Below are positions 1-64,000 of a stretch of 64,000 nt of DNA, one piece after another. Position 1 is the stretch's first letter, and each line of letters starts with the position of its first letter. Origin of the DNA: Gammaproteobacteria bacterium (GTDB lineage: Bacteria > Pseudomonadota > Gammaproteobacteria > GCA-001735895); the NCBI GenBank assembly GCA_050298595.1, contig JBNKUM010000100.1:64001-128000 (forward strand), read 5' to 3'. A program made the position numbers and the translations under genes. The notes under the pieces are model-generated. The model saw nothing but the letters and a program-made list of their open reading frames with translations. It ran no database searches and had not been told where the DNA came from.

Positions 1-1200
1 AAACAAAGAAGTAATATTACCGGTAACTTATTAGCTACAGTCGGTATTAATGTATACAATCAAAAAGGTGATTCAGTAGAAGGAGCAAAGGTTTATGCTG
101 ATGATACTTATCTAGGGCTCACTGGGAGTGGGACTTTTGGGACTAAGGGGTATTTGAAACAGTACATCAAAAAAGGGAGTCATACACTTAGGGCTGAGTT
201 TGATACCAGGATGGGGACAAAAGATGTAACTCTTTCTACTCTTTCTGTTGAGAACTATGATCTTATTTTAGATCAGGATATCCCTTCTAAATACATATCT
301 GACATACCTGCTAATTGGTGGGAAGATACAGGTTCTGTTATGCCAGATAGCATTTATTACACAACCAGCCAGATAATAGGCGATTATGTTTATACTTTTG
401 GTGGGGTTATCAATGGTGCTTATACCGATAAGATATTTAGAGCCCCGGTTAGTGATCCAATGAGCTGGAGTGATACTGGTTTTGTCATGCCGGTAACTAT
501 CGGTCAATCAACCAGTCAAATAATTGGAGATTATATTTATACTTTTGGGGGTTATCATAATGGTTTACAATCCAATAAGATATTTAGAGCCCCAGTTAGT
601 AATCCCACCTCCTGGAGTGATACAGGTGCTGTCATGCCGGAAAATAGTGCTCACTCAACCAGTCAAATAATTGGTAATTATGTTTATACTTTTGGTGGTC
701 AAACTAGTGTTTTTACCAATAAAATTTTTAGAGCTCCTGTTAGTGATCCAACCTCCTGGTATGATACCAGTTTTGTCATGCCGGAAATTATTTATGATTC
801 AACCAGTCAAATAATTGGTAATTATGTTTATACTTTTGGAGGTTATCGTGATGGTGGTTATACCGATAAGATATTTAGAGCCCCTGTTAGTGATCCAACC
901 TCCTGGAGTGATACCGGTTCTGTCATGCCTGAACCTATTTATCGTTCAACCAGTCAGATAATTGGCGATTATGTTTATACTTTTGGGGGCTATATTAATG
1001 GAGGTTTTTCCAACAAGATATTTAGAGCACCAGCAAGTGATCCAAGCACCTGGAGTGATGCTGGATCGGTTATGCCAGTAGAAATATTTGGTTCAACCAG
1101 TCAGATAATTGGAAATTATGTTTATACTTTTGGGGGTTATAATAGCAGTGGTGGATACAATAAAATATTAAGAGCAAAAATAATTACAGATTCAGAATAA
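1..1200 (+). CDS. Partial (5' end outside window) PEGA-like domain + six-repeat Kelch-like beta-propeller protein
   Basis: Frame 1 is open from base 1 (KQRSNITG...GAKVYADDTYLGLT, PEGA-like), so the 154 start is internal. Six ~49-aa repeats W-x-DTGxVMP...STSQIIG(D/N)YVYTFGG...KIFRAP show the Kelch hydrophobic-GG and W signature. Confidence 0.8.
   Translation, partial: KQRSNITGNLLATVGINVYNQKGDSVEGAKVYADDTYLGLTGSGTFGTKGYLKQYIKKGSHTLRAEFDTRMGTKDVTLSTLSVENYDLILDQDIPSKYISDIPANWWEDTGSVMPDSIYYTTSQIIGDYVYTFGGVINGAYTDKIFRAPVSDPMSWSDTGFVMPVTIGQSTSQIIGDYIYTFGGYHNGLQSNKIFRAPVSNPTSWSDTGAVMPENSAHSTSQIIGNYVYTFGGQTSVFTNKIFRAPVSDPTSWYDTSFVMPEIIYDSTSQIIGNYVYTFGGYRDGGYTDKIFRAPVSDPTSWSDTGSVMPEPIYRSTSQIIGDYVYTFGGYINGGFSNKIFRAPASDPSTWSDAGSVMPVEIFGSTSQIIGNYVYTFGGYNSSGGYNKILRAKIITDSE
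319..1176 (+). repeat. Six tandem 144-147 bp coding repeats (propeller blades)
   Basis: Unit starts (tgg codon) at 319, 466, 613, 757, 904 and 1051. Confidence 0.9.
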
Positions 1201-1234
1201 ATTAGCTGGCCATCAAAAGACCTGTTCTTAAAAT

Positions 1235-1272
1235 AAAGGGAGCGTTAGCAATTACTAACGTCCCCTTTTTTA
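1235..1272 (+). terminator. Rho-independent terminator-like hairpin
   Basis: aaagggagcgttag-caatta-ctaacgtccccttttt, imperfect stem plus T tract, just after the propeller gene stop. Confidence 0.65.
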
Positions 1273-1401
1273 TATTATTTAAATTAGCTATACGGGAACA
1301 GATCGCTGAAGCAAAACAGAGAAAAAATAAACGATACTTTTTTTCAAAATCAGAATTTGTATTTAATAACCTTTCTTTTTAAGCAACCCGTAACCCGGAA
1401 T

Positions 1402-1715
1402 CGTAGGTTTGAAAAAGAGGAACGACGCCTTCCAGCATAGGCCAGCCTTTGTATTTGCCAGGGTGCTTGTATTGTTTATGTCGGATGGCGCTTTGCTCGG
1501 CTCTGGCTTCCTGCTTCGCTCTACCTCCTGCATCCTTGCAGTCGTCGGCAATTGCGTCCTGCGTTACTCTACCACTTACATCCGTGTAGGCGTCGGCTCT
1601 GGCTTCCTGCTTCACCCTGGCACCTACGTCCATGTGGGCGTTCTGCATTGTTCTACCTTCGACCATTCCATAGTCTCGTACCTCGGGCATCCTTGCCCGG
1701 ATTATCCGACCTACG
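1402..1715. repeat. Inverted GTAG-type REP doublet; right REP interrupted by a ~200-bp stack of hairpin repeats
   Basis: Left cgtaggtttgaaaaag...cgccttccagca (1402-1437). Right tgtcggatggcgctttgct[insert]ttatccgacctacg (1479-1715). The insert contains ggctctggcttcctgcttc twice and several c(a/g)tccntg hairpins. Confidence 0.65.
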
Positions 1716-1773
1716 ACTGCCTGTCCGTGATTATCTAAAAGAGGTTATTGAGCATAAAAATTAACACCCAGGC

Positions 1774-1977
1774 CTATGAATGACGACGATCACTGAATTC
1801 TCTTAACCGGCGGTTGATACATTTAACACGCCGAGATAGCTCTGAATAATTTGGTTCTGACCATGATCGTCTATCGCAAATCCGTCGGTCCTGACGGCCT
1901 TTTCGGTTATCAATAGAAAGTGGGAAGGCTGGCTTAAATTTCGATATTCTGCTTCTAAAAAAAGGTTTAAATCGCAT
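1774..1977 (-). CDS. Small basic hypothetical protein with repeated (D/N)RR motifs
   Basis: ATG preceded by aagggggga; DNRK, DRR, DRR, NRR and DRR motifs. Confidence 0.45.
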   Translation of the reverse strand: MRFKPFFRSRISKFKPAFPLSIDNRKGRQDRRICDRRSWSEPNYSELSRRVKCINRRLREFSDRRHS

Positions 1978-2072
1978 TTTTCTGATCCCCCCTTGTTTGG
2001 CTGAATATGGTGGTCTAATTGTACTTGGTACTTTAATAATAGCTGATATTTATCAATTATAAAGGTGTCATA

Positions 2073-2186
2073 ATGAGTTAGAAGCGAACCTGCAAATAAT
2101 ATTCTAAAGAATATAAAGAAGAAGCGGCCGCAATGGTTTTAGAACAGGGTTATACCGTATCAGAATCGGCTAAATCACTGGGTGTA
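2073..2186 (+). pseudogene. IS3-family transposase OrfA (HTH) fragment with internal stops
   Basis: Translates MS*KRTCK*YSKEYKEEAAAMVLEQGYTVSESAKSLGV, a typical IS3 OrfA N-terminus. Confidence 0.8.
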
Positions 2187-2309
2187 TGCAAAAGGGGTCT
2201 GAGGTAAATAAAGGTAAATGGGTTGTAGGTACATGAGGGTTTTTCTCAACTTAAGGGTGTCGTGTTTAACCCGGAAAAGGAGATGTAAATAGGAAAACGG
2301 ATTTTTGAT

Positions 2310-2396
2310 TCCAGAAAAACAAGGATGTACTTACCGGGTATACCAGGTCATGTTGTTCAGCGAGGTAATGATCGAAACCCTTGCTTCTTCGAATAT
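2310..2396 (+). pseudogene. REP-associated tyrosine transposase (RAYT/Y1) N-terminal fragment
   Basis: SRKTRMYLPGIPGHVVQRGNDRNPCFFE matches the RAYT N-terminal HVxQRGN motif. It stops before the HUH motif where it meets the kinase remnant. Confidence 0.75.
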
Positions 2397-2426
2397 GTGG
2401 CGCTTGTTTTAGATAACCGAGAGCAC

Positions 2427-3170
2427 TTATGTCTTATCCGGATTGACCGCAATGATAGTCATGGTCTCTTCTGTGGCTTCTTCTCGTTGTATAGATATCT
2501 CGTACTAAATACCCTCCGCCTGCAGGGTATCTTTTAGTGAACGAATAATCCCTGCTGCATTCTTATAGGATGAACCCTTGGGCCGGGTGAGGAAAACGAC
2601 ATCATCCTGGGTAACCTGGATGTTTTGACTTCTATTTTTGGATTTCAGGAGCTTTTTTAATATGCTTCCAGCTGTTGATGCGCTTAGACGCATCTTTTTC
2701 CAGAGCCCTTTCGATGAATAAGGCCATATCCTGATCGATATCATTGCGATAACTGTGAATATCAGTCGACCGCTGGTTAACATGCATATTAAGAATCTTG
2801 TCGAGCGATTGAGCTGTGAAAGGGGGACTCCCGGTAAGCATATGAAATGCCATAATACCCATCGCGTAAATATCAGCACGACCATCGACTGGTAACGACT
2901 GGATGATTTCCGGAGCGAGATAATGCGGTGATCCCTCGATATTTTCATTCTTGTCATCTGGCGGTTTGGCGAGTCCGAAATCGGTGATTTTCACATGATT
3001 GAATTGATTGATAATAATGTTTGAAGGTTTTACATCCCTGTGCACGATGCCTTCGTTATGTGCATATTCCAGGGCTGCAGCAACCTGAGTTAAAATGCGT
3101 CGGGTCTGTGCCAGGCTTAACCGGTGTTTCTGTTTTAACACTGCAGACAAATCCATTCCGGTTAGTCCTA
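2427..3170 (-). pseudogene. 5'-truncated, frameshifted Hanks-type Ser/Thr kinase
   Basis: HRDVKPSN, DFG, GSPHYLAPE and DIYAMG are present; the Gly-loop/VAIK N-lobe is absent. The C-terminus appears to continue in the 2505-2957 frame after a shift near 2650 and past a stop at 2505. Confidence 0.8.
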
Positions 3171-3296
3171 TCGATTACAGGCCTCTAGAAGGGAATTCAA
3201 GATATAGTGCAGTATTTAAAGTCTATATTGGTATAGGAGGGTTGTAGCCGTAGTTTCATGATCTGAGGGCCAGCCATTAGGCAAATTTTCAAGCAT

Positions 3297-3366
3297 CAAA
3301 AAGTGGATGTCCCAAAAACATCAAAAAGTGGATGTCCCAAAAAGATTGGATGTCCCAAAAAGATTG
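3297..3366. repeat. Short imperfect tandem repeat (tggatgtcccaaaaa x3)
   Basis: caaaaagtggatgtcccaaaaa twice, then gattggatgtcccaaaaagattgg. Confidence 0.8.
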
Positions 3367-3525
3367 GCAAAGGACAAATTTATATTTTCGAAGAAATAAG
3401 TAATTCCGAAAGGATTTATATATGACCCCCTTACAAAGCCTGGGTTTTTCAGTAATTTCCTTTCCAATAGTTGGGCCCTATCTTCTCATGTCTGCCATAA
3501 TCCGCCTTACCAACCGAATACTGCC

Positions 3526-4578
3526 TTAGCCCAACCTTTCCGAAAGCTGAACCAGATGTTGCGGGTTCACCGTAAGCTGTAGACGTTGGCCTACCCGAAG
3601 TTCGGGCTCATCATGTCGACGATGCAGTTGTAAAGACCTGCCGTCTCGCAACCGGCAGGTGACCTGTCGATAGGGGCCAAGAAGACAGCTGCGCGTCACA
3701 ATCGCCGACAAACCTCCCTTTTCGACCCGGCGCAGATGGCAGGGCTCAATAGCTAACCACAGCCGACCGGCAGGTCTGGGCTCAGTTACAGGCGTAGGAC
3801 TCGGCAAGCAGCCCCAGGAACCGCTCACACAGACCCCGTTGAAATCGTCCACTGGCAACAAATTCTGCCATCCCAGGACACGAGCAACCTCCAGATCACG
3901 AGGATCGGCGAAGACCTCATCTGCTCTACCGAAGCGCCGCAACTGTCCCGCCACCAACACCCCGATGCGGTCAGCCAGCTCGCGGGCATCCTCAAGGTCG
4001 TGGCTAACCAGCAGCAATGGCCGCGGCTTGTCTGCGACCACCTCTCGAAACAACTGGCGCAGATGCTGACGCAGCTCGGCATCGACAGCGGAGAATGGCT
4101 CGTCCAGAAGCAGCACTTCGGGCTCAGCTGCCAGAGCACGCGCCAATGCCACTCGTTGCCGTTGACCTCCAGAGATGAGGCTCGGCGAGGCCTGGGCGAT
4201 CTCACTCAGGCGCAGACGTTCGAGCCAGCTCGCCACACAATTGTGCCGGCTTGTACGCGAAAGCCTGGGCATAGCAAAGGCAATATTACGCGCCACACTC
4301 ATATGAGGAAACAGAGCGTAGTGCTGGAAAACTAATCCCGCTCGTCGTCGCCGGGCCGACAGGTTGACCTTTTGGTGACTATCGAACCAGATCTGCTTCC
4401 CCAGAGCTATGCGACCAGTATGAGGGCGCTCTAACCCTGCCAGCGTTCGCAACAAAGTACTCTTGCCTCCACCGGATGGACCGAGCAGGACGGTTGTAAC
4501 ACCACGTTCCAGTGCGAGTTCAATCTGCAACTCGAAATCTGGTCGTTGCAGGCTGAGGTCGAAGGACAGAGAGCCCAT
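3526..4578 (-). CDS. modC: Molybdate ABC transporter ATP-binding subunit
   Basis: Walker A GPSGGGKST, ISGGQRQR, LLLDEP, C-terminal TOBE-like region; operon with modAB. Confidence 0.88.
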   Translation of the reverse strand: MGSLSFDLSLQRPDFELQIELALERGVTTVLLGPSGGGKSTLLRTLAGLERPHTGRIALGKQIWFDSHQKVNLSARRRRAGLVFQHYALFPHMSVARNIAFAMPRLSRTSRHNCVASWLERLRLSEIAQASPSLISGGQRQRVALARALAAEPEVLLLDEPFSAVDAELRQHLRQLFREVVADKPRPLLLVSHDLEDARELADRIGVLVAGQLRRFGRADEVFADPRDLEVARVLGWQNLLPVDDFNGVCVSGSWGCLPSPTPVTEPRPAGRLWLAIEPCHLRRVEKGGLSAIVTRSCLLGPYRQVTCRLRDGRSLQLHRRHDEPELRVGQRLQLTVNPQHLVQLSERLG

Positions 4579-4581
4579 AAC

Positions 4582-5268
4582 TCAGGCCCTCTGCAGCGAT
4601 TGCCGGTTACCGGCGTGCAATAGCATGAAGAGCGCTAGCGACCCGGCTCCGAGCATCAGGGACAGCCGGGTGGCGCAGTCGAAATCCCCGTCCAGTACAC
4701 TGTTGTAGATCGCCAGGGAGAGAGTATCGGTACGTCCAGCGATGTTGCCTCCTAGCATGAGTGTAATACCCACTTCCCCCAGTGCGCGTCCGATGGCCAG
4801 GGCTAATCCGGCGATAATGGCCGAGCGCACGTTAGGCACGATGATGAGAAAGAAGGTTGCCAGGGGACCTCGACCCAGCACTGTGGCAGCCTCGGCAAGC
4901 TCGTTTGCGGAATTCTCGATCGCCGCCTGCACCGGCTTGACGATGAGGGGCAGGCCTGCGATGAAGGCGGCCAGGAAGACTCCCAGAGGGGAGAAAATGA
5001 TATCAACTGAAAATCGATCATAGAGCAGACCACCCAGCACCCCGCGACGCCCCAGTAGCAGCAGTAGAAAGAAGCCAATGGCTATAGGCGGAAATACGAG
5101 CGGTAGAGAGATAAGCCCTTCCCAAAGCAGGCGCAAAGGCAGGCGTTTCCAGCTCAAGCACCAGGCGAGCCCAACCCCCGCAATCAGATAGCAGAGCAGC
5201 ATAATCACCACCACCTTCAGGCTCAGCGCCAGCGGCATCAGGGAGCAACCAAAACCGGCTTCACTCAC
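4582..5268 (-). CDS. modB: Molybdate ABC transporter permease
   Basis: LPLVFPPIAIGF, EAA loop and RALGEVGITLMLGGNI motifs. Confidence 0.9.
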   Translation of the reverse strand: MSEAGFGCSLMPLALSLKVVVIMLLCYLIAGVGLAWCLSWKRLPLRLLWEGLISLPLVFPPIAIGFFLLLLLGRRGVLGGLLYDRFSVDIIFSPLGVFLAAFIAGLPLIVKPVQAAIENSANELAEAATVLGRGPLATFFLIIVPNVRSAIIAGLALAIGRALGEVGITLMLGGNIAGRTDTLSLAIYNSVLDGDFDCATRLSLMLGAGSLALFMLLHAGNRQSLQRA

Positions 5269-5975
5269 AAACCGGCATCCTTGAGTATCTGTTGAGCGGT
5301 TGGTGCCTGGAGAAAATCGAGCAGGCTTAGCACCAGGGCATCTTCTCCGTACCCCGCCACCACAGCGGCAACGATCTCGATTGGTTCGTAGGATCCTTCG
5401 GGAAGTTCAATATAGCCTCCGATACGCTCACCCAGTGCCAACGCATCAGTCAGATTGATGAAACCGGCATCCACTGAATGGGCTACCAGGTAGGAGGAGA
5501 CTTGAGGCACTGTCCCTGTCACCAGTAATCGATCTTTTAGCTTCTCTTTTAAGCCATTCTGCATAAGAAAGGCTTCAGCGGCCCGACCATAGATTGCCTT
5601 CTTTGGGTCTGGCATGGCAACCCGCTCAACTAACCCATCCGCCAGGGCGATCCAGGGGGCAGCCGGCACTTTATCCGCCCAGGCCAGCACTGGTCTGCCC
5701 TGTCCCAACACGACAAAGTGTTCGTATTGCCCCGTTGCTTGCAGAATACGACGATCTCCCACTGCCAAGGCAACCTGTCCACTGCTCTCGGTTTGAGAGA
5801 TGACCGTACGCATATTGCCGAAGATCGGCATCACTTCTACGCCCGTCTGTTTAGTAAAGGATCGATAGAGCCTGATAAGAGGCTTTTTGTAACCAGCCCC
5901 GGCGGCGACAGTAAGTGTTTCCATGGCCAGACTCTGGCCGTTGATAAACACAAGTAATAACAACAGATAACGCAC
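5265..5975 (-). CDS. modA: Molybdate ABC transporter periplasmic binding protein
   Basis: Signal peptide; LTVAAGAG and PDPKKAIYGRAA ModA-type motifs. Confidence 0.88.
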   Translation of the reverse strand: MRYLLLLLVFINGQSLAMETLTVAAGAGYKKPLIRLYRSFTKQTGVEVMPIFGNMRTVISQTESSGQVALAVGDRRILQATGQYEHFVVLGQGRPVLAWADKVPAAPWIALADGLVERVAMPDPKKAIYGRAAEAFLMQNGLKEKLKDRLLVTGTVPQVSSYLVAHSVDAGFINLTDALALGERIGGYIELPEGSYEPIEIVAAVVAGYGEDALVLSLLDFLQAPTAQQILKDAGL

Positions 5976-6016
5976 AACACTACTCCTTTTTTATAAATTG
6001 AACCAATGACTTACCT

Positions 6017-6047
6017 ATGCGTTATGCAAATAATTTGCATAACGCAT
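6017..6047. promoter_or_regulatory. Perfect 15-1-15 palindrome upstream of modA, ModE-box-like
   Basis: ATGCGTTATGCAAAT-A-ATTTGCATAACGCAT; resembles the ModE consensus CGTTATATA-Nn-TATATAACG. Confidence 0.6.
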
Positions 6048-6486
6048 GGCGAATAAGTTACTCCAATCAACGATAAGCAACTCTCATACCAATTGATAAG
6101 CAATGCATTTAGCCAGTGTTTTTAGCGACTTTATGTTTGATGCCCAAACAAACTGAATGACTTTCTACAAGTATTCAGTGGTTATTTGTTGCATATGCGA
6201 CAGAGTTTATGAGTGTGTATTCCGGGGGAAGGATGAACCTTAGTTGATTATCAGGTTGGTAAAAAAACTTTTTCGTCTAACGAGAGCATATATCAAAAAT
6301 GTCAGATACAAATTAAGTTTTAATGCGTATCAGCCCCCCCCCAGTAATAAGCCAGTAATAAGCCAGTAAAATTTTGCTACTGGATTCCTTATACTATTTG
6401 GATGAGAATAAGGAATCTGGACTCTATGCAGTTTCGGCTACAACAGAAAGGCAAAAGAAATATTTTTCGGAGCAATAAGAAAGTAA

Positions 6487-7887
6487 GTGGAAATCTCCCT
6501 CAGTACCGTTCAGGAGTTGGCGCCTGACCAGGCTTCATTGAACGCGGCAAAAAAACTACTCAGTCCTGCTAAGTGGCCATTGCGGGGGCAGTCAGCAGCA
6601 GTCAATACTATCTGGGGCGAATGCCAGGGTTCTGGGGCTAACCCCTATTACACTATGGCCGATGTGGTTGATCATGGTTATAAGTGCACATGCCCCTCTC
6701 GTAAATTTCCCTGTAAGCATGTGCTTGCCCTGTTGTGGCAGTTTTCTGAAGGTGCGTCAGGCTTTGCGGAAGGAGAGCCGCCGGAATATGTGCATAACTG
6801 GTTGGGTCGACGGCGTAAAACAACAAAAAATTCGACAGATACCGTGGATGTTGAAAAGCCTGTTGTCAAAAAGGATATATCTCTTGCTCAAGAGCCTACA
6901 AAACCTCAATTAACTACTGAAGAAGCAGAAAAAAAGGAAGCTGCGAAGGCAAAACGAGCTGAGCAGAATAAAGCAAAAACAGATGCCAGCATTGCTGACG
7001 GGTTAACTGATTTCCAGCAATGGGTAAATGATCAACTCACTACAGGCATTACTACTTTTATTAAAGAAATAAATAGCCGTTGCCGACAGATCGCTGCTCG
7101 ATTAGTTGATGCCAAAGCCAGCAATTTCGCTTCGCGTATTGATGAATTTCCATCGAGGGTTCTAGCCCTTGATTCCGAACAACAACCAGAGGCAGTGTTT
7201 AAAGAATTAGGTCAACTGGTGTTGTTATCTGAAGCATGGTTTACCAATCCAGATGATGTCGATGTTCGCCGTGCAGTTGCTACAAGCGAAAGTCGGGAAC
7301 TACTTTTTAATAATCCAGATACTCTACGTATATCAGCTATCTGGGAAACAGTGGGTGAAAAGATAGAAACCCGCAAGGATGGCCTGATTGCGCACTCTCG
7401 GTGGTTACTACAGGTGGATGATAAAGCGCGCCTTGCCCAGCTGTCAGATTTTTACCCTGCATCATCAGGCAAAAGAGAAGTCGGATTTAGTATCGGCAAC
7501 CAGTTACAGGGTGAACTCGTCTTCTACCCAGGTCGATTTCCAATGCGAGCTGTTATCTCTCAGCATCAGGTTATTGCAGCAGAAAATCGCAAGGAGTGGG
7601 ATAAGCCAGGTAGTAACATCTGGCAAAGTTATGCTCACCAGTTAAGTCTATTGCCCTGGTCAGAATACTGTCCCTGTCTGCTGGGTGGCGGTCGGATATA
7701 TCAGAATAGCAAAAAGGGTTTCTGGTGGCGTAGTGATGATTTGAAACAGAATATTCCACTCACCAATCAAAGCTTTAATCCATTATTACTCGGTAGTGAT
7801 TTAAAAACGGCATTTGTCCTGGTTGATGGTGAGCGTGCAGAATTACTAAGTGCACAAACAATGAGCTGGGGGAGTATAGCATGCTAA
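6487..7887 (+). CDS. SWIM zinc-finger protein (YehQ-like)
   Basis: WGECQGSGANPY...CTCPSRKFPCKHVLAL (CxC-Nn-CxH). Confidence 0.85.
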   Translation: MEISLSTVQELAPDQASLNAAKKLLSPAKWPLRGQSAAVNTIWGECQGSGANPYYTMADVVDHGYKCTCPSRKFPCKHVLALLWQFSEGASGFAEGEPPEYVHNWLGRRRKTTKNSTDTVDVEKPVVKKDISLAQEPTKPQLTTEEAEKKEAAKAKRAEQNKAKTDASIADGLTDFQQWVNDQLTTGITTFIKEINSRCRQIAARLVDAKASNFASRIDEFPSRVLALDSEQQPEAVFKELGQLVLLSEAWFTNPDDVDVRRAVATSESRELLFNNPDTLRISAIWETVGEKIETRKDGLIAHSRWLLQVDDKARLAQLSDFYPASSGKREVGFSIGNQLQGELVFYPGRFPMRAVISQHQVIAAENRKEWDKPGSNIWQSYAHQLSLLPWSEYCPCLLGGGRIYQNSKKGFWWRSDDLKQNIPLTNQSFNPLLLGSDLKTAFVLVDGERAELLSAQTMSWGSIAC

Positions 7888-9377
7888 TGAAACAGGCAAG
7901 TGCTGACCTGCAGCGTATTGAGCAGTTACATCAACGTTGGCTTGTCGGTGCAGATAGTGCAGCTATCCCTTTAGAGCAACTACCTGAAGGTTGGCAGCCA
8001 TTGTTAGAAGGCGAGCCCTCAGAACGCCGGGCCTTGATCACATTAGCTTTGTGCGCGCAGCAGCAAACCTTACTGTTTGAACCGGAAGCCACGCACGATC
8101 TGAAGGCGAGACCCGACCTGCCCCAGTTAGAGTTTCCTGTTTTAAATGACACATTACGCCCGCTGTTTCGGCGAAGCCTTGAAGCTATCAGGAAACAGCA
8201 GACGGTGTCGGTTGATCATCTGTTGAAACTCCTTTTACATAGAAAAATTGTTGCCCATCCAGCCGACTGGCTACCTTCAGCAAATGATCAAGTTCCGAAT
8301 GCTTACTGGCCCTGGTGCCAATGGGTTTCGAATGAGCTTACAAGCCATCAGCATGCTGAGGATGAAGTGATTACTGCTGAAAACTGGGATGATTTTTTCC
8401 CTGCAGAGCGCCTGGCCAGATTAACTCAACTTCGTCGTCATGATAGTGATGCTGCGCGAGAATTAATCAGCCAGTGTGCAGCCAAAGAGCCAGCAGACAA
8501 ACGGCTTAAGATTATTGAAGTTCTGGGCACTAAACTCAATCAGTACGATAGTGAATTTTTGCAAAGCCTTACTCTGGATCGCTCCAGAAAAATCGCACAA
8601 TTGGCAACGCAATATCTGATGAGGCTGGGTATAGGGCAGGAGCATATCGATGGTGAAGAAGGAGAGAGTCCTGCGAAAGAACTTGCCGAGTGGTATGAAG
8701 TTAAAACGACTGGAATTTTTAGAAAACGAACTGTGCTTGTTCCACGAAAGCTAAAAAGTAAAAAGCAGCAATCTATTCGCTCAGAGCAAATACAGATAAT
8801 ACCGCTACTCGATCTGTCCAGTGCCTTAGGCATTACAACCGAAGAACTGGTTTCGATCTGGCAATTTTCAGAAAATCGTGATCACGATAATTATGCTTTT
8901 GTGTCGAATGCGGCAAATACGCTTGCTGATGATTTAATCCATAAGCTCTTAACAAGCGCTATCAATCAATTAGACGAAAGCCAGCCGATGCTGAATTACA
9001 TTCAGTTATTATTACCACGCCTTGAGCAGGAATATCGGAATCAGCTCATGCTGGAGCTTTTGCAAAATAAAGCGAGTAAGCTGACTTTTATCCAATGCCT
9101 TGAATTTATCGATACACCGATAGATGAAATAAGCAGGAAATTGCTCGTTGCAACATCGGCGTGGAAGAACCTGGTAACAGCAATTCAGCAGGATATGGAA
9201 AAAGGTGTCTACGTCGACAACTACTACACGCAAAATGAATTAACCGCATTGGGATTGATTTTGCCGCAACATACAGCAGAAGAAGTTTTTAGCGAACTGG
9301 TCAATCTTGGCTTACTGCAAGCAGATCCAATATTAGACTGTTTGAAATTAAATATGCAATTAACTGAATTTAAGTAA
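7881..9377 (+). CDS. Alpha-helical protein, DUF5691-like
   Basis: ER...LRRHD..AAREL and FLQSLTLDRSRKI motifs recalled from DUF5691; position between SWIM and MoxR genes. Confidence 0.65.
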   Translation: MLMKQASADLQRIEQLHQRWLVGADSAAIPLEQLPEGWQPLLEGEPSERRALITLALCAQQQTLLFEPEATHDLKARPDLPQLEFPVLNDTLRPLFRRSLEAIRKQQTVSVDHLLKLLLHRKIVAHPADWLPSANDQVPNAYWPWCQWVSNELTSHQHAEDEVITAENWDDFFPAERLARLTQLRRHDSDAARELISQCAAKEPADKRLKIIEVLGTKLNQYDSEFLQSLTLDRSRKIAQLATQYLMRLGIGQEHIDGEEGESPAKELAEWYEVKTTGIFRKRTVLVPRKLKSKKQQSIRSEQIQIIPLLDLSSALGITTEELVSIWQFSENRDHDNYAFVSNAANTLADDLIHKLLTSAINQLDESQPMLNYIQLLLPRLEQEYRNQLMLELLQNKASKLTFIQCLEFIDTPIDEISRKLLVATSAWKNLVTAIQQDMEKGVYVDNYYTQNELTALGLILPQHTAEEVFSELVNLGLLQADPILDCLKLNMQLTEFK

Positions 9378-9387
9378 GGATCAATTT

Positions 9388-10467
9388 ATGAGTGATATTC
9401 TTCGTCAGCCGTCAGAACTAAATTTTCAAACTGAACTCGACGCTCTAAAAGCTGAGGATGTTGGGAACAAGCCAGACAATTGGATGTTGAGCCCTCAGTC
9501 TGTTGTGACCTATCTATTGGGTGGTAAAACCAAAGACGGCTTTGCTATCAGTGCTAAATATATCGGTAACCGCCGATTAATCGAAACGGCGGTGGCTACC
9601 CTGGCTACTGATAGAGCACTGTTGCTACTGGGTGTTCCGGGTACTGCAAAATCCTGGGTCTCAGAACATCTTGCTGCAGCAATCTGCGGTAATAGTCAGC
9701 AGGTTATTCAATGCACCGCAGGAACCGATGAAAATCAAATTAGATATAGCTGGAATTATGCGCAGCTACTGGCGAAAGGCCCCAGTAAAGAAGCACTGGT
9801 ACCCACACCGCTATATCGCACAATGCAGGAAGGTTCAATTTGCCGATTTGAAGAACTGACCCGGATGGGATCCGATGTCCAGGATACATTGATCACTGTG
9901 TTGTCGGAGAAAATGCTGCCAATTCCAGAATTGAATGACATAGTTTATGCGCAGAAAGGGTTTAACATTATAGCCACTGCCAACAATCGGGACAAAGGTG
10001 TGAATGAATTATCATCCGCACTCAAGCGCCGCTTCAATGTGGTGGTGTTACCATTACCGGATGATATGAATCAGGAAGTGTCGATAATTAGCAAACGTGT
10101 CGAAGAAATGGGGGCAAGTTTAAATTTACCGGTACCGAAAAATGCTAAAGAAGAGATTGAGAAAGTAGTTACCATTTTTCGTGAATTAAGAGGAGGGGAA
10201 ACTCTCGACGGAAAAAATGTTTTAAAAACCCCGACGGGCAACCTGTCAACGGCTGAAGCAATCTCGGTAATGGTGGGCGGATTAAGTCAGGCCAACTGGT
10301 TTGGTAATGGCAAGCTAGAGGCAGAGGAAATAAGTAGTACTCTTGTTGGGGCGATAGTTAAAGACCCTGTGCAGGATAAGGCGGTACTTGAAGAATATCT
10401 TGAGACAGTGCTAAAAAAACGCGCGGGTTATTCCAGCTATTATAAGAGCATGAACGACGTGCTTTAG
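9388..10467 (+). CDS. MoxR-family AAA+ ATPase (YehL type)
   Basis: GVPGTAKSWVSEHLAAAI Walker A, FEELTR, TANNRDKGVNELSSALKRRF. Confidence 0.92.
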   Translation: MSDILRQPSELNFQTELDALKAEDVGNKPDNWMLSPQSVVTYLLGGKTKDGFAISAKYIGNRRLIETAVATLATDRALLLLGVPGTAKSWVSEHLAAAICGNSQQVIQCTAGTDENQIRYSWNYAQLLAKGPSKEALVPTPLYRTMQEGSICRFEELTRMGSDVQDTLITVLSEKMLPIPELNDIVYAQKGFNIIATANNRDKGVNELSSALKRRFNVVVLPLPDDMNQEVSIISKRVEEMGASLNLPVPKNAKEEIEKVVTIFRELRGGETLDGKNVLKTPTGNLSTAEAISVMVGGLSQANWFGNGKLEAEEISSTLVGAIVKDPVQDKAVLEEYLETVLKKRAGYSSYYKSMNDVL

Positions 10468-10476
10468 TACTGAATA

Positions 10477-12801
10477 ATGCCAACAAACGACATACATTAT
10501 TTCGGCATTCGGCATCATGGTCCTGGTTCAAGCAAGCGCCTGTTAGCAGCATTACAAAACCTGCAACCTGCAAGAATACTGATAGAAGGCCCGCAGGATT
10601 GTAGCGAACTTTTACCCATGCTAGCTAGCAAGCAAATGAAACCCCCGGTTGCCTTATTAGCTTATTCATCAGAACAATCCGCCTGTAGTATTTTTTATCC
10701 TTTTGCTGATTATTCACCAGAATATCAAGCCTGTTGCTGGGCCGTAAAAGCAAATATTGAAACAGCTTTTATAGATGTGCCAGTCGCTGTGCAATTAGCA
10801 AAAATGCTGTCAGAGGCCGAACATCAAGCTGAGGATGCAGATGAGCTTGATGATAGCAATGAAAACAGTGCCGCAGCCGATGAGGATAGTGATAAAGAAG
10901 ATGATGACCTCGCCACAATTGTGCAGGACCCGATAGGTTCTTTAGCCAGGCTGTCGGGGTATGAGGATGGTGAGGCCTGGTGGAATGATCTTATCGAACA
11001 GAACAGTGATAGTGATGAAGCGATTTTTGATATTATCGAATCCGCCATGCGGGCTCTCAGAGATAATACAGAAAATGACCATCCTGCATTACAACGAGAT
11101 CGGGTTCGAGAAGCTTTTATGCGACTTGAAATTGCTAAAGCGAAAAAGGTTACGGAAGGCCCTCTCGCCATTGTGTGCGGGGCGTGGCATGTTCCAGGGT
11201 TAAGAGAAAAGCATACTGCAAAAAATGATCGTGCACTGATAAAAACGCTGCCGAGCAAACTGCCCGCGAGTAAGGTTAAGGCGACCTGGGTACCCTGGAC
11301 TTCGCCGCGACTGGCAACTGCCTCAGGCTATGGCGCAGGGGTCGCTGCCCCGATGTGGTACCAGCACCTCTGGGAGTATCGGGACAAACAGTCAACACTT
11401 GAATATTGGCTAGGTCAGATTGCCCAGGGCTTGCGTGATAATGGTCAGCTCATATCAACCGCTTCGGTTATTGAAGCAGTGCGTCTGAGCCACAGTTTGG
11501 CGGCTATCCGAAATCGTCCCGAACCAGCATTTGAAGAAATTCGCGAAGCGGTGATCGCCTGTTTGTGTTTTGGTGAGCCTCAGGTATGGCGACAGATCGA
11601 AACGCATATTTTGTTGGGGAATCAGGTTGGACAAATCCCCCCTGATGCACCGCTCGTCCCGTTACTTGAAGATTTACAGCGCTTACAGAAAAAAAATAAA
11701 CTTAAACCGGAAGCCCTGGACACTGAATTGTCTCTTGACCTGCGTACTGCAGCTGGGTTGAGTAAGTCGATCTTGCTGCATCGCTTAAATATTCTAGATG
11801 TACCCTGGGGACGCATCACTGATGCAGGGAAAAGTCGCGGTACTTTCCGTGAGCGCTGGCATTTATCCTGGCAGCCAGAATATGCCGTTCGACTTGTAGA
11901 AAATCTGGTCTACGGAAGTACCATTGAACAGGCTGCGAGTACTAAAATAAGTGAAGCCTTAGAGAACGAGAATAATTTAAGTAAGCTTGCATCGAGTGTT
12001 CAACTCTGCCTGGAAGCACAGTTAAATCAGGCTGCTGATATTGGTCTGCTGCGTATTCAGAAACGTGCTGCACATACCAGTGATTGTCTTGAACTACTGG
12101 AAAGCCTGGCGCCTCTTATCAATGTTAATCGTTATGGAACTGCGCGAGAAATATCACTCGCCCATATTGAAGAGTTAATTATTCGACTCACCATACAAAC
12201 TGCAATTGCATTGCCATATGCATGCCGCAATCTGGATGATGAAGAAGCACATCATTACAGAAAAAGTTTAAGTGATGCTCACCAGGCATTGCAGTTAGTC
12301 GATTTTGACGAATCGGTAATGGAAGACTGGTGGCAGGCCATTCAGCAAATAGTCGACAGTCCGCAGTCAGATCTTCAACTTGCAGGGCTTTGTGCTCGCT
12401 TACTCTATCAGGCAGAAAAAATACCCAGCAGTCAGTTAGAGTATTTACTCCAAAGAATGTTGTCACCTGCGCTGCCTGCTGCTGACGCAGCCCGTTTTTT
12501 TGACGGTTTTTTTACAGATGCTATTCAGCGCTTGTTGTACGACCGAATTTTATTAGATGCTATAGAACACTGGTTAATCAGTCTTGACGAGGATTCATTC
12601 ACAGAGTATTTGCCTCTGTTTAGACGAATTTTTTCTGATCTGGATACGATGGAAAGAAAGCGCATGATAGATACGGTTTTACATGGCCGAACTCAGTCAG
12701 CCGTCAATAAAATAGTCAACCCAATAACCTTACCACTATGGCCAGATCACCTGCAGCGTATTGCTAAGCTATTGAAGAGGGATAAAGATTGGTCTCAGTA
12801 A
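10477..12801 (+). CDS. YehM / DUF5682-like protein
   Basis: N-terminal GIRHHGPGS, IEGP, YSPEYQA, VCGAWH and GTFRERW motifs. Confidence 0.85.
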   Translation: MPTNDIHYFGIRHHGPGSSKRLLAALQNLQPARILIEGPQDCSELLPMLASKQMKPPVALLAYSSEQSACSIFYPFADYSPEYQACCWAVKANIETAFIDVPVAVQLAKMLSEAEHQAEDADELDDSNENSAAADEDSDKEDDDLATIVQDPIGSLARLSGYEDGEAWWNDLIEQNSDSDEAIFDIIESAMRALRDNTENDHPALQRDRVREAFMRLEIAKAKKVTEGPLAIVCGAWHVPGLREKHTAKNDRALIKTLPSKLPASKVKATWVPWTSPRLATASGYGAGVAAPMWYQHLWEYRDKQSTLEYWLGQIAQGLRDNGQLISTASVIEAVRLSHSLAAIRNRPEPAFEEIREAVIACLCFGEPQVWRQIETHILLGNQVGQIPPDAPLVPLLEDLQRLQKKNKLKPEALDTELSLDLRTAAGLSKSILLHRLNILDVPWGRITDAGKSRGTFRERWHLSWQPEYAVRLVENLVYGSTIEQAASTKISEALENENNLSKLASSVQLCLEAQLNQAADIGLLRIQKRAAHTSDCLELLESLAPLINVNRYGTAREISLAHIEELIIRLTIQTAIALPYACRNLDDEEAHHYRKSLSDAHQALQLVDFDESVMEDWWQAIQQIVDSPQSDLQLAGLCARLLYQAEKIPSSQLEYLLQRMLSPALPAADAARFFDGFFTDAIQRLLYDRILLDAIEHWLISLDEDSFTEYLPLFRRIFSDLDTMERKRMIDTVLHGRTQSAVNKIVNPITLPLWPDHLQRIAKLLKRDKDWSQ

Positions 12802-14006
12802 CTGAAGAAAATAACGAGCACAATCTGAGCATTGATGACAGCTTGAAAAAAGAGCGTCGTTGGCGTCTGGTGCTTGGTGCCGACTCTGATGAAAGTGCCG
12901 CATTGTCAGAGAGTGATCGACGACTGTCAACAGCTCTTACGGCACTCTACGGTGGGGAAGCGAGCGATAGTGACAAAAAAGGCCGTGGCAGCCTTTCTCG
13001 TTCTGCGCCTAAAGTTTCCAAATGGCTGGGCGATATTCGCGAGTTTTTTCCAGCCTCGGTTGTTCAAGTTGTTCAACGGGATGCGTTTGAACGCTTAGGA
13101 CTAAAGCAAATGTTAATGGAGCCTGAGTTTTTAAGCGCACTGGAAGCTGATGTGCATCTCGTCGCCGATTTAGTTAGCTTACGCTCAGTGATGCCAGAAA
13201 AAACCATTGATACTGCTCGTCAGGTAATCAAGAAGGTTGTTGATGAATTAATGGAAAAACTGGAGCAAAAGACTGCGGAAGCTATACGTGGAGCTATTAA
13301 TAAATCGAAGCGCAGTTTTCGTCCACGTTTCAATGATATTGACTGGCATCGTACGATCAGTGCAAACCTGCGTCATTATCAGGCCGACTATCAAACAATT
13401 GTACCGGAAAAATTGATTGGCTTTATGCGTCAACAACGACGTATTGTAGATTTAGACGAAGTCATTCTGTGTGTAGACCAGTCGGGTTCAATGGCAAGTT
13501 CTGTTGTTTACAGTTCAATTTTTGCAGCGGTAATGGCTTCGATTCCTGCAGTAAACACGAAACTGATTTGCTTTGACACGGCGATACTTGATTTAACCGA
13601 TGAGCTTGAAGATCCTGTCAGTGTGCTTTTTGGTGTACAGCTTGGGGGAGGGACAGATATTGATCAGGCGATAGCCTATTGTGAGAAAAAAATTGAAAGG
13701 CCCTCTAAAACACATTTAATACTGATTACGGATTTGTATGAAGGTGGAGATCAGGAAAGTCTAAAACGCCGAGTTCTAAATCTAATAAGACAGGATGTTA
13801 ATGTCATTACGTTACTGGCCTTAAGTGATGATGGAAAGCCCTCTTATGATGCAGAGCTGGCCGCTGATTTTGCCGCAATTGGCAGTCCTGTTTTTGCCTG
13901 TACCCCAGATCAATTTCCAGATCTTATGGCGACTGCTTTAAAACGGGAAGATGTGTTGAGCTGGGCAGCTGATCAGGACATTAAAGCCGTGAGGCCAGCA
14001 GAGTAA
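12789..14006 (+). CDS. vWA domain protein (YehP / CoxE-like)
   Basis: RRWRLVLG N-terminus, MIDAS DQSGSM, GGGTDI and ITDLYEGG. Confidence 0.9.
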   Translation: MVSVTEENNEHNLSIDDSLKKERRWRLVLGADSDESAALSESDRRLSTALTALYGGEASDSDKKGRGSLSRSAPKVSKWLGDIREFFPASVVQVVQRDAFERLGLKQMLMEPEFLSALEADVHLVADLVSLRSVMPEKTIDTARQVIKKVVDELMEKLEQKTAEAIRGAINKSKRSFRPRFNDIDWHRTISANLRHYQADYQTIVPEKLIGFMRQQRRIVDLDEVILCVDQSGSMASSVVYSSIFAAVMASIPAVNTKLICFDTAILDLTDELEDPVSVLFGVQLGGGTDIDQAIAYCEKKIERPSKTHLILITDLYEGGDQESLKRRVLNLIRQDVNVITLLALSDDGKPSYDAELAADFAAIGSPVFACTPDQFPDLMATALKREDVLSWAADQDIKAVRPAE

Positions 14007-14582
14007 TCGCGAGCAATACATAGTAGTAAAACGCATTCCTTTCTAAGGGAACTGTTGATTTAATTTTCTCATTGAGAACGCAGAGTGTAGCTGGAGATAC
14101 AGATAATTGATGGATAAATGGAAATCATGAGTTTTCCTCAGCAGAAAAGTTGCGATTAAAAGGGGGCAGACATGTATGATTTGGAGTAATTATTGAGCTA
14201 TCATTTTTTATGTGTTTATATGAAATCTATCGAGATTGCCCCCCCCATAGATCCTGCATAGATCCACAATTTTATCCTCCCTGAGAATACGTCCTGTCCA
14301 CAAATTTAATGGATAAATTTGCACAGCTACGCTGCCCTTAGTGTGAGTCTCAGGGATGAGGCGAATGAATCCGCCAGTTCCAGATAATGATTGGATTGGC
14401 TAAACCCTGAAAACAATTGACGTAAAGCATTCTGATCATCAATCCTCCCTAACCACAAGAGGGAAATCCCAGGCGCCCGCGAATATGACGATAATAAACA
14501 ATTCTTGCAAAAATGACAGGCAAGTATATGATAGTCAAGACTATCATAATATTTGGTTTACTTAACCTGTGGGGTGGATGTC

Positions 14583-16748
14583 ATGTTCAATCAAGTTTTC
14601 ATTCGGTTCTTCAGTACAATGCTCGTATCGCTGACGACACTCTTCTGGTTTAGTCTTACCAGTGCAGCCACCCCCTCTGGATACTCTAGCGAATCCGATT
14701 CGATACAGCCAAAAAAGTCGCTCAGTAATCCCTCCCCAGAGGTCTTGTCCTCAGAGTTTGGCGGAGGAAGTACCTATCTTATCGGCTCAGGTATATACGA
14801 TATAACGGGCCCTGCGGGCGAGGTGGTTATGATGGGATATGCCGATGAGACGCAAACAACCGAAGGCATACATCTGAGATTGAGATCAAGGGCGTTTATT
14901 GTGGGTGATGGGACAAAACGAGTTGTTTTCGTCAGCGCTGATCTCGGTATGCTTTTCCAGATGGTAAAACTGAAAGTATGCGAAAAAATTGCAAATGACC
15001 CGGATCTTTTACCTTACTATAACGTAAATAACGTGCTCCTTTCTGCAACTCATACTCATAATGGCCCTGGAGGTTACTCAGGGCACTTCTTATATGACGC
15101 CACTATAAAAGGATTTGTAAGGCAGAATTTTAACGCCATCGTTGACGGCATCTATCAGTCCATCAAAAGAGCGCATAATAATTTACAGGAAGGAAAGATA
15201 TTAATAAATCAGGGGACCATAGAAGGCCTCGGCGGAAACCGCGCAGTTGAGGCATATAACAATAATCCTGCAGATGAAAGGACTCAGTACAGCAGCAATA
15301 CCGATCAAATCATGACGCTTCTAAAATTTGTTGCTATGAATGGCGAAGAGATCGGTACCTTGAACTGGTATGCGGTACACGCGGACAGCATTGGGCCTGA
15401 TAATCATCTGATCAGCGGAGACAACAAGGGCTGGGCTGCATATAAGTTCGAAAAGCTTAAAGGAACGGATTATTCGGCTTCCAGGACATTTGTAGCCGCC
15501 TTTGCGCAGACCGATGCTGGTGACGTTACGCCTAATATAGGCTATGGACCGGCTCCCAAAGAAGTGACATTAGCGGAAAACCCGAGCCTTGAAAATGCAG
15601 TAAATAAGCAATATAGCAAAGCAGTTGAACTATATAATAGCGCGACAGAAGAATTATCCGGTTCGGTTGATTTCAGACATGAATGGGTGGACATGCGAAC
15701 GCTCTATGTTGAGTCTGTTGGCACTACCACCTGCCCCGGAGCCATGGGAGCGTCTTTCTCGGCAGGAAGCCCGTTTGATAATCCCAGTCCCGCATCATTG
15801 TTCCCTAACGGCACAACCGTTGACAGCGTAAATTGGGACGAAGATGCGGCCACCGCTACCTTGAGTAGCATACTGAATGTAGCTTTCCTTTTTGCATGGC
15901 CGGAAACCAATGATCCTGTTTATCAGGAATGCCATGCAAAAAAACCAATACTCATCCCAACTGGTGTTGCGCATCTGAATATCGGCGGATCTACCATGAC
16001 GCCGAACATCGTTCCATTACAGGTACTGAAGATTGGGAATCTGGCGATTGCAGCATCTCCCAACGAGGTTACAACTATGGCGGGACGACGCATAAGAAAC
16101 ACCATAATCTCAGGACTCGAATCCACCGGCGTAAAATATTCGGTAGTAGCAGCCCTGGCCAATACCTATACCTCATACATGGCTACAAGAGAAGAATACG
16201 CCATGCAGTGGTATGAAGGAGCCTCCACACAATTCGGCCCCAATGAACTTGCTGCTTTCAGACAGGAGTATAGAAAGCTGTGTGCTGCGATAGCAAACGG
16301 CACAACCGTTGAACCGGGGCCAACACCGGAAGATATTACAGCCGGGGCTGTGGACTTTAGTGTATATGTAGCATTTGACGATGTACCAATGGGTAAAAAT
16401 TTCGGCGATGTTGAAAAGCAGCCTGATGCGAGCTATAAAATTGGCGATAGGGTCAGTACAGTGTTCTGGGGCGCGCATCCCAATAATGATTTCATGATAC
16501 AGGACACGTTCCTTGTGGTTGAGAAGCTGGTTAATGGTAAATATGAACCAGTGGCAAGAGACTGGGATCCTGAAACCACTTTCAACTGGGCTCGCGATTT
16601 TACTGCTTATTCAAAAGTAACAATCACCTGGGACACAGCGGACGCGACTGCCGGAACATACAGGATTCGTCATAAGGGAAACCGGAAATCTTTCTTTGGT
16701 GATATAAGCCCATATGAAGGTGTGACCTATTCATTTACGCTTCAATAA
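14583..16748 (+). CDS. Secreted neutral/alkaline (non-lysosomal) ceramidase
   Basis: Signal-like N-terminus, DITGP, MMGYA, HLRLRSRAF, ATHTHNGPGG, LISGDNKG, GDVTPN, TTMAGRR, QWYEGAST and a C-terminal Ig-like domain. Confidence 0.9.
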   Translation: MFNQVFIRFFSTMLVSLTTLFWFSLTSAATPSGYSSESDSIQPKKSLSNPSPEVLSSEFGGGSTYLIGSGIYDITGPAGEVVMMGYADETQTTEGIHLRLRSRAFIVGDGTKRVVFVSADLGMLFQMVKLKVCEKIANDPDLLPYYNVNNVLLSATHTHNGPGGYSGHFLYDATIKGFVRQNFNAIVDGIYQSIKRAHNNLQEGKILINQGTIEGLGGNRAVEAYNNNPADERTQYSSNTDQIMTLLKFVAMNGEEIGTLNWYAVHADSIGPDNHLISGDNKGWAAYKFEKLKGTDYSASRTFVAAFAQTDAGDVTPNIGYGPAPKEVTLAENPSLENAVNKQYSKAVELYNSATEELSGSVDFRHEWVDMRTLYVESVGTTTCPGAMGASFSAGSPFDNPSPASLFPNGTTVDSVNWDEDAATATLSSILNVAFLFAWPETNDPVYQECHAKKPILIPTGVAHLNIGGSTMTPNIVPLQVLKIGNLAIAASPNEVTTMAGRRIRNTIISGLESTGVKYSVVAALANTYTSYMATREEYAMQWYEGASTQFGPNELAAFRQEYRKLCAAIANGTTVEPGPTPEDITAGAVDFSVYVAFDDVPMGKNFGDVEKQPDASYKIGDRVSTVFWGAHPNNDFMIQDTFLVVEKLVNGKYEPVARDWDPETTFNWARDFTAYSKVTITWDTADATAGTYRIRHKGNRKSFFGDISPYEGVTYSFTLQ

Positions 16749-17618
16749 CAGAAGTATAAGTAGAGTAAATGTAATCCCCTGCATATAAAGGCAGAGAATC
16801 AGCATCAGAATCTCACCTGGAATGCCCGGTAACCCGGTCATCATCACTTCATTATGCTGATTTGCCGGGCAAATTTTTGCTATTCCGCATTTTCAGGCCC
16901 TCTGTCTTGAATCAGGAACAAGCCACTGGACGACCTATTCAATTCAGTTGTCGTATTGTGTGATGAAAGCAAATACAGAAAACAAGGACACCCAGTGCGC
17001 CGAGATAAATCGGCAAAAGATTGGCGGTGAAAGCCCGCTACCTGGTAAGGATTAGCGATCCGAAGACTCATCTTTTAGGGGCTTATTAAAATGGAGATAT
17101 TGATTCAGTAAAAATGGATAGGGGCTGATTTAATTACGGTTTATCCTGCCAGGATCGGTTGTTTTTACTCTGGAACGTATTTCAGGATAACGTAAACTAC
17201 TGCCGTGTTCTCAAGTTGGATTTATTTAGATTGCTAAGTGTGTTAGGTTATGTGACGGGAAAAACTTCAGAGTAGCGCTTCACACCATGCACCCAGTTCT
17301 TGCCCATTTGTTCACAGGTTTGCCATATTATATAAGCGCTACCTACCTGTGGTTTTAACGGGCTTTCAATATTTTATCTCAGGAAATCTTCAATAGCTGG
17401 ATCCTAAACTTCTGATAATCCCTGAAACTGTAATATCTATTCCTACTACTAAAACTAGCGCGGCAGTAGCCGCTATTGAAATAAACCTCAGCAAAAAACT
17501 ACATCATTCATACCATAGAGACCTTAGCATTTTTTCTCTCATGCTTTGGAAGGAGCTAAACAGGTGTAGCAAATATTTGAAAAGGCACTATGTATGTCCT
17601 GAAAAGTCGCGTCAATTG

Positions 17619-17918
17619 AACCTGGATTATGCAGTTGACCGCTCGCATTGGAAGGTAACCCACTGTTTCGTAGATCATCACAGTTGATTTATCTTTTCAC
17701 CCAGCAGTTGAAATTCCGCTACGAGCTGAATAGCAAGTTTGAGGCGGCTTATCTCTGCGTTGCCTATAGGGACATAGGTAAGGGGCGAGAGCAGGACGCG
17801 GAAGCCTTGCCTATAGGGACATAGGTAAGGGGCGAGAGCAGGACGAGGAAGCTTTGTAACTCCTTGATCTAAACTACCTCAAACGTACTACAACTCGTCC
17901 AACTGCAGATTCCAGGTT
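17619..17918 (-). mobile_element. MITE-like element (~206 bp) carrying a nested 2 x 47-bp insert
   Basis: Ends aacctggattatgcagttg ... caactgcagattccaggtt are inverted repeats. The reverse complement aligns to 57570-57774 apart from the insert. Confidence 0.85.
17760..17853 (-). repeat. Tandem dimer of a 47-bp hairpin repeat
   Basis: ttgcctatagggacataggtaaggggcgagagcaggacgcggaagcc x2 (near identical); same unit on the opposite strand at 24640. Confidence 0.9.
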
Positions 17919-18956
17919 AAAAGGTCTGCCCACGAAGCCAGGTTGAAGGGGTATCACACTGAAAAATCCCCAAATAATTTGTTGAATACGTCACAAAACC
18001 TTCTCATCAGTATGGCTTTATTAGGCAACTATAAAGCAGAGATTGATGGTGTTTAGAAGTTGTTAATCGCTTTGTGTTAGTAAGAATATTTAAAAGGGGA
18101 CTAAGTTAATGTGATGTGTGCAATACACAGCATAATGCTTTTTTGTATACGAAATTGTCATGCTCTGGATGCCTGTATATAGAGTAATTTGAAATGCTTT
18201 AAGAATCCCAGAGCTGAATGAAAGCTACAACCTGGCATTGATCTGTGATAATAGGGGGCAGACTGAATCTACTCAGAAGACAATTATCACCTGTCTAAAA
18301 TTTAATGGTTATCTACTTTAAAAAGATCTCCTTAATATTTGAGATAAAAGTCACAAATTTATTTTCCTGTTTTCTGCTTGCTGGATATCTTCATGAAGAA
18401 AGTATTGTCATTTTAAATATAAAGCATTTAATTGGTGTGTTTAGGGTGATGGTATTCCTGCTTTTAATGTTGAGTTAAAGCGCGTTTTCATACGCTCAAA
18501 AATAATCATAGGCCTACAGATTGTCAATAGTTGTAGATGTGGTTTTTTACTAAAAGAGGACGGAATTAATCATACGTTTAATAAAATGATTAGAGTTGAT
18601 ATTTACCATGAATTGATCAGTACAAAAGAATTTTGGAAATTAAATAGTCAACAGGGTTTTCTGAAGAAAATCTAAATGGGGGCAAGGTGAAGCAAGCCTA
18701 TGTCATTATAAAAATGTTCTGATCCTGGTAAATTTTAACCTTATTAACCTTTCTTGAATAAATGAGATAGGGTGTATAGCATTCTTGCACAGTCCAGTTG
18801 CACTGGGCAGCTTTCGAATGAGACAAAAAATCTTTTCAAAAAGCGGGAATTAGAATCCTGAACATGCTTTAGGGAGTGGTATAGCTTTAACAATATTGTT
18901 TTACGTGACTGGTGTGATCGGACCTGTCTATGCGTAGTACCAGATGGAGTGTTTAA

Positions 18957-21524
18957 ATGATTTCTCGTTGTCAACAGTCACAGCCCCTCGTTATTTATTT
19001 AAGCATGGTATTTCTACTGGCTTTGATATTAAGCGGCTGTAACCCGGATGATGTCGCACCCAGCAACCCAGCCCCAGCTCCTACTCAGGTTCCAACTCAG
19101 ATTCCAACTCAGATTCCAACTCAGGTTCCTACACCAGTTCCTACACCAGTTCCTACGCAGGTACCGAGTGACAATCATCAACCTGGCGCCAGGATCACTG
19201 CGCCTCAGTCCTACATCTCTGGCCAGACGGTTACCCTTGATGGCAGCGGATCATCAGACCCTGACGATGATAGACTTAGCTACCAATGGATACAGATTGG
19301 TGGTCCGAACATTGTGCTTTCGAATACAACAAGCCCCATACTTACCTTTGTTGCGGCGATAGTTGCACAACCCACACAGTTCTCTTTTCAATTGACAGTG
19401 AGCGATGGCGTGCTCTCCAGCAGCGCAAGCGTGAGCGTCCAGATCTCACCCATAGACGACGTCACCTCACCATCAATCGTTTCCCGATCACCTCAGGTTG
19501 ATCAGAGCGGAGTAGCACCGAATGCAGAGATCAGTGTCGTCTTCGATGAGGCGCTACTTGAAAGCAGCGTTGAAAGTCAGAGTTTGGTGGTTAGACAAAA
19601 CAGTAATCCGGTTGCTGGCAATGTTAGCTATGACAGTAGCAATTTTACCCTTAGCTACAAACCTGCTGCAGACCTCTCTGCTGGTCTCGGCTACACAGTT
19701 ACCCTTGACAATAGCCTCACAGATCTGGCGGGTAACACTTTCGCTGGTGAAAGCTGGAGTTTTATTACAGGGGTCTGTGCAACGGCCAATGACGGCAGTA
19801 ACCTGACGCTTAGTTGCCCTTCCGGGCAAGTTATTAATGAAGTCAACTTCGCCAGTTACGGCACACCGGGCGGTAGCTGCGGATCGTTCAGCAAGAGTAG
19901 CTGTGATGCCAGCAATTCGATGACTATTGTCGCGGTTGCGTGTAAAGGAATGGATATTTGCACGCTGAATGTCGATAGCACAATCTTCGGTGAACCCTGC
20001 AAAGGTTCGGATAAGCATCTGGCAGTACAGGTGACCTGTGGCATACCAGCGCCTGCAGGAGATGTTACAAAAACAATCGACTTGCAGGCCGCAGCCAGCG
20101 GTAATTCGGTTAAACTCAGCTGGTCGCTGAGAGGAATTACTCCCCGAACGCAGGAGATCATGCGCGGCAACGATCCTGACCCAGGTGCTAGCAGTAGAAT
20201 TGGCGTTGCGAGTAGTGGTAACGAATTTATCGATTATGACGTGAAGGTCGGTGAGTCCTACTATTACTGGATTAAGGCCTCGGATGTGGATTCGAGTGTG
20301 ACCAACTCTCAGGTCGTGTCCGTCACCGTCACCGTTCCAGCTATACCCGGCAGGTTGGAGGCTGAAGCCTATGACTCATTTCTCGATACCACGACGGGTA
20401 ATACTGGCGGAGAATTTCGTCGGGATGATGTGGATATTGAAGCCACGGCAGATCAGGGTGGTGGCTTTAATGTTGGCTGGATAACGCCTGGCGAATACTT
20501 ACGATACCACATCAATGTCGCAGAGTCGGCTGGTTATAAGCTGACACTCCGAGTAGCATCTCCCTACTCAAACAAGCAACTTATGCTCAAACTTGATGAT
20601 AAAGATATCAGCGGCGCATTGACCGTTCCCAACAGCGGCGATTTTCAGAACTGGCGTGATTTAAGCTTTAACGCCAGACTGGTAGCAGGAGTGCATCAAC
20701 TAGAGGTTTACTTTTTAACTGATGGTATAAATTTCAACTATATCGATCTGGCGATAGACGACAGTGTCACCACGGATCCCGCTAATTGGACGTTGGTCTG
20801 GAGCGATGAGTTCAACGGTGACACGATTGACCTAAGCAAATGGGAGCATGAGGTTAACGCTACCGGTGGCGGCAACAATGAGTTGCAGTATTACACGGGG
20901 CGTTCTCAAAACTCATGGGTTTCTGATGGGCTGCTACATATTCAGGCGCTAAACGAGCGGTATTCAGGCCCGGAAGGAACCCGGAACTTCACCTCCGCGC
21001 GTTTACGTACTTTGAACAAAGGCGACTGGAAGTACGGTCGTTTTGAAGTGCGCGCCAAACTTCCCCAGGGGCAGGGGATGTGGCCGGCTATCTGGATGCT
21101 GCCCACGGATTGGGTATATGGTGGCTGGGCTGCCAGTGGTGAAATCGACATTATGGAAGCGGTCAACCTGAAAGGTGCTGGCGGCAATACTATTTATGGA
21201 ACACTACACTACGGTGCTGAATTGCCCAATAACATATATTCAGGCGATCAGACTGAGCCTTCCACCAGTGTGGTTGATGAGTTCCATAACTATGCGCTGG
21301 AATGGGATGAAAATGAGATCCGATGGTATATCGATGGCGTTCATTATCAAACGCAAAATAACTGGAGTTCTACTGCGGCACCTTATCCCGCGCCATTTAA
21401 CCAGCGTTTTCATATGATTTTGAACCTTGCGGTGGGTGGTGATTGGCCGGGCAGTCCCGACAGTTCCACGCAATTCCCACAAAGCATGGATGTTGATTAT
21501 GTTAGAGTTTATCGAAAAGACTGA
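18957..21524 (+). CDS. Multidomain lipoprotein GH16 beta-1,3-glucanase (laminarinase-like): PT linker, PKD-like, Ig-like, SUEL-type lectin, FN3-like, CBM6, GH16
   Basis: Lipobox LILSGC; LDGSGSSDPD; LSCPSGQVI..FASYGTP.G.CG..FGEPC; EAEAYD..VGWI..GEYL; WSDEF, WPAIWML and catalytic EIDIME. Confidence 0.9.
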   Translation: MISRCQQSQPLVIYLSMVFLLALILSGCNPDDVAPSNPAPAPTQVPTQIPTQIPTQVPTPVPTPVPTQVPSDNHQPGARITAPQSYISGQTVTLDGSGSSDPDDDRLSYQWIQIGGPNIVLSNTTSPILTFVAAIVAQPTQFSFQLTVSDGVLSSSASVSVQISPIDDVTSPSIVSRSPQVDQSGVAPNAEISVVFDEALLESSVESQSLVVRQNSNPVAGNVSYDSSNFTLSYKPAADLSAGLGYTVTLDNSLTDLAGNTFAGESWSFITGVCATANDGSNLTLSCPSGQVINEVNFASYGTPGGSCGSFSKSSCDASNSMTIVAVACKGMDICTLNVDSTIFGEPCKGSDKHLAVQVTCGIPAPAGDVTKTIDLQAAASGNSVKLSWSLRGITPRTQEIMRGNDPDPGASSRIGVASSGNEFIDYDVKVGESYYYWIKASDVDSSVTNSQVVSVTVTVPAIPGRLEAEAYDSFLDTTTGNTGGEFRRDDVDIEATADQGGGFNVGWITPGEYLRYHINVAESAGYKLTLRVASPYSNKQLMLKLDDKDISGALTVPNSGDFQNWRDLSFNARLVAGVHQLEVYFLTDGINFNYIDLAIDDSVTTDPANWTLVWSDEFNGDTIDLSKWEHEVNATGGGNNELQYYTGRSQNSWVSDGLLHIQALNERYSGPEGTRNFTSARLRTLNKGDWKYGRFEVRAKLPQGQGMWPAIWMLPTDWVYGGWAASGEIDIMEAVNLKGAGGNTIYGTLHYGAELPNNIYSGDQTEPSTSVVDEFHNYALEWDENEIRWYIDGVHYQTQNNWSSTAAPYPAPFNQRFHMILNLAVGGDWPGSPDSSTQFPQSMDVDYVRVYRKD
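19080..19166 (+). repeat. 12-bp coding tandem repeat (PTQV/PTQI/PTPV linker)
   Basis: ccaactcagatt / cctacaccagtt units, about 7 copies. Confidence 0.9.
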
Positions 21525-21746
21525 AGCTAAATGGTCAGAAGTGTCTCATGCCCGATTTGCCATACTTTCTGATCCTGGAAAACAGCGCTTAAAGTGCTGG
21601 CAGATCAATCGATATATCCCAACGGCAATTCACGGTTTCGACCGGCCAGATCTTTAAGCGGCGCTGGAATATTGAACATATCGCATCAGGAAGGCACTAC
21701 AGGAGCTACATCTCGGCCATTCATCAAATCGGTTCTGGAAGTCCTT

Positions 21747-22400
21747 TTATTCCTCATTAATGATATTTATATTGGTAACCTGTAGCGAGGATAGCGCTTT
21801 AATCAATCGCTGTAACCCCATATCACTGGCTCCGGCCTCTACCAGAATTACAATGGGCGAATCGACCTTGTCGTTGATCCTTGAGTTAATGAATACTTTC
21901 AATTTATCTGTACTCAAATTTAACGGCTTACCATGAAGAGAATATTGATCAAAAGTATTTACGATTATTTGAGGTGCGAATAATTTTGATTGCTTAGGAA
22001 TAACAGGCTGTGATTTTAATTCATAGAAAGTCTGGTAAGCTGGGCAGTTCCATGAAGTGCCAGTTAATGATTCGACTTTTCCTTTTGCTGTAGAGTACAT
22101 CTCTCGATAAAATTCTACACTGTCCATATCATCCAGAAGAGTTAAAAACTCTTCTGTTTTGAGCACTGATTTTAACTTTGCTTTTACCTGAGTATTAAAC
22201 TCGGAAATAGACATATCTGGGGGTAAATCAGCCCAGTAGTTTGCAGTATGAATATCACAAAATGCATTGGCATCTTGTAATAGAAGCTCGTTTTGTAATA
22301 GAGGGTCATTATTATTGAATTCATTTGTTTTGCATGCAGCCATCAATAGCAAGATAGATAATATGCAAAACACATTGCCTGGTTGTTGGTAGTATCTCAT
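21747..22400 (-). CDS. Hypothetical lipoprotein with ExbD/TolR-like C-terminal domain
   Basis: Lipobox LLLMAAC; the C-terminus (IVILVEAGASDMGLQRLIKALSSLQVTNINII) resembles the ExbD periplasmic fold. Confidence 0.55.
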   Translation of the reverse strand: MRYYQQPGNVFCILSILLLMAACKTNEFNNNDPLLQNELLLQDANAFCDIHTANYWADLPPDMSISEFNTQVKAKLKSVLKTEEFLTLLDDMDSVEFYREMYSTAKGKVESLTGTSWNCPAYQTFYELKSQPVIPKQSKLFAPQIIVNTFDQYSLHGKPLNLSTDKLKVFINSRINDKVDSPIVILVEAGASDMGLQRLIKALSSLQVTNINIINEE

Positions 22401-22871
22401 TGACTTCAAGCTCAAGTACTCCCTTGTTATTTTTAAATCTTTGATTAAATTCATTAAATGACTTGCCGACATTTCTGAGACTAGTCTAAACTTTTTTGAA
22501 TTTATGCTTACTGCTTTAATAATGACTAAGCTTCTCCATTATATACATCAGAAGAGCCCTGGATGAAAGTATGTTACAACAATAAGTTAAATTTTTAACT
22601 TGGCTGCTGGCACATTTGCACTTTTTTGACGGGTCAAAGTTCCGGAATGTTTTTAATGCAATATAGTCAAACCAATCTATAGAATTTATCTCGCCTGAGC
22701 GAGGAATATCCCAAAATGTGATAGATGGTTCCCCAGCTCTAGTATTTGCAATGATAGATGACACGTCAAAACAGGGTAAAGACCAGACAACACGATTCAC
22801 TACCTCATGATGTCTTCTCAGCTAAGCTTCTGCCAAAAAGCGGTTTTTACCCTGAGCCTGGATTGCTGATT

Positions 22872-23720
22872 TTATTTGCCCATTAAGCCACGTATTGCGG
22901 CGGGGATATCAGCCGGGAATACCACAGTTTTTTCATTGTTTGATTTGGCCAGATCCTGTAGCGATTTGATATATTTTTCTCCCAGCAGATAAATCACTGG
23001 CATCTCCTTGTCCCCAATCGCTTCGGTAACCAGTGTAATTGATTTTTGACTTGCGGTTGCCAGAACAACCTGAGCTTCTGCATCACGTCTGGATGCCTCA
23101 AGACGACCCTCAGCTTCGAGTATAGCAGCCTGCTTATCGCCATCCGCCTTGGTTACCTTGGCACGGCGCGCACGTTCCGCTGCTGCCTGCTCTTCCATAG
23201 CCTGCTGCATGGTTGCCGAGGGATTGATATCCTGGATTTCTACGGTCTTCAGCGTAATTCCCCAATCCGAGATATCATCCGAAATGGCATGTTTCAGTTG
23301 CGCCTTGATCTTGTCGCGAGAAGACAACGCGTCATCGAGATCCATTTCACCGATGATTGAGCGCAGTGAGGTTTGTACCAGAGTTTGAATCGCAATCTCG
23401 TAATTCTCAACACCATAGACCGCTTTTTCCGGCGAGAGAATATTGATATAGGCCACTGCGTTGGCAATGATGACCGCGTTATCGCGAGTGATCACTTCCT
23501 GCGATGGGATATCAAGTACGATATCTTTGGTCGTGACCTTATGGGCGACGCTATCCACATAGGGGATGATGATGTTCAAGCCCGGATTTAGTGTCTTGTG
23601 AAACTTGCCTAATCGCTGTACAACCCATTTGTAACCCTGTGGAACCAGACGGACACCTTGTGCAATGGTAACCAGCACCAGTACGAAAATTGCAATAACA
23701 ATATAGAAACCTGGATTCAT
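22872..23720 (-). CDS. SPFH/stomatin-like protein (QmcA-like)
   Basis: RLGKFHKTLNPGLNIIIP, QEVITRDN, AERARRA coiled coil. Confidence 0.92.
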   Translation of the reverse strand: MNPGFYIVIAIFVLVLVTIAQGVRLVPQGYKWVVQRLGKFHKTLNPGLNIIIPYVDSVAHKVTTKDIVLDIPSQEVITRDNAVIIANAVAYINILSPEKAVYGVENYEIAIQTLVQTSLRSIIGEMDLDDALSSRDKIKAQLKHAISDDISDWGITLKTVEIQDINPSATMQQAMEEQAAAERARRAKVTKADGDKQAAILEAEGRLEASRRDAEAQVVLATASQKSITLVTEAIGDKEMPVIYLLGEKYIKSLQDLAKSNNEKTVVFPADIPAAIRGLMGK

Positions 23721-23734
23721 TTCCTTCTCCTTTG

Positions 23735-24193
23735 TTAATTTTTAAATTTACTTACGATAAGCGTATTGCCAGAAACCTCTTTGACTTGCACCCGATCACC
23801 TTCAGACAATTCATCAGTTGACATGATCTGCCATTCGTCAGCGCCGAGAACAGGTACCGAAAACCTCATGACTCCTCGCCGATTTTCATGTGGAACCTGA
23901 ATTACATGTCCCACTTCACCGACAACCGCTTCGCGCGAAAGTCCAGCTTTGGTGCGATCCACCGACAGGGGTTTGAGATATTTAAACCATAATATTGCCA
24001 GGATTACCGACAACACCGTCCAGATAAAGATCTGCCAGTTGAGATCCAGTGTTGGCCAGATCAATAAAGTACCACCAACAATAATGGCCGCTACACCAAA
24101 CCATAAAATAAAAAAAGTACTCAGAGCGATTTCGCTGAGCATCAGAACGACACCGAATACGATCCAGTGCCAGTAAGCTATATCTAAGTCCAT
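23735..24193 (-). CDS. NfeD-family membrane protein (YbbJ-like)
   Basis: YWHWIVFG..SEI..FFILWFG transmembrane helices plus OB-fold tail; adjacent to SPFH gene. Confidence 0.9.
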   Translation of the reverse strand: MDLDIAYWHWIVFGVVLMLSEIALSTFFILWFGVAAIIVGGTLLIWPTLDLNWQIFIWTVLSVILAILWFKYLKPLSVDRTKAGLSREAVVGEVGHVIQVPHENRRGVMRFSVPVLGADEWQIMSTDELSEGDRVQVKEVSGNTLIVSKFKN

Positions 24194-24626
24194 AATCATT
24201 CCTCTTGAGACAGTATAAATCCTGTTCTCACATAACATAGTGTAATTTGCAGATCAGGGTAATATTTTTTGAACTAACAGTCGTATCGATTTACTGTCTG
24301 ACCAGGTCAAGAAATCGATTTCTGTCGTCATCCCTCGAGAAAATCGGCTGCTGGGCGTTAGCGCGCGAAGTGGCATGGTAAAGAGCGTCTGGAAACTTGA
24401 CTCTGAACGGATGGTCATCTTTTTCTCTCCTTGATGGGGTGACAGGAAATTAGCAAGTAGAGAGGGGTGTGTCAATTGTGAGATTTGATCCAGGGTGTTC
24501 CGAGCGGATGATCGAGTCATCTCCTGCCGAAAGAGGCGGCAACAGATAGGACACGCCAACGGGTGTTTGATGCCTGCTATCTACACCCAATCCTGCGTTG
24601 CAGTTTTTGTAAAGGGCGGGCTATTC

Positions 24627-24727
24627 CAAGGAGTTACAAGGCTTCCGCGTCCTGCTCACGCCCCTTACCTATGTCCATATAGGCAAGGCTTCCGCGTCCT
24701 GCTCACGCCCCTTACCTATGTCCCTAG
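24627..24727 (+). repeat. Second dimer (2nd copy truncated) of the 47-bp repeat, following caaggagttacaa
   Basis: ggcttccgcgtcctgctcacgccccttacctatgtccatataggcaa then ggcttcc...tatgtccctag. Confidence 0.88.
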
Positions 24728-24776
24728 GGTGATATGAATTCGATTTGCCCGATGAAGTATCTCAGTTAATAACTGG

Positions 24777-24848
24777 TCAGGCGCTGTATACGGACCCGTA
24801 TGTACGGTGCTGTGGGAGGGGGCTACTTGAGTAGCTCCCTATCCCGAT
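24777..24848 (+). ncRNA. Group IIC intron 3' end relic (domains V-VI)
   Basis: gcgctgtatacggacccgtatgtacggtgctgtgggaggg-gctac-ttga-gtagc-tccctatcccgat resembles the class C DV/DVI consensus and ends in AY. Confidence 0.75.
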
Positions 24849-24890
24849 TATGAGATTATTCATCAAGTTGCCTTCCAGATTTTAAAAGGA

Positions 24891-24914
24891 GTCGGGTGAA
24901 GCGACGCGTTATAT
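24891..24914 (-). mobile_element. Left half of an attC site (truncated)
   Basis: Minus strand ATATAAC-GCGTCGCTTCACCCGAC immediately after the cassette ORF stop. Confidence 0.6.
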
Positions 24915-24920
24915 GCAGTT

Positions 24921-25331
24921 TCATATAGCTAATGTGCATCTTATTTTGACGCGGTTAAGCTTCTCTTGCGAAAAATACAATGTGACATGGAAGTCCTCTT
25001 TATCGTTGCATACGCCAGACTCTGCGTGTCCCACCTCCCATTCATCGGAATCCAAAAGACAGTTTCTCTGTGTTGGAGTCATTTCCTTAATGTCAATCCA
25101 GTTCTTCGGGCATGCAGCAGGTTTGGGGATTGGCGAAAATACATAGTTAAAGTTCTTTTCAATTATTTCTTCTTTTGTGCTGCCGATACTGTATGTCCCA
25201 ACTTTTCCAGAAGTGACAGTTCTTTCGCTTACCGTATCACTTGGCCATGGAGCGAAGAAGAATACATAACACAGGAATGCAACAATACTTAAAGATCCTG
25301 TGATGAGCGTATATATAGCTGACTTCTTCAT
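24921..25331 (-). CDS. Integron cassette: membrane-anchored hypothetical protein with Cys residues
   Basis: MKKSAIYTL start just after attC core GTTAAAT; N-terminal TM helix; four Cys in the soluble part. Confidence 0.7.
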   Translation of the reverse strand: MKKSAIYTLITGSLSIVAFLCYVFFFAPWPSDTVSERTVTSGKVGTYSIGSTKEEIIEKNFNYVFSPIPKPAACPKNWIDIKEMTPTQRNCLLDSDEWEVGHAESGVCNDKEDFHVTLYFSQEKLNRVKIRCTLAI

Positions 25332-25339
25332 ACTTTTAC

Positions 25340-25408
25340 ATTTAACGTCGCACTTCAAGGGCAGCGTGACAGCGCGGTTGCGATGTACCTTGCAAGCGCT
25401 TTTTACGC
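25340..25408 (-). mobile_element. attC site (69 bp, degenerate R'')
   Basis: Minus strand GCGTAAA-AAGCGCTTGCAAGG...CCTTGAAGTGCGAC-GTTAAAT. Confidence 0.75.
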
Positions 25409-25437
25409 GCGCCGATTGCTTTGTAATTTTGCATTGT

Positions 25438-25812
25438 TTATTTCTTCAATTCGCTTTGAATTAGCTTCTTCCGATATTTTATTATCTTAACAATTAACTG
25501 AGTTGGTATGGGCTTATTTAAAGGAAACTGAATTGATCCTTTACCTTGATCGAACTGAGAAAGTTCCTTTTCAAACTCAACAATGGTTGTTGGATGAGGA
25601 TAGATTCCAACATGATTTTTGAATGCACCGATCATGATTTGTTGATCACGTTTCCCATTCGGTACAAGACTGAAAGCCGGTACGCCATAGTTAAAGGTTT
25701 CAATCGCATCTGGCACAGCTTCTAAAATCGCTTTCCTCAACTCTTGCAACCGCTCTGCTTGCGGATGTGATTGCGCGTCAATGTATTCATCGATTGTATT
25801 GTACTTTGGCAC
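25438..25812 (-). CDS. Integron cassette: DUF1801 / YdhG-like protein
   Basis: TIDEYI...LR.AILEAVPDA.E..NYGVPAF...AFKNHVGIYP...KGSIQFP; GTG start with GGAG RBS. Confidence 0.85.
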   Translation of the reverse strand: MPKYNTIDEYIDAQSHPQAERLQELRKAILEAVPDAIETFNYGVPAFSLVPNGKRDQQIMIGAFKNHVGIYPHPTTIVEFEKELSQFDQGKGSIQFPLNKPIPTQLIVKIIKYRKKLIQSELKK

Positions 25813-25838
25813 CTTGTTCACTCCATCGTTTGTTATGC

Positions 25839-25899
25839 GCGTAACGGTTGCCATAAACCACGCCATTTTTTGGTGTCGGTTTTGATGGCGTTGTTAAGC
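25839..25899 (-). mobile_element. attC site (61 bp)
   Basis: Minus strand GCTTAAC-AACGCCATCAAAACC...GGTTTATGGCAACC-GTTACGC, imperfect palindrome. Confidence 0.85.
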
Positions 25900-25934
25900 A
25901 TTCCGCTTTAAAAGTAAGTTGCTTACTCAATTTT

Positions 25935-26870
25935 CTAATCCTTGGATATTGACTCGCGAAAGGTGACGTAGTCTTTTGCGCATTGCTGTGGTTTCTCAAA
26001 CATTGTGACATGACCAGCTTTCTGTACATATACAACCTTAGAATTCGGGAGAAGTTTTTTGAGGACGTTTGCTGTTTCCACGGGAATTACATGGTCCTGT
26101 TCTCCGAATACGATTAAGGCGGGCGTCTCAATTCCGCTAATCTGATCTTCGATCGATTGATCCAGCATTTCCTTGAAGATAACCTCTTCGAGCGCAGTAT
26201 TCTGAATGCGTTCTTGTGCCAACACCTTTAGCATCGGCGCGGGAATAAATGGAGGTTTGCTCATGCCAAGTGCCATTACATCTTTAAATTCTTTCACATT
26301 TCTAGCGATCAGAGGATTGTGGCCTGTTTCAGTAATAATCTTAAATACATCACTTTTTGGTGCACTCCATACACCAGCTGGGCTCAACAACCAAAGGCTA
26401 TTTACTTCTGTGGGATATAGAGCTGAATATAACAATGCGATTTGGCCGCCCATTGAATTCCCACCGAGATGAAGATCCTTGAGGTTCAGTGCTTCTGATA
26501 ATAACCGTAGTCGCTCAACTTGAGTTGAAGGTGAATAGTCCGTGTGCTGTATGTGTGCCGATTCGCCAAATCCAATGATGTCCGGAATAATCACTCTGTA
26601 GTGTTTGACTAGATACCGTGAAACACGTGTGAAAGTATCTTTGTTTCCACCAAATCCATGAAGTAGCATCAGTGGCTTACCTTGTCCACCTTCCAGGTAT
26701 GCATAGTGTATTCCATTAGGCAGAGTGAGTTCTTTTCGGACAATACCAGACTGCTTACGTGTTGCATTGAGTGCAAAGTCAACCACTCGTGCGGGAGCTA
26801 GATACACGAACACTGAAAGTGCAGTGATAAGAATAAAAACAAAGCTCGCAATATATAAAACAATCGTCAT
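25935..26870 (-). CDS. Integron cassette: alpha/beta-hydrolase (lipase/esterase)
   Basis: HGFGG oxyanion motif, GNSMGG nucleophile elbow, D (GEQD) and H (AGH); N-terminal TM anchor. Confidence 0.9.
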   Translation of the reverse strand: MTIVLYIASFVFILITALSVFVYLAPARVVDFALNATRKQSGIVRKELTLPNGIHYAYLEGGQGKPLMLLHGFGGNKDTFTRVSRYLVKHYRVIIPDIIGFGESAHIQHTDYSPSTQVERLRLLSEALNLKDLHLGGNSMGGQIALLYSALYPTEVNSLWLLSPAGVWSAPKSDVFKIITETGHNPLIARNVKEFKDVMALGMSKPPFIPAPMLKVLAQERIQNTALEEVIFKEMLDQSIEDQISGIETPALIVFGEQDHVIPVETANVLKKLLPNSKVVYVQKAGHVTMFEKPQQCAKDYVTFRESISKD

Positions 26871-26900
26871 AATCTATGTTGGCAAATATGCCTCAGGAAA

Positions 26901-26960
26901 GCCTAACAGCTTAAGTATGTGGAAAATTGCGGTATTTAAATACCTCAATTTTCCGGATAT
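26901..26960 (-). mobile_element. Putative attI site
   Basis: Minus strand ..tccggaaaattgaggtatttaaataccgcaattttccacatacttaagctGTTAGGC. The GTTRRRY core pairs with first-cassette R'' GCTTAAC with one mismatch; lies between intI and the first cassette. Confidence 0.65.
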
Positions 26961-27163
26961 GACTTTTGGGATAAAACTGATTTTCCCGGGATGAAATCGA
27001 AGTTTCTTATTTTAATTCAACAGGTTGAAAACCTTTCATTCTTTTTCCCTTAACTAATACCTCGGAATACTAACTCATTTTTCCATGATATAGGTAAATT
27101 AATTTGATTCTTCAGTGTTTGTTGGCTATATACCTCAATGAGAATATATTGAGAACTTTAGTC

Positions 27164-27351
27164 ATGGAAGATAGCACTCTCTTAAAATCACCATTTCTTG
27201 AAAAGCTCGTTAAATCATGCGAGTTCAGCACTATGCCATAAGGACTGAGCATTCATATATAAGCTGGATTTACCGATTTATCCTGTTTCATGACAAGCAG
27301 CATCCCGAGACTCTTGGTGCCGATTCAGTTGTCGAATTTTTGACTTATCTT
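27164..27351 (+). pseudogene. intI: Integron integrase N-terminal fragment (frameshifted, truncated)
   Basis: KSPFLEK / MRVQHYAIRTEHSYISWIYRFILFHDKQHPETLGADSVVEFLTYL is a typical IntI N-terminus; divergent from the attC array. Confidence 0.85.
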
Positions 27352-27368
27352 ACTGCGGAATCCAGGTT
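27352..27368 (+). repeat. Solo MITE terminal repeat at the intI breakpoint
   Basis: actgcggaatccaggtt is identical (17/17) to 57758-57774. Confidence 0.75.
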
Positions 27369-27550
27369 CAAAATACTCATTGGCTTCGTTTGCTTTGCCT
27401 GCAATAACTTCCCAGTCTTCGTATATCAAAGCTGATTGTTCTATTATAAGTAGTCTAATAATCCGACTAGCTTTTCCTCTGTGTGTCCTCCGAGTCCTCA
27501 GTGGTAAGAATTTTCTTTCTATGCGTGCTCCTCTGAATAAGGCGATACAC

Positions 27551-27578
27551 AAGAAAAAACCCCGGACTGGCCGGGGTT
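27551..27578 (-). terminator. Rho-independent terminator of the lipoprotein gene
   Basis: aaccccgg-actgg-ccggggtt hairpin with a T tract on the minus strand. Confidence 0.8.
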
Positions 27579-27597
27579 AGTATTTATAGATAAAGGT

Positions 27598-28956
27598 TTA
27601 AGGTAGGGGATTGAAGCTTTGCTCAAATGCCCCCGTCCAGTCTGTTCCATTCGGATAGACACTTTGCAGATACACCGCATTGTTCAGTGCAGTAGAACGC
27701 CAGTCCATCGGGTCAGTTCCCTGGTTTTGTTCCTGACCGGCAAAACCATCAACGAATATTGCATTCAATAGTGAATTGCAGTCATCGTTAACATTGGCGC
27801 AAAGGTCACCGCTGAAGTAGTCAGTGTCGAGGGATAGTGCAGTTTTAATCATATCCAGTGAAGGATCGAAAGGCACCCAGCTTCCGTCGATTTCGGCTGT
27901 TGTGCGACCACCTCGGTAATTCGATGAAGTAACCGTTTTATTAATATATTCCCAGTCCATATCTTCTTCGAAGAAATAGATATCACGCTTGGTAAAAAGA
28001 TAATTGCCCAGATTGTTGTTGCGAAAAATATTGACGAATAGTGGCAGTGACATGTTCTGAATCTCTTCAATGGCGGCACCATTTCCCAGACCATCGGCCA
28101 CTGTGTAAAAATGAACATCAGGTATTTCTGTAATTCCACTAACCGGCAGAAACTGGTTAGTCATTTTTATTAAACCACGTGCGCTATAGACCTGTTGTAG
28201 CTGATTGGCCTGCAGGTCTTTTGTAATATCGATGCGCATGCCATCGGCCCAGGGATTATTACTATCGAATTGCAGGAACATATCTGCATTTTTACTGGAG
28301 GCATTAAAGTTGAAATCCATACGCATGCGTACAGGATCAGTAACGAGACGATCAGCGCTAAGTGCACTGGCGTCAACAATCATTCGGCCCTGTGCATCTG
28401 TATCATAGCTTGATTTCCAGGAGATATAGAATCCCGGCAGATCGTTTTCGGTGGGTGGGTTGGCCCGATCATAGCCGTAATACATACGAATCGTGGTCTG
28501 TGTGTCCGAGTCATCGGTGATACTGTAATGTGTCGGATCTTCGTTATCGTAATTGGTGGCCTGGATGTCATTATCGGTTTCAACAATACTACCGTCATGC
28601 ACGACTACATCGGCCAAATCAATCAGGAGGTCGGCGATACAGGTCCAGGTAGCCATGGTAGAAACCATGAAGCGGGTGGTTTTATAACCATTTTCAAAAA
28701 TGTCATCATGTTCAGCTCCCAGATAAGTACAGGGTTCGCCAGTTGAGGACTTGCTGGCCAGATCACTAGTCTGGATTTTATTAGCCAAAGACAGGTTTGC
28801 TACGGCTTTGCCACCGGTTATGCTGTCAGGCAGGTTCAGGTCTACTGTTAGATTGTCATCAGTTGTGCTGCCACTTGCGTCCGTATCCGTACCACATCCG
28901 CTAATAAAGATGCCACTGGCCAGTAACAGTGGAATAATAAGATAGGATTTTTTCAT
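27598..28956 (-). CDS. Uncharacterised acidic lipoprotein (452 aa)
   Basis: aaggag RBS, MKKSYLIIPLLLASGIFISGC lipobox; D/N/T-rich and beta-rich appearance; no family recognised. Confidence 0.8.
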   Translation of the reverse strand: MKKSYLIIPLLLASGIFISGCGTDTDASGSTTDDNLTVDLNLPDSITGGKAVANLSLANKIQTSDLASKSSTGEPCTYLGAEHDDIFENGYKTTRFMVSTMATWTCIADLLIDLADVVVHDGSIVETDNDIQATNYDNEDPTHYSITDDSDTQTTIRMYYGYDRANPPTENDLPGFYISWKSSYDTDAQGRMIVDASALSADRLVTDPVRMRMDFNFNASSKNADMFLQFDSNNPWADGMRIDITKDLQANQLQQVYSARGLIKMTNQFLPVSGITEIPDVHFYTVADGLGNGAAIEEIQNMSLPLFVNIFRNNNLGNYLFTKRDIYFFEEDMDWEYINKTVTSSNYRGGRTTAEIDGSWVPFDPSLDMIKTALSLDTDYFSGDLCANVNDDCNSLLNAIFVDGFAGQEQNQGTDPMDWRSTALNNAVYLQSVYPNGTDWTGAFEQSFNPLP

Positions 28957-29003
28957 GGTTATCTCCTTGATCGTTGATTCAGTTGATTGATTTCGCATGA
29001 TAA

Positions 29004-29031
29004 AGGAGACAGGCAGTGCCGGTAGATTTGA
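29004..29031 (-). promoter_or_regulatory. Putative ECF promoter, copy 1 (lipoprotein)
   Basis: Minus strand TCAAAT-N15-GTCTCCT. Confidence 0.6.
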
Positions 29032-29057
29032 AAAAATAATCTGCTTTTAGTGTGTTT

Positions 29058-29085
29058 TTAAAAAAAATCTAATTTAGTGTCTTCT
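29058..29085 (+). promoter_or_regulatory. Putative ECF promoter, copy 2 (M48 operon)
   Basis: TTAAAA-N15-GTCTTCT. Confidence 0.55.
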
Positions 29086-29114
29086 TATACAATAAAATTT
29101 TTGTTGGTCTGGAT

Positions 29115-30971
29115 ATGTTTCGAAACCTTATTCTAGTCTTTGGTCTGCTGTATTTTAGTGGCGGATTATCAGCGCAAGTGTTACTGCAGCAGGATAACCC
29201 TGCACAGTTCATCAGCTTCTGGAAGTCCAGTGTGATTAGCCCCGATGAGGATGACGCGGTACGGTTTTCTCAGGAGATATTCAAACGGCTATTGCGTGGA
29301 TGGGAGAGTAGCCGTCTTGAGCCGGGGTTATACGTGGTTGATTCCGATCAGGGACCCTGGGCGGTATCGCTGGTCGACGGCAATATACTTTTAAGTCGAC
29401 AGGCTATCAGCAGGATTTTAGATTTTGGAGCGGATCGTGCTGAGCATTTAATGGCCTTTGTACTGGCGCATGAACTGGCGCATCAGAAATCAGATGATTT
29501 ATGGCAGCATCGTTTTTTTCGGAAGACGATGAATCAGCAACAAAACAGGGGTGTTGAAATTGTCGATTTGCAAATGGATAGGCGATTGCTGCAACAGATG
29601 GAACAGCAGGAGGCGCAGGCGGATTACGATGGCATGATGCTGATGATTAGTGTGGGTTTTAATCCGCATTATGTGGTGACGAAAAAAGATTTTTTTACCG
29701 AATGGGTGGAGAATATCTGGCAAAAACCCTGCGCAACCCAGCAGGATGAGGTGTTATCCGAGGCCTGCCTGCAGGCAAAACAGCGCGCTCAACGTACTCG
29801 ATCACAGCTTAAGTCCCTGGCGGATCAGTCGGGTTTGTATCAACTGGGTGTGCAGGCTATGGTGGCGGCTGATTATCAAAAGGCGCGCTATTACTTTTCT
29901 CTGTATGGTCGAGATTTTCCCAGTCGTGCGGTTATGTCGGCCATCGGTTCTAGTCATCTGGCCGAAGCGATTCAACTGCGCAAAGAACTGATTCATAGTG
30001 GTGATTTAAACGAGGGAGATTTTTACTTTCCGCTTATTCTGGATGCGCGAGCCGGAATAGAGGCGCTGGATGAATCTGAAAAATCCACCAAAAGGGCAGG
30101 AGCCAATGAGGCTTTATCCATCCGCGAGGCTTTAGAGCGCCATGTGAAAAAGGCGGTCTATTATTTCGAAAAAGCCATTCGACTGGCACCTGAAAACAAG
30201 AAAACCTATCAGCAACTCATCAGTGCTTATCTTGCAGGCGGTAATATTCCGATGGCGCGTGGCATACTGCAGGGAAGGTATATTCCTCAGTTTGGAGAGG
30301 ACATGCTGTCCAGTCTGTTGATGGCGCTCACGATTTCTCTCGAAGGAGATCAAAAGCTTGCATTGAAAAAACTCAACGCGCTGTCAGAACAATTAGTTGA
30401 TACAGTGAATAATCAACAACCGCTTGAGGATGTGCTGCTGTTCTCGGTATTTAACAATTTAGTCGTGCTGCTAAAACAGGCTCAGAATGATGATCAGGTG
30501 ATCCCGGTGTGGAAAAAACTGGCGCGTTTAAGTCAGGGATCGGGTAATGCGAGTCTTTTTCGATTGGCTCTGTCCCGTATTAATCCTGCCTCGGCGATGG
30601 TGAATGGTGATTTGAAAGTAGCGCCTGGCGTCAATGGCCTGCGTCTGGGTAATCGTAAGATGAGGGATGATTCGGCACACAGCATCAATGAACTATGGAT
30701 TGAGGGCGATCTGTATCATGTTTATCAATATGAAACCGGGGCGCAATTTATCACTGGGGTAGATGGCAAGATCATCAGCGCCCGACAGCAGTCAGGTCAG
30801 GCAGCGATTGGAAAGCTGAAAATAGGTGATAATACAGAGCGCGCATTAGTCACTCTGGGCCTGCCGGACCGACGCCAGTATCTGGTGTCAGGAGAATACC
30901 TGGCCTATGATAGCTATGGTCTGGCGATACAGGTCAATGAAAATAAAGTGAAAGGATGGTTTTTATATTGA
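29115..30971 (+). CDS. Exported M48-like zinc metalloprotease with TPR-like repeats
   Basis: Signal peptide; AFVLAHELAH (HExxH) and downstream EAQAD; TPR-like AVYYFEKAIRLAPEN. Confidence 0.8.
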   Translation: MFRNLILVFGLLYFSGGLSAQVLLQQDNPAQFISFWKSSVISPDEDDAVRFSQEIFKRLLRGWESSRLEPGLYVVDSDQGPWAVSLVDGNILLSRQAISRILDFGADRAEHLMAFVLAHELAHQKSDDLWQHRFFRKTMNQQQNRGVEIVDLQMDRRLLQQMEQQEAQADYDGMMLMISVGFNPHYVVTKKDFFTEWVENIWQKPCATQQDEVLSEACLQAKQRAQRTRSQLKSLADQSGLYQLGVQAMVAADYQKARYYFSLYGRDFPSRAVMSAIGSSHLAEAIQLRKELIHSGDLNEGDFYFPLILDARAGIEALDESEKSTKRAGANEALSIREALERHVKKAVYYFEKAIRLAPENKKTYQQLISAYLAGGNIPMARGILQGRYIPQFGEDMLSSLLMALTISLEGDQKLALKKLNALSEQLVDTVNNQQPLEDVLLFSVFNNLVVLLKQAQNDDQVIPVWKKLARLSQGSGNASLFRLALSRINPASAMVNGDLKVAPGVNGLRLGNRKMRDDSAHSINELWIEGDLYHVYQYETGAQFITGVDGKIISARQQSGQAAIGKLKIGDNTERALVTLGLPDRRQYLVSGEYLAYDSYGLAIQVNENKVKGWFLY

Positions 30972-31028
30972 TCTGTCAAGCAGGCCGCTAGTCGCTATAT
31001 ACTGTTGCTGGATAATTATGGACATGCA

Positions 31029-31940
31029 ATGACACCGAGGTCATCAGCACAACAGCAAATTGAGCTATCTCTGACTGCAGCCAGGGGTGAGGTTAAGGCG
31101 CGTGCGCAGGTGAATGAATTGATCCATCCTGTGATCGAATATCATACGGCTTTATTTTGTAAACGCTTCTGTGAACAGAATCGTTTTCAGTATCGATGCA
31201 GCCTGAATAAGCCCTGGGGTACTCAATCTGCACAGGCAGCTTTATGCGAATGGGGCAATGCGAGTTATGGCTGGATGTTAAACGATCTCACCAGCTCCAG
31301 CCGCCTGCAAAAATACCAGGCCAGGGATGGTGCCAGTCTGTTTGATTATCTGTATCGAATCGCTAATTCGCTACCATTTTACGAACGCTGGAAAGACTGG
31401 CGTTTCGGACGAAAAGTTCATGTACCGACCTATGTGATTGCGATTGATGAACACGCAAAGTCAGTTTTTTATGCCTTGAGATCCGGGCTGAATCCAGAGC
31501 TAATCGCACAACAGTTGAGACTTTCTATGCATGATGTTGAACGCATTATTCGGCACATAGTCGTCGAGTTGACCCAGCATCATCGTCTCTATCTGCTGGA
31601 TTCCCCTAAAACTCAATCCTTGACGGCCAGTGGTGAAAACGATGAGCATGAAAATGCACATCAAATAGATGTGGCAGTGATTGATGATGAATATTTGCAA
31701 CAGGATGAGCAACAATATATTAATAAGGCGTGGAAGACTCTGGATACGATAGAACAGTTTGTGCTGGAGGCACTGGTGATCAATGAACAGGATGCGAAGC
31801 AGGTACTGAAGGCTTTGAGCAGGCTGGATATCAGCATTAAAAAAGGGGTTAGGCCGGAAGATACCAGTATCCAGCAACTGTATTATTTTAAGCGCAAGTC
31901 GTTGAACAAATTGCAACAGGCACTGGAGTCCGCTGGATGA
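31029..31940 (+). CDS. Atypical ECF-like sigma factor
   Basis: Sigma2-like AARGEVKA... and LQKYQARDGASLFDYLYRIANS; sigma4-like INKAWKTLDTIEQFVLEAL...YFKRKSLNKLQQAL; followed by a ZAS anti-sigma gene. Confidence 0.7.
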   Translation: MTPRSSAQQQIELSLTAARGEVKARAQVNELIHPVIEYHTALFCKRFCEQNRFQYRCSLNKPWGTQSAQAALCEWGNASYGWMLNDLTSSSRLQKYQARDGASLFDYLYRIANSLPFYERWKDWRFGRKVHVPTYVIAIDEHAKSVFYALRSGLNPELIAQQLRLSMHDVERIIRHIVVELTQHHRLYLLDSPKTQSLTASGENDEHENAHQIDVAVIDDEYLQQDEQQYINKAWKTLDTIEQFVLEALVINEQDAKQVLKALSRLDISIKKGVRPEDTSIQQLYYFKRKSLNKLQQALESAG

Positions 31941-31950
31941 AAATAAGTTT

Positions 31951-31978
31951 TCAAAAGATCACAAAGTTGCAGTCTTCT
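31951..31978 (+). promoter_or_regulatory. Putative ECF promoter, copy 3 (anti-sigma and downstream genes)
   Basis: TCAAAA-N15-GTCTTCT. Confidence 0.6.
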
Positions 31979-32001
31979 AATCACCAGAAAACAGGTGAAA
32001 T

Positions 32002-32880
32002 ATGAATTTTGATCAACATCCCGATGATGAACTGTTACAGGCTTACCAGCAAGAACCTGCAGCAGACAGGTTTATTGAGGTCAGTTTACATCTGGCCAGT
32101 TGTGCGGATTGTCGTCAACAGCTTGCCAGGGTGCAAAATCTTAGATCTATCTATCGCTATATAGAGAGCGAAACGCTCAGTGATGAACAACAGCAACGGG
32201 TGGAGGAATTTACTCAGCAATCATTATCCGAGGAAGATTATGCAGCGGCCAGGGATGAAATTCGTAATAATCCGGGAATGTTGAAGTCAGCTTTATATAG
32301 CCTTTCCATGCCGCAGGATGTACTGCCGCATAGTATTCCTGCGAACGCTCCTGATAATGAAAACAGCTTCATGTCACAGCTGATCGAATGGTTCAACTGG
32401 CCCACTCCAGCATGGGCAGGTTTTGCCGCAGGGGCGGTCATTACATTAACCGTAAGTGTTTTATTATTGGGTAACTCCATGTTGCAGCATGGGGCAACAT
32501 CCTCAATCAATATCGCCAGCTATCAGGATAGTAAAAGCATGCGCTTTATCCCCCAGCAGACGGTTCCGGGTATAGGTTTTTTCAGTGCCGCAAATAATTA
32601 TGCCAAACCCTATGACAATTTACTGATCAGTGTTGATGACGATCATCAATTACAGATGCAATGGCAGCCGGTAGATAACGCAACGCAATATCAGATCTCT
32701 GTGTATCGTTTTAGCGATGGCGATAAACAGTTAGTTGAAAAAGTGACCACCCGGAATACTTATGCCTCGATACAACTTCAGCTAGAATCCTTTAATCAAC
32801 GATTTGAATGGACATTAAGTGGAAACACTTCGCAACAGGAGGTATTCATTACCTCAGGTGGTTTTGTAATCGGTCAATAA
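32002..32880 (+). CDS. Zinc-binding (zf-HC2/ZAS) transmembrane anti-sigma factor
   Basis: HPDDELLQAY...HLASCADC (HxxxCxxC), single TM helix, FN3-like periplasmic domain (WQPVDNATQYQISV). Confidence 0.82.
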   Translation: MNFDQHPDDELLQAYQQEPAADRFIEVSLHLASCADCRQQLARVQNLRSIYRYIESETLSDEQQQRVEEFTQQSLSEEDYAAARDEIRNNPGMLKSALYSLSMPQDVLPHSIPANAPDNENSFMSQLIEWFNWPTPAWAGFAAGAVITLTVSVLLLGNSMLQHGATSSINIASYQDSKSMRFIPQQTVPGIGFFSAANNYAKPYDNLLISVDDDHQLQMQWQPVDNATQYQISVYRFSDGDKQLVEKVTTRNTYASIQLQLESFNQRFEWTLSGNTSQQEVFITSGGFVIGQ

Positions 32881-33935
32881 TGATGCATAACTTAAACACA
32901 TCTTTGAAAAACAGTATCCTGTTAGGTTTTATGTTACTGAGTCTGATCGCGCAAAACCTGCTGGCTCAGCAATATACCGGCAAACGCGGTATCGGTCTTG
33001 AATTGCACGAGCCAGTAGCAAGAGCACCGTTTAGTGGCGGATTTTATCGTGCGCTGATTATCGGCAACAATGTCTATCATGACCCCAGCGGACAATGGCC
33101 GCATCTGAAAACAGCGGTAAGCGACGCGCGTAGCCTGAGTCAGGTATTAAAAAGCCAGTATGGATTCAGTGATATCAGCCTGCTGGAAAATGCAACACGG
33201 CGTGATGTGCTGAAAGCCATGGAAGCCTTAGCTAACCGCGCGCTGCCGAATGATAATATTCTGGTGTATTACGCAGGCCATGGCTTTATTGATGATGAAA
33301 AGCAGCGTGGTTTCTGGGTGCCGGTGGATGCCAATGGCCTGGATAATACGACCTTCCTGAGAAATTCAACCATACGCGACGAATTAAACCTGATTGCATC
33401 GCGTGCCAAACATACGCTGCTGATTTCTGACTCCTGTTTTAGCGGCAGCCTGTTACGTCCAGTTAGTCGCGGGCTGAGTCAGGTTAGCGATAGTGAAAAG
33501 TACTTTAAAAAAGTATCCAGAAAAAAGAGTGTTCAGATCATGGCTGCGGGCGGAATCGAGTATGTGGATGATAATTACCAGTCTTCTGGTCATTCGCCTT
33601 TTACCTACTTTTTATTGAGCGAATTAAAAAATAATGACCGTGAGCTGATAACCCTGAGTGAACTATCGCAGAATGTCACGCGCGTGGTGGCGAATAATGT
33701 CGAACAGGTACCTCAAAGTGGCGTGTTACAGGGTGCCGGTGATGAGCTGGGTGAATTTATTTTTATCAAACTGAATGTTGAAGTGGATGGTGTGCCTGCA
33801 GAGAAGGTAAAGGTGCAGGTGAACGTTGTACCTGCCAAGGGTGCTGCAGCTAGACCAGTAGTCATTGAACAGGTTCAGCCAGCTGAGCAAAAGTCGAGCA
33901 TAGTTAAACCGCATCTTCCTATGCCTTCATTATAA
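32880..33935 (+). CDS. Exported caspase-like (peptidase C14) protease
   Basis: Signal peptide; ALIIGNNVY, LKTAVSDA, YYAGHG (catalytic His), DSCFSG (catalytic Cys), HSPFT; start overlaps the anti-sigma stop (TAATG). Confidence 0.9.
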   Translation: MMHNLNTSLKNSILLGFMLLSLIAQNLLAQQYTGKRGIGLELHEPVARAPFSGGFYRALIIGNNVYHDPSGQWPHLKTAVSDARSLSQVLKSQYGFSDISLLENATRRDVLKAMEALANRALPNDNILVYYAGHGFIDDEKQRGFWVPVDANGLDNTTFLRNSTIRDELNLIASRAKHTLLISDSCFSGSLLRPVSRGLSQVSDSEKYFKKVSRKKSVQIMAAGGIEYVDDNYQSSGHSPFTYFLLSELKNNDRELITLSELSQNVTRVVANNVEQVPQSGVLQGAGDELGEFIFIKLNVEVDGVPAEKVKVQVNVVPAKGAAARPVVIEQVQPAEQKSSIVKPHLPMPSL

Positions 33936-33946
33936 AGGAACAAATT

Positions 33947-34657
33947 ATGAATCGAGTGACGAACATACTCTGCACAGGACTGTTAAGCCTAAGCCTGACA
34001 CCGCTATGGGCTCAGGATTCACTCAATCTCGGTGTGGTGTTAAATGGCGGTGGCTGGAGTGCTGATAATGGAGCCGGTAGCAACAATTTTAGCAGTGATA
34101 AGGGCGGACAGTTCGGCGTTAGCGCCAGTTGGGCAGGAGATGCCTATTACTTTGGCCTGAGTTTGCAGGGCGGAGAGTATCAGTTTGATAACACAGGGCC
34201 TGGCCAGTTTACCTCCGCAGGGGCGATAGCCACCAGCGATGTCAGTGTCAAGCATGCAGATTTTGACCTGCTTGCAGGATATTATTTCTGGGAACAGGTA
34301 TCGTTGTTTGTCGATCTTAAAACGGTTAGCAGCACCTGGAATAACAATAATTATAAGCAGAGTTTCTCAGGGCTGGGTATTGGCGTTGCGGGTTATCACC
34401 CGATCAATGATGTCTGGACGTTTTATGGATCACTGGGGTTTGTTGGCGGTGATATCAAGGAGGATGGTAGTACGACACTGGGACGCGCAGGCAGCAGTGC
34501 CCTGATTCTGGGGGTGAATTATGCGCTGAATAAAAAAGACCACCTCAGCACAGGCTTTAAATCTCGCAGCTACCTGTTTGATTATGATGATGGGAATGAG
34601 CAGCAATATAATCTGAAGGGTTTATTTTTCGGTTACAATCATGCATTTGAACTATAA
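33947..34657 (+). CDS. Outer-membrane beta-barrel protein
   Basis: Signal peptide, alternating G/aromatic beta pattern, C-terminal GLFFGYNHAFEL. Confidence 0.75.
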   Translation: MNRVTNILCTGLLSLSLTPLWAQDSLNLGVVLNGGGWSADNGAGSNNFSSDKGGQFGVSASWAGDAYYFGLSLQGGEYQFDNTGPGQFTSAGAIATSDVSVKHADFDLLAGYYFWEQVSLFVDLKTVSSTWNNNNYKQSFSGLGIGVAGYHPINDVWTFYGSLGFVGGDIKEDGSTTLGRAGSSALILGVNYALNKKDHLSTGFKSRSYLFDYDDGNEQQYNLKGLFFGYNHAFEL

Positions 34658-35159
34658 ACCGCTTGTACCCCTTTTATTGCTATTTATCTCCTTTAGTGTA
34701 TCTGCCAAACCTGCTGCGGAACTAAGAATAGTAAATCTGGATATCACCACCCACCTGGGTGACCAGCAAGTTTATCATGCCGGGGATAAGCTGAGTTTCA
34801 TGCTATCGCTGGATGAGGATGCCTACGTGTATCTTTTCTATCAGGACTCTGAAAATCACTTGTTGCAGCTACTACCAAACGCACAACACAGGCAGAATTT
34901 TTTTAAAGCTGGATTATATATTCCTATACCTGATCCTGAAGCGGGTTTCAGTTACAAGGTAGAAGCTCCGTTTGGTACAGATCGCGTATGGGCTTTTGCA
35001 GTCGATCATCAGCATTCAGGGCTTCCGGGTCAGGTTCTGGGAAATGGACTCATACTTATGTTACAAACCATTGATCAGGTTCGTAGTGAACTCAAGGCTC
35101 AGGCAGAGAAAGTATTTGATCAGTCTTCAAAACAGATTATCACCCAGCCAGAAAAATAA
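34641..35159 (+). CDS. Exported DUF4384-like protein
   Basis: YHAGDKLSF...DAYVYLFYQDS...LLPN...PFGTDRVWAFA pattern; signal peptide. Confidence 0.8.
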   Translation: MHLNYKPLVPLLLLFISFSVSAKPAAELRIVNLDITTHLGDQQVYHAGDKLSFMLSLDEDAYVYLFYQDSENHLLQLLPNAQHRQNFFKAGLYIPIPDPEAGFSYKVEAPFGTDRVWAFAVDHQHSGLPGQVLGNGLILMLQTIDQVRSELKAQAEKVFDQSSKQIITQPEK

Positions 35160-35174
35160 CAGCTTGATCAAAAC

Positions 35175-36071
35175 CTATCGGGAATTTTGACTATGACCAA
35201 TATTGGAAAAATTAGCGGTAGTGTCTTCGTAGTTGAGCATAGATTTCAATTCTTTCCAAACTGACTCAGAATTAATGATTCGATCATGCCCCCATTTGTT
35301 GGTAACTACTAATTTGGTAAGTGGGAATTTGGCGCTAAATTTTACGATATCTGAAATCGGAGATAAATCATCGCTCTTATCATGTGCGATAACAGTATGG
35401 TCACTGTATTTCTGCAAATTTGTAGCCAGTTCAAATTTGGCATACTTCCTAACATAGTTTGCAACAAATTTGGCAGCGTATTGTTTTAATATATCAGGGT
35501 GTAACTTCAGGCCTTTCAGTCGATTAAGAAAATACAGTTTGTAATTAAAAACAGGCGAGATTAAAAACAAGGGTAAACCATTTATCAGAGCCGGTTCGCT
35601 ATTGGCAATGACCGTGCAACCGATATCGTGCCCAACCACTGCATTTAGCCCATTTAGATGATTGATTTTGACAAACTTTAATATGGTATTTGTGGTTGAA
35701 ACCATCTGCTGTATGGTTGCAGGTTTGCTTTCGCTTTGTCCATGACCCAAATGATCAAACGCAAGCGCCGTAAAACCACAGTCTCTGAGACCTCGCATCA
35801 GTGAAAAAAACTGAGAAGCCCCGCCACCCCAGCCATGTATAAAAACAACGGTTGGTCCTGTACCCGTCTGGTAAATATTAACCTTACCATCTGCTGTATT
35901 AAATCTAAGTCGCTCGAAGTCTTTCGGTGTCTGTTGATTGTTACTTTGCTGAGTATTCAGCATAAATAGATGAGCATCAATTTTGCGTTCGGCCCATTTT
36001 GGGGAGATTCGATTCCTGATTAAATCTAACGACATTAGAAGAGAGGATTGAGCATTTTTGAAATTCGGCAT
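35175..36071 (-). CDS. Alpha/beta-hydrolase fold protein
   Basis: HGWGG, FDHLGHGQS, elbow GHDIG, HDKSD and GH. Confidence 0.82.
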   Translation of the reverse strand: MPNFKNAQSSLLMSLDLIRNRISPKWAERKIDAHLFMLNTQQSNNQQTPKDFERLRFNTADGKVNIYQTGTGPTVVFIHGWGGGASQFFSLMRGLRDCGFTALAFDHLGHGQSESKPATIQQMVSTTNTILKFVKINHLNGLNAVVGHDIGCTVIANSEPALINGLPLFLISPVFNYKLYFLNRLKGLKLHPDILKQYAAKFVANYVRKYAKFELATNLQKYSDHTVIAHDKSDDLSPISDIVKFSAKFPLTKLVVTNKWGHDRIINSESVWKELKSMLNYEDTTANFSNIGHSQNSR

Positions 36072-36246
36072 AACCTGAGACGGCTCGTAAAAAAACTATT
36101 ATCAGGCCTATATTATAGAGCTAATCAGTATGCTATTGATGGATAGAAAAAGAGAAATTGTTTAACAATTTTTTTAAAAAAAATCACTGGGGCCGAGTAT
36201 CCTCAATCAAAGAAAAAATACACCCGCAGCGATAAAGAACTAAAAC

Positions 36247-36942
36247 TTAGCTCAGTTGATAAACAATAGACATACCCAGCCCGCAGGTTAATACACCGAT
36301 AGCTGTCTGTAGTCCATTGTGCATCCAGGTTAGTCCATTTGCTGAGGCTCGCAGCGGTATCGCTATGATTATGGATAGTATCGCCATACCCAGCATAGAG
36401 CCAGTTCCAAACAGCAGCATATACCATAATCCCAGCCATAGACTGTCAACAGTCTCCATGGTGAGCAGTATCAGGGCAGCAGAACCTGCCATGCCGTGCA
36501 TCAGACCGATCATCAGGGTGCGTACTGGAAAGCGATGGTCGTGGCTGTGTTCATGATTGCTCTGCTGGTGGGAAGGTTCCGCCTGATGCGAGTGAGCATG
36601 TATATGTGCAGCGGCTTGATTATGACGATGTATATGGTAATGAATGCGGTCACGGATTACGCGACGTAGTACATCCAGACCCAGGGCGATCAGCATAACG
36701 CCTACACCAATTTGCAGTAAGTAGGTGAGTTTTTCAGGGACGACGGTATCCATCCAGATGACTACCGATCCGAACAGGAACAGGGTAATGGTATGACCAA
36801 GACCCCACACCAGGCCATGCCGGATGCTGGAGCGGATGGAGTTATTCTGTTGTGTGGTAATCGCTGCCACCGCTGCCAGATGGTCGGCATCCAGCGCATG
36901 GCGCATGCCGATCATGAAACCTAGTAATAATAGACTGGACAT
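36247..36942 (-). CDS. UreH/HoxN-like nickel permease
   Basis: RHALDADHLAAV, WGLGHTITL, His-rich loop and GLMHGMAGSA. Confidence 0.88.
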   Translation of the reverse strand: MSSLLLLGFMIGMRHALDADHLAAVAAITTQQNNSIRSSIRHGLVWGLGHTITLFLFGSVVIWMDTVVPEKLTYLLQIGVGVMLIALGLDVLRRVIRDRIHYHIHRHNQAAAHIHAHSHQAEPSHQQSNHEHSHDHRFPVRTLMIGLMHGMAGSAALILLTMETVDSLWLGLWYMLLFGTGSMLGMAILSIIIAIPLRASANGLTWMHNGLQTAIGVLTCGLGMSIVYQLS

Positions 36943-38000
36943 CAACATATCCTCGGCAATTGCTCACCCACCAGCATATCGACAATACGGTCACCGCCGA
37001 AACGGGTTTTCAGGATAACACGCTGCTTCGGTTCGGCCACCACCTCAGCTACGACACGACTGTATTCGCCCTGAGGATGTGCCTGCATCACCTGCAGTAT
37101 GGCGTCTGCTTTCTCCGCCGGAACCACGGCGATAACCTTGCCTTCGTTGGCCAGATACAGTGGGTCGAGTCCGAGAATTTCACACATGCCGCGTACCTCA
37201 TCACGAATCGGCAGGCTGGATTCATCAATCCTTATCGCGCAGTTGCTGGACTCGGCAAATTCATTCAACACAGTGGCGATCCCGCCACGCGTGGCATCGC
37301 GCATGCAGTGAATATCGGGGCAGACCTCAAGCATGGCCTGTATCAGGGAGTTTAATGGTGCACAATCGGTCTGGATGGTGTTTTCCATCGCCAGCTCACC
37401 ACGTGCATCGACGATGGCAGCACCATGATCTCCGATATAGCCGTTGCAGATCACGACATCGCCTGGTTGCGCACGATTAGCGGCGACATTAATACCTGCC
37501 GGGATCACGCCGATTCCGGCGGTATTGATGAATAGCTTGTCGGCAGCACCTCGGTGAACCACCTTGGTATCGCCGGTGACGATGCGTACGCCACATTCGT
37601 CTGCAGTGGCTTTCATCGAAGCAACCACTCGGCGTAAGTCTTCTACAGCAAGGCCTTCTTCAATAATCATGCCGCAGCTCAGGTAAAGCGGTATGGCTCC
37701 GCCTACGGCAAGATCGTTAATCGTACCAGTGACCGCCAGCTTGCCGATATCACCACCGGGGAAAAACAGTGGGTCAACCACATAGCTGTCGGTGGTCATC
37801 GCCAGCCGATCACCGAACTGCAGCAGGTTATTCATATCGAAACGCGCCTGATCCTCCAGTGTATTCAGCTCAGGGCTGTCAAAGCCCGCGACAAATACAT
37901 CATCGATCAGATCGCGCATGGCCTTGCCGCCACTACCGTGAGACAGGGTTATGGTGTCGGCACGCAGTTTACGCGCCCGCATTGGTTTTTCAGCATTCAT
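36942..38000 (-). CDS. hypE: Hydrogenase maturation protein HypE
   Basis: HGSGG, TTDSYVVDPLFFPGGDIG, RDATRGG and C-terminal PRIC. Confidence 0.97.
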   Translation of the reverse strand: MNAEKPMRARKLRADTITLSHGSGGKAMRDLIDDVFVAGFDSPELNTLEDQARFDMNNLLQFGDRLAMTTDSYVVDPLFFPGGDIGKLAVTGTINDLAVGGAIPLYLSCGMIIEEGLAVEDLRRVVASMKATADECGVRIVTGDTKVVHRGAADKLFINTAGIGVIPAGINVAANRAQPGDVVICNGYIGDHGAAIVDARGELAMENTIQTDCAPLNSLIQAMLEVCPDIHCMRDATRGGIATVLNEFAESSNCAIRIDESSLPIRDEVRGMCEILGLDPLYLANEGKVIAVVPAEKADAILQVMQAHPQGEYSRVVAEVVAEPKQRVILKTRFGGDRIVDMLVGEQLPRIC

Positions 38001-39154
38001 GCTGCGCTGGCCCCTTCGGATTGATTTCGTTTCTCAAGTAATTCAGGCAGATTGCCGAAATTATAGTAAGCGGCACAGGCTCCCTCGGAGGAAACCATCA
38101 GTGCCCCCATTGGTGTTTCTGGAGAGCAACTGGTACCAAATACCTTGCACTGCCAGGGCCGGATAACGCCCTTGATGACTTCGCCACACTGGCAGGATTT
38201 CGGGTCGGCAATCTTCAGGTTAGGTACATTGAATTTCTGTTCGGCATCGAATTCTGCATATTCCTTACGGATACGTACCCCGGAATGATCGATGGAACCC
38301 AGACCGCGTAACTCAAAAAAATCGCGTAATTCATACACTTCATGGATGGCATTCAGCGCTGGTGTATTACCAGACTTTGGCACCACACGCTGATACTGGT
38401 TTTCCACCTCACAGCGCTGTTCGCTAAACTGCTTGATCACCATGTAGATCGATTGCAGGATATCCAGCGGTTCAAAACCCGTGATCACGATAGGCTTGTG
38501 ATATTCCTGCGGGATAAACTGGAATGGCTCCTCGCCAACCACCATGCTGACATGACCCGGGGCAAGAAAAGCATCGATACGCATATCGGGGGAATCGAGT
38601 ACTGCCTTGATGGTGGGTACCGTGGTGATGTGGTTACAGAACAGGGAAAAGTTTTTCACTCCTTCGGTTTTGGCCTGTAAAAGGGTTAAAGCCGTGCTGG
38701 GCATGGTGGTTTCAAAACCCAGCGCGAAAAATATTACCTGCCGATCAGGGTATTTACGTGCCAGCTCCAGTGCATCCAGCGGTGAATACACCATGCGGAT
38801 ATCAGCACCTTCGGCCTTCGCCTGTAACAGACTTTTGTTCGAGCCGGGTACCCGCATCGCGTCGCCAAAGGTGCTGAAGATGACATCGGGGCGCTCGGCC
38901 AGTGCCACGCAATCATCCACTCGACCCATAGGCAATACGCAGACTGGACAGCCAGGCCCATGCACCATCTCTATGCTGTCGGGCAACATCTGTTCGATAC
39001 CATAGCGAAATATCGTATGCGTATGACCACCGCAAAACTCCATGATCAGTAAAGGATTCTTTTTATCATAGGGTAGCGATTGCATTATTTCGGCAATCTT
39101 AAGGGTCAGGGAATGAGCCATTTCCGGGTCGCGGAATTCATCTATATATTTCAT
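37997..39154 (-). CDS. hypD: Hydrogenase maturation protein HypD
   Basis: CGGHTH, GPGCPVC, GFETT, PGHVS and MVSSEGACAAYY. Confidence 0.97.
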   Translation of the reverse strand: MKYIDEFRDPEMAHSLTLKIAEIMQSLPYDKKNPLLIMEFCGGHTHTIFRYGIEQMLPDSIEMVHGPGCPVCVLPMGRVDDCVALAERPDVIFSTFGDAMRVPGSNKSLLQAKAEGADIRMVYSPLDALELARKYPDRQVIFFALGFETTMPSTALTLLQAKTEGVKNFSLFCNHITTVPTIKAVLDSPDMRIDAFLAPGHVSMVVGEEPFQFIPQEYHKPIVITGFEPLDILQSIYMVIKQFSEQRCEVENQYQRVVPKSGNTPALNAIHEVYELRDFFELRGLGSIDHSGVRIRKEYAEFDAEQKFNVPNLKIADPKSCQCGEVIKGVIRPWQCKVFGTSCSPETPMGALMVSSEGACAAYYNFGNLPELLEKRNQSEGASAA

Positions 39155-39155
39155 C

Positions 39156-39434
39156 TCATTGCTCCGATAGTTGCATGGCGTCCAGCTCCTGCTGAACCTC
39201 ACCCAGTTCGGCTAAAATGGCCAGGGTTTTCTGCGCTTCCTCTTCGTCGATTCGACTCATCGCAAATCCGACGTGCACCAGCACCCAGTCGCCGATGCAG
39301 GCCTGTGCAGGATGATCATCGGATACGATGCAGGCAATATTCACCTGCCTCTGGATACCACTGACATCGACCCGCGCCATCAGGTTGTCTGGGTCGGTGA
39401 TTTCTACAATTTTACCGGGGATACCAAGGCACAT
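39156..39434 (-). CDS. hypC: Hydrogenase chaperone HypC
   Basis: MCLGIPG start, GDWVLVHVGFA. Confidence 0.96.
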   Translation of the reverse strand: MCLGIPGKIVEITDPDNLMARVDVSGIQRQVNIACIVSDDHPAQACIGDWVLVHVGFAMSRIDEEEAQKTLAILAELGEVQQELDAMQLSEQ

Positions 39435-39435
39435 A

Positions 39436-41799
39436 TTAGTTAGTCTCCTGTTGTAAGCGGGCAGCAGCAATGGCCGCCTGCCCGATGGCCAGACCACCAT
39501 CGTTGGCTGGAATCTGGCGATGTGTTAATACCTGCAGGCCTTGCTCGGCCAGCAACTGTCGTGTGAGTTTACATAGCGTTGGGTTTTGCATCACGCCCCC
39601 TGAAAGCGCCACGGTGTTTATTGCATACTGTGTTGAAATACTGCTTACCATAGCATGGATCATCTGTGCCAGCGTCAGATGAAAGCGTGCTGAGATAAAC
39701 GCTTTGTCCATGCCCTGAGCCAGATCCTGTATCAGCGCCTGCCACATGGCTGCCGGATTGATCAATGCGACAGCCCCATGTTCAATGTCAAATGGATAGG
39801 CTGTCGCCTGTTGCAGATGCTGCGGCTGGATCAGTGCTTCCAGCTCAATCGCTGCCTGGCCTTCGTAACTGATCGCATCCCGACAGATACCCAGTGCTGC
39901 AGCGACCGCATCAAACAATCGACCGCAGGATGAGCTCAAGGGTGCATTGGTGTTGCTTTGAATCATACGCTGTAGGGTTTCTAGCGGTTTCTGCTTCAGG
40001 TATTGAAACAGATCCAGCTCGGCGAATTGCTGACTAAGGTCAGGCCAGTCAGCATTTTGATAAAGCTGTGCAAAAGTATTGCGCCAGGGTTCAAGCATGG
40101 CCTTATGCCCGCCGGGCAGGGCAATGGGTTTGAAGCTGCCTGGTCGTTGATAGTCGGTATAATTCACCAGCATGAATTCGCCGCCCCAGAGGGTGCCATC
40201 ATCAGCATATCCCAGGCCATCCAGTGCGACCCCTATCACCTGGCCCTGATCAATGTGCCAGTGGTTATCAGCCATGCAGGCTGCGATATGTGCATGGTGA
40301 TGCTGAACCTCGATTAAGGGTATGTTCTGCTGCTGAGCCCACTGTCGCCCCAGTTTGCTGGACAGGTATTCAGGGTGTTTATCGATGACGATGGCTTGGG
40401 CGTTAAAGTCGTATAGGCGCTGGTATAAATCCAGATTCTTCAGGTAATCTTCATAGGTTTGATAGTTTTCCAGATCACCCATATGTTGAGACAGGGTTAG
40501 CTGTTGAGCGCGTAGCAGGGCAAAGGTGTTTTTAAGCTCTGCACCCAGAGCCAGGATCTGGCGTTGATTGTTGAAATCATTCGGCAATGAAATGGGCGCG
40601 GGTGCATATCCACGCGCACGGCGGTAATACTGGGTTTGCTGCTCGATGATCCGCAGCACTGAATCATCGATTCGGTTGACGATATCGCGATTATGCAGCA
40701 CAAAGAAGTCTGCGATATCGCTCAGTTTATCCAGCGCCTGACTATTATCGATACACTGGGGTTCATGCGAGGAATTACCCGAGGTTAACACTATCGGAGC
40801 GTCTAACTGCTGCATGAGTAAATGATGCAAAGGCGAGTAGGGCAGCATGAAGCCGAGTGATTGCTGTCCCGGGGCCAGTTGACCCGACAGGCTGCTGTCA
40901 TTGCTGAGCGACTGTAAAATCATAATCGGTGCAGCCGGGCTTTCAAGCTGCTGTTGCTCCAGCTCGCTGACTATGCAGTACTGCCTGATCTGTTCAATAT
41001 CTTTGGCCATCAAGGCAAGCGCCTTAAAAGGACGTTGTTTGCGCTGGCGTAGTTCCAGTACGGCATTATCGTTAGTCGCATCACAGGCCAGTTGAAATCC
41101 ACCTATGCCCTTAATGGCGATAATCTTTCCCTGTTTTAGTAACTCGGCAGTATGCGCAATGATGTCCTCAACGATCAGCGGATTACCCTGATTGTCGCAC
41201 AGCTGTAAAACCGGGCCACAGTCAGGGCAGGCGTTAGGCTGGGCGTGGAAACGTCTATCCAGCGGGTCCTGATACTCCTGAAAGCAGGATGGACATTGCT
41301 CGAATTCATCCATGCTGGTGAAAGGTCGGTCATAAGGAATATTGCGTACAATACTCAGGCGCGGGCCGCAATGGGTGCAATTGGTAAATGCATAGCCATA
41401 ACGCCGGTTTTCTGGATCGTTAATGTCATCCAGACATTGCGAGCAGGTAGCCGCATCGGCGACTACGCCGGTATTTATCTTGCCTGTCGGGCTTTGTTGA
41501 ATAGTGAAATCGTCAAACACCATGTCGACCGTTGCAGGCTGGCAGTCAATCGAGTCTATCTGAGCCAATGGCGGTGTGTTCTGCCTGATCAATTCAATAA
41601 AGTGTTGTATGCGCGCTTCGTCTGCTTGCGCCAGGATCAAAACTCCATCGCCATCATTATGCACGCTACCCTTTATTTCAAGCTGCTGAGCAATGCGGTA
41701 AACGGTAGGTCTGAACCCCACACCCTGCACCTGTCCACGCACACGAATCTGCTGGGTAAGGGAACTGGTTAAATGTGCCTGAGTGGTCGATGTGTTCAT
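39436..41799 (-). CDS. hypF: Carbamoyltransferase HypF
   Basis: GQVQGVGFRP acylphosphatase domain, CxxC zinc fingers, RRFHAQPNAC, QHHHAH and NDGG. Confidence 0.97.
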   Translation of the reverse strand: MNTSTTQAHLTSSLTQQIRVRGQVQGVGFRPTVYRIAQQLEIKGSVHNDGDGVLILAQADEARIQHFIELIRQNTPPLAQIDSIDCQPATVDMVFDDFTIQQSPTGKINTGVVADAATCSQCLDDINDPENRRYGYAFTNCTHCGPRLSIVRNIPYDRPFTSMDEFEQCPSCFQEYQDPLDRRFHAQPNACPDCGPVLQLCDNQGNPLIVEDIIAHTAELLKQGKIIAIKGIGGFQLACDATNDNAVLELRQRKQRPFKALALMAKDIEQIRQYCIVSELEQQQLESPAAPIMILQSLSNDSSLSGQLAPGQQSLGFMLPYSPLHHLLMQQLDAPIVLTSGNSSHEPQCIDNSQALDKLSDIADFFVLHNRDIVNRIDDSVLRIIEQQTQYYRRARGYAPAPISLPNDFNNQRQILALGAELKNTFALLRAQQLTLSQHMGDLENYQTYEDYLKNLDLYQRLYDFNAQAIVIDKHPEYLSSKLGRQWAQQQNIPLIEVQHHHAHIAACMADNHWHIDQGQVIGVALDGLGYADDGTLWGGEFMLVNYTDYQRPGSFKPIALPGGHKAMLEPWRNTFAQLYQNADWPDLSQQFAELDLFQYLKQKPLETLQRMIQSNTNAPLSSSCGRLFDAVAAALGICRDAISYEGQAAIELEALIQPQHLQQATAYPFDIEHGAVALINPAAMWQALIQDLAQGMDKAFISARFHLTLAQMIHAMVSSISTQYAINTVALSGGVMQNPTLCKLTRQLLAEQGLQVLTHRQIPANDGGLAIGQAAIAAARLQQETN

Positions 41800-41800
41800 A

Positions 41801-43258
41801 TCAGTGCACCGTGCAAACCATACAGGGATCAAACGAGCGGATAATGTGCTGAATACTGGCATCAATCGTTTGTTCATTGTGGATGATGGTGTTCTCTAAT
41901 GCCTGTTCCAGCGCGCCGGGTTGCTCCTGCCTGTCACGCGGGGAAAAATTCCAGGTAGTTGGTGCAATGATCTGATAATTTAAGATGCGACCATTCTTGA
42001 TGCGCAACCAGTGACCTAAACTACCGCGTGCAGCTTCTACCATACCGGCACCCTGAGCTTCGTCAGGAACGGGCTGGTTGTGGCAGTAGGCATCGCCCGT
42101 GGTTAACTGTTTTACCCAGTGTTCCATTTGTGGTACCACCAGTGCCAGTTCCAGCAGTCGGGCAATGACACGGTTTTGCACATTACCTCCGGATTCTGCA
42201 ACCAGCTCACGTATCAGTAGATGACCATTCACCTGCTGTCTTGCCAGTGCCCCCACCTCCATCACCTGTTGATTCAGGCGCGGCGCTTTACACCAGCTAT
42301 ATCCCGTATTTTCATCGCCATCCGGGATGGTACTGCCGTGATAAGGGTGCTTGGCTTCCATCTGTGAATTGAGCCAGCTATGCGTGATATCTTCACTGAT
42401 AAGTTCCGGCTGTAATTCGGCATATTGCTGATCCCAGATACCACTACGAAATAAATGCTGCTGCTTAGTTTGATAAGCGCCATAACTCATGAATTGATTG
42501 CTGGCTATTCCCAGTGTGTGTAGATTTAGATCGCGTGAGATATTCAGGAAATGTGCAAAATCACTGTTAGGAGTATGCTCAATAAGGTTCCAGAGCTGTT
42601 GTGTGGAGCTCAGTTCTGTTACCTGCTCCAGTTCGCAGCCAAATACAATATCCTGAAGAAAATATCGAAACGCTGCGATGGTAGTGCCTAGTCTCATACG
42701 TTCCTGAGTTTCTAGCGGGCGAGTGGTGCCACCGGGTTGTATCGCCAGTGAATGCGGCCATTTACCAGCCAGGATACCAGTCAGGTGTAAGAATGATGAT
42801 CGCGCGGGTAGCACCTGATTGGCTGCTTTACCGATTTGCGCTTTAAAACGTGCCTGGGTATCACTAAACCAGGATCTGTCTTTATAACAATCACGCGCAA
42901 AGTCGGGCATGAAAAACAGATAAAAATGCGTTAGATGATCCGCCATGTTTTCTGCTGCCAGGATCAGGTTGCTTGCAAGCTGTCCATTGGCTGTGGGCTG
43001 TATACCCTGAGCTTCGGCAATTGCTGACGCGGCGGCAACCGATTGTGAGACCGAACAGATACCGCAGATGCGCGGTGTATAAATCAGTGCGTCACGTGGA
43101 TCTTTGCCGTGCAAGATCTGTTCGAAGCCGCGAAACAGCGGGGCGTTCACCCAGGCTTTCTGGATACGCTGCTGATCGGCTTCGATCTGAACCTCAAGAT
43201 CGCCTTCCACTCTATTGAAGGGGCCTAACAGACGACGCTTATTTGAGTTATAAGTCAT
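41801..43258 (-). CDS. hupV: H2-sensing (group 2b) hydrogenase large subunit HupV/HoxC
   Basis: GPFNRVEGDL, RICGIC; ends DPCMVCTVH* with no cleavable C-terminal extension. Confidence 0.93.
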   Translation of the reverse strand: MTYNSNKRRLLGPFNRVEGDLEVQIEADQQRIQKAWVNAPLFRGFEQILHGKDPRDALIYTPRICGICSVSQSVAAASAIAEAQGIQPTANGQLASNLILAAENMADHLTHFYLFFMPDFARDCYKDRSWFSDTQARFKAQIGKAANQVLPARSSFLHLTGILAGKWPHSLAIQPGGTTRPLETQERMRLGTTIAAFRYFLQDIVFGCELEQVTELSSTQQLWNLIEHTPNSDFAHFLNISRDLNLHTLGIASNQFMSYGAYQTKQQHLFRSGIWDQQYAELQPELISEDITHSWLNSQMEAKHPYHGSTIPDGDENTGYSWCKAPRLNQQVMEVGALARQQVNGHLLIRELVAESGGNVQNRVIARLLELALVVPQMEHWVKQLTTGDAYCHNQPVPDEAQGAGMVEAARGSLGHWLRIKNGRILNYQIIAPTTWNFSPRDRQEQPGALEQALENTIIHNEQTIDASIQHIIRSFDPCMVCTVH

Positions 43259-43262
43259 ATCA

Positions 43263-44270
43263 TCAGCCCTCATCCTTGTCATCATGCATGCCGGGTGAGA
43301 TACGGATATGATCGGATACCGCATTCACCTTAAGACGTTTAGGTGTCGCTGCCTTGGAAAGGGAGGCGAGTGCTACAAACCAGGCCTTGGGCATGTCGGT
43401 GGGCAGGCCAACAGGGATTCCAGCAATTTTTGGGGTTGTGGTAAAACAGTGTCCCGGCTCTTCAAATTCGGGTGCTGTACAGTTTATGCAGGGATACCCA
43501 CCACGTAAACAGGAGCCTTCACCATTCCAAAGACGGGTGTTGCAATCGGCACGTGCCTGAGTACCCAGACAACCCATATGTTCCATCATGCATCCCTGGT
43601 CAGAAGGATTAAGCGCACTAGCCTTGAATTCATAGTATTCATTACGCGGGCAACCATGATGTACCAGATGATTGGTATAGCTGCGCGGACGGTTGTAGCT
43701 GTCGAGCTGGTTTTTAAGCAGGCCCTCAGCGGATAGTTGAATCAATGTCTCGATGACCCAGTTGGGGTGAGTCGGGCAACCGGCTACATTAATAACGGGC
43801 AGTTGCTCACTGCAACGCCACTTTTCGCCCAGTAAACCTCCCGCCTGTTGTCCTTCAAATTGCAACCCGCAGGCTTCGCCGGGATTACCACCCGCCGTGG
43901 TAATACCACCAAAGGCAGCACAGTTTCCAATAGCGAGTGTATATCTGGCTTTTTCAGACAGACTTTTAATGACGTCAAACATGGGGCGTCTGGTTCCACT
44001 GAGTAGATGAAATCGACCACTACCCGCAGGCCCCATCATAACTGAGCCTTCAAGACATAGCGCATCTAATCTGATTTCATTGTTTTCGATCTGTAACAAC
44101 AGCTTAACAAAATCATCCCCACATTCTTCACTCAGGGAAGGGTGCCAGAGTAGCTTGATGTGGCTATGATGCAATGACTGATAAAAATCGGGAGATTCAG
44201 CATTCAGTACCGACATGCTACAACCGCCGCAGCCACCGGACTGTAACCAGAGCACATTGAAGCTGGGCAT
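43263..44270 (-). CDS. hupU: H2-sensing hydrogenase small subunit HupU/HoxB
   Basis: LWLQSGGCGGC, no Tat peptide, C-terminal GLPTDMPKAWFVALASLSKAATP. Confidence 0.93.
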   Translation of the reverse strand: MPSFNVLWLQSGGCGGCSMSVLNAESPDFYQSLHHSHIKLLWHPSLSEECGDDFVKLLLQIENNEIRLDALCLEGSVMMGPAGSGRFHLLSGTRRPMFDVIKSLSEKARYTLAIGNCAAFGGITTAGGNPGEACGLQFEGQQAGGLLGEKWRCSEQLPVINVAGCPTHPNWVIETLIQLSAEGLLKNQLDSYNRPRSYTNHLVHHGCPRNEYYEFKASALNPSDQGCMMEHMGCLGTQARADCNTRLWNGEGSCLRGGYPCINCTAPEFEEPGHCFTTTPKIAGIPVGLPTDMPKAWFVALASLSKAATPKRLKVNAVSDHIRISPGMHDDKDEG

Positions 44271-44271
44271 G

Positions 44272-45639
44272 TTAATCAGCCTCAAGTGGCAGGCTTAATT
44301 TAAACACGGCACCCTGTTCATCACTACTCACGGTCAGGTCTCCCTGGCATTGTTCCGTCGCCAGGCCATAACTGATGTATAGTCCCAGGCCGGTTCCACT
44401 ACCAACTGATTTGGTGGTGAAGAAGGGGTCAAAGATTTTTACGATATCTGATTGCGTTATGCCATGACCATTATCGCTTATCAGAATGTGGACTTTAGAG
44501 TTATCGGTATTTATTGAAATAGAGAGCTGGGGTTTTTCAGTCTCCAACATCGCATCGACTGCATTCTGTATCAGGTTAACCAGTATCTGGTGAATATAAC
44601 CTTCATTGTTGGTAATCATCAAAGAAGCAGGAAAGTCATTGCTGATATCGAGCTTTATTGTGGCCGATTTCAATACCCAGGAGGCAGCGCGATTGATGAC
44701 CGGGATCAGGTCAAACTCCTGTTTTCTGCTCTGCTGGGGTGTGGTGAATCGACGCAGGTTCTGGACGATTTCAGATACTCTTTCAGCACCTTCCAGTGAA
44801 CCTTCCACCAGTGGTTCTATATCATCCATCATGGCATTGATGCGAAATTCTTCGCGTAGCTTTTCGTGTGTAGCTGTAGAGGTGTTGCTGTGGATAGCGT
44901 CGATGTATTGTTTGAATTTTTGATGATAGCCTTTTAGCGCATGCATATTGGCATATAGAAAACTGATCGGGTTATTCAGTTCATGTGCAACGCCCGCAAC
45001 CAGTCGGCCCAGAGATGCCATTTTTTCTGATTGAATCAATTGTAATTGAGCTGTTTTTAATTCTTCGTGCGCCTTATGTAGTGCTGAGTAAGCCTTACGT
45101 AACTCCCCCAGCGGGCGCCCCGTAATGACCAGACCGGAGAGACGGTTTTTATGGTCGAAACGTGCATTGCAGTTAATCGCCATCGGCACATTCTGTTGTT
45201 GACTATCGATTAAATCTAGTTCGCAATCTATCAATGAACCTGAACGTATGTGGTCTGGAAAATCAGCGATCAAAGGCAGATGTTTTGTGGCAAACAGTTT
45301 CTGTAACGACAGGCCTTTAAGCTCGCTATCGCTGCTTCCGATAAGTTCGGTCAGAGCCTTATTGACCTGCTGGATATGGCCATCGATATCGCACACGATA
45401 AGAATGTCGGAAATGGATGAAATAACACTGTTGATAAAACTCTGTGCATTCTCTAATGCGGAATTTTTTTCTTCCAGCTCTACCTGATAATGTACCAGGT
45501 TGGCATAAATACTGTCCATCTGCTGGATCACTTCTATCCAGGCTTTATCGTCAGCTCGACGCACCTGCTGATCCATTTCGGCAGTCAGGCCAGCCTGATT
45601 GGTCAGGCTGGTAGTATTTTGTGAGCGCAACTCATTCAT
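44272..45639 (-). CDS. hupT: PAS histidine kinase HupT/HoxJ
   Basis: PAS domain, H-box [24 protein letters not shown]; adjacent to hupUV. Confidence 0.9.
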
Positions 45640-47108
45640 GCAACGTGAATGGATTCAAGATTGCTGTTTTTTTCCAGCCCATAACGCTCCAGCTTATTAC
45701 GTAGTCCCACGCGCGATAGCCCCAGCTCCTGCGCAGCCTGGGTTTTATTCCAGCGCAGACGCATCAGGGTTTCTTTCAGGATACGCGCTTCCAGTGACTC
45801 TACGCGTTCTTTTAGTGTCCCTTCTATGCCTGTCAACAGCATCATGTCTGCCTGAGATTCTTCTGGTGTAGCATGCAAAATTTGCGGGGAAACCAGGTTT
45901 GATCCCAGGTAATCATCCTGTCCCAGCACTAGCATGCGTTTTATCTCGTTCTGCATTTCACGCACATTACCGGGCCATTGATAGCTCTGGAAACAATTCA
46001 ATACTTCTTCGCTAATGCCTTTGACCCGTTTGCCCAGCTGATCCATGGTTTGATTAAGGATGGCAATGGCCAGTGGAGTTATGTCGTTGCGACGTTCACG
46101 TAGAGGTGGAACCTTAACTTCAAAAGTAGCGATACGATAGAAAAGGTCCTGACGGAACTTACCGCTGCGCACGTCCTCTTCCAGGTCACGGTTGGTGGCT
46201 GCAATTACTCGTACATCAATCGGGCGACGATGGTTGCTGCCCAGTGGGCGGATTTCGCCTTCCTGTAATACACGCAATAGTTTTACCTGAAACGCCGGTG
46301 AGGTTTCACCGATTTCATCCAGAAAGATGGTGCCACCACTGGCACGTTCGAACAGACCTACGCGGTCTTCAATCGCCCCGGTAAATGCACCACGTTTATG
46401 CCCAAACAATTCGCTCTCGAGTAATTCGTCAGGCAGGGCACCGCAGTTTTCCGCCACAAAAGGCTTATTCTGACGCAGGCTGTTGTAGTGCAGGGCGCGT
46501 GCACATAGCTCCTTGCCGGTTCCAGATTCGCCGCTAAGTAATACGTTCACATCGTAGGGGGCAACTCTACGAATAAGATTGCATATTTCGTTCATGCAGC
46601 TTTCGGGGCTACGCACTATGCCCTGATCCCAGTCGTAACGAGCTTTCAGCAGGCGACGTTTTTCAATCATGGCCTGTTCGATGGTGTCAGGCTTGAGCTT
46701 GAGTTCGACTGCTAACTGTTCGTTTTCACGCTGCAGACGAAACAGCTCAACTGCGTTATTCAATTTAGTGATCAGTTCGTCAGGATGCCAGGGTTTGGTA
46801 ATGTATTGATAGATACCGCCCTTGTTGACGGCATTAATGATATCTTCAGCCTCGCTATAACCGGAGATAATCATGCGTACTACATCGGGATAGGACTCGC
46901 GTACCTTTTCAGAAAATTCAACGCCGCTCATACCGGGCATACGTTGGTCGCATAGCATCACCTGTATCCATTGCAGGCGTAATATTTCTTCAGCCTGATC
47001 GGTATCGATAGCGGTGAACACTTCGAAACGATCACCAAGTATGCGTTGAATGGATTCCAGCGAGCGCTGTTCATCATCTACTACCAGTACGCTGGGTAAT
47101 GCATCCAT
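45636..47108 (-). CDS. hupR: NtrC-family response regulator HupR/HoxA
   Basis: Receiver [13 protein letters not shown], intact GAFTGA, C-terminal HTH. Confidence 0.9.
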
Positions 47109-47111
47109 TGC

Positions 47112-48014
47112 TTATACTCCTACTGCAGCTTGTTCTGACTGGGGCTGAAATCCTATTAAGCGACTTTGATGGGTCAGTTTGATCCACTGGTACCAGTGAT
47201 CCAGCCCCTCTCCTGTTTTAGCGGAAACCTTAAACACCTGAATGCCCGGGTTGATTCTGCGCGCGTAGTCGATGCATTTTTCAATATCAAAATCCAGATA
47301 AGGCAGCAGGTCGATTTTGTTTAACAGTAGCAGGTCGGCGGCATGAAACATATCGGGATATTTAATCGGTTTATCTTCGCCTTCGGTGATCGATAGTATC
47401 GCTACCTTGTGAGCTTCGCCCAGATCAAAGGCAGCCGGACAAACCAGATTACCGACATTCTCAATAAATAAAACTGACTTATCCTGAGGAGCAAGATGAT
47501 CTACTGCATGACCCACCTGATGCGCATCCAGATGACAGCCTTTACCAGTATTGATCTGGATCGCGGTTACCCCGGTCTCGCGGATACGGTCTGCATCGTT
47601 TGAGGTTTCCTGATCGCCTTCGATAACTGCCAGTGGCATGTCATCCTTCAGGTCATTCAGGGTGCGCGTGAGTAGCGTGGTCTTACCGGAGCCGGGGCTG
47701 GATACCAGATTCAATGTGAGCATGCCCTGGCGCGTGAAGCGGTTGCGGTTGACCTGTGCATATTCATTGTTTTTGCCGAGTATATCCTGCTCAATCTGCA
47801 CCATACGCGACTGACTCATGCCGGGTGCATGTGCATGTGCCGGGCCATGTCCGTAATGATGGCTGTGAGCATGATCGTGATCATGGTTGTGCTCATGAGG
47901 GTGAGAGTGGTCGTGATCATGCTCATGACTATGAGCATGGTGATGATCGTGAGAATGTTCCTGTTCGTCTTCTATCCGGCTTTCGCCTTCACCGCATCCG
48001 CATACTGTGCACAT
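47112..48014 (-). CDS. hypB: Nickel-insertion GTPase HypB with His-rich region
   Basis: MCTVCGC start with ggag RBS, His-rich tract, SSPGSGKTT and [10 protein letters not shown]. Confidence 0.96.
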
Positions 48015-48134
48015 GGTTTTTTCTCCGTTGTTGTCTGGTTTTGGGGCCTGTTTTTTTGTTGGCCTTTTAAACCAAGAATAAAATGTTTTTTCTACTTCTC
48101 TAATCCGAGAGGTTGACATCCTCTAGTAAGATTC

Positions 48135-48476
48135 TTATTCAACTTCCAGCTCCTTGATTCTCATTTCCTCACCACTGGTGACCTGTAACTGAAAACTGCC
48201 ACAGTCTGGGCATTCATCAAAGCGCTGTTTGACGCTGACATTTTTGCTGCATTGCATGCACCAGGCTAGTCCCGGCACATTAATAATATTCAGTTGTGCG
48301 CCATCAGCCAGACTATTGCGGGTGACGGCATCGAAACAGAATTCCATGGCCTCTATCTCGACTCCGGCCAGGTCGCCTATCTCCAGCCAGACGCTTTTAA
48401 CCTTTTCGAAGCCCTGTTTCTGGGCTTCACTTTCTAATACCTGAAGTACACCTTCGCATAGCGACATTTCATGCAT
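48135..48476 (-). CDS. hypA: Nickel metallochaperone HypA
   Basis: MHEMSL and two CxxC motifs. Confidence 0.97.
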   Translation of the reverse strand: MHEMSLCEGVLQVLESEAQKQGFEKVKSVWLEIGDLAGVEIEAMEFCFDAVTRNSLADGAQLNIINVPGLAWCMQCSKNVSVKQRFDECPDCGSFQLQVTSGEEMRIKELEVE

Positions 48477-49651
48477 TAGTGGACCTTTAGTTCATAACCG
48501 ACGCAGGGATCGATCACATTGATCATCAACCGAGCCAGCTTTTGCAGTAGCTCTGGGTCTTTGCTGGTCAGGTTACTCAGGCTGTGAGCGATAAGGCCCT
48601 GTGGATGAAAATTCCACTCAGTAGGCGCAAGAATCTGGTACTGGCTGATCTGGTCATTATCTATCTCTACACGGTGGATCAGGCGACCACGTGCAGCTTC
48701 GGTTTGTGCCAGACCCATGTTCGAGCTTGCCACAGCAGGGCTGGTTGAATCCGATGACTCAATCTCAGCCATTAACTGGCGTAGCTGAGTTGGAATACGT
48801 GCCAGTTCCAGCAGGCGTGCTACCCAGCGTGTAATCAATGTGTTGTGAAATTCCTGAGCCAGTGACTGTATCAGGGGTTGATCCATCTGGCGTGACAGGG
48901 TGGTGGTTTCGTATTTTTGACCATGCCATTCCGGCTGTGCAATGAACTGATCGGCTGTGTTGTCGTTAAAGCGCTGTATCAGTTCATTATTGTCCAGCTC
49001 CGGTAAGGGATCGAGGCGCGAAAAACCCTGTGAAGTCCAGCCGTGATCGCAGATGATAGAAAGCGAGTTAGTGGCGGTGCTGTCATGCCCTTTGGACCAG
49101 TTATACAGGGTATCGATATCGTTAATCTGCAACCATTGCTCGGTGGGCTGATGGTATATGGCCTGTTGCAGGGTGTTTTCCAGCTGATTAATCAATTGAC
49201 GCAAGAGTTGGCCATCAGGCTGTAACTGGCTATGCAAAGCAAAGGCATCGCCATTGGCGAATAAAGCCACTTTGAATTCCTTAATCAGCTGGCCCAGCAG
49301 TGGTAGCTGGCTCTGATCCTGTTTCAGTTTGAAGAGCGTAGGCCAGTCGATCAGGATACGAAATAGATGTTCACGCGCATTTTCTACCAGAACCAGCATG
49401 TCTCTGGCTGCTTCTGCATTGCGTTTTTCCGCTATAGCCAGATTATTCTGTATCGCCTTAAGCGAGGTTCTGGCCTGTGCCACACCACACACGTTGTACA
49501 TTAAGGGTAATACCTTTAACGCTTCTTCAGGTGTTTTGCCAATCATCACTTTGCAAGCCTGCAGAGGGCGGGATGAGCTGATTTCGACTCGCTGCTGGGC
49601 TATTTTATTGGGGTAGAGGTCGATGTTTAACAGGCCTTCGATGGCATTCAT
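48476..49651 (-). CDS. hupK: HupK/HoxV scaffold protein
   Basis: VCGVAQ, EAARGRLIH, APTEWNFHP, DPCV. Confidence 0.9.
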   Translation of the reverse strand: MNAIEGLLNIDLYPNKIAQQRVEISSSRPLQACKVMIGKTPEEALKVLPLMYNVCGVAQARTSLKAIQNNLAIAEKRNAEAARDMLVLVENAREHLFRILIDWPTLFKLKQDQSQLPLLGQLIKEFKVALFANGDAFALHSQLQPDGQLLRQLINQLENTLQQAIYHQPTEQWLQINDIDTLYNWSKGHDSTATNSLSIICDHGWTSQGFSRLDPLPELDNNELIQRFNDNTADQFIAQPEWHGQKYETTTLSRQMDQPLIQSLAQEFHNTLITRWVARLLELARIPTQLRQLMAEIESSDSTSPAVASSNMGLAQTEAARGRLIHRVEIDNDQISQYQILAPTEWNFHPQGLIAHSLSNLTSKDPELLQKLARLMINVIDPCVGYELKVH

Positions 49652-50265
49652 GAGTTATCTCCATCCGAGTTAAACATAGCGCGTAATAATTCGCGTCTAC
49701 TTAAGGGTTGCTGTAGGCGTTCGCTGATCATTGGTCTTTCGGTTTCAGGGTTATTAGTATTATTTATTGTAGCCTGTTGAGGTTCAATTTCAGGCACATC
49801 TTCTCCTTTCCAGATGTTTTCCATCTGTTGCGGCTGGACATGCATCTCATCCTGATTCCGTGGATTCATTATTTCCTGCATAATGATTTGAGCGGTTTCT
49901 ACAGCGCTGTCATCGTCAGTAAAGTCAAACATGGGGGAGAACAGGCTGCACATCTGGTATTTGCCTATCTCTTCTTCATATCCTGTAATGAATTCGTAGC
50001 GCCCTGAGGGGAATACATACGAGCGTTTGCTCAATTCGTGAAACTCGGACCAGTCTTCCTGCTCACCTGGTATCAGCATCAGGTTCATAAACCAGGGAGT
50101 GCTAAGTACACCCAGGTAATGCTGTTGCCAGGGCTGGAAACCTGTTGCATGCACCTGAAGCTTATCGTTGACCATGGGCATATCTGTCATACGCTCTTTA
50201 TAAATACGATTAAAAACAGCTTCTAGTTTACGCGTGATTTCAACTTCGGGTTTGTCTGACATCAA
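49648..50265 (-). CDS. hupJ: HybE/HoxT-family chaperone (HupJ)
   Basis: TPWFMNL, CSLFSPM, C-terminal SRRELL. Confidence 0.85.
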   Translation of the reverse strand: MMSDKPEVEITRKLEAVFNRIYKERMTDMPMVNDKLQVHATGFQPWQQHYLGVLSTPWFMNLMLIPGEQEDWSEFHELSKRSYVFPSGRYEFITGYEEEIGKYQMCSLFSPMFDFTDDDSAVETAQIIMQEIMNPRNQDEMHVQPQQMENIWKGEDVPEIEPQQATINNTNNPETERPMISERLQQPLSRRELLRAMFNSDGDNS

Positions 50266-50335
50266 TAAACCCCGAATTTAGCGCTATACACAGCTGTTCG
50301 GTTCCTGTACAGGGTGTTCATTTTGATGAGCGGCC

Positions 50336-50557
50336 TTAATCTTCCAGTACCATGAAGTCAATCTTTTTACTGTCGCACTGAGGGCAGGTCCAGTGAGCGG
50401 GTAATTGCGAAAATGGTGTTCCAGCAGCGATCTGCCAGTATTCATCGCCTTTGACTGGGTCGTATACATGCCAGCAAATCTTGCACTCAAGGCGTGTGTC
50501 ATCGCTCAGTTTGCTATTGTCACCGCCAAATGATCCGGGTATGTGTTGCTGGTTCAT
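50336..50557 (-). CDS. hupI: Rubredoxin HupI/HoxR
   Basis: ECKICWHVYDP...WTCPQC. Confidence 0.9.
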   Translation of the reverse strand: MNQQHIPGSFGGDNSKLSDDTRLECKICWHVYDPVKGDEYWQIAAGTPFSQLPAHWTCPQCDSKKIDFMVLED

Positions 50558-50559
50558 CT

Positions 50560-51429
50560 TTACTCGTAAATGCTGAGAATTTCATTCAATCGTTGTGCGC
50601 TATCGTCAATATCTTCCTGCGATGCGCGAGCAACTTCGGGGACCTTACTGATTTCTATCGTATTCAAAATCAGGGTTTCCTGCGAGTTATAATATTGTAC
50701 CCACCAGACATTGCGTGTAGCTGTACTGCTGATACGACAGTTACCGTAACCACGCGACAGAATAATGATCGGTCCTATGCCAAGCTGGTCAGACAGATAC
50801 AGTAGATCCTGTTCTGTATGCGGTAACAGCGACAGGTTGATGACATAGGGCTCGTCGACGGGTCTGTATCCGGGTAGCTTATCGTGGATTTCTACTAATA
50901 AAGGTGCCGCGTTATATACGTCATCCGGTATCTGTAAGTCTGCTATCGTTATATTTTGCCGGGCTTCTGCAAAGGTTAATTCGCTGATCAGTCCAGGAAT
51001 ATCGGCTATCTCGATGGTATCACGGATAATAGCCTGATGTTCATCTACGTATTGCACGCGCCATACTCCAGCCAGCACCGATTCCTGAATCAGGGCATTG
51101 ATATTACCGGAGCATTGCACGCTGACTTCGCCTTCGCCCAGTAGCTGATCGAAGAACTGTCGGTTTTTCAGATCAAGCTCGTTAAGCTCAAAGATCTGGG
51201 TGGAACCGCCAACTTTGTAATGCTGAAGGCCCTGTTCGATTTTTCGAGTGAGATCTATTGCGTTTTCCAGCCCAATGATTTCTTCCGCTTCTGGGATCAT
51301 AGGGGCTTCATAGGTAAACATGCCGGAGGGCATTTGCATGAAGGTCATTTCTGCACCATCGCTGTCTGCGGGCTGCGAGCCGGGGCCAACAACTGGGCTT
51401 ATTTCAATAGGGATGTGTATTTTATTCAT
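50560..51429 (-). CDS. hupH: HupH/HoxQ small-subunit maturation protein
   Basis: LGEGEVS, ESVLAGVWRV, INLSLLP, SRGYGNC. Confidence 0.9.
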   Translation of the reverse strand: MNKIHIPIEISPVVGPGSQPADSDGAEMTFMQMPSGMFTYEAPMIPEAEEIIGLENAIDLTRKIEQGLQHYKVGGSTQIFELNELDLKNRQFFDQLLGEGEVSVQCSGNINALIQESVLAGVWRVQYVDEHQAIIRDTIEIADIPGLISELTFAEARQNITIADLQIPDDVYNAAPLLVEIHDKLPGYRPVDEPYVINLSLLPHTEQDLLYLSDQLGIGPIIILSRGYGNCRISSTATRNVWWVQYYNSQETLILNTIEISKVPEVARASQEDIDDSAQRLNEILSIYE

Positions 51430-51439
51430 GTTGATCTCC

Positions 51440-51871
51440 TCAGGGTTGACTGCAAGCGGATACAGCTTGCTCAACGGGTAGCGCAAAGCCGGGCGCAGAT
51501 CTGGGTTGTGAGCTTAATATCTGATTGATCTGGGTAAGGTAGGTGCCCCAATCCTGCACTCGGCTGACCACACCGAGATATTTTGCATCGCGCAGGAATA
51601 CCAGGGTTGGCCATTCGTTAAAGCCATAACGGGTTTGTAGCTTGCGCTGTGCGCTCTGGTCGATGACAGCAGCAGCAAATCTATTACCATATTCCTTTAC
51701 CAGCTCAGGCAGGATCATTGACACATCGTTGCTTTCTGGAAAACGAGTCGGGTCTTCGGTGAAGAACAACACGCATTCTTCGTGATTCTGAATGAATGTG
51801 TCATGCGCGGCTTCATCCAGTAGTGGGTAACCATATTTTTCTATCATGTTTTCAATCAGTGGTGATGGCAT
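51440..51871 (-). CDS. hupG: HupG/HoxO (HyaE thioredoxin-like)
   Basis: DPTRFPESNDVSMILPEL, WPTLVFLR. Confidence 0.9.
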   Translation of the reverse strand: MPSPLIENMIEKYGYPLLDEAAHDTFIQNHEECVLFFTEDPTRFPESNDVSMILPELVKEYGNRFAAAVIDQSAQRKLQTRYGFNEWPTLVFLRDAKYLGVVSRVQDWGTYLTQINQILSSQPRSAPGFALPVEQAVSACSQP

Positions 51872-51913
51872 GCTTACTCCTCAGTTTATTCTGGTTTTTA
51901 TATTGTTTGGGGT

Positions 51914-52264
51914 TTAGTGTTTCTTCCGACTCTGTTCCAGTGCTATCAATGATTCTGGCTTTGGTATTTCACGGTCGATCAAATCGGCGAACAGCGCTTC
52001 AATAGATTCACTCTGCAGTGACGATTCGCTGATTCCCCCATCGTTTTGCATGATCAGGTCGATGGCTTTGACTGCATCGGTAATGCGTGCGGCATCCTCT
52101 TCGCTCAATACCTCGCGCGCGCTATCGAGAAAGATCAGTAGCCAGGTTCCAGGTGGCTGTTCGCCGACCAGGAGAGTATCAACCTCGCGTTGCATGCCCA
52201 TGCCTTCACAGCGGGCATAGCCGAAACCGGATTCCAAAACCTGCATGGGAATACCGATACACAT
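51914..52264 (-). CDS. hupF: HupF/HoxL (HypC paralogue)
   Basis: MCIGIPMQV start, extended C-terminus LFADLIDRE. Confidence 0.9.
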   Translation of the reverse strand: MCIGIPMQVLESGFGYARCEGMGMQREVDTLLVGEQPPGTWLLIFLDSAREVLSEEDAARITDAVKAIDLIMQNDGGISESSLQSESIEALFADLIDREIPKPESLIALEQSRKKH

Positions 52265-52291
52265 TAGCGGCGGTTCTGCTCATAGACGGCT

Positions 52292-53002
52292 TTAAGCATG
52301 CTTATCACCGTACTTACCCCTATGGTCTACATCGCAGCTGATGGTTTTTTCAGGGTCTAGCGGGTAGGGCCGGTAGCCAATTTCAAATTCGGCTGATTTA
52401 AGTACGCGTTCATCGCCGATGCGACAGGCCAGTTCAGGGCCGGGTCGATCCTGTTCGTAGGCTTCGATATGCATTTCCTGACCGGACAGGGATGCTTCGG
52501 GTGGCAGTGGTTTAGATCTTTTTGATGCCTGAATATCAAACTGCTGTAACCACTTGAGTGCTGACTGAATGGCGGGTTCGATTTGCTGGCGGGTTTTTTC
52601 GCGCAGACTGCCGCCGAAGTCTTCCAGCTGCACCGGTTGCACACCGACCAGTAATAGATGTTGCGGATAACGGCCAAGCATTTCTGCCATCGCCAGTACT
52701 TCCTGAAAACCGGTCTGATGCAGGCTCATCTTTTTGGCCCCCATGAATTTGGGTACATCATCACCTTCTATCAGGCGCAGGGTGCCGGGTTCGAGTCCGT
52801 AATCGATGGCATCAAATACGACTAACAGGTCAGCCTGTTCTACGTATTGCACCAGGTAGATGCCCTGAGTGCCACCATCCATCAGGGTGACGTTTTCATC
52901 AAATTGATAGTAACGATTTAACTGTTCAACCGCTCGAACGCCGAAACCTTCGTCAGCCCAGAGAAGATTTCCTATACCGAGAATAAGCGTTTTGTAGGTC
53001 AT
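52292..53002 (-). CDS. hupD: Hydrogenase maturation endopeptidase HupD/HoxM
   Basis: GIGNLLWADEGFGV, DGGTQG, SLHQTGFQEVL. Confidence 0.94.
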   Translation of the reverse strand: MTYKTLILGIGNLLWADEGFGVRAVEQLNRYYQFDENVTLMDGGTQGIYLVQYVEQADLLVVFDAIDYGLEPGTLRLIEGDDVPKFMGAKKMSLHQTGFQEVLAMAEMLGRYPQHLLLVGVQPVQLEDFGGSLREKTRQQIEPAIQSALKWLQQFDIQASKRSKPLPPEASLSGQEMHIEAYEQDRPGPELACRIGDERVLKSAEFEIGYRPYPLDPEKTISCDVDHRGKYGDKHA

Positions 53003-53105
53003 TTTTGCGTGCCTCGGTGATAAACTGGAAGCAATAGTTACACAATGAAGTAAAAAAGTAAACTAAGTATTCAATAAGTAAGTTATTTCTAGTACATGTG
53101 CGATT

Positions 53106-53148
53106 AGTAGGTATCCGATAAAAAATCTTTACAGATAAGTAGGTATCC
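53106..53148. promoter_or_regulatory. 11-bp direct repeat, candidate HupR upstream activator sites
   Basis: AGTAGGTATCC at 53106 and 53138 (32-bp period) upstream of the sigma54 promoter. Confidence 0.45.
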
Positions 53149-53216
53149 ATTTAATTCCAGAATAAAAAAATGGTTAATATAGGTTAAGTTATTGAAATTA
53201 CTTTCAAACACTGTGT

Positions 53217-53232
53217 TGGCACCAACGCTGCA
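53217..53232 (+). promoter_or_regulatory. Sigma54 (-24/-12) promoter of hupSLC
   Basis: TGGCAC-caacg-CTGCA with GG-N10-GC spacing; IHF-like AAGTTATTGAAA at about 53186-53197. Confidence 0.8.
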
Positions 53233-53275
53233 TTATCAGGGGGGAGCATAATAAAACCATAAAAGAGGAAGTAAA

Positions 53276-54361
53276 ATGACTGAAACGTTTTATGACGTGA
53301 TGCGTCGACAGGGGATAACCCGTCGAAGCTTTTTAAAGTTCTGCAGTCTGACTGCTGCAGCCATGGGCTTAAGCCCAGCATTTGCAGGCAAGATAGCTCA
53401 TGCGATGGAGACCAAGCCGCGTATCCCTGTGTTATGGCTACATGGTCTGGAATGTACCTGCTGTTCTGAATCGTTTATCCGCTCTGGCCATCCGCTGGCT
53501 AAGGACGTGATTCTGTCGATGATTTCGCTGGACTACGATGACACTATCATGGCCGCTGCCGGGCATCAGGCCGAGGCGATTGTGGATGATGTGATCGCAG
53601 AGCATAAAGGTAAGTACATCCTGGCCTGCGAAGGTAACCCTGGACTGGAGCAGGAGAATACCGGCGGTATGTCCTGCATTATTGGCGGTAAGCCTTATAC
53701 CGAACAGCTACGACGTGCAGCCAAAGATGCGATGGCAATTATCTCCTGGGGGTCCTGTGCTTCCTGGGGCTGTGTGCAGGCGGCCAAACCGAATCCTACT
53801 GGTGCAACGCCAATCCATAAGGTACCTGATATCGGTAATGCACCCATTATCAAGGTGCCAGGTTGTCCTCCAATTGCCGAGGTTATGACCGCTGTGATTA
53901 CCTATATCCTGACCTTTGAACGCCTGCCCTCGATGGATCGTCAGGGCCGCCCGCAAATGTTTTACTCGCAGCGTATTCACGACAAGTGCTATCGCCGTCC
54001 GCATTTCGATGCGGGTCAGTTTGTTGAAAAATGGGATGACGAATCTGCTCGTAAAGGCTACTGCCTGTACAAGATGGGCTGTAAAGGTCCGACCACATAC
54101 AACGCCTGTTCTACTATTCGCTGGAATGGTGGGCTGTCGTTCCCGATTCAGGCGGGTCACCCCTGTATCGGTTGCTCGGAAGATGGTTTCTGGGATAAGG
54201 GCGGTTTCTATAACCGTCTGACTAACATCAATCAATTTGGTGTTGAATCCAATGCAGATAAGGTCGGTATGACCGCTGCGACTGTGGTGGGTGGTGCTGC
54301 GGCTGTACATGCTGCGGTTTCGGCCCTGAAACGTACCCAACAGAAAGGAGACCAGGAATAA
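53276..54361 (+). CDS. hupS: Membrane-bound NiFe hydrogenase small subunit (O2-tolerant, group 1d type)
   Basis: Tat motif RRSFLK; ECTCCSES and CASWGC give the supernumerary Cys of the [4Fe-3S] cluster; C-terminal TM anchor. Confidence 0.96.
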
Positions 54362-56166
54362 TGAGCATTACAAATACGCCAAACGGCTATAAATTAGATA
54401 CAGCAGGCCAGCGTGTCGTGGTCGATCCGGTTACCCGTATCGAAGGGCATATGCGTGCTGAAGTGAATATCGATTCCAACAATATGATTACCAATGCGGT
54501 CTCCAGTGGCACCATCTGGCGCGGACTGGAAGTCATCCTGAAAGGTCGCGATCCACGCGATGCCTGGGCATTCGTACAACGCATCTGTGGTGTGTGTACT
54601 GGTACCCATGCGTTGACCTCGGTACGTGCGGTAGAGAATGCGCTGGGTATCAATATTCCAGAGAATGCCAACTCAATTCGTAACATCATGCAGCTGTCGT
54701 TGCAGGTGCACGATCATCTGGTGCATTTCTATCATTTGCATGCGCTGGACTGGGTAAACCCGGTGAATGCATTGAAGGCTGATCCGAAGGCCACTTCGGC
54801 ATTACAGCAGCAGGTGTCACCGCATCATCCTAACTCTTCACCAGGTTATTTCCGCGATGTGCAAAATCGCCTGAAGAAGTTTGTTGAGTCAGGCCAGCTT
54901 GGGCCATTCCGAAATGGCTACTGGAGCAATCCAGCTTACCTGTTACCACCCGAAGCCGACCTGATGGCTGTGACTCATTATCTGGAAGCACTGGATTTCC
55001 AGAAAGAAATCATGAAAACCAGAACTATCTTCGGTGGCAAGGATACACATCCAAACTGGACTGTCGGCGGTGTGCCCTGTCCGATCAATGTGGATGGTGT
55101 TGGCGCAGTCGGTGGGTTGAATATGGTTAACCTGAATCAGGTGCACCAGATTCTTAAGGACTCGCAAACCTTTATTAATAATGTCTACATCCCAGATATC
55201 CTGGCTATAGGTCAATTCTACAAAGGCTGGCTGTACGGTGGTGGCCTGTCCAGTCAGAGCGTCATGGCTTATGGTGATATTCCAGACAGGGCTAATGATT
55301 ATTCGCCATCTAATCTAATGATGCCAAGCGGTGCAATCATTAATGGTGATCTGAGCAAGGTGCATGACATTGATCTGACAGATCCTGAACAGGTGCAGGA
55401 ATTTGTTCCGCATAGCTGGTACAAATATCCGGATGGAGTAAAAGGTTTGCACCCCTGGGATGGTGTGACCAGTCCAGATTTTGATGTTAGTTCAGCCAAG
55501 GGTAGCAGTCAGAATATTGAAGAGCTTGATGAGAAAGCCAGTTACTCCTGGATCAAGGCGCCACGCTGGCGTGGTCACGCTATGGAAGTAGGTCCATTGG
55601 CACGCTACATCATCGGTTACGCAAAAGGGGATAAAGAGATTACCGAGCAGATTCAACTGGTACTAAAGACTCTTGATGTTCCGGTGACAGCATTGTTCTC
55701 AACGCTGGGGCGTACAGCGGCACGTGCATTAGAAGCTCAATGGGCAGCCGATAAACAGTTGTACTTCTTCGACAAGCTGATGACTAATATAAAGAATGGT
55801 GATTCTTCGACACACAGTGGTGAAATGTGGGATCCAGCAGAATGGCCTGCCGAAGCCAAAGGTGTTGGTTTTACCGAAGCACCACGGGGCGCATTAGGTC
55901 ACTGGATCAAAATCAAGGATACACGTATTGATAACTACCAGTGCGTAGTGCCAACAACCTGGAACGGTTCGCCGCGTGATGAGGCAGGAAATATCGGAGC
56001 ATTTGAAGCATCCATGATGAATACTAAAGTGGAAGTGCCGCACGAGCCCGTCGAGATCCTGCGTAATATCCATAGCTTTGATCCCTGTCTTGCCTGTTCA
56101 ACCCATGTGATGAGTGAAGACGGCGAAGAGCTGGCCAACGTGACTACCGGCCCCGTTGGGTCTTAG
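54361..56166 (+). CDS. hupL: Membrane-bound NiFe hydrogenase large subunit
   Basis: [24 protein letters not shown] followed by a cleavable tail. Confidence 0.97.
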
Positions 56167-56178
56167 GAGGGTAGTGCT

Positions 56179-56892
56179 ATGACAACCTTGGCAACCAAGC
56201 CTCATAACGAGCCTGCGGTCTATGTATACGAAGCTCCATTACGACTCTGGCACTGGATTAATGCTTTATCAATAGTGGTGCTGTGTTTGACGGGTTATTT
56301 TATCGGCAGTCCATTGCCAACCATGCCTGGTGAGGCGAGTGAAAACTTTCTGATGGGGTATATCCGTTTTACACATTTTTCTGCGGCCTATATATTCGCT
56401 ATAGGTTTTTTGTTCCGCATCTACTGGGCATTTGTCGGTAATTCACATGCGCGCCAGATCTTCCTGCCGTCCATCTTTAGCGCAAGCTTCTGGGATGGCG
56501 CATGGCATGAATTGAAATGGTATTTCTTTCTGACGCGTGAGCCGCGCAAGTACATAGGACACAATCCTCTGGCGATATTTGCCATGCATATTCTATTTGT
56601 ATGGACCGTATTGTTTATGATTGTAACTGGTTTTGCTTTATATGGTGAAGGCGCGGGCTATGACAGCTGGCAACATGCCGTGTTCTCATCCTGGGTGATT
56701 CCATTGTTCGGACAGAGTCAGGATGTGCATAGCTGGCACCATCTGATCATGTGGGTGATGATCTGTTTCATCATAACGCATATCTATGTCGCGATCCGCG
56801 AAGACATCATGTCGCGCCAGAGTCTGGTGAGTACCATGATTAGTGGTTGGCGTACGTTTAAGGACAATCGCGCGCCGGAGGATGAGCATTAG
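56179..56892 (+). CDS. hupC: Hydrogenase b-type cytochrome subunit
   Basis: RLWHW, YIRFTHF, GHNPL, SWHHL and IREDIMSRQS. Confidence 0.95.
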   Translation: MTTLATKPHNEPAVYVYEAPLRLWHWINALSIVVLCLTGYFIGSPLPTMPGEASENFLMGYIRFTHFSAAYIFAIGFLFRIYWAFVGNSHARQIFLPSIFSASFWDGAWHELKWYFFLTREPRKYIGHNPLAIFAMHILFVWTVLFMIVTGFALYGEGAGYDSWQHAVFSSWVIPLFGQSQDVHSWHHLIMWVMICFIITHIYVAIREDIMSRQSLVSTMISGWRTFKDNRAPEDEH

Positions 56893-56925
56893 AGTGTAAT
56901 AACCGTCTTTTCCTCGATAAGTGTG

Positions 56926-56984
56926 TCCGCAGCGTACTCGAATCCTCATGTATGTTTTATATACTACCGGTCCGCGTACGCTGC
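56926..56984. repeat. Imperfect palindromic element after hupC
   Basis: cgcagcgtac ... gtacgctgcg inverted arms. Confidence 0.55.
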
Positions 56985-57022
56985 GTTCTGGCTCTCATGA
57001 AAAAAATCTGGTTTTTTATAAC

Positions 57023-57553
57023 CTCAAGTTTCGGAGTTCAAAATGAAAAAAACCTGATCACTCCGACATTACTCATTTCCTGCAAAACTCAGTGTATCCA
57101 TTTGCTCTTGTATCTGTGATCGAATATCTCCGATACTCTCTTCCTGTTCTTCCAGCATATTATGTACCAGCATTAAATATCGAATGGCGCATAGGTGTTT
57201 CGAGGCAGTGAGTGATGTAAAAGTACAGTCTGCTCCTTAAGAAGTCCAGGATGTTGTTTCGCTTCCCTGAAATAGACTTCAATCCCTTATCGTAACGCAT
57301 AGACTTTCAGCATTTTAGTCATGCTCAGATCAACATTTTTTTAAGAACAATGACCAGCCTTTATTGCTGGTCTCCGATTCATTGGGTTGATTTAATCCCA
57401 GAACAAACAACAGTCGTACCAGTTGCTACTGAGGTACCTTTTTGTCTTCTCTGGATATACAGATCAACGTCCAGTATCACAGCACGCCAGGGCAAGCTGA
57501 GTACTTTTTTCATTTTACCGCTGTGCTATACAGATCTTTTGCCTATAGCAATT
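57023..57553 (-). pseudogene. Degraded IS4-like DDE transposase 3' part with terminal repeat
   Basis: Minus strand VYALR*GIEVYFREAKQH (Y-x2-R-W-x-IE-x2-F-R signature) with stops and frameshifts; probable element end ctcaagtttcg at 57023. Confidence 0.75.
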
Positions 57554-57569
57554 GTTTTTTTCTTCCTTT

Positions 57570-57774
57570 AATCTAGAATCCACAGTTGGACGAGTTGTAG
57601 TGTGTTTGCGGTGGTGTAGATCAAGGGGTTACAGTGCAGAGATACGCTATCTCAAACGTGCAATTCAGCTCGTAGTGGGATTCACCTCTTTGGTGAAAAT
57701 ACAAACCGACTGTGATCGTTTACGAAGCAGAGGGTTACCTACTAATACGAGCGGTCAACTGCGGAATCCAGGTT
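57570..57774 (+). mobile_element. MITE-like element (205 bp), empty version
   Basis: Imperfect TIR aatctagaatccacagttg ... caactgcggaatccaggtt; colinear with the reverse complement of 17619-17918. Confidence 0.85.
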
Positions 57775-57793
57775 TAATCCGAGGGAGGTTTAA

Positions 57794-58312
57794 ATGAGTC
57801 TGGTATGGCGTGAGAAAATGAGCGTACACAACAGCTTGATTGATAAGGAACATAAATACCTGATCGATCAGATCAATGCGCTTGAGGTGGCAATTAATAC
57901 ACATGATAACCACGATATTCTAGTCGAAATTCTGAATCATCTGATGGGCTATACGAAAACTCATTTTGAGCATGAAGAAATGATTCAGAAAAAGATAAAC
58001 TACCCTGGAATCTCTGAGCATATAGAGGAGCATCGCAAACTCATCGACGAGTTCACAGGTATTAAAGCTAGACTGGATGAGATTCTGTTAAGTGTCGAAT
58101 TTGCTGAAAAGCCGTCGGAGGGAGATAATATTACCGACGATGAAATAAACGATTTGCTATCTGATGATGCCCCAGATGAACCCCTGAGTAAGAAAGACCT
58201 GGAGCCTCTGATTGGACTGATGCGCCACTGGTTGATTGATCACATCATAGGCAGTGATCTGAAACTGAAGCCCCTACTACTAAAACACCCCGTTGATTTA
58301 AGTTTCGACTGA
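57794..58312 (+). CDS. Bacteriohemerythrin
   Basis: W...IDKEHKYL, HFEHEE, YP..EH.EEH and WL.DHI...D; gggagg RBS. Confidence 0.9.
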   Translation: MSLVWREKMSVHNSLIDKEHKYLIDQINALEVAINTHDNHDILVEILNHLMGYTKTHFEHEEMIQKKINYPGISEHIEEHRKLIDEFTGIKARLDEILLSVEFAEKPSEGDNITDDEINDLLSDDAPDEPLSKKDLEPLIGLMRHWLIDHIIGSDLKLKPLLLKHPVDLSFD

Positions 58313-58397
58313 TTGGATACTTAACTTTATCGAGCCTGAAAGCCAATATATTCGGCGATTGATTACAAAATACCGGGTGTTATTTCCAGCTACGCAG

Positions 58398-59159
58398 TTA
58401 CTCTTTTAAACGATAGCCTGTTTTAAACATCCACCACACGATGCTGGAGCAGATCGCCAGAAATAACAAAATAACCCCCAGGCTTATAACGACATTCACA
58501 TCAGAAACACCAAAGAAGCTCCAGCGAAAACCACTAACCAGATAAAGTACCGGATTGAACAGGGTAATGGTCTGCCACACAGGTGGCAGCATACTCACCG
58601 AATAAAAAGTGCCGCCGAGGAACACCAGTGGTGTAATGATTAATAAGGGGACAACCTGTAATTTTTCAAAGTTGTTTGCCCACAGGCCTATAATAAAACC
58701 TAACAGGCTGAATGAAATACAGGTAAGCACCAGAAACATAACCATCCAGACCGGGTGGTCGATGCGTAAATCTACAAAAAAAGCTGCAGTAATCAAGATG
58801 ATGATGCCAAGAATCATGGACTTCGAAGCTGCGGCCCCTACATAGCCCAGTATGATTTCGAAGAATGAAATCGGGGCTGACATGACTTCATATACCGTGC
58901 CGGTGAATTTGGGGAAGAAGATACCAAACGAGGCATTCGAAACGCTTTGTGTCAGTATCGATAACATCATCAGGCCCGGCACAATAAACAACCCATAGCT
59001 TACACCGTCAACCGCCTGTATGCGTGAGCCGATGGCTGAGCCAAATACAATAAAATAGAGCGCAGTTGATAAAACCGGTGATGCAATACTTTGGAACAGG
59101 GTGTGCCAGGTGCGTAGCATCTCATATTTGTAAATAACTTTGACGGCTTGTATATTCAT
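58398..59159 (-). CDS. ABC-2 type exporter permease (YadH-like)
   Basis: [27 protein letters not shown] and [12 protein letters not shown]. Confidence 0.88.
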
Positions 59160-60086
59160 TTATTTATCTGCCTGCACCAGGTTGACAAAAATATCCTGTA
59201 ACGAACTTTCCGTTGTGCGGAGGTCTTTCATCGATAACCCCGCATTATGCATATCCTGAAGCAGGGCTGTGATGCCGGTGCTTTTACCCTGAGTGTCGTA
59301 GGTGAATATGAGTTCATTGCCATCGTCTGCAAGTTCAAGCGCATGTGAGTTTAGCGACTCAGGTACTTTATGGATGGGTTCCTTGAGTTCAATAATCAAT
59401 TGTTTGCGCCCCAGCTCCTGCATCAGGTTTACCTTGTCATCGACAAGTAATAGTTGTCCATCATTGATAACACCGACGCGATCTGCAATCTGTTCGGCTT
59501 CTTCAATATAATGCGTAGTCAAGATGATAGTGACACCTGAGTCACGTAGTTTGTTAACGATACGCCACATATCTTTACGTAGCTCAACATCGACCCCGGC
59601 GGTGGGCTCATCCAGAAACAGAATCTTTGGCTGATGAGAAAGTGCTTTAGCGATAAGCACTCTGCGTTTCATACCGCCTGATAGCATGCGTAGCTCATTA
59701 TCCTTCTTGTCCCACAATGACAGGTCTTTGAGTAATTGCTCGAGATAGGCATCATCCGCTTTTTTACCAAACAGGCCTCTGCTAAAGCGTAAGGTGTCCC
59801 ATACCCTCTCGAATGCAGAAAGTGTGAGCTCCTGTGGCACCAGGCCAATCTGACTACGGGCTTGCCGATAATCTTCAATAATATCAAAACCACCAACGCT
59901 AACCTCGCCTGAAGTGGGTGACACCAGGCCGCATATCACTGAAATTAATGTCGTTTTGCCAGCGCCATTAGGTCCAAGCAAGGCGAGTATCTCACCTTCT
60001 TTGATATCGAGGTTGACCTGTTTGAGTGCCTGAAACCCGCCCTCGTAGGTCTTGCTGAGGTTAGAAATGGAAATGATTGTCGTCAT
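59160..60086 (-). CDS. ABC exporter ATP-binding subunit (YadG-like)
   Basis: [26 protein letters not shown]. Confidence 0.9.
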
Positions 60087-60338
60087 GTCTGAATGATACG
60101 GTATATTGAGAGCGGATGGTTAATCCAGACGATATGGAGGCAAGTATTTTTATTTCAATCGTACAACCCGGTTTTATCCCGGCTCGAATGAGGCAGTTAC
60201 TAGAATTTACAGTTTCCTTTTATTGAGGTTAAGTAGAACTCCATGCAGGAAAGCCAATGCGACACCTGAAGACCAGCCATGCCCATGTTACCTTGTCTTT
60301 GATGATCTGGCGCATCTTGCTGGTTTGATGCTTCAGCA

Positions 60339-61181
60339 TTACCAGCGCCGATTAATTGCATAGTCACCAGAATGTTTTACAAACGGCATCAATAGCATGC
60401 CCGGTAAATAGTCCACCTGTATGGGGTCGCGAAAATCTTCAACACCCAGTTTCATTTCAATATGACCTTCTTCTGGCTGAGCCAGGTAAGTACCGAATAA
60501 GCGATCCCACCAGGGGAGGCTGAAGCCAAAATTCGAATTTGCTAAAGATGCTTTTACAGAATGATGAACGCGGTGCATATCAGGTGTTACCACAAAAAGC
60601 CGTAAGATGCGGTCAATTTTTTCAGGAATATAGATGTTTCCATGATTAAACATAGCGCTTGCATTTAACAAAACTTCAAAGATCAGCACGGCAACAACCG
60701 GAGGACCCAGAGCCATAATGGTGGCAAATTTGATCATCATCGAAAGTATAATTTCAAAGGTATGGAAGCGTGCACCAGTAGTCACATCGTAATCAAGATC
60801 GGCATGATGTACTCGATGTAAACGCCATAGAACAGGTATGGCATGAACCATCACATGCTGCAGGTAGATAACAAAATCCATGGCAATTACCGCAATAACA
60901 ACCGAAAACCAGAAAGAAAACTCGTAGCTGTTGAGTAGCCCCCAGCCTTTTTGTTGTGCAACAAGGGCTACTCCAATAGCAGCAGTAGGAAACAGGATGC
61001 GTAGAATAAAGCTGTTAAGAAAGGTCAGTGACAGATTGTTAATCCAGCGAACGCCTTTTGACACATTGAGCTTACGGCGAGGAGCGCGTATTTCCCAAAC
61101 AGCAATGATGGCAAATACGCCAAAAAAGAAACTCAAACGAACAGGCATTTCATGCCCAAGTATCCAGTCGGTTATATTCAT
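60339..61181 (-). CDS. Sterol desaturase / fatty acid hydroxylase family membrane protein
   Basis: His boxes HVMVH, HRVHH, NHGN and HRVHH. Confidence 0.88.
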   Translation of the reverse strand: MNITDWILGHEMPVRLSFFFGVFAIIAVWEIRAPRRKLNVSKGVRWINNLSLTFLNSFILRILFPTAAIGVALVAQQKGWGLLNSYEFSFWFSVVIAVIAMDFVIYLQHVMVHAIPVLWRLHRVHHADLDYDVTTGARFHTFEIILSMMIKFATIMALGPPVVAVLIFEVLLNASAMFNHGNIYIPEKIDRILRLFVVTPDMHRVHHSVKASLANSNFGFSLPWWDRLFGTYLAQPEEGHIEMKLGVEDFRDPIQVDYLPGMLLMPFVKHSGDYAINRRW

Positions 61182-61233
61182 AGTCGGTTTCCTAAATCCG
61201 GGTGTCTGTTATACTTATCGTGATGAGGTCTTG

Positions 61234-61255
61234 AATTCAATAGATCTCTTGAATT
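61234..61255. promoter_or_regulatory. Palindromic operator, candidate ArsR site
   Basis: AATTCAA-TAGATCTC-TTGAATT between the divergent desaturase and ArsR genes. Confidence 0.6.
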
Positions 61256-61277
61256 ATTGAAAGCCAGGATAACCCAT

Positions 61278-61940
61278 ATGTCAACAGAAAATTTCAAACA
61301 CAACCTTTTTAATCAGTTTTCACGTGTTGCAAAGGCTATGAGCAACGGTTATCGGTTGGAATTACTCGAATTTCTGGCGCAGGGTGAACGCAGTGTTGAT
61401 GCGCTTGCAAAGGTGGCCGGCTTATCGGTGGCAAATACTTCGCAACATTTACAGCAGTTACTGCAGGCGGGTCTGGTCTCTAATCGTAAAGAAGGGCATA
61501 AGGTTTATTACAATCTGACCGGAATGGACGTTGTAGAGCTGATGGGGTCGCTCAGAAATGTAGCTGAGCGGCATTTAGCCGATGTAGGCAGGCTGGTAAA
61601 CGACTACCTGACGGTCAAGGATAATCTTGAGCCAATATCTGCCAGCCAATTGCTTGAGAGAACGAAAGATGGGCTGGTTACTGTGCTGGATGTTCGACCA
61701 AGAGAAGAATATGATGCAGGGCATCTGCCTGGAGCTGTTAACATTCCTGCACAAGAGCTGGAACAGCAACTGAATAATTTGGCTGATCATCAGGAAGTGG
61801 TTGCCTATTGCCGAGGCCCGCATTGTGTACTGGCATTTGACGCGGTAGAAAAATTAAAGGCAAAGGGGATTTCTGCTCGTCGTCTGAACGGCGGGATGCC
61901 TGAATGGAAATTAGAAGGATATCCCGTTGAGACGTCTTGA
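61278..61940 (+). CDS. ArsR-family regulator fused to a rhodanese domain
   Basis: RLELLEFLAQGERSV..SQHLQQL HTH; LDVRP.EEY..GHLPGA and YCRGPHC. Confidence 0.92.
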   Translation: MSTENFKHNLFNQFSRVAKAMSNGYRLELLEFLAQGERSVDALAKVAGLSVANTSQHLQQLLQAGLVSNRKEGHKVYYNLTGMDVVELMGSLRNVAERHLADVGRLVNDYLTVKDNLEPISASQLLERTKDGLVTVLDVRPREEYDAGHLPGAVNIPAQELEQQLNNLADHQEVVAYCRGPHCVLAFDAVEKLKAKGISARRLNGGMPEWKLEGYPVETS

Positions 61941-61992
61941 AAATTCAGTGAGTTTTTTAAATGTGTAAACCCCAAATCTAACCTGAGATACG

Positions 61993-62343
61993 TTGATGCC
62001 ATTTGATTGTTTATTTTGCGGGCACGAAAAATTTGAAGTGGTCGCCGAAAACGAACTTAGCTATGCAATAAGGGATAAATATCCGGTCACACATCTGCAT
62101 ACATTAATAATATGCAAAAAACACTACAAGACAGTATTCGATTGTCCATCAACAGAATTATTAAGCATTATTGAGCTGGCAAAAGAATGCCGTCTTAGTA
62201 TTGAAGCGATGGATGAAACAGTAAAAGGTTTTAATTTAGGTTCAAACTCAGGAGCGGTAGCCGGACAGAAAATAAACCATGTTCATTTTCATTTAATACC
62301 CAGGCGTTTCGGTGATGTTGAACCTTCACCCGCGTATGGATGA
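61993..62343 (+). CDS. HIT family hydrolase
   Basis: DCLFC, DKYPV..HTLII and AGQ..HVHFHLIPR. Confidence 0.88.
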   Translation: MMPFDCLFCGHEKFEVVAENELSYAIRDKYPVTHLHTLIICKKHYKTVFDCPSTELLSIIELAKECRLSIEAMDETVKGFNLGSNSGAVAGQKINHVHFHLIPRRFGDVEPSPAYG

Positions 62344-62453
62344 CGTTTTATAAAGTAGTTTAAATCAAGATCGAAAAGGGATTGTTGTGAGTTTATCTAT
62401 CGGTAATAGTGGTAGCCCTCAAATATACACAGTTATCCTTAGAAGAATTTATC

Positions 62454-63464
62454 ATGTTAGCTACGTTTAAAATTATTTTATATTCTTTTGTACTGGTGGC
62501 ATTAAGTATTACCGCTTTGCTTGGCTATATGACCTGGATGCCAGCCCCTGATTTTGAAGGTGATGAAAAGGAAATTAAATTTGAGTCGAGTGGATTAGAA
62601 GAGAGACTGGGCGGGCATGTGGTTCGCTTATCAGAATCCAGAGTAGGCCGCAATATTATTGCTGCAGATAGCTTAACCCCAGCCAGGAATTACATCGCCA
62701 ATCAATTTAAAAGTATCGGCTTTAATCCCGAATATCAAAGCTACGATATTGAGGGTGATGAATATTCAAACATCATTATTGATATTCCATCATCTGTGAA
62801 AGGAGCTCCGGTTCTTATCGTTGGGGCTCACTATGATAGTGTCGAAAATTCGCCGGGAGCTAATGATAATGCATCAGGCGTTGCTGCTCTTATTGAAATA
62901 GGGAGATACTTTTCTATAAATCAGCCGCTACATAATCACCTGAGACTCATTGCTTTTGCAAATGAAGAGCCTCCATTTTTTCATACTGATGAGATGGGTA
63001 GTTTGATCTATGCAAAGACACTCTCGGGTAAGGATGAAACCGTTTTGGGGATGATATCCCTGGAAACTATTGGCTATTACACAGAAGCTAAAGGCAGTCA
63101 GAAATATCCCCGTTTTTTTGACCGGCTTTATTCTGATCAGGGAAACTTTCTATCTTTTGTAGGTAATTTTCAGTCAAGGAATCTCCTTACTTCTTCAATT
63201 GCGCTATTCAGGAAGCAGAGTAAAGTGCCTTCGCAAGGTGTAGTTTCCCCAGCTTTTGTACCTGGAGTTGGGTGGTCAGATCATTGGTCATTCTGGAAGG
63301 CGGGGTTTAATGCAATTATGGTTACCGATACTGCTCTGTATAGATATCAGCATTATCATGAGACTAGCGATACGCCTGAAAAATTAAATTACCAACAGTA
63401 CGCTAAAGTTGTTTATGGGTTGTATAAGGTTATTGAGGGGATAGTTTCTCAGAGCAATGAGTAG
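62454..63464 (+). CDS. M28 family peptidase
   Basis: VGAHYDS, PGANDNASG, NEEPP, SDHWSF and YH...D. Confidence 0.9.
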   Translation: MLATFKIILYSFVLVALSITALLGYMTWMPAPDFEGDEKEIKFESSGLEERLGGHVVRLSESRVGRNIIAADSLTPARNYIANQFKSIGFNPEYQSYDIEGDEYSNIIIDIPSSVKGAPVLIVGAHYDSVENSPGANDNASGVAALIEIGRYFSINQPLHNHLRLIAFANEEPPFFHTDEMGSLIYAKTLSGKDETVLGMISLETIGYYTEAKGSQKYPRFFDRLYSDQGNFLSFVGNFQSRNLLTSSIALFRKQSKVPSQGVVSPAFVPGVGWSDHWSFWKAGFNAIMVTDTALYRYQHYHETSDTPEKLNYQQYAKVVYGLYKVIEGIVSQSNE

Positions 63465-63583
63465 GACATTGTTATAAAAGACTGGTACTGATAGTGAGCA
63501 ATTGTTTTTTTAAAGGACTGGAATAGGTATGCTCGTGCAGAATGTTCAGAGGTCATAGTTGAGCGAAGCTCAGGAAAATCACA

Positions 63584-64000
63584 TTGAAACTGATTTTATT
63601 ACCAGGTCTGGATGGTACAGGGAATTTGTTTTCTCCTATATTAGGTGAGCTATCAGCATTTGACTGTACGGTTATACCGCTACCAGAAACTGGAGATCAA
63701 GATTACCGTGCTCTCACGGCATGGGTAAGGAAGCGACTTCCAGAGCAGGATTTTATTTTGATTGCAGAGTCATTTTCTGGCCCTATAGCTGCGACTCTGG
63801 CGGTGGCAGGTATAAAAAACTTGAAGGGAATTATTTTCGTAGCGACCTTTCTATCGGTTCCAAATAAGCCACTTATAAAAATGGCCAGATTATTTCCGAT
63901 TCAGTTTCTATCTTCTTTGCCGCTAGCTACATTTTTTCATAGAGTCTTATTTCTTGGCAGAGGTGCCGATAAAGAGCTAATGAGATTGTTTCAATTGACT
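63584..64000 (+). CDS. Partial alpha/beta-hydrolase (runs off window)
   Basis: TTG start; LILLPGLDGTG...IAESFSGPIA; frame open to the window end. Confidence 0.8.
   Translation, partial: MKLILLPGLDGTGNLFSPILGELSAFDCTVIPLPETGDQDYRALTAWVRKRLPEQDFILIAESFSGPIAATLAVAGIKNLKGIIFVATFLSVPNKPLIKMARLFPIQFLSSLPLATFFHRVLFLGRGADKELMRLFQLT

Follow-up and report, generated by a model that had tools for sequence, protein, structure and literature searches.

A candidate self-regulating envelope sigma/anti-sigma module with a metacaspase-like and an M48-TPR protease in a gammaproteobacterium

A locus at positions 27598-35159 of the window (the whole 64,000-nt stretch analyzed, whose numbering is used throughout) encodes two exported proteases beside a predicted sigma/anti-sigma pair, raising the question of whether the proteases control the pair or are simply switched on by it. 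We give roughly even chances to reading these genes as a self-contained envelope sigma/anti-sigma module under positive autoregulation, in which the metacaspase would be the most likely protease to clip the anti-sigma.

Gene content, conservation and a shared promoter motif

The open reading frames comprise six co-directional genes and one divergent gene, as the initial annotation had described. A lipoprotein frame lies on the minus strand (27598-28998, 466 aa), followed on the plus strand by frames for an M48-TPR protein (29115-30971, 618 aa), a sigma-like protein (31005-31940, 311 aa), an anti-sigma (32002-32880, 292 aa), a caspase (32808-33935, 375 aa), a barrel protein (33947-34657, 236 aa) and a DUF4384 protein (34641-35159, 172 aa). 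For three of these the real start codon likely differs from the start of the frame: the lipoprotein gene likely begins at the ATG at 28956, with AAGGAGA ahead of it (27598..28956, minus strand, 452 aa; N-terminus MKKSYLIIPLLLASGIFISGC), the sigma-like gene at the ATG at 31029 (31029..31940, plus strand, 303 aa, as in database copy P0001), and the caspase gene at an ATG at 32880 that overlaps the anti-sigma stop codon (32880..33935, plus strand). A terminator-like G+C hairpin (27558..27578; 8-pair stem with 6 GC pairs, then a T run on the minus strand) is located 20 nt past the lipoprotein stop codon, and no repeats were found flanking the module. A hydropathy scan with a 19-residue threshold revealed N-terminal hydrophobic segments in the lipoprotein, M48-TPR, caspase and DUF4384 proteins, in agreement with the signal peptides first assigned to both proteases; the barrel protein harbors MNRVTNILCTGLLSLSLTPLWA, yet stays below the threshold.

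Dozens of uncultured bacteria from marine and sediment habitats carry the module. Co-conservation was counted at loci around the sigma-like gene in other species, considering only those extending far enough to judge; of the 43 loci informative for every partner, 35 keep all six in order. The genes are thus co-conserved, and the lack of synteny on which the initial annotation would have given up its proposal was not encountered. Individually, the partners lie near the sigma-like gene in 60/63 (anti-sigma), 57/60 (M48-TPR), 53/58 (caspase), 52/58 (barrel), 51/55 (DUF4384) and 42/49 (lipoprotein) loci. One of the five caspase misses, L054, bears a divergent caspase, and in the variant loci L068 and L072 sigma and anti-sigma are still paired with caspases; in L041 and L042 only the half with the lipoprotein, M48-TPR and sigma genes remains, the adjacent anti-sigma-caspase half being absent, and L036 lacks both caspase and barrel.

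A bipartite promoter motif, TTTCAAA-N16-GTCT, was found upstream of the lipoprotein, M48-TPR and anti-sigma genes, in the window and in other loci. Within the window, an exact copy (P_lipo, 29007..29033, minus strand) faces the lipoprotein gene, a copy with one mismatch, TTTTAAA-N16-GTCT (P_M48, 29056..29082, plus strand), faces the M48-TPR and sigma-like genes, and a second exact copy (P_asig, 31949..31975, plus strand), beginning 9 nt past the sigma stop codon, faces the anti-sigma, caspase, barrel and DUF4384 genes. The exact motif occurs at 101 sites in 73 loci, as compared to 0-3 in each of 10 shuffles, and with at most one mismatch it precedes the lipoprotein gene in 37/41, the M48-TPR gene in 51/57 and the anti-sigma gene in 49/61 loci. 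The spacer measures 16 nt in 93 of 94 sites, and the median distance to the start codon is 37-73 nt. The predicted promoter thus combines -35/-10 geometry and a fixed spacer with a GTC-type -10 element, and its conservation at three places in the cluster lends strong, if indirect, support to the earlier claim that the sigma induces the cluster.

Exported proteases and the anti-sigma: regulators or outputs

The caspase matches Pfam Peptidase_C14 (85.7 bits), carries the motifs YAGHG and DSCFSG and a conserved C-terminal tail, and by sequence is metacaspase-like, its closest solved relative being yeast metacaspase 4f6o (E 3.6e-5). GHG is kept in 54/54 orthologs and DSC in 53/54. The product of the M48-TPR gene (29115..30971, plus strand) is an exported zinc metalloprotease of M48-like type; TPR matches mark a TPR region, and an uncharacterised domain of ~120 aa lies at the C-terminus, a BepA-like architecture. 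Its HELAH and EAQAD motifs (HExxH then E..AD) are retained in 58/58 orthologs, so that both proteases have intact motifs, as first noted. Although the window protein scores 16.4 bits against Pfam Peptidase_M48, under the 20.3 cut-off, 18/33 orthologs match at E<=0.01, and hhalign places 99 columns across the catalytic core on E. coli BepA (E 7.2e-5, prob 63%).

The small outer-membrane beta-barrel protein (33947..34657, plus strand) has no Pfam match in the window copy, and 21/31 orthologs match OMP_b-brl (best E 6.2e-12). Caspase and barrel are fused in 3/54 loci (L032, L044, L064), on two separate branches of the caspase tree. The exported DUF4384 protein (34641..35159, plus strand), for which no solved relative was found, had been called DUF4384-like; with 76.3 bits to the Pfam model it is a true member. 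The lipoprotein, with lipobox ISGC and five cysteines in its 452 aa, has 349 homologs, all unnamed and lacking Pfam domains; it matched nothing in Pfam, NCBIfam or the PDB and belongs to no known family. An Atlas model of its homolog P0329 weakly resembles large outer-membrane barrels (TM about 0.45), which we regard as a lead only.

The anti-sigma (32002..32880, plus strand) has a cytoplasmic ZAS domain (H6...H30xxxC34xxC37) and a single hydrophobic segment, the TM helix spanning residues 136-161; its periplasmic domain contains an FN3-like part and a GFF (inside PGIGFF) that is invariant. HxxxCxxC is kept in 58/61 orthologs and missing from three. Profile searches returned ChrR 2q1z (E 1e-3), then RslA, DdvA (8rlz_A, a weak match, E 0.19) and RsiW; NCBIfam ChrR matches at 2.4e-4, and the L068 ortholog passes Pfam zf-HC2. 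The profiles identify the 292-aa protein as a ZAS anti-sigma of ChrR type, with the motif, helix and periplasmic domain of the initial description.

In the mechanism we propose, this ChrR-like zinc-type single-pass anti-sigma would keep the sigma at the inner membrane. Once it is inactivated, the sigma would bring RNA polymerase to the three TTTCAAA-N16-GTCT promoters, giving the divergent lipoprotein, the M48-TPR protein with the sigma, and the anti-sigma with metacaspase, barrel and DUF4384 protein. The barrel would retain the metacaspase at the outer membrane, and the metacaspase, as the most likely site-1 protease, would clip the periplasmic part of the anti-sigma upon an envelope cue. The DUF4384 and BepA-like M48-TPR proteins may gate the caspase or handle outer-membrane components, and a housekeeping site-2 protease encoded elsewhere in the genome would complete cleavage. 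In the initial annotation the barrel or lipoprotein might receive the signal and the DUF4384 protein might serve as adaptor or inhibitor. Metacaspase relatives are expected to cleave after Arg or Lys (PMC6426788, together with general background), yet no conserved basic residue was seen in the periplasmic juxtamembrane stretch of the anti-sigma, which counts against clipping by the caspase.

A tentative alternative is that the pair merely turns on an outer-membrane proteolytic or assembly machine, of which caspase-barrel-DUF4384, M48-TPR protein and lipoprotein are the output; the exported proteins might then have surface or outer-membrane proteins as substrates for processing, maturation or quality control, and the anti-sigma would be inactivated by other routes such as redox or zinc loss at the ZAS site, the four-cysteine site of the sigma or housekeeping proteases. 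Consistent with this alternative, ChrR-type ZAS anti-sigmas are described as able to respond without proteolysis (PMC8999054), and the M48-TPR architecture and core align with BepA, described as an outer-membrane-protein assembly/degradation factor (PMC7950410, PMC8423444). All three motif promoters face exported-protein genes, placing these in the regulon, and in L030 the divergent promoter faces an Omp85-family barrel gene in place of the lipoprotein gene. Elsewhere, away from any sigma, the same caspase clade is found in fusions with domains of the lectin-like, PEGA and solute-binding kinds. Median identity across loci is highest for the caspase (59%) and lipoprotein (52%) and lowest for the anti-sigma (28%), a pattern to be expected if the core function lies with the exported proteins. 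Conversely, the anti-sigma-to-caspase junction is tight (median gap 8 nt, overlap in 21/53 loci), and the sigma-caspase pairing survives in the divergent L054, L068 and L072, which is more readily explained by a direct link than if the caspase were just a target. In ECF-type systems, moreover, the co-transcribed genes are commonly those of the system's own regulators and not of unrelated effectors.

A putative, divergent sigma-70 relative with three domains

In the 303-aa sigma-like protein, a sigma2-like N-domain with an inserted C-x3-C-x8-C-x15-C motif is followed by a central HTH and, past an acidic linker, by a sigma4-like HTH at the C-terminus; the four cysteines are invariant in 64/64 orthologs. 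It matches no Pfam or NCBIfam model. The window clade alone gave no PDB match by profile search and no match to RpoE by hhalign, and an RpoE-seeded HMM recovers none of the sigma-like proteins. Among distant relatives, 16/48 match Pfam Sigma70_r4 or r4_2 at E<=0.01, six of them above the gathering cut-off, and hhalign joins these relatives to the window clade (prob 99.9%, E 2.6e-34). The merged profile finds SigA (2.8e-6) and FliA sigma4 (6.9e-6) in the PDB, and it aligns with an RpoE mini-alignment over 139 columns, sigma2 included (E 2.7e-5, prob 74%). None of the 48 relatives matches Sigma70_r2, so the sigma2 assignment rests on that single hhalign comparison. Atlas neighbors are sigma-70 families. 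The protein would thus be a divergent three-domain sigma-70 relative, connected only through profile chains, and we infer that it binds the anti-sigma and that its four cysteines have a role. Of the former designation as an ECF sigma, sigma-70 kinship holds transitively, whereas the canonical two-domain ECF form does not. That designation had been made by eye.

We consider it improbable that the 303-aa protein is instead a LuxR/GerE-type HTH activator with the 292-aa protein as its membrane-bound partner. Its central domain does match GerE, LuxR and DesR about as well as sigma4, and searches with just the window clade find no sigma model; however, RpoE regions 2.1-2.4 can be aligned to the N-domain and the whole FliA sigma4 to the C-terminal domain, the partner is a ChrR-type anti-sigma domain, and the motif is unlike a dimeric operator in its -35/-10 geometry, fixed spacer and GTC -10.

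Relation to known systems

No system of the same gene composition was found in the published literature, as initially supposed, and partial precedents exist: DdvA/DdvS, craspase Csx30-RpoE, EACC2-caspase-ECF neighborhoods and BepA. E. coli SigmaE-RseA-DegS/RseP-RseB is autoregulated, with periplasmic proteins encoded beside the anti-sigma (rpoE-rseABC locus). The module likewise pairs a predicted autoregulated operon with a membrane anti-sigma having cytoplasmic sigma-binding and periplasmic domains, and periplasmic proteins encoded beside it could gate cleavage. In contrast, it lacks a DegS-type serine protease/PDZ or RseB homolog, its candidate site-1 enzymes being the metacaspase and the M48 metalloprotease, and it has a three-domain Cys4 sigma, a TTTCAAA-N16-GTCT promoter and a ZAS anti-sigma. 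FecI/FecR/FecA-type systems serve cell-surface signalling (PMC5411451, PMC11637429). They share a divergent outer-membrane protein gene under the cluster's own sigma and a single-pass anti-sigma reaching the periplasm, but the module showed neither a TonB-dependent transducer nor a FecR domain, and any likeness of the lipoprotein to large barrels is an Atlas lead only.

DdvS/DdvA of Myxococcus xanthus likewise joins a single-pass zinc-type anti-sigma to TPR repeats and a caspase-fold protease in the periplasm, and caspase-like cleavage ahead of RseP has been proposed (PMC11506125). There the TPR-CHAT is fused to the anti-sigma, with an incomplete active site, and DdvS is a canonical ECF controlling CBASS/CRISPR genes (PMC11506125), whereas the module has a different sigma, a separate, barrel-tethered, metacaspase-like caspase, and TPR on the M48 protease. 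The initial statement that caspase-sigma links are cytoplasmic was therefore incomplete, DdvA being a transmembrane anti-sigma whose TPR-CHAT domain, caspase-like, is periplasmic (PMC11506125). Type III-E craspase also links a caspase-family protease to a sigma factor through a partner that binds the sigma: Csx29 (TPR-CHAT) is reported to cleave the RpoE-binding Csx30, some copies of which have DUF4384 as C-terminal domain (bioRxiv 10.1101/2022.08.17.504292). Craspase is, however, cytoplasmic and RNA-guided, while the module's parts have export signals and the window yielded no cas genes. EACC2-caspase neighborhoods, described computationally, share the trio of caspase, ECF sigma and TPR protein (DUF1822), with a caspase-triggered transcriptional output proposed (Kaur et al. 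2021, PMC8195603); unlike these, the module has no EACC2, DUF1822, variable C-terminal sensor or TRADD-N, its caspase is secreted and barrel-linked, and it adds anti-sigma, M48, lipoprotein and DUF4384. The periplasmic protease BepA of E. coli (PMC7950410, PMC8423444) shares the exported M48 core followed by TPR repeats, with HExxH and E..AD aligned, but its similarity to the M48-TPR protein is low, and the latter has an extra C-terminal domain and a gene co-transcribed with the sigma gene.

These craspase and EACC-caspase precedents, for which similar proposals exist, and a match of the caspase to the PADLOC generic caspase model (1.6e-11) are what speaks for a conflict system (e.g. anti-phage defence or programmed cell death) with the exported caspase as effector and the sigma as transcriptional arm, which we judge very unlikely: the seven proteins gave no other PADLOC match of note, the 59 flanking ORFs scanned (of 111 listed from 14 loci) are a mixture of housekeeping and signalling genes forming no defence islands, the sigma-like protein matches nothing in plasmid or phage collections, flanking repeats and cas genes were not found, as noted above, every catalytic component is exported, and the caspase domain begins ~30 residues past the signal peptide, leaving no space for an EACC domain.

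Taken as sequence-based proposals, the sigma-like protein would represent a previously unrecognised type or clade of sigma factor, and the anti-sigma may plausibly be cleaved by the caspase or the M48 protease, though the proteases may be outputs instead. The seven-gene set has the look of a new envelope signalling unit that regulates itself.

Organization and conservation of the seven-gene cluster

Seven open reading frames (ORFs) occupy positions 27598-35159 of the window: a lipoprotein gene on the reverse strand, followed on the forward strand by genes for an M48-TPR protein, a sigma-like protein, a predicted anti-sigma factor, a caspase, a barrel protein and a DUF4384 protein. The gene set proposed in the initial annotation, six co-oriented genes and one divergent gene, is borne out, and the ORF coordinates agree with its description of the co-oriented genes as closely spaced or overlapping. 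For example, the start of the caspase gene, corrected to 32880, overlaps the anti-sigma stop, and 17 nt are shared between the barrel and DUF4384 genes. The sigma-like gene starts at ATG 31029 (303 amino acids in the database copy), and the most likely start of the lipoprotein gene is ATG 28956, which is preceded by AAGGAGA and gives the N-terminus MKKSYLIIPLLLASGIFISGC with a lipobox; a terminator-like hairpin lies 3' of this gene (27558-27578). By hydropathy, the lipoprotein, M48-TPR, caspase and DUF4384 proteins each have an export segment at the N-terminus, the anti-sigma factor has a single internal hydrophobic segment (residues 136-161), and the sigma-like protein has no such segment; the barrel leader is recognisable by eye, yet falls under the hydropathy threshold used. 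The seven-gene module measures about 7.6 kb and has its own predicted promoters.

A scan of loci around the sigma-like gene in other genomes, using one genome per species, yielded 73 loci, of which 64 are gammaproteobacterial, two "Proteobacteria", two Desulfobacterales and five Nitrospirota by their record labels; all derive from metagenome bins except the Olavius Gamma 3 symbiont scaffold. Partner genes were sought by tblastn with the seven window proteins, and each was scored only in loci long enough to include its place. On this basis the lipoprotein is present in 42/49 loci, the M48-TPR protein in 57/60, the anti-sigma factor in 60/63, the caspase in 53/58, the barrel in 52/58 and the DUF4384 protein in 51/55, and all six partners are present in order in 35 of 43 loci. 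The synteny search proposed in the initial annotation therefore reveals a co-conserved gene set. Median identity to the window proteins is highest for the caspase (59%), followed by the lipoprotein (52%), sigma (50%), M48-TPR (43%), barrel (39%), DUF4384 (37%) and anti-sigma (28%) proteins. By tblastn across the loci, conservation does not extend to the two alpha/beta hydrolases that flank the window cluster.

Several loci depart from this arrangement. A divergent caspase is located 3' of the DUF4384 gene in L054, a 757-amino-acid lipoprotein ending in DUF4384 takes the place of caspase and barrel in L036, and L041 and L042 harbor the lipoprotein, M48-TPR and sigma genes only, followed by glyQS. 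In L065 a transposase interrupts the sigma gene, and in L030 an Omp85-family barrel is encoded where the lipoprotein gene otherwise sits; the divergent genes of L030 and L005 were considered as lipoprotein homologs and rejected after comparison. Genes inserted between barrel and DUF4384 in four loci are unrelated. Two loci on one Nitrospiraceae contig (L068 and L072) combine the sigma gene and a Pfam-positive zf-HC2 anti-sigma gene with other caspases and with CsgG/FlgO-like and Lcl_C proteins, and show the theme on a larger scale and in a different build. The sigma/anti-sigma copies on this contig are divergent and about 24 kb apart, with several caspases around each; one of these caspases has 1098 amino acids with CARDB/DUF11 repeats, and the CsgG/FlgO-like members are lipoproteins.

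The remainder of the window holds features of its own. A Ser/Thr kinase ORF of 174 amino acids (2632-3156, reverse strand) covers Pfam Pkinase positions 85-260 only, and the missing N-terminal lobe indicates that the gene is truncated or broken. Positions 4001-6000, over an ABC transporter operon (solute-binding protein, permease, ATPase), have a G+C content of 0.56 against about 0.44 nearby. Five co-oriented genes at 6487-14006 (forward strand), encoding a SWIM zinc-finger protein, DUF5691, a MoxR-type AAA_5 ATPase, DUF5682 (698 bits) and a VWA/CoxE protein, constitute a compact MoxR-VWA-type module. A 2.2-kb stretch (16750-18950) is without any ORF above 63 amino acids, except a 76-amino-acid ORF at its 3' edge (18744-18974), and carries a 47-nt tandem repeat of 2.1 copies (17760-17856); it is bordered by a neutral/alkaline ceramidase homolog (14553-16748) on one side and by a GH16/CBM6 multidomain glycosidase (18957-21524) on the other. 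Roughly 3 kb from the cluster, at 24779-24848 (forward strand), the Rfam group II intron model RF00029 matches with 43 bits (gathering score 40); no reverse-transcriptase ORF adjoins this match, which is probably an intron remnant. Finally, a large [NiFe]-hydrogenase region (36247-56892) comprises hyp maturation genes, an uptake hydrogenase with cytochrome b, and a second small/large subunit pair that adjoins a PAS histidine kinase and a sigma54 activator in a sensor-hydrogenase-like arrangement; the source organism is probably a hydrogen oxidiser.

A putative sigma-70 relative, its predicted anti-sigma factor and a shared promoter motif

In sequence searches the window sigma-like protein has no match in Pfam, NCBIfam, PADLOC or PDB. 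Its family comprises 520 relatives at 90% clustering, and among the 120 relatives listed none is named and none carries a Pfam domain; matches at E ≤ 1e-3 came to only 142 representatives out of 1.84 billion. Sigma70_r4 or r4_2 is detected at E ≤ 0.01 in 16 of 48 distant or long relatives (six of the 48 above the gathering score), with matches of this type falling at two positions, about 123-174 and about 225-290, and Pfam Sigma70_r2 in 0/48 distant relatives. The window-clade alignment (A1) aligns with that of the distant relatives (A4) over 284 columns (probability 99.9%, E 2.6e-34). In a PDB profile search, both A4 and a merged profile (A6, whose first row is the window protein) match SigA, FliA, sigma28, sigmaF, RpoD and several ECF sigmas, the best matches of A6 being SigA (2.8e-6) and FliA residues 139-240 (6.9e-6), and the C-terminal domain of the profile spans FliA sigma4. 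A6 also aligns by hhalign with a small RpoE-based alignment (RpoE and two ECF ORFs; E 2.7e-5, probability 74%), which places the N-domain on RpoE residues 7-110 with a Cys-rich insertion between regions 2.1 and 2.2, and the Atlas feature neighbours of a database homolog (P0102) are sigma-70 families with scores of 0.94-0.95. A1 alone gave nothing in the PDB profile search or in hhalign comparisons with E. coli RpoE and the RpoE-based alignment, and an RpoE-seeded HMM run on 906 ORFs of the loci and the window retrieved two ordinary ECF genes only and no sigma-like protein. It is only by transitive profile evidence that the protein can be assigned as a putative sigma-70 relative with a sigma4 domain.

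Of the original designation "ECF sigma", the sigma-70 relationship stands through these transitive profiles, and the two-domain ECF architecture does not: the 303-residue protein has two HTH regions, at about 130-185 and about 235-300, with an acidic linker between them. Canonical ECF factors (group 4) consist of sigma2 and sigma4 only and have about 200 amino acids. In our reading, the predicted domain order is sigma2, a central HTH in the sigma3 position, a long acidic linker and sigma4, which fits the short connection from sigma2 to the HTH and the length of the linker, an argument that draws on sigma region 3.2. Because of this three-domain build we do not file the protein as ECF, although its behavior would be ECF-like, with its own anti-sigma factor, autoregulation and an ECF-like promoter. 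Four cysteines in the arrangement C-x3-C-x8-C-x15-C are invariant in 64/64 sequences, namely the window protein and 63 of 70 locus ORFs, the other seven being outside the length filter of 250-380 amino acids.

The 292-amino-acid product of the next gene is predicted to be a ChrR/RsrA-type ZAS anti-sigma domain protein. It matches the NCBIfam ChrR model (2.4e-4), and a 39-sequence profile retrieves from PDB ChrR (2q1z, E 1e-3, residues 1-81), then RslA, DdvA and RsiW. Residues H6, H30, C34 and C37, an upstream His plus HxxxCxxC in the N-terminal helical domain, are nearly invariant, and we read them in the light of the ChrR zinc ligands. HxxxCxxC is retained in 58/61 orthologs; it is lost in L053, L057 and L047, which retain the rest of the cluster, L053 and L057 being sisters on the caspase tree. 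In the periplasmic part, GFF is invariant and forms part of a PGIGFF motif, and one region is weakly FN3-like. Profile, motif and hydropathy thus uphold the earlier description of a ZAS anti-sigma factor with HxxxCxxC, one transmembrane helix and a periplasmic domain.

Of 39 lipoprotein/M48 intergenic regions examined by k-mer counting, 36 contain TTTGAA and 33 contain TTCAAA; in shuffles the maximum was 18. An initial model of an inverted pair (ATTTGAAAA/TTTTCAAAT) without a -10 element was dropped, since the copy in the sigma/anti-sigma intergenic region, tTTTCAAAta-N-tGTCTctT, set the orientation and exposed GTCT, giving TTTCAAA-N16-GTCT. Comparison with the known consensus sequences of sigma32, sigmaE and sigma28 ruled these out, the sigma32-like TTGAAA included, because of the fixed N16-GTCT on the other side. 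Within the window the short 9-mer by itself shows no enrichment (41 matches, 32.5 expected), and the motif with at most one mismatch occurs four times against 1.45 expected: before the lipoprotein gene (29007-29033, reverse strand), before the M48-TPR gene (29056-29082, forward strand), before the anti-sigma gene (31949-31975, forward strand), and at 36037-36063 (reverse strand), a probable chance match. The promoter search covered ±10 kb per locus. In the 73 loci taken together, exact copies of the motif number 101, compared with 0-3 in each of ten block shuffles, and 189 matches with at most one mismatch compare with 18-26 in shuffles; by place, such matches precede the M48-TPR gene in 51/57, the anti-sigma gene in 49/61 and the lipoprotein gene in 37/41 loci. 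The spacer is 16 nt in 93 of 94 placed sites (15-17 allowed), and the median distance from the GTCT end to the predicted start codon is 37-73 nt.

The motif, as a predicted promoter, has ECF-type geometry, and we infer that the sigma-like protein is the factor that reads it; binding of core RNA polymerase and cognate promoter recognition by this putative sigma factor gain indirect support via TTTCAAA-N16-GTCT. The motif positions suggest two forward units (M48-TPR with sigma; anti-sigma, caspase, barrel and DUF4384) and one reverse unit (lipoprotein), all sigma-dependent, an arrangement that would result in positive autoregulation with built-in negative feedback.

Exported proteases and their partners

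The window caspase matches Pfam Peptidase_C14 with 85.7 bits (cut-off 21.4), its domain beginning at residue 57 of 351 amino acids, directly past the signal peptide. CHAT (15.8 bits in Pfam) and the NCBIfam EACC1-type caspase model (87 bits, cut-off 140) remain under their cut-offs. The closest solved relatives in a PDB profile search are metacaspases, with yeast Yca1 (4f6o, 3.6e-5), AtMC4 and MALT1 retrieved, and YAGHG and DSCFSG align with the catalytic His and Cys of solved relatives; GHG is conserved in 54/54 and DSC in 53/54 orthologs. The M48 assignment of the M48-TPR protein, indicated by motifs and a weak family match, is weaker than the caspase and DUF4384 calls: the window protein scores 16.4 bits against Pfam M48, below the cut-off of 20.3, and 18 of 33 aligned orthologs reach E ≤ 0.01 (best 2.6e-5). 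The HExxH and E..AD motifs are kept in 58/58 orthologs, and the profile aligns by hhalign with the HExxH and E..AD core of E. coli BepA (E 7.2e-5, probability 63%, 99 columns), while its PDB search returned TPR proteins only and zero M48 chains. The catalytic motifs of both proteases, described as intact in the initial annotation, are so and are conserved in orthologs.

The DUF4384 protein matches PF14326 with 76.3 bits (cut-off 27), and its profile retrieved nothing from PDB. The barrel is a predicted small outer-membrane barrel of the OMP_b-brl type at family level only, PF13505 being detected in 21/31 orthologs (best E 6.2e-12); the window barrel itself has no Pfam match, and the barrel profile retrieved nothing from PDB. 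For the lipoprotein, Pfam, NCBIfam and a PDB profile search gave no match, and the likeness of a homolog's Atlas model to large outer-membrane barrels (TM score about 0.45) is only a lead.

In three of 54 caspase ORFs (L032, L044 and L064), caspase and barrel form one uninterrupted ORF, a fusion that would place the caspase at the outer membrane. On a caspase-domain tree of the window and 53 other sequences (FastTree, midpoint rooted, L068 left out, clades not formally tested), L032 and L044 are sisters and L064 is far away, which suggests at least two fusion events. Longer relatives in the clade of this caspase carry fusions to Lcl_C, FGE-sulfatase-like, PEGA and periplasmic solute-binding domains, so that joining of an exported caspase to a binding or anchoring module is a recurrent theme. 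A database homolog of 647 amino acids on a 2.6-kb contig (P0410) joins an ECF sigma2 region, a periplasmic-binding-protein fragment and the C-terminal two thirds of a caspase of this clade; a chimera produced by assembly or gene calling on a short contig is the most likely explanation, and the record was left unused, though a real fusion would be informative. The gap between the anti-sigma and caspase genes, measured with heuristically called start codons, has a median of 8 nt, with overlap in 21/53 loci and at most 30 nt in 42/53.

Proposed regulation and significance

We consider autoregulation of the seven-gene module by the sigma/anti-sigma pair, acting through the shared promoter, to be probable. 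The full statement, in which this autoregulated pair is joined by a caspase that, possibly with the M48-TPR protease and the DUF4384 protein, gates breakdown of the anti-sigma factor, seems to us evenly poised between right and wrong. Direct cleavage of the anti-sigma factor would be favored by the tight anti-sigma/caspase gene junction, by the persistence of the sigma-caspase pairing in divergent variants and by the DdvA precedent, and disfavored by the partial loci without the caspase half. Metacaspase relatives prefer Arg or Lys, and no conserved basic residue was seen in the juxtamembrane segment of the anti-sigma factor, which we count against direct cleavage. The main rival sees in the exported proteins the output, namely a regulated complex for proteolysis or assembly at the outer membrane, with the ZAS site or the sigma factor's own cysteines sensing redox state or metal, and we regard it as possible though on balance unlikely. 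A reading of the cluster as a defence island was rejected and one as a mobile element is disfavored, since among 59 flanking ORFs, drawn from the 111 nearest in 14 loci, the genes are varied housekeeping and signalling ones (metH, rapA, rplM-rpsI and chemotaxis genes included), PADLOC returned only a generic caspase match for the seven proteins, the sigma-like protein has no match in plasmid or phage collections, and no flanking repeats were seen around the cluster.

To return to regulated breakdown of the anti-sigma factor, one form of this idea envisages a hitherto unrecognised sigma-70 clade, missed by present Pfam and NCBIfam models and with an invariant four-Cys metal/redox centre in sigma2, that is regulated proteolytically, with an outer-membrane-tethered periplasmic metacaspase, gated by DUF4384 and the BepA-like M48-TPR protein, acting as a free-standing site-1 protease for the ZAS anti-sigma factor. 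We put this forward tentatively, as a doubtful proposal when taken whole. If true, a member of the caspase family would for the first time have been shown to drive transmembrane signalling by a sigma factor across the envelope of bacteria, and the bridge from inner to outer membrane would itself be the sensor.

A sigma/anti-sigma pair with dedicated proteases is already known as a principle, and none of the precedents has this composition. The closest include DdvA/DdvS (PMC11506125), the craspase Csx29-Csx30-RpoE system, where DUF4384 is among the C-terminal domains found in Csx30 (bioRxiv 10.1101/2022.08.17.504292), ECF54 with CHAT and other protease contexts (PMC8999054), and EACC2-caspase neighbourhoods that also contain an ECF sigma and a TPR protein (PMC8195603). 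BepA is a close precedent for the M48-TPR protein, but the cluster composition differs. In contrast to the SigmaE-RseA-DegS-RseB system, a DegS-type S1C protease with PDZ and RseB were not found among the seven proteins (Pfam, NCBIfam); unlike type III-E craspase (Cas7-11, TPR-CHAT Csx29, Csx30), the window has zero cas genes by Pfam; and unlike the EACC2-caspase-ECF-DUF1822 systems, the caspase lacks an N-terminal EACC2 and no DUF1822 match was found in Pfam. Mentions of DUF4384 in the literature searched are confined to seven papers. Consistent with the initial annotation, which knew of no characterised system with this composition, our literature search found no description of it, the ECF classification supplements, which may hold related contexts, being outside the search.

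The compact module with its own promoters, which comes from uncultured sulfur- and hydrogen-oxidising lineages, makes possible a heterologous test of whether regulated intramembrane proteolysis can have a caspase-fold protease for its site-1 enzyme. Should the proteases instead be outputs, the locus would still define a new regulated outer-membrane protease complex. The finding would add a sigma-factor lineage now labelled "hypothetical" by annotation pipelines, hand that lineage a ready-made testable promoter signature, and set exported bacterial metacaspases and DUF4384, which are widespread but functionally blank, in a concrete physiological context.
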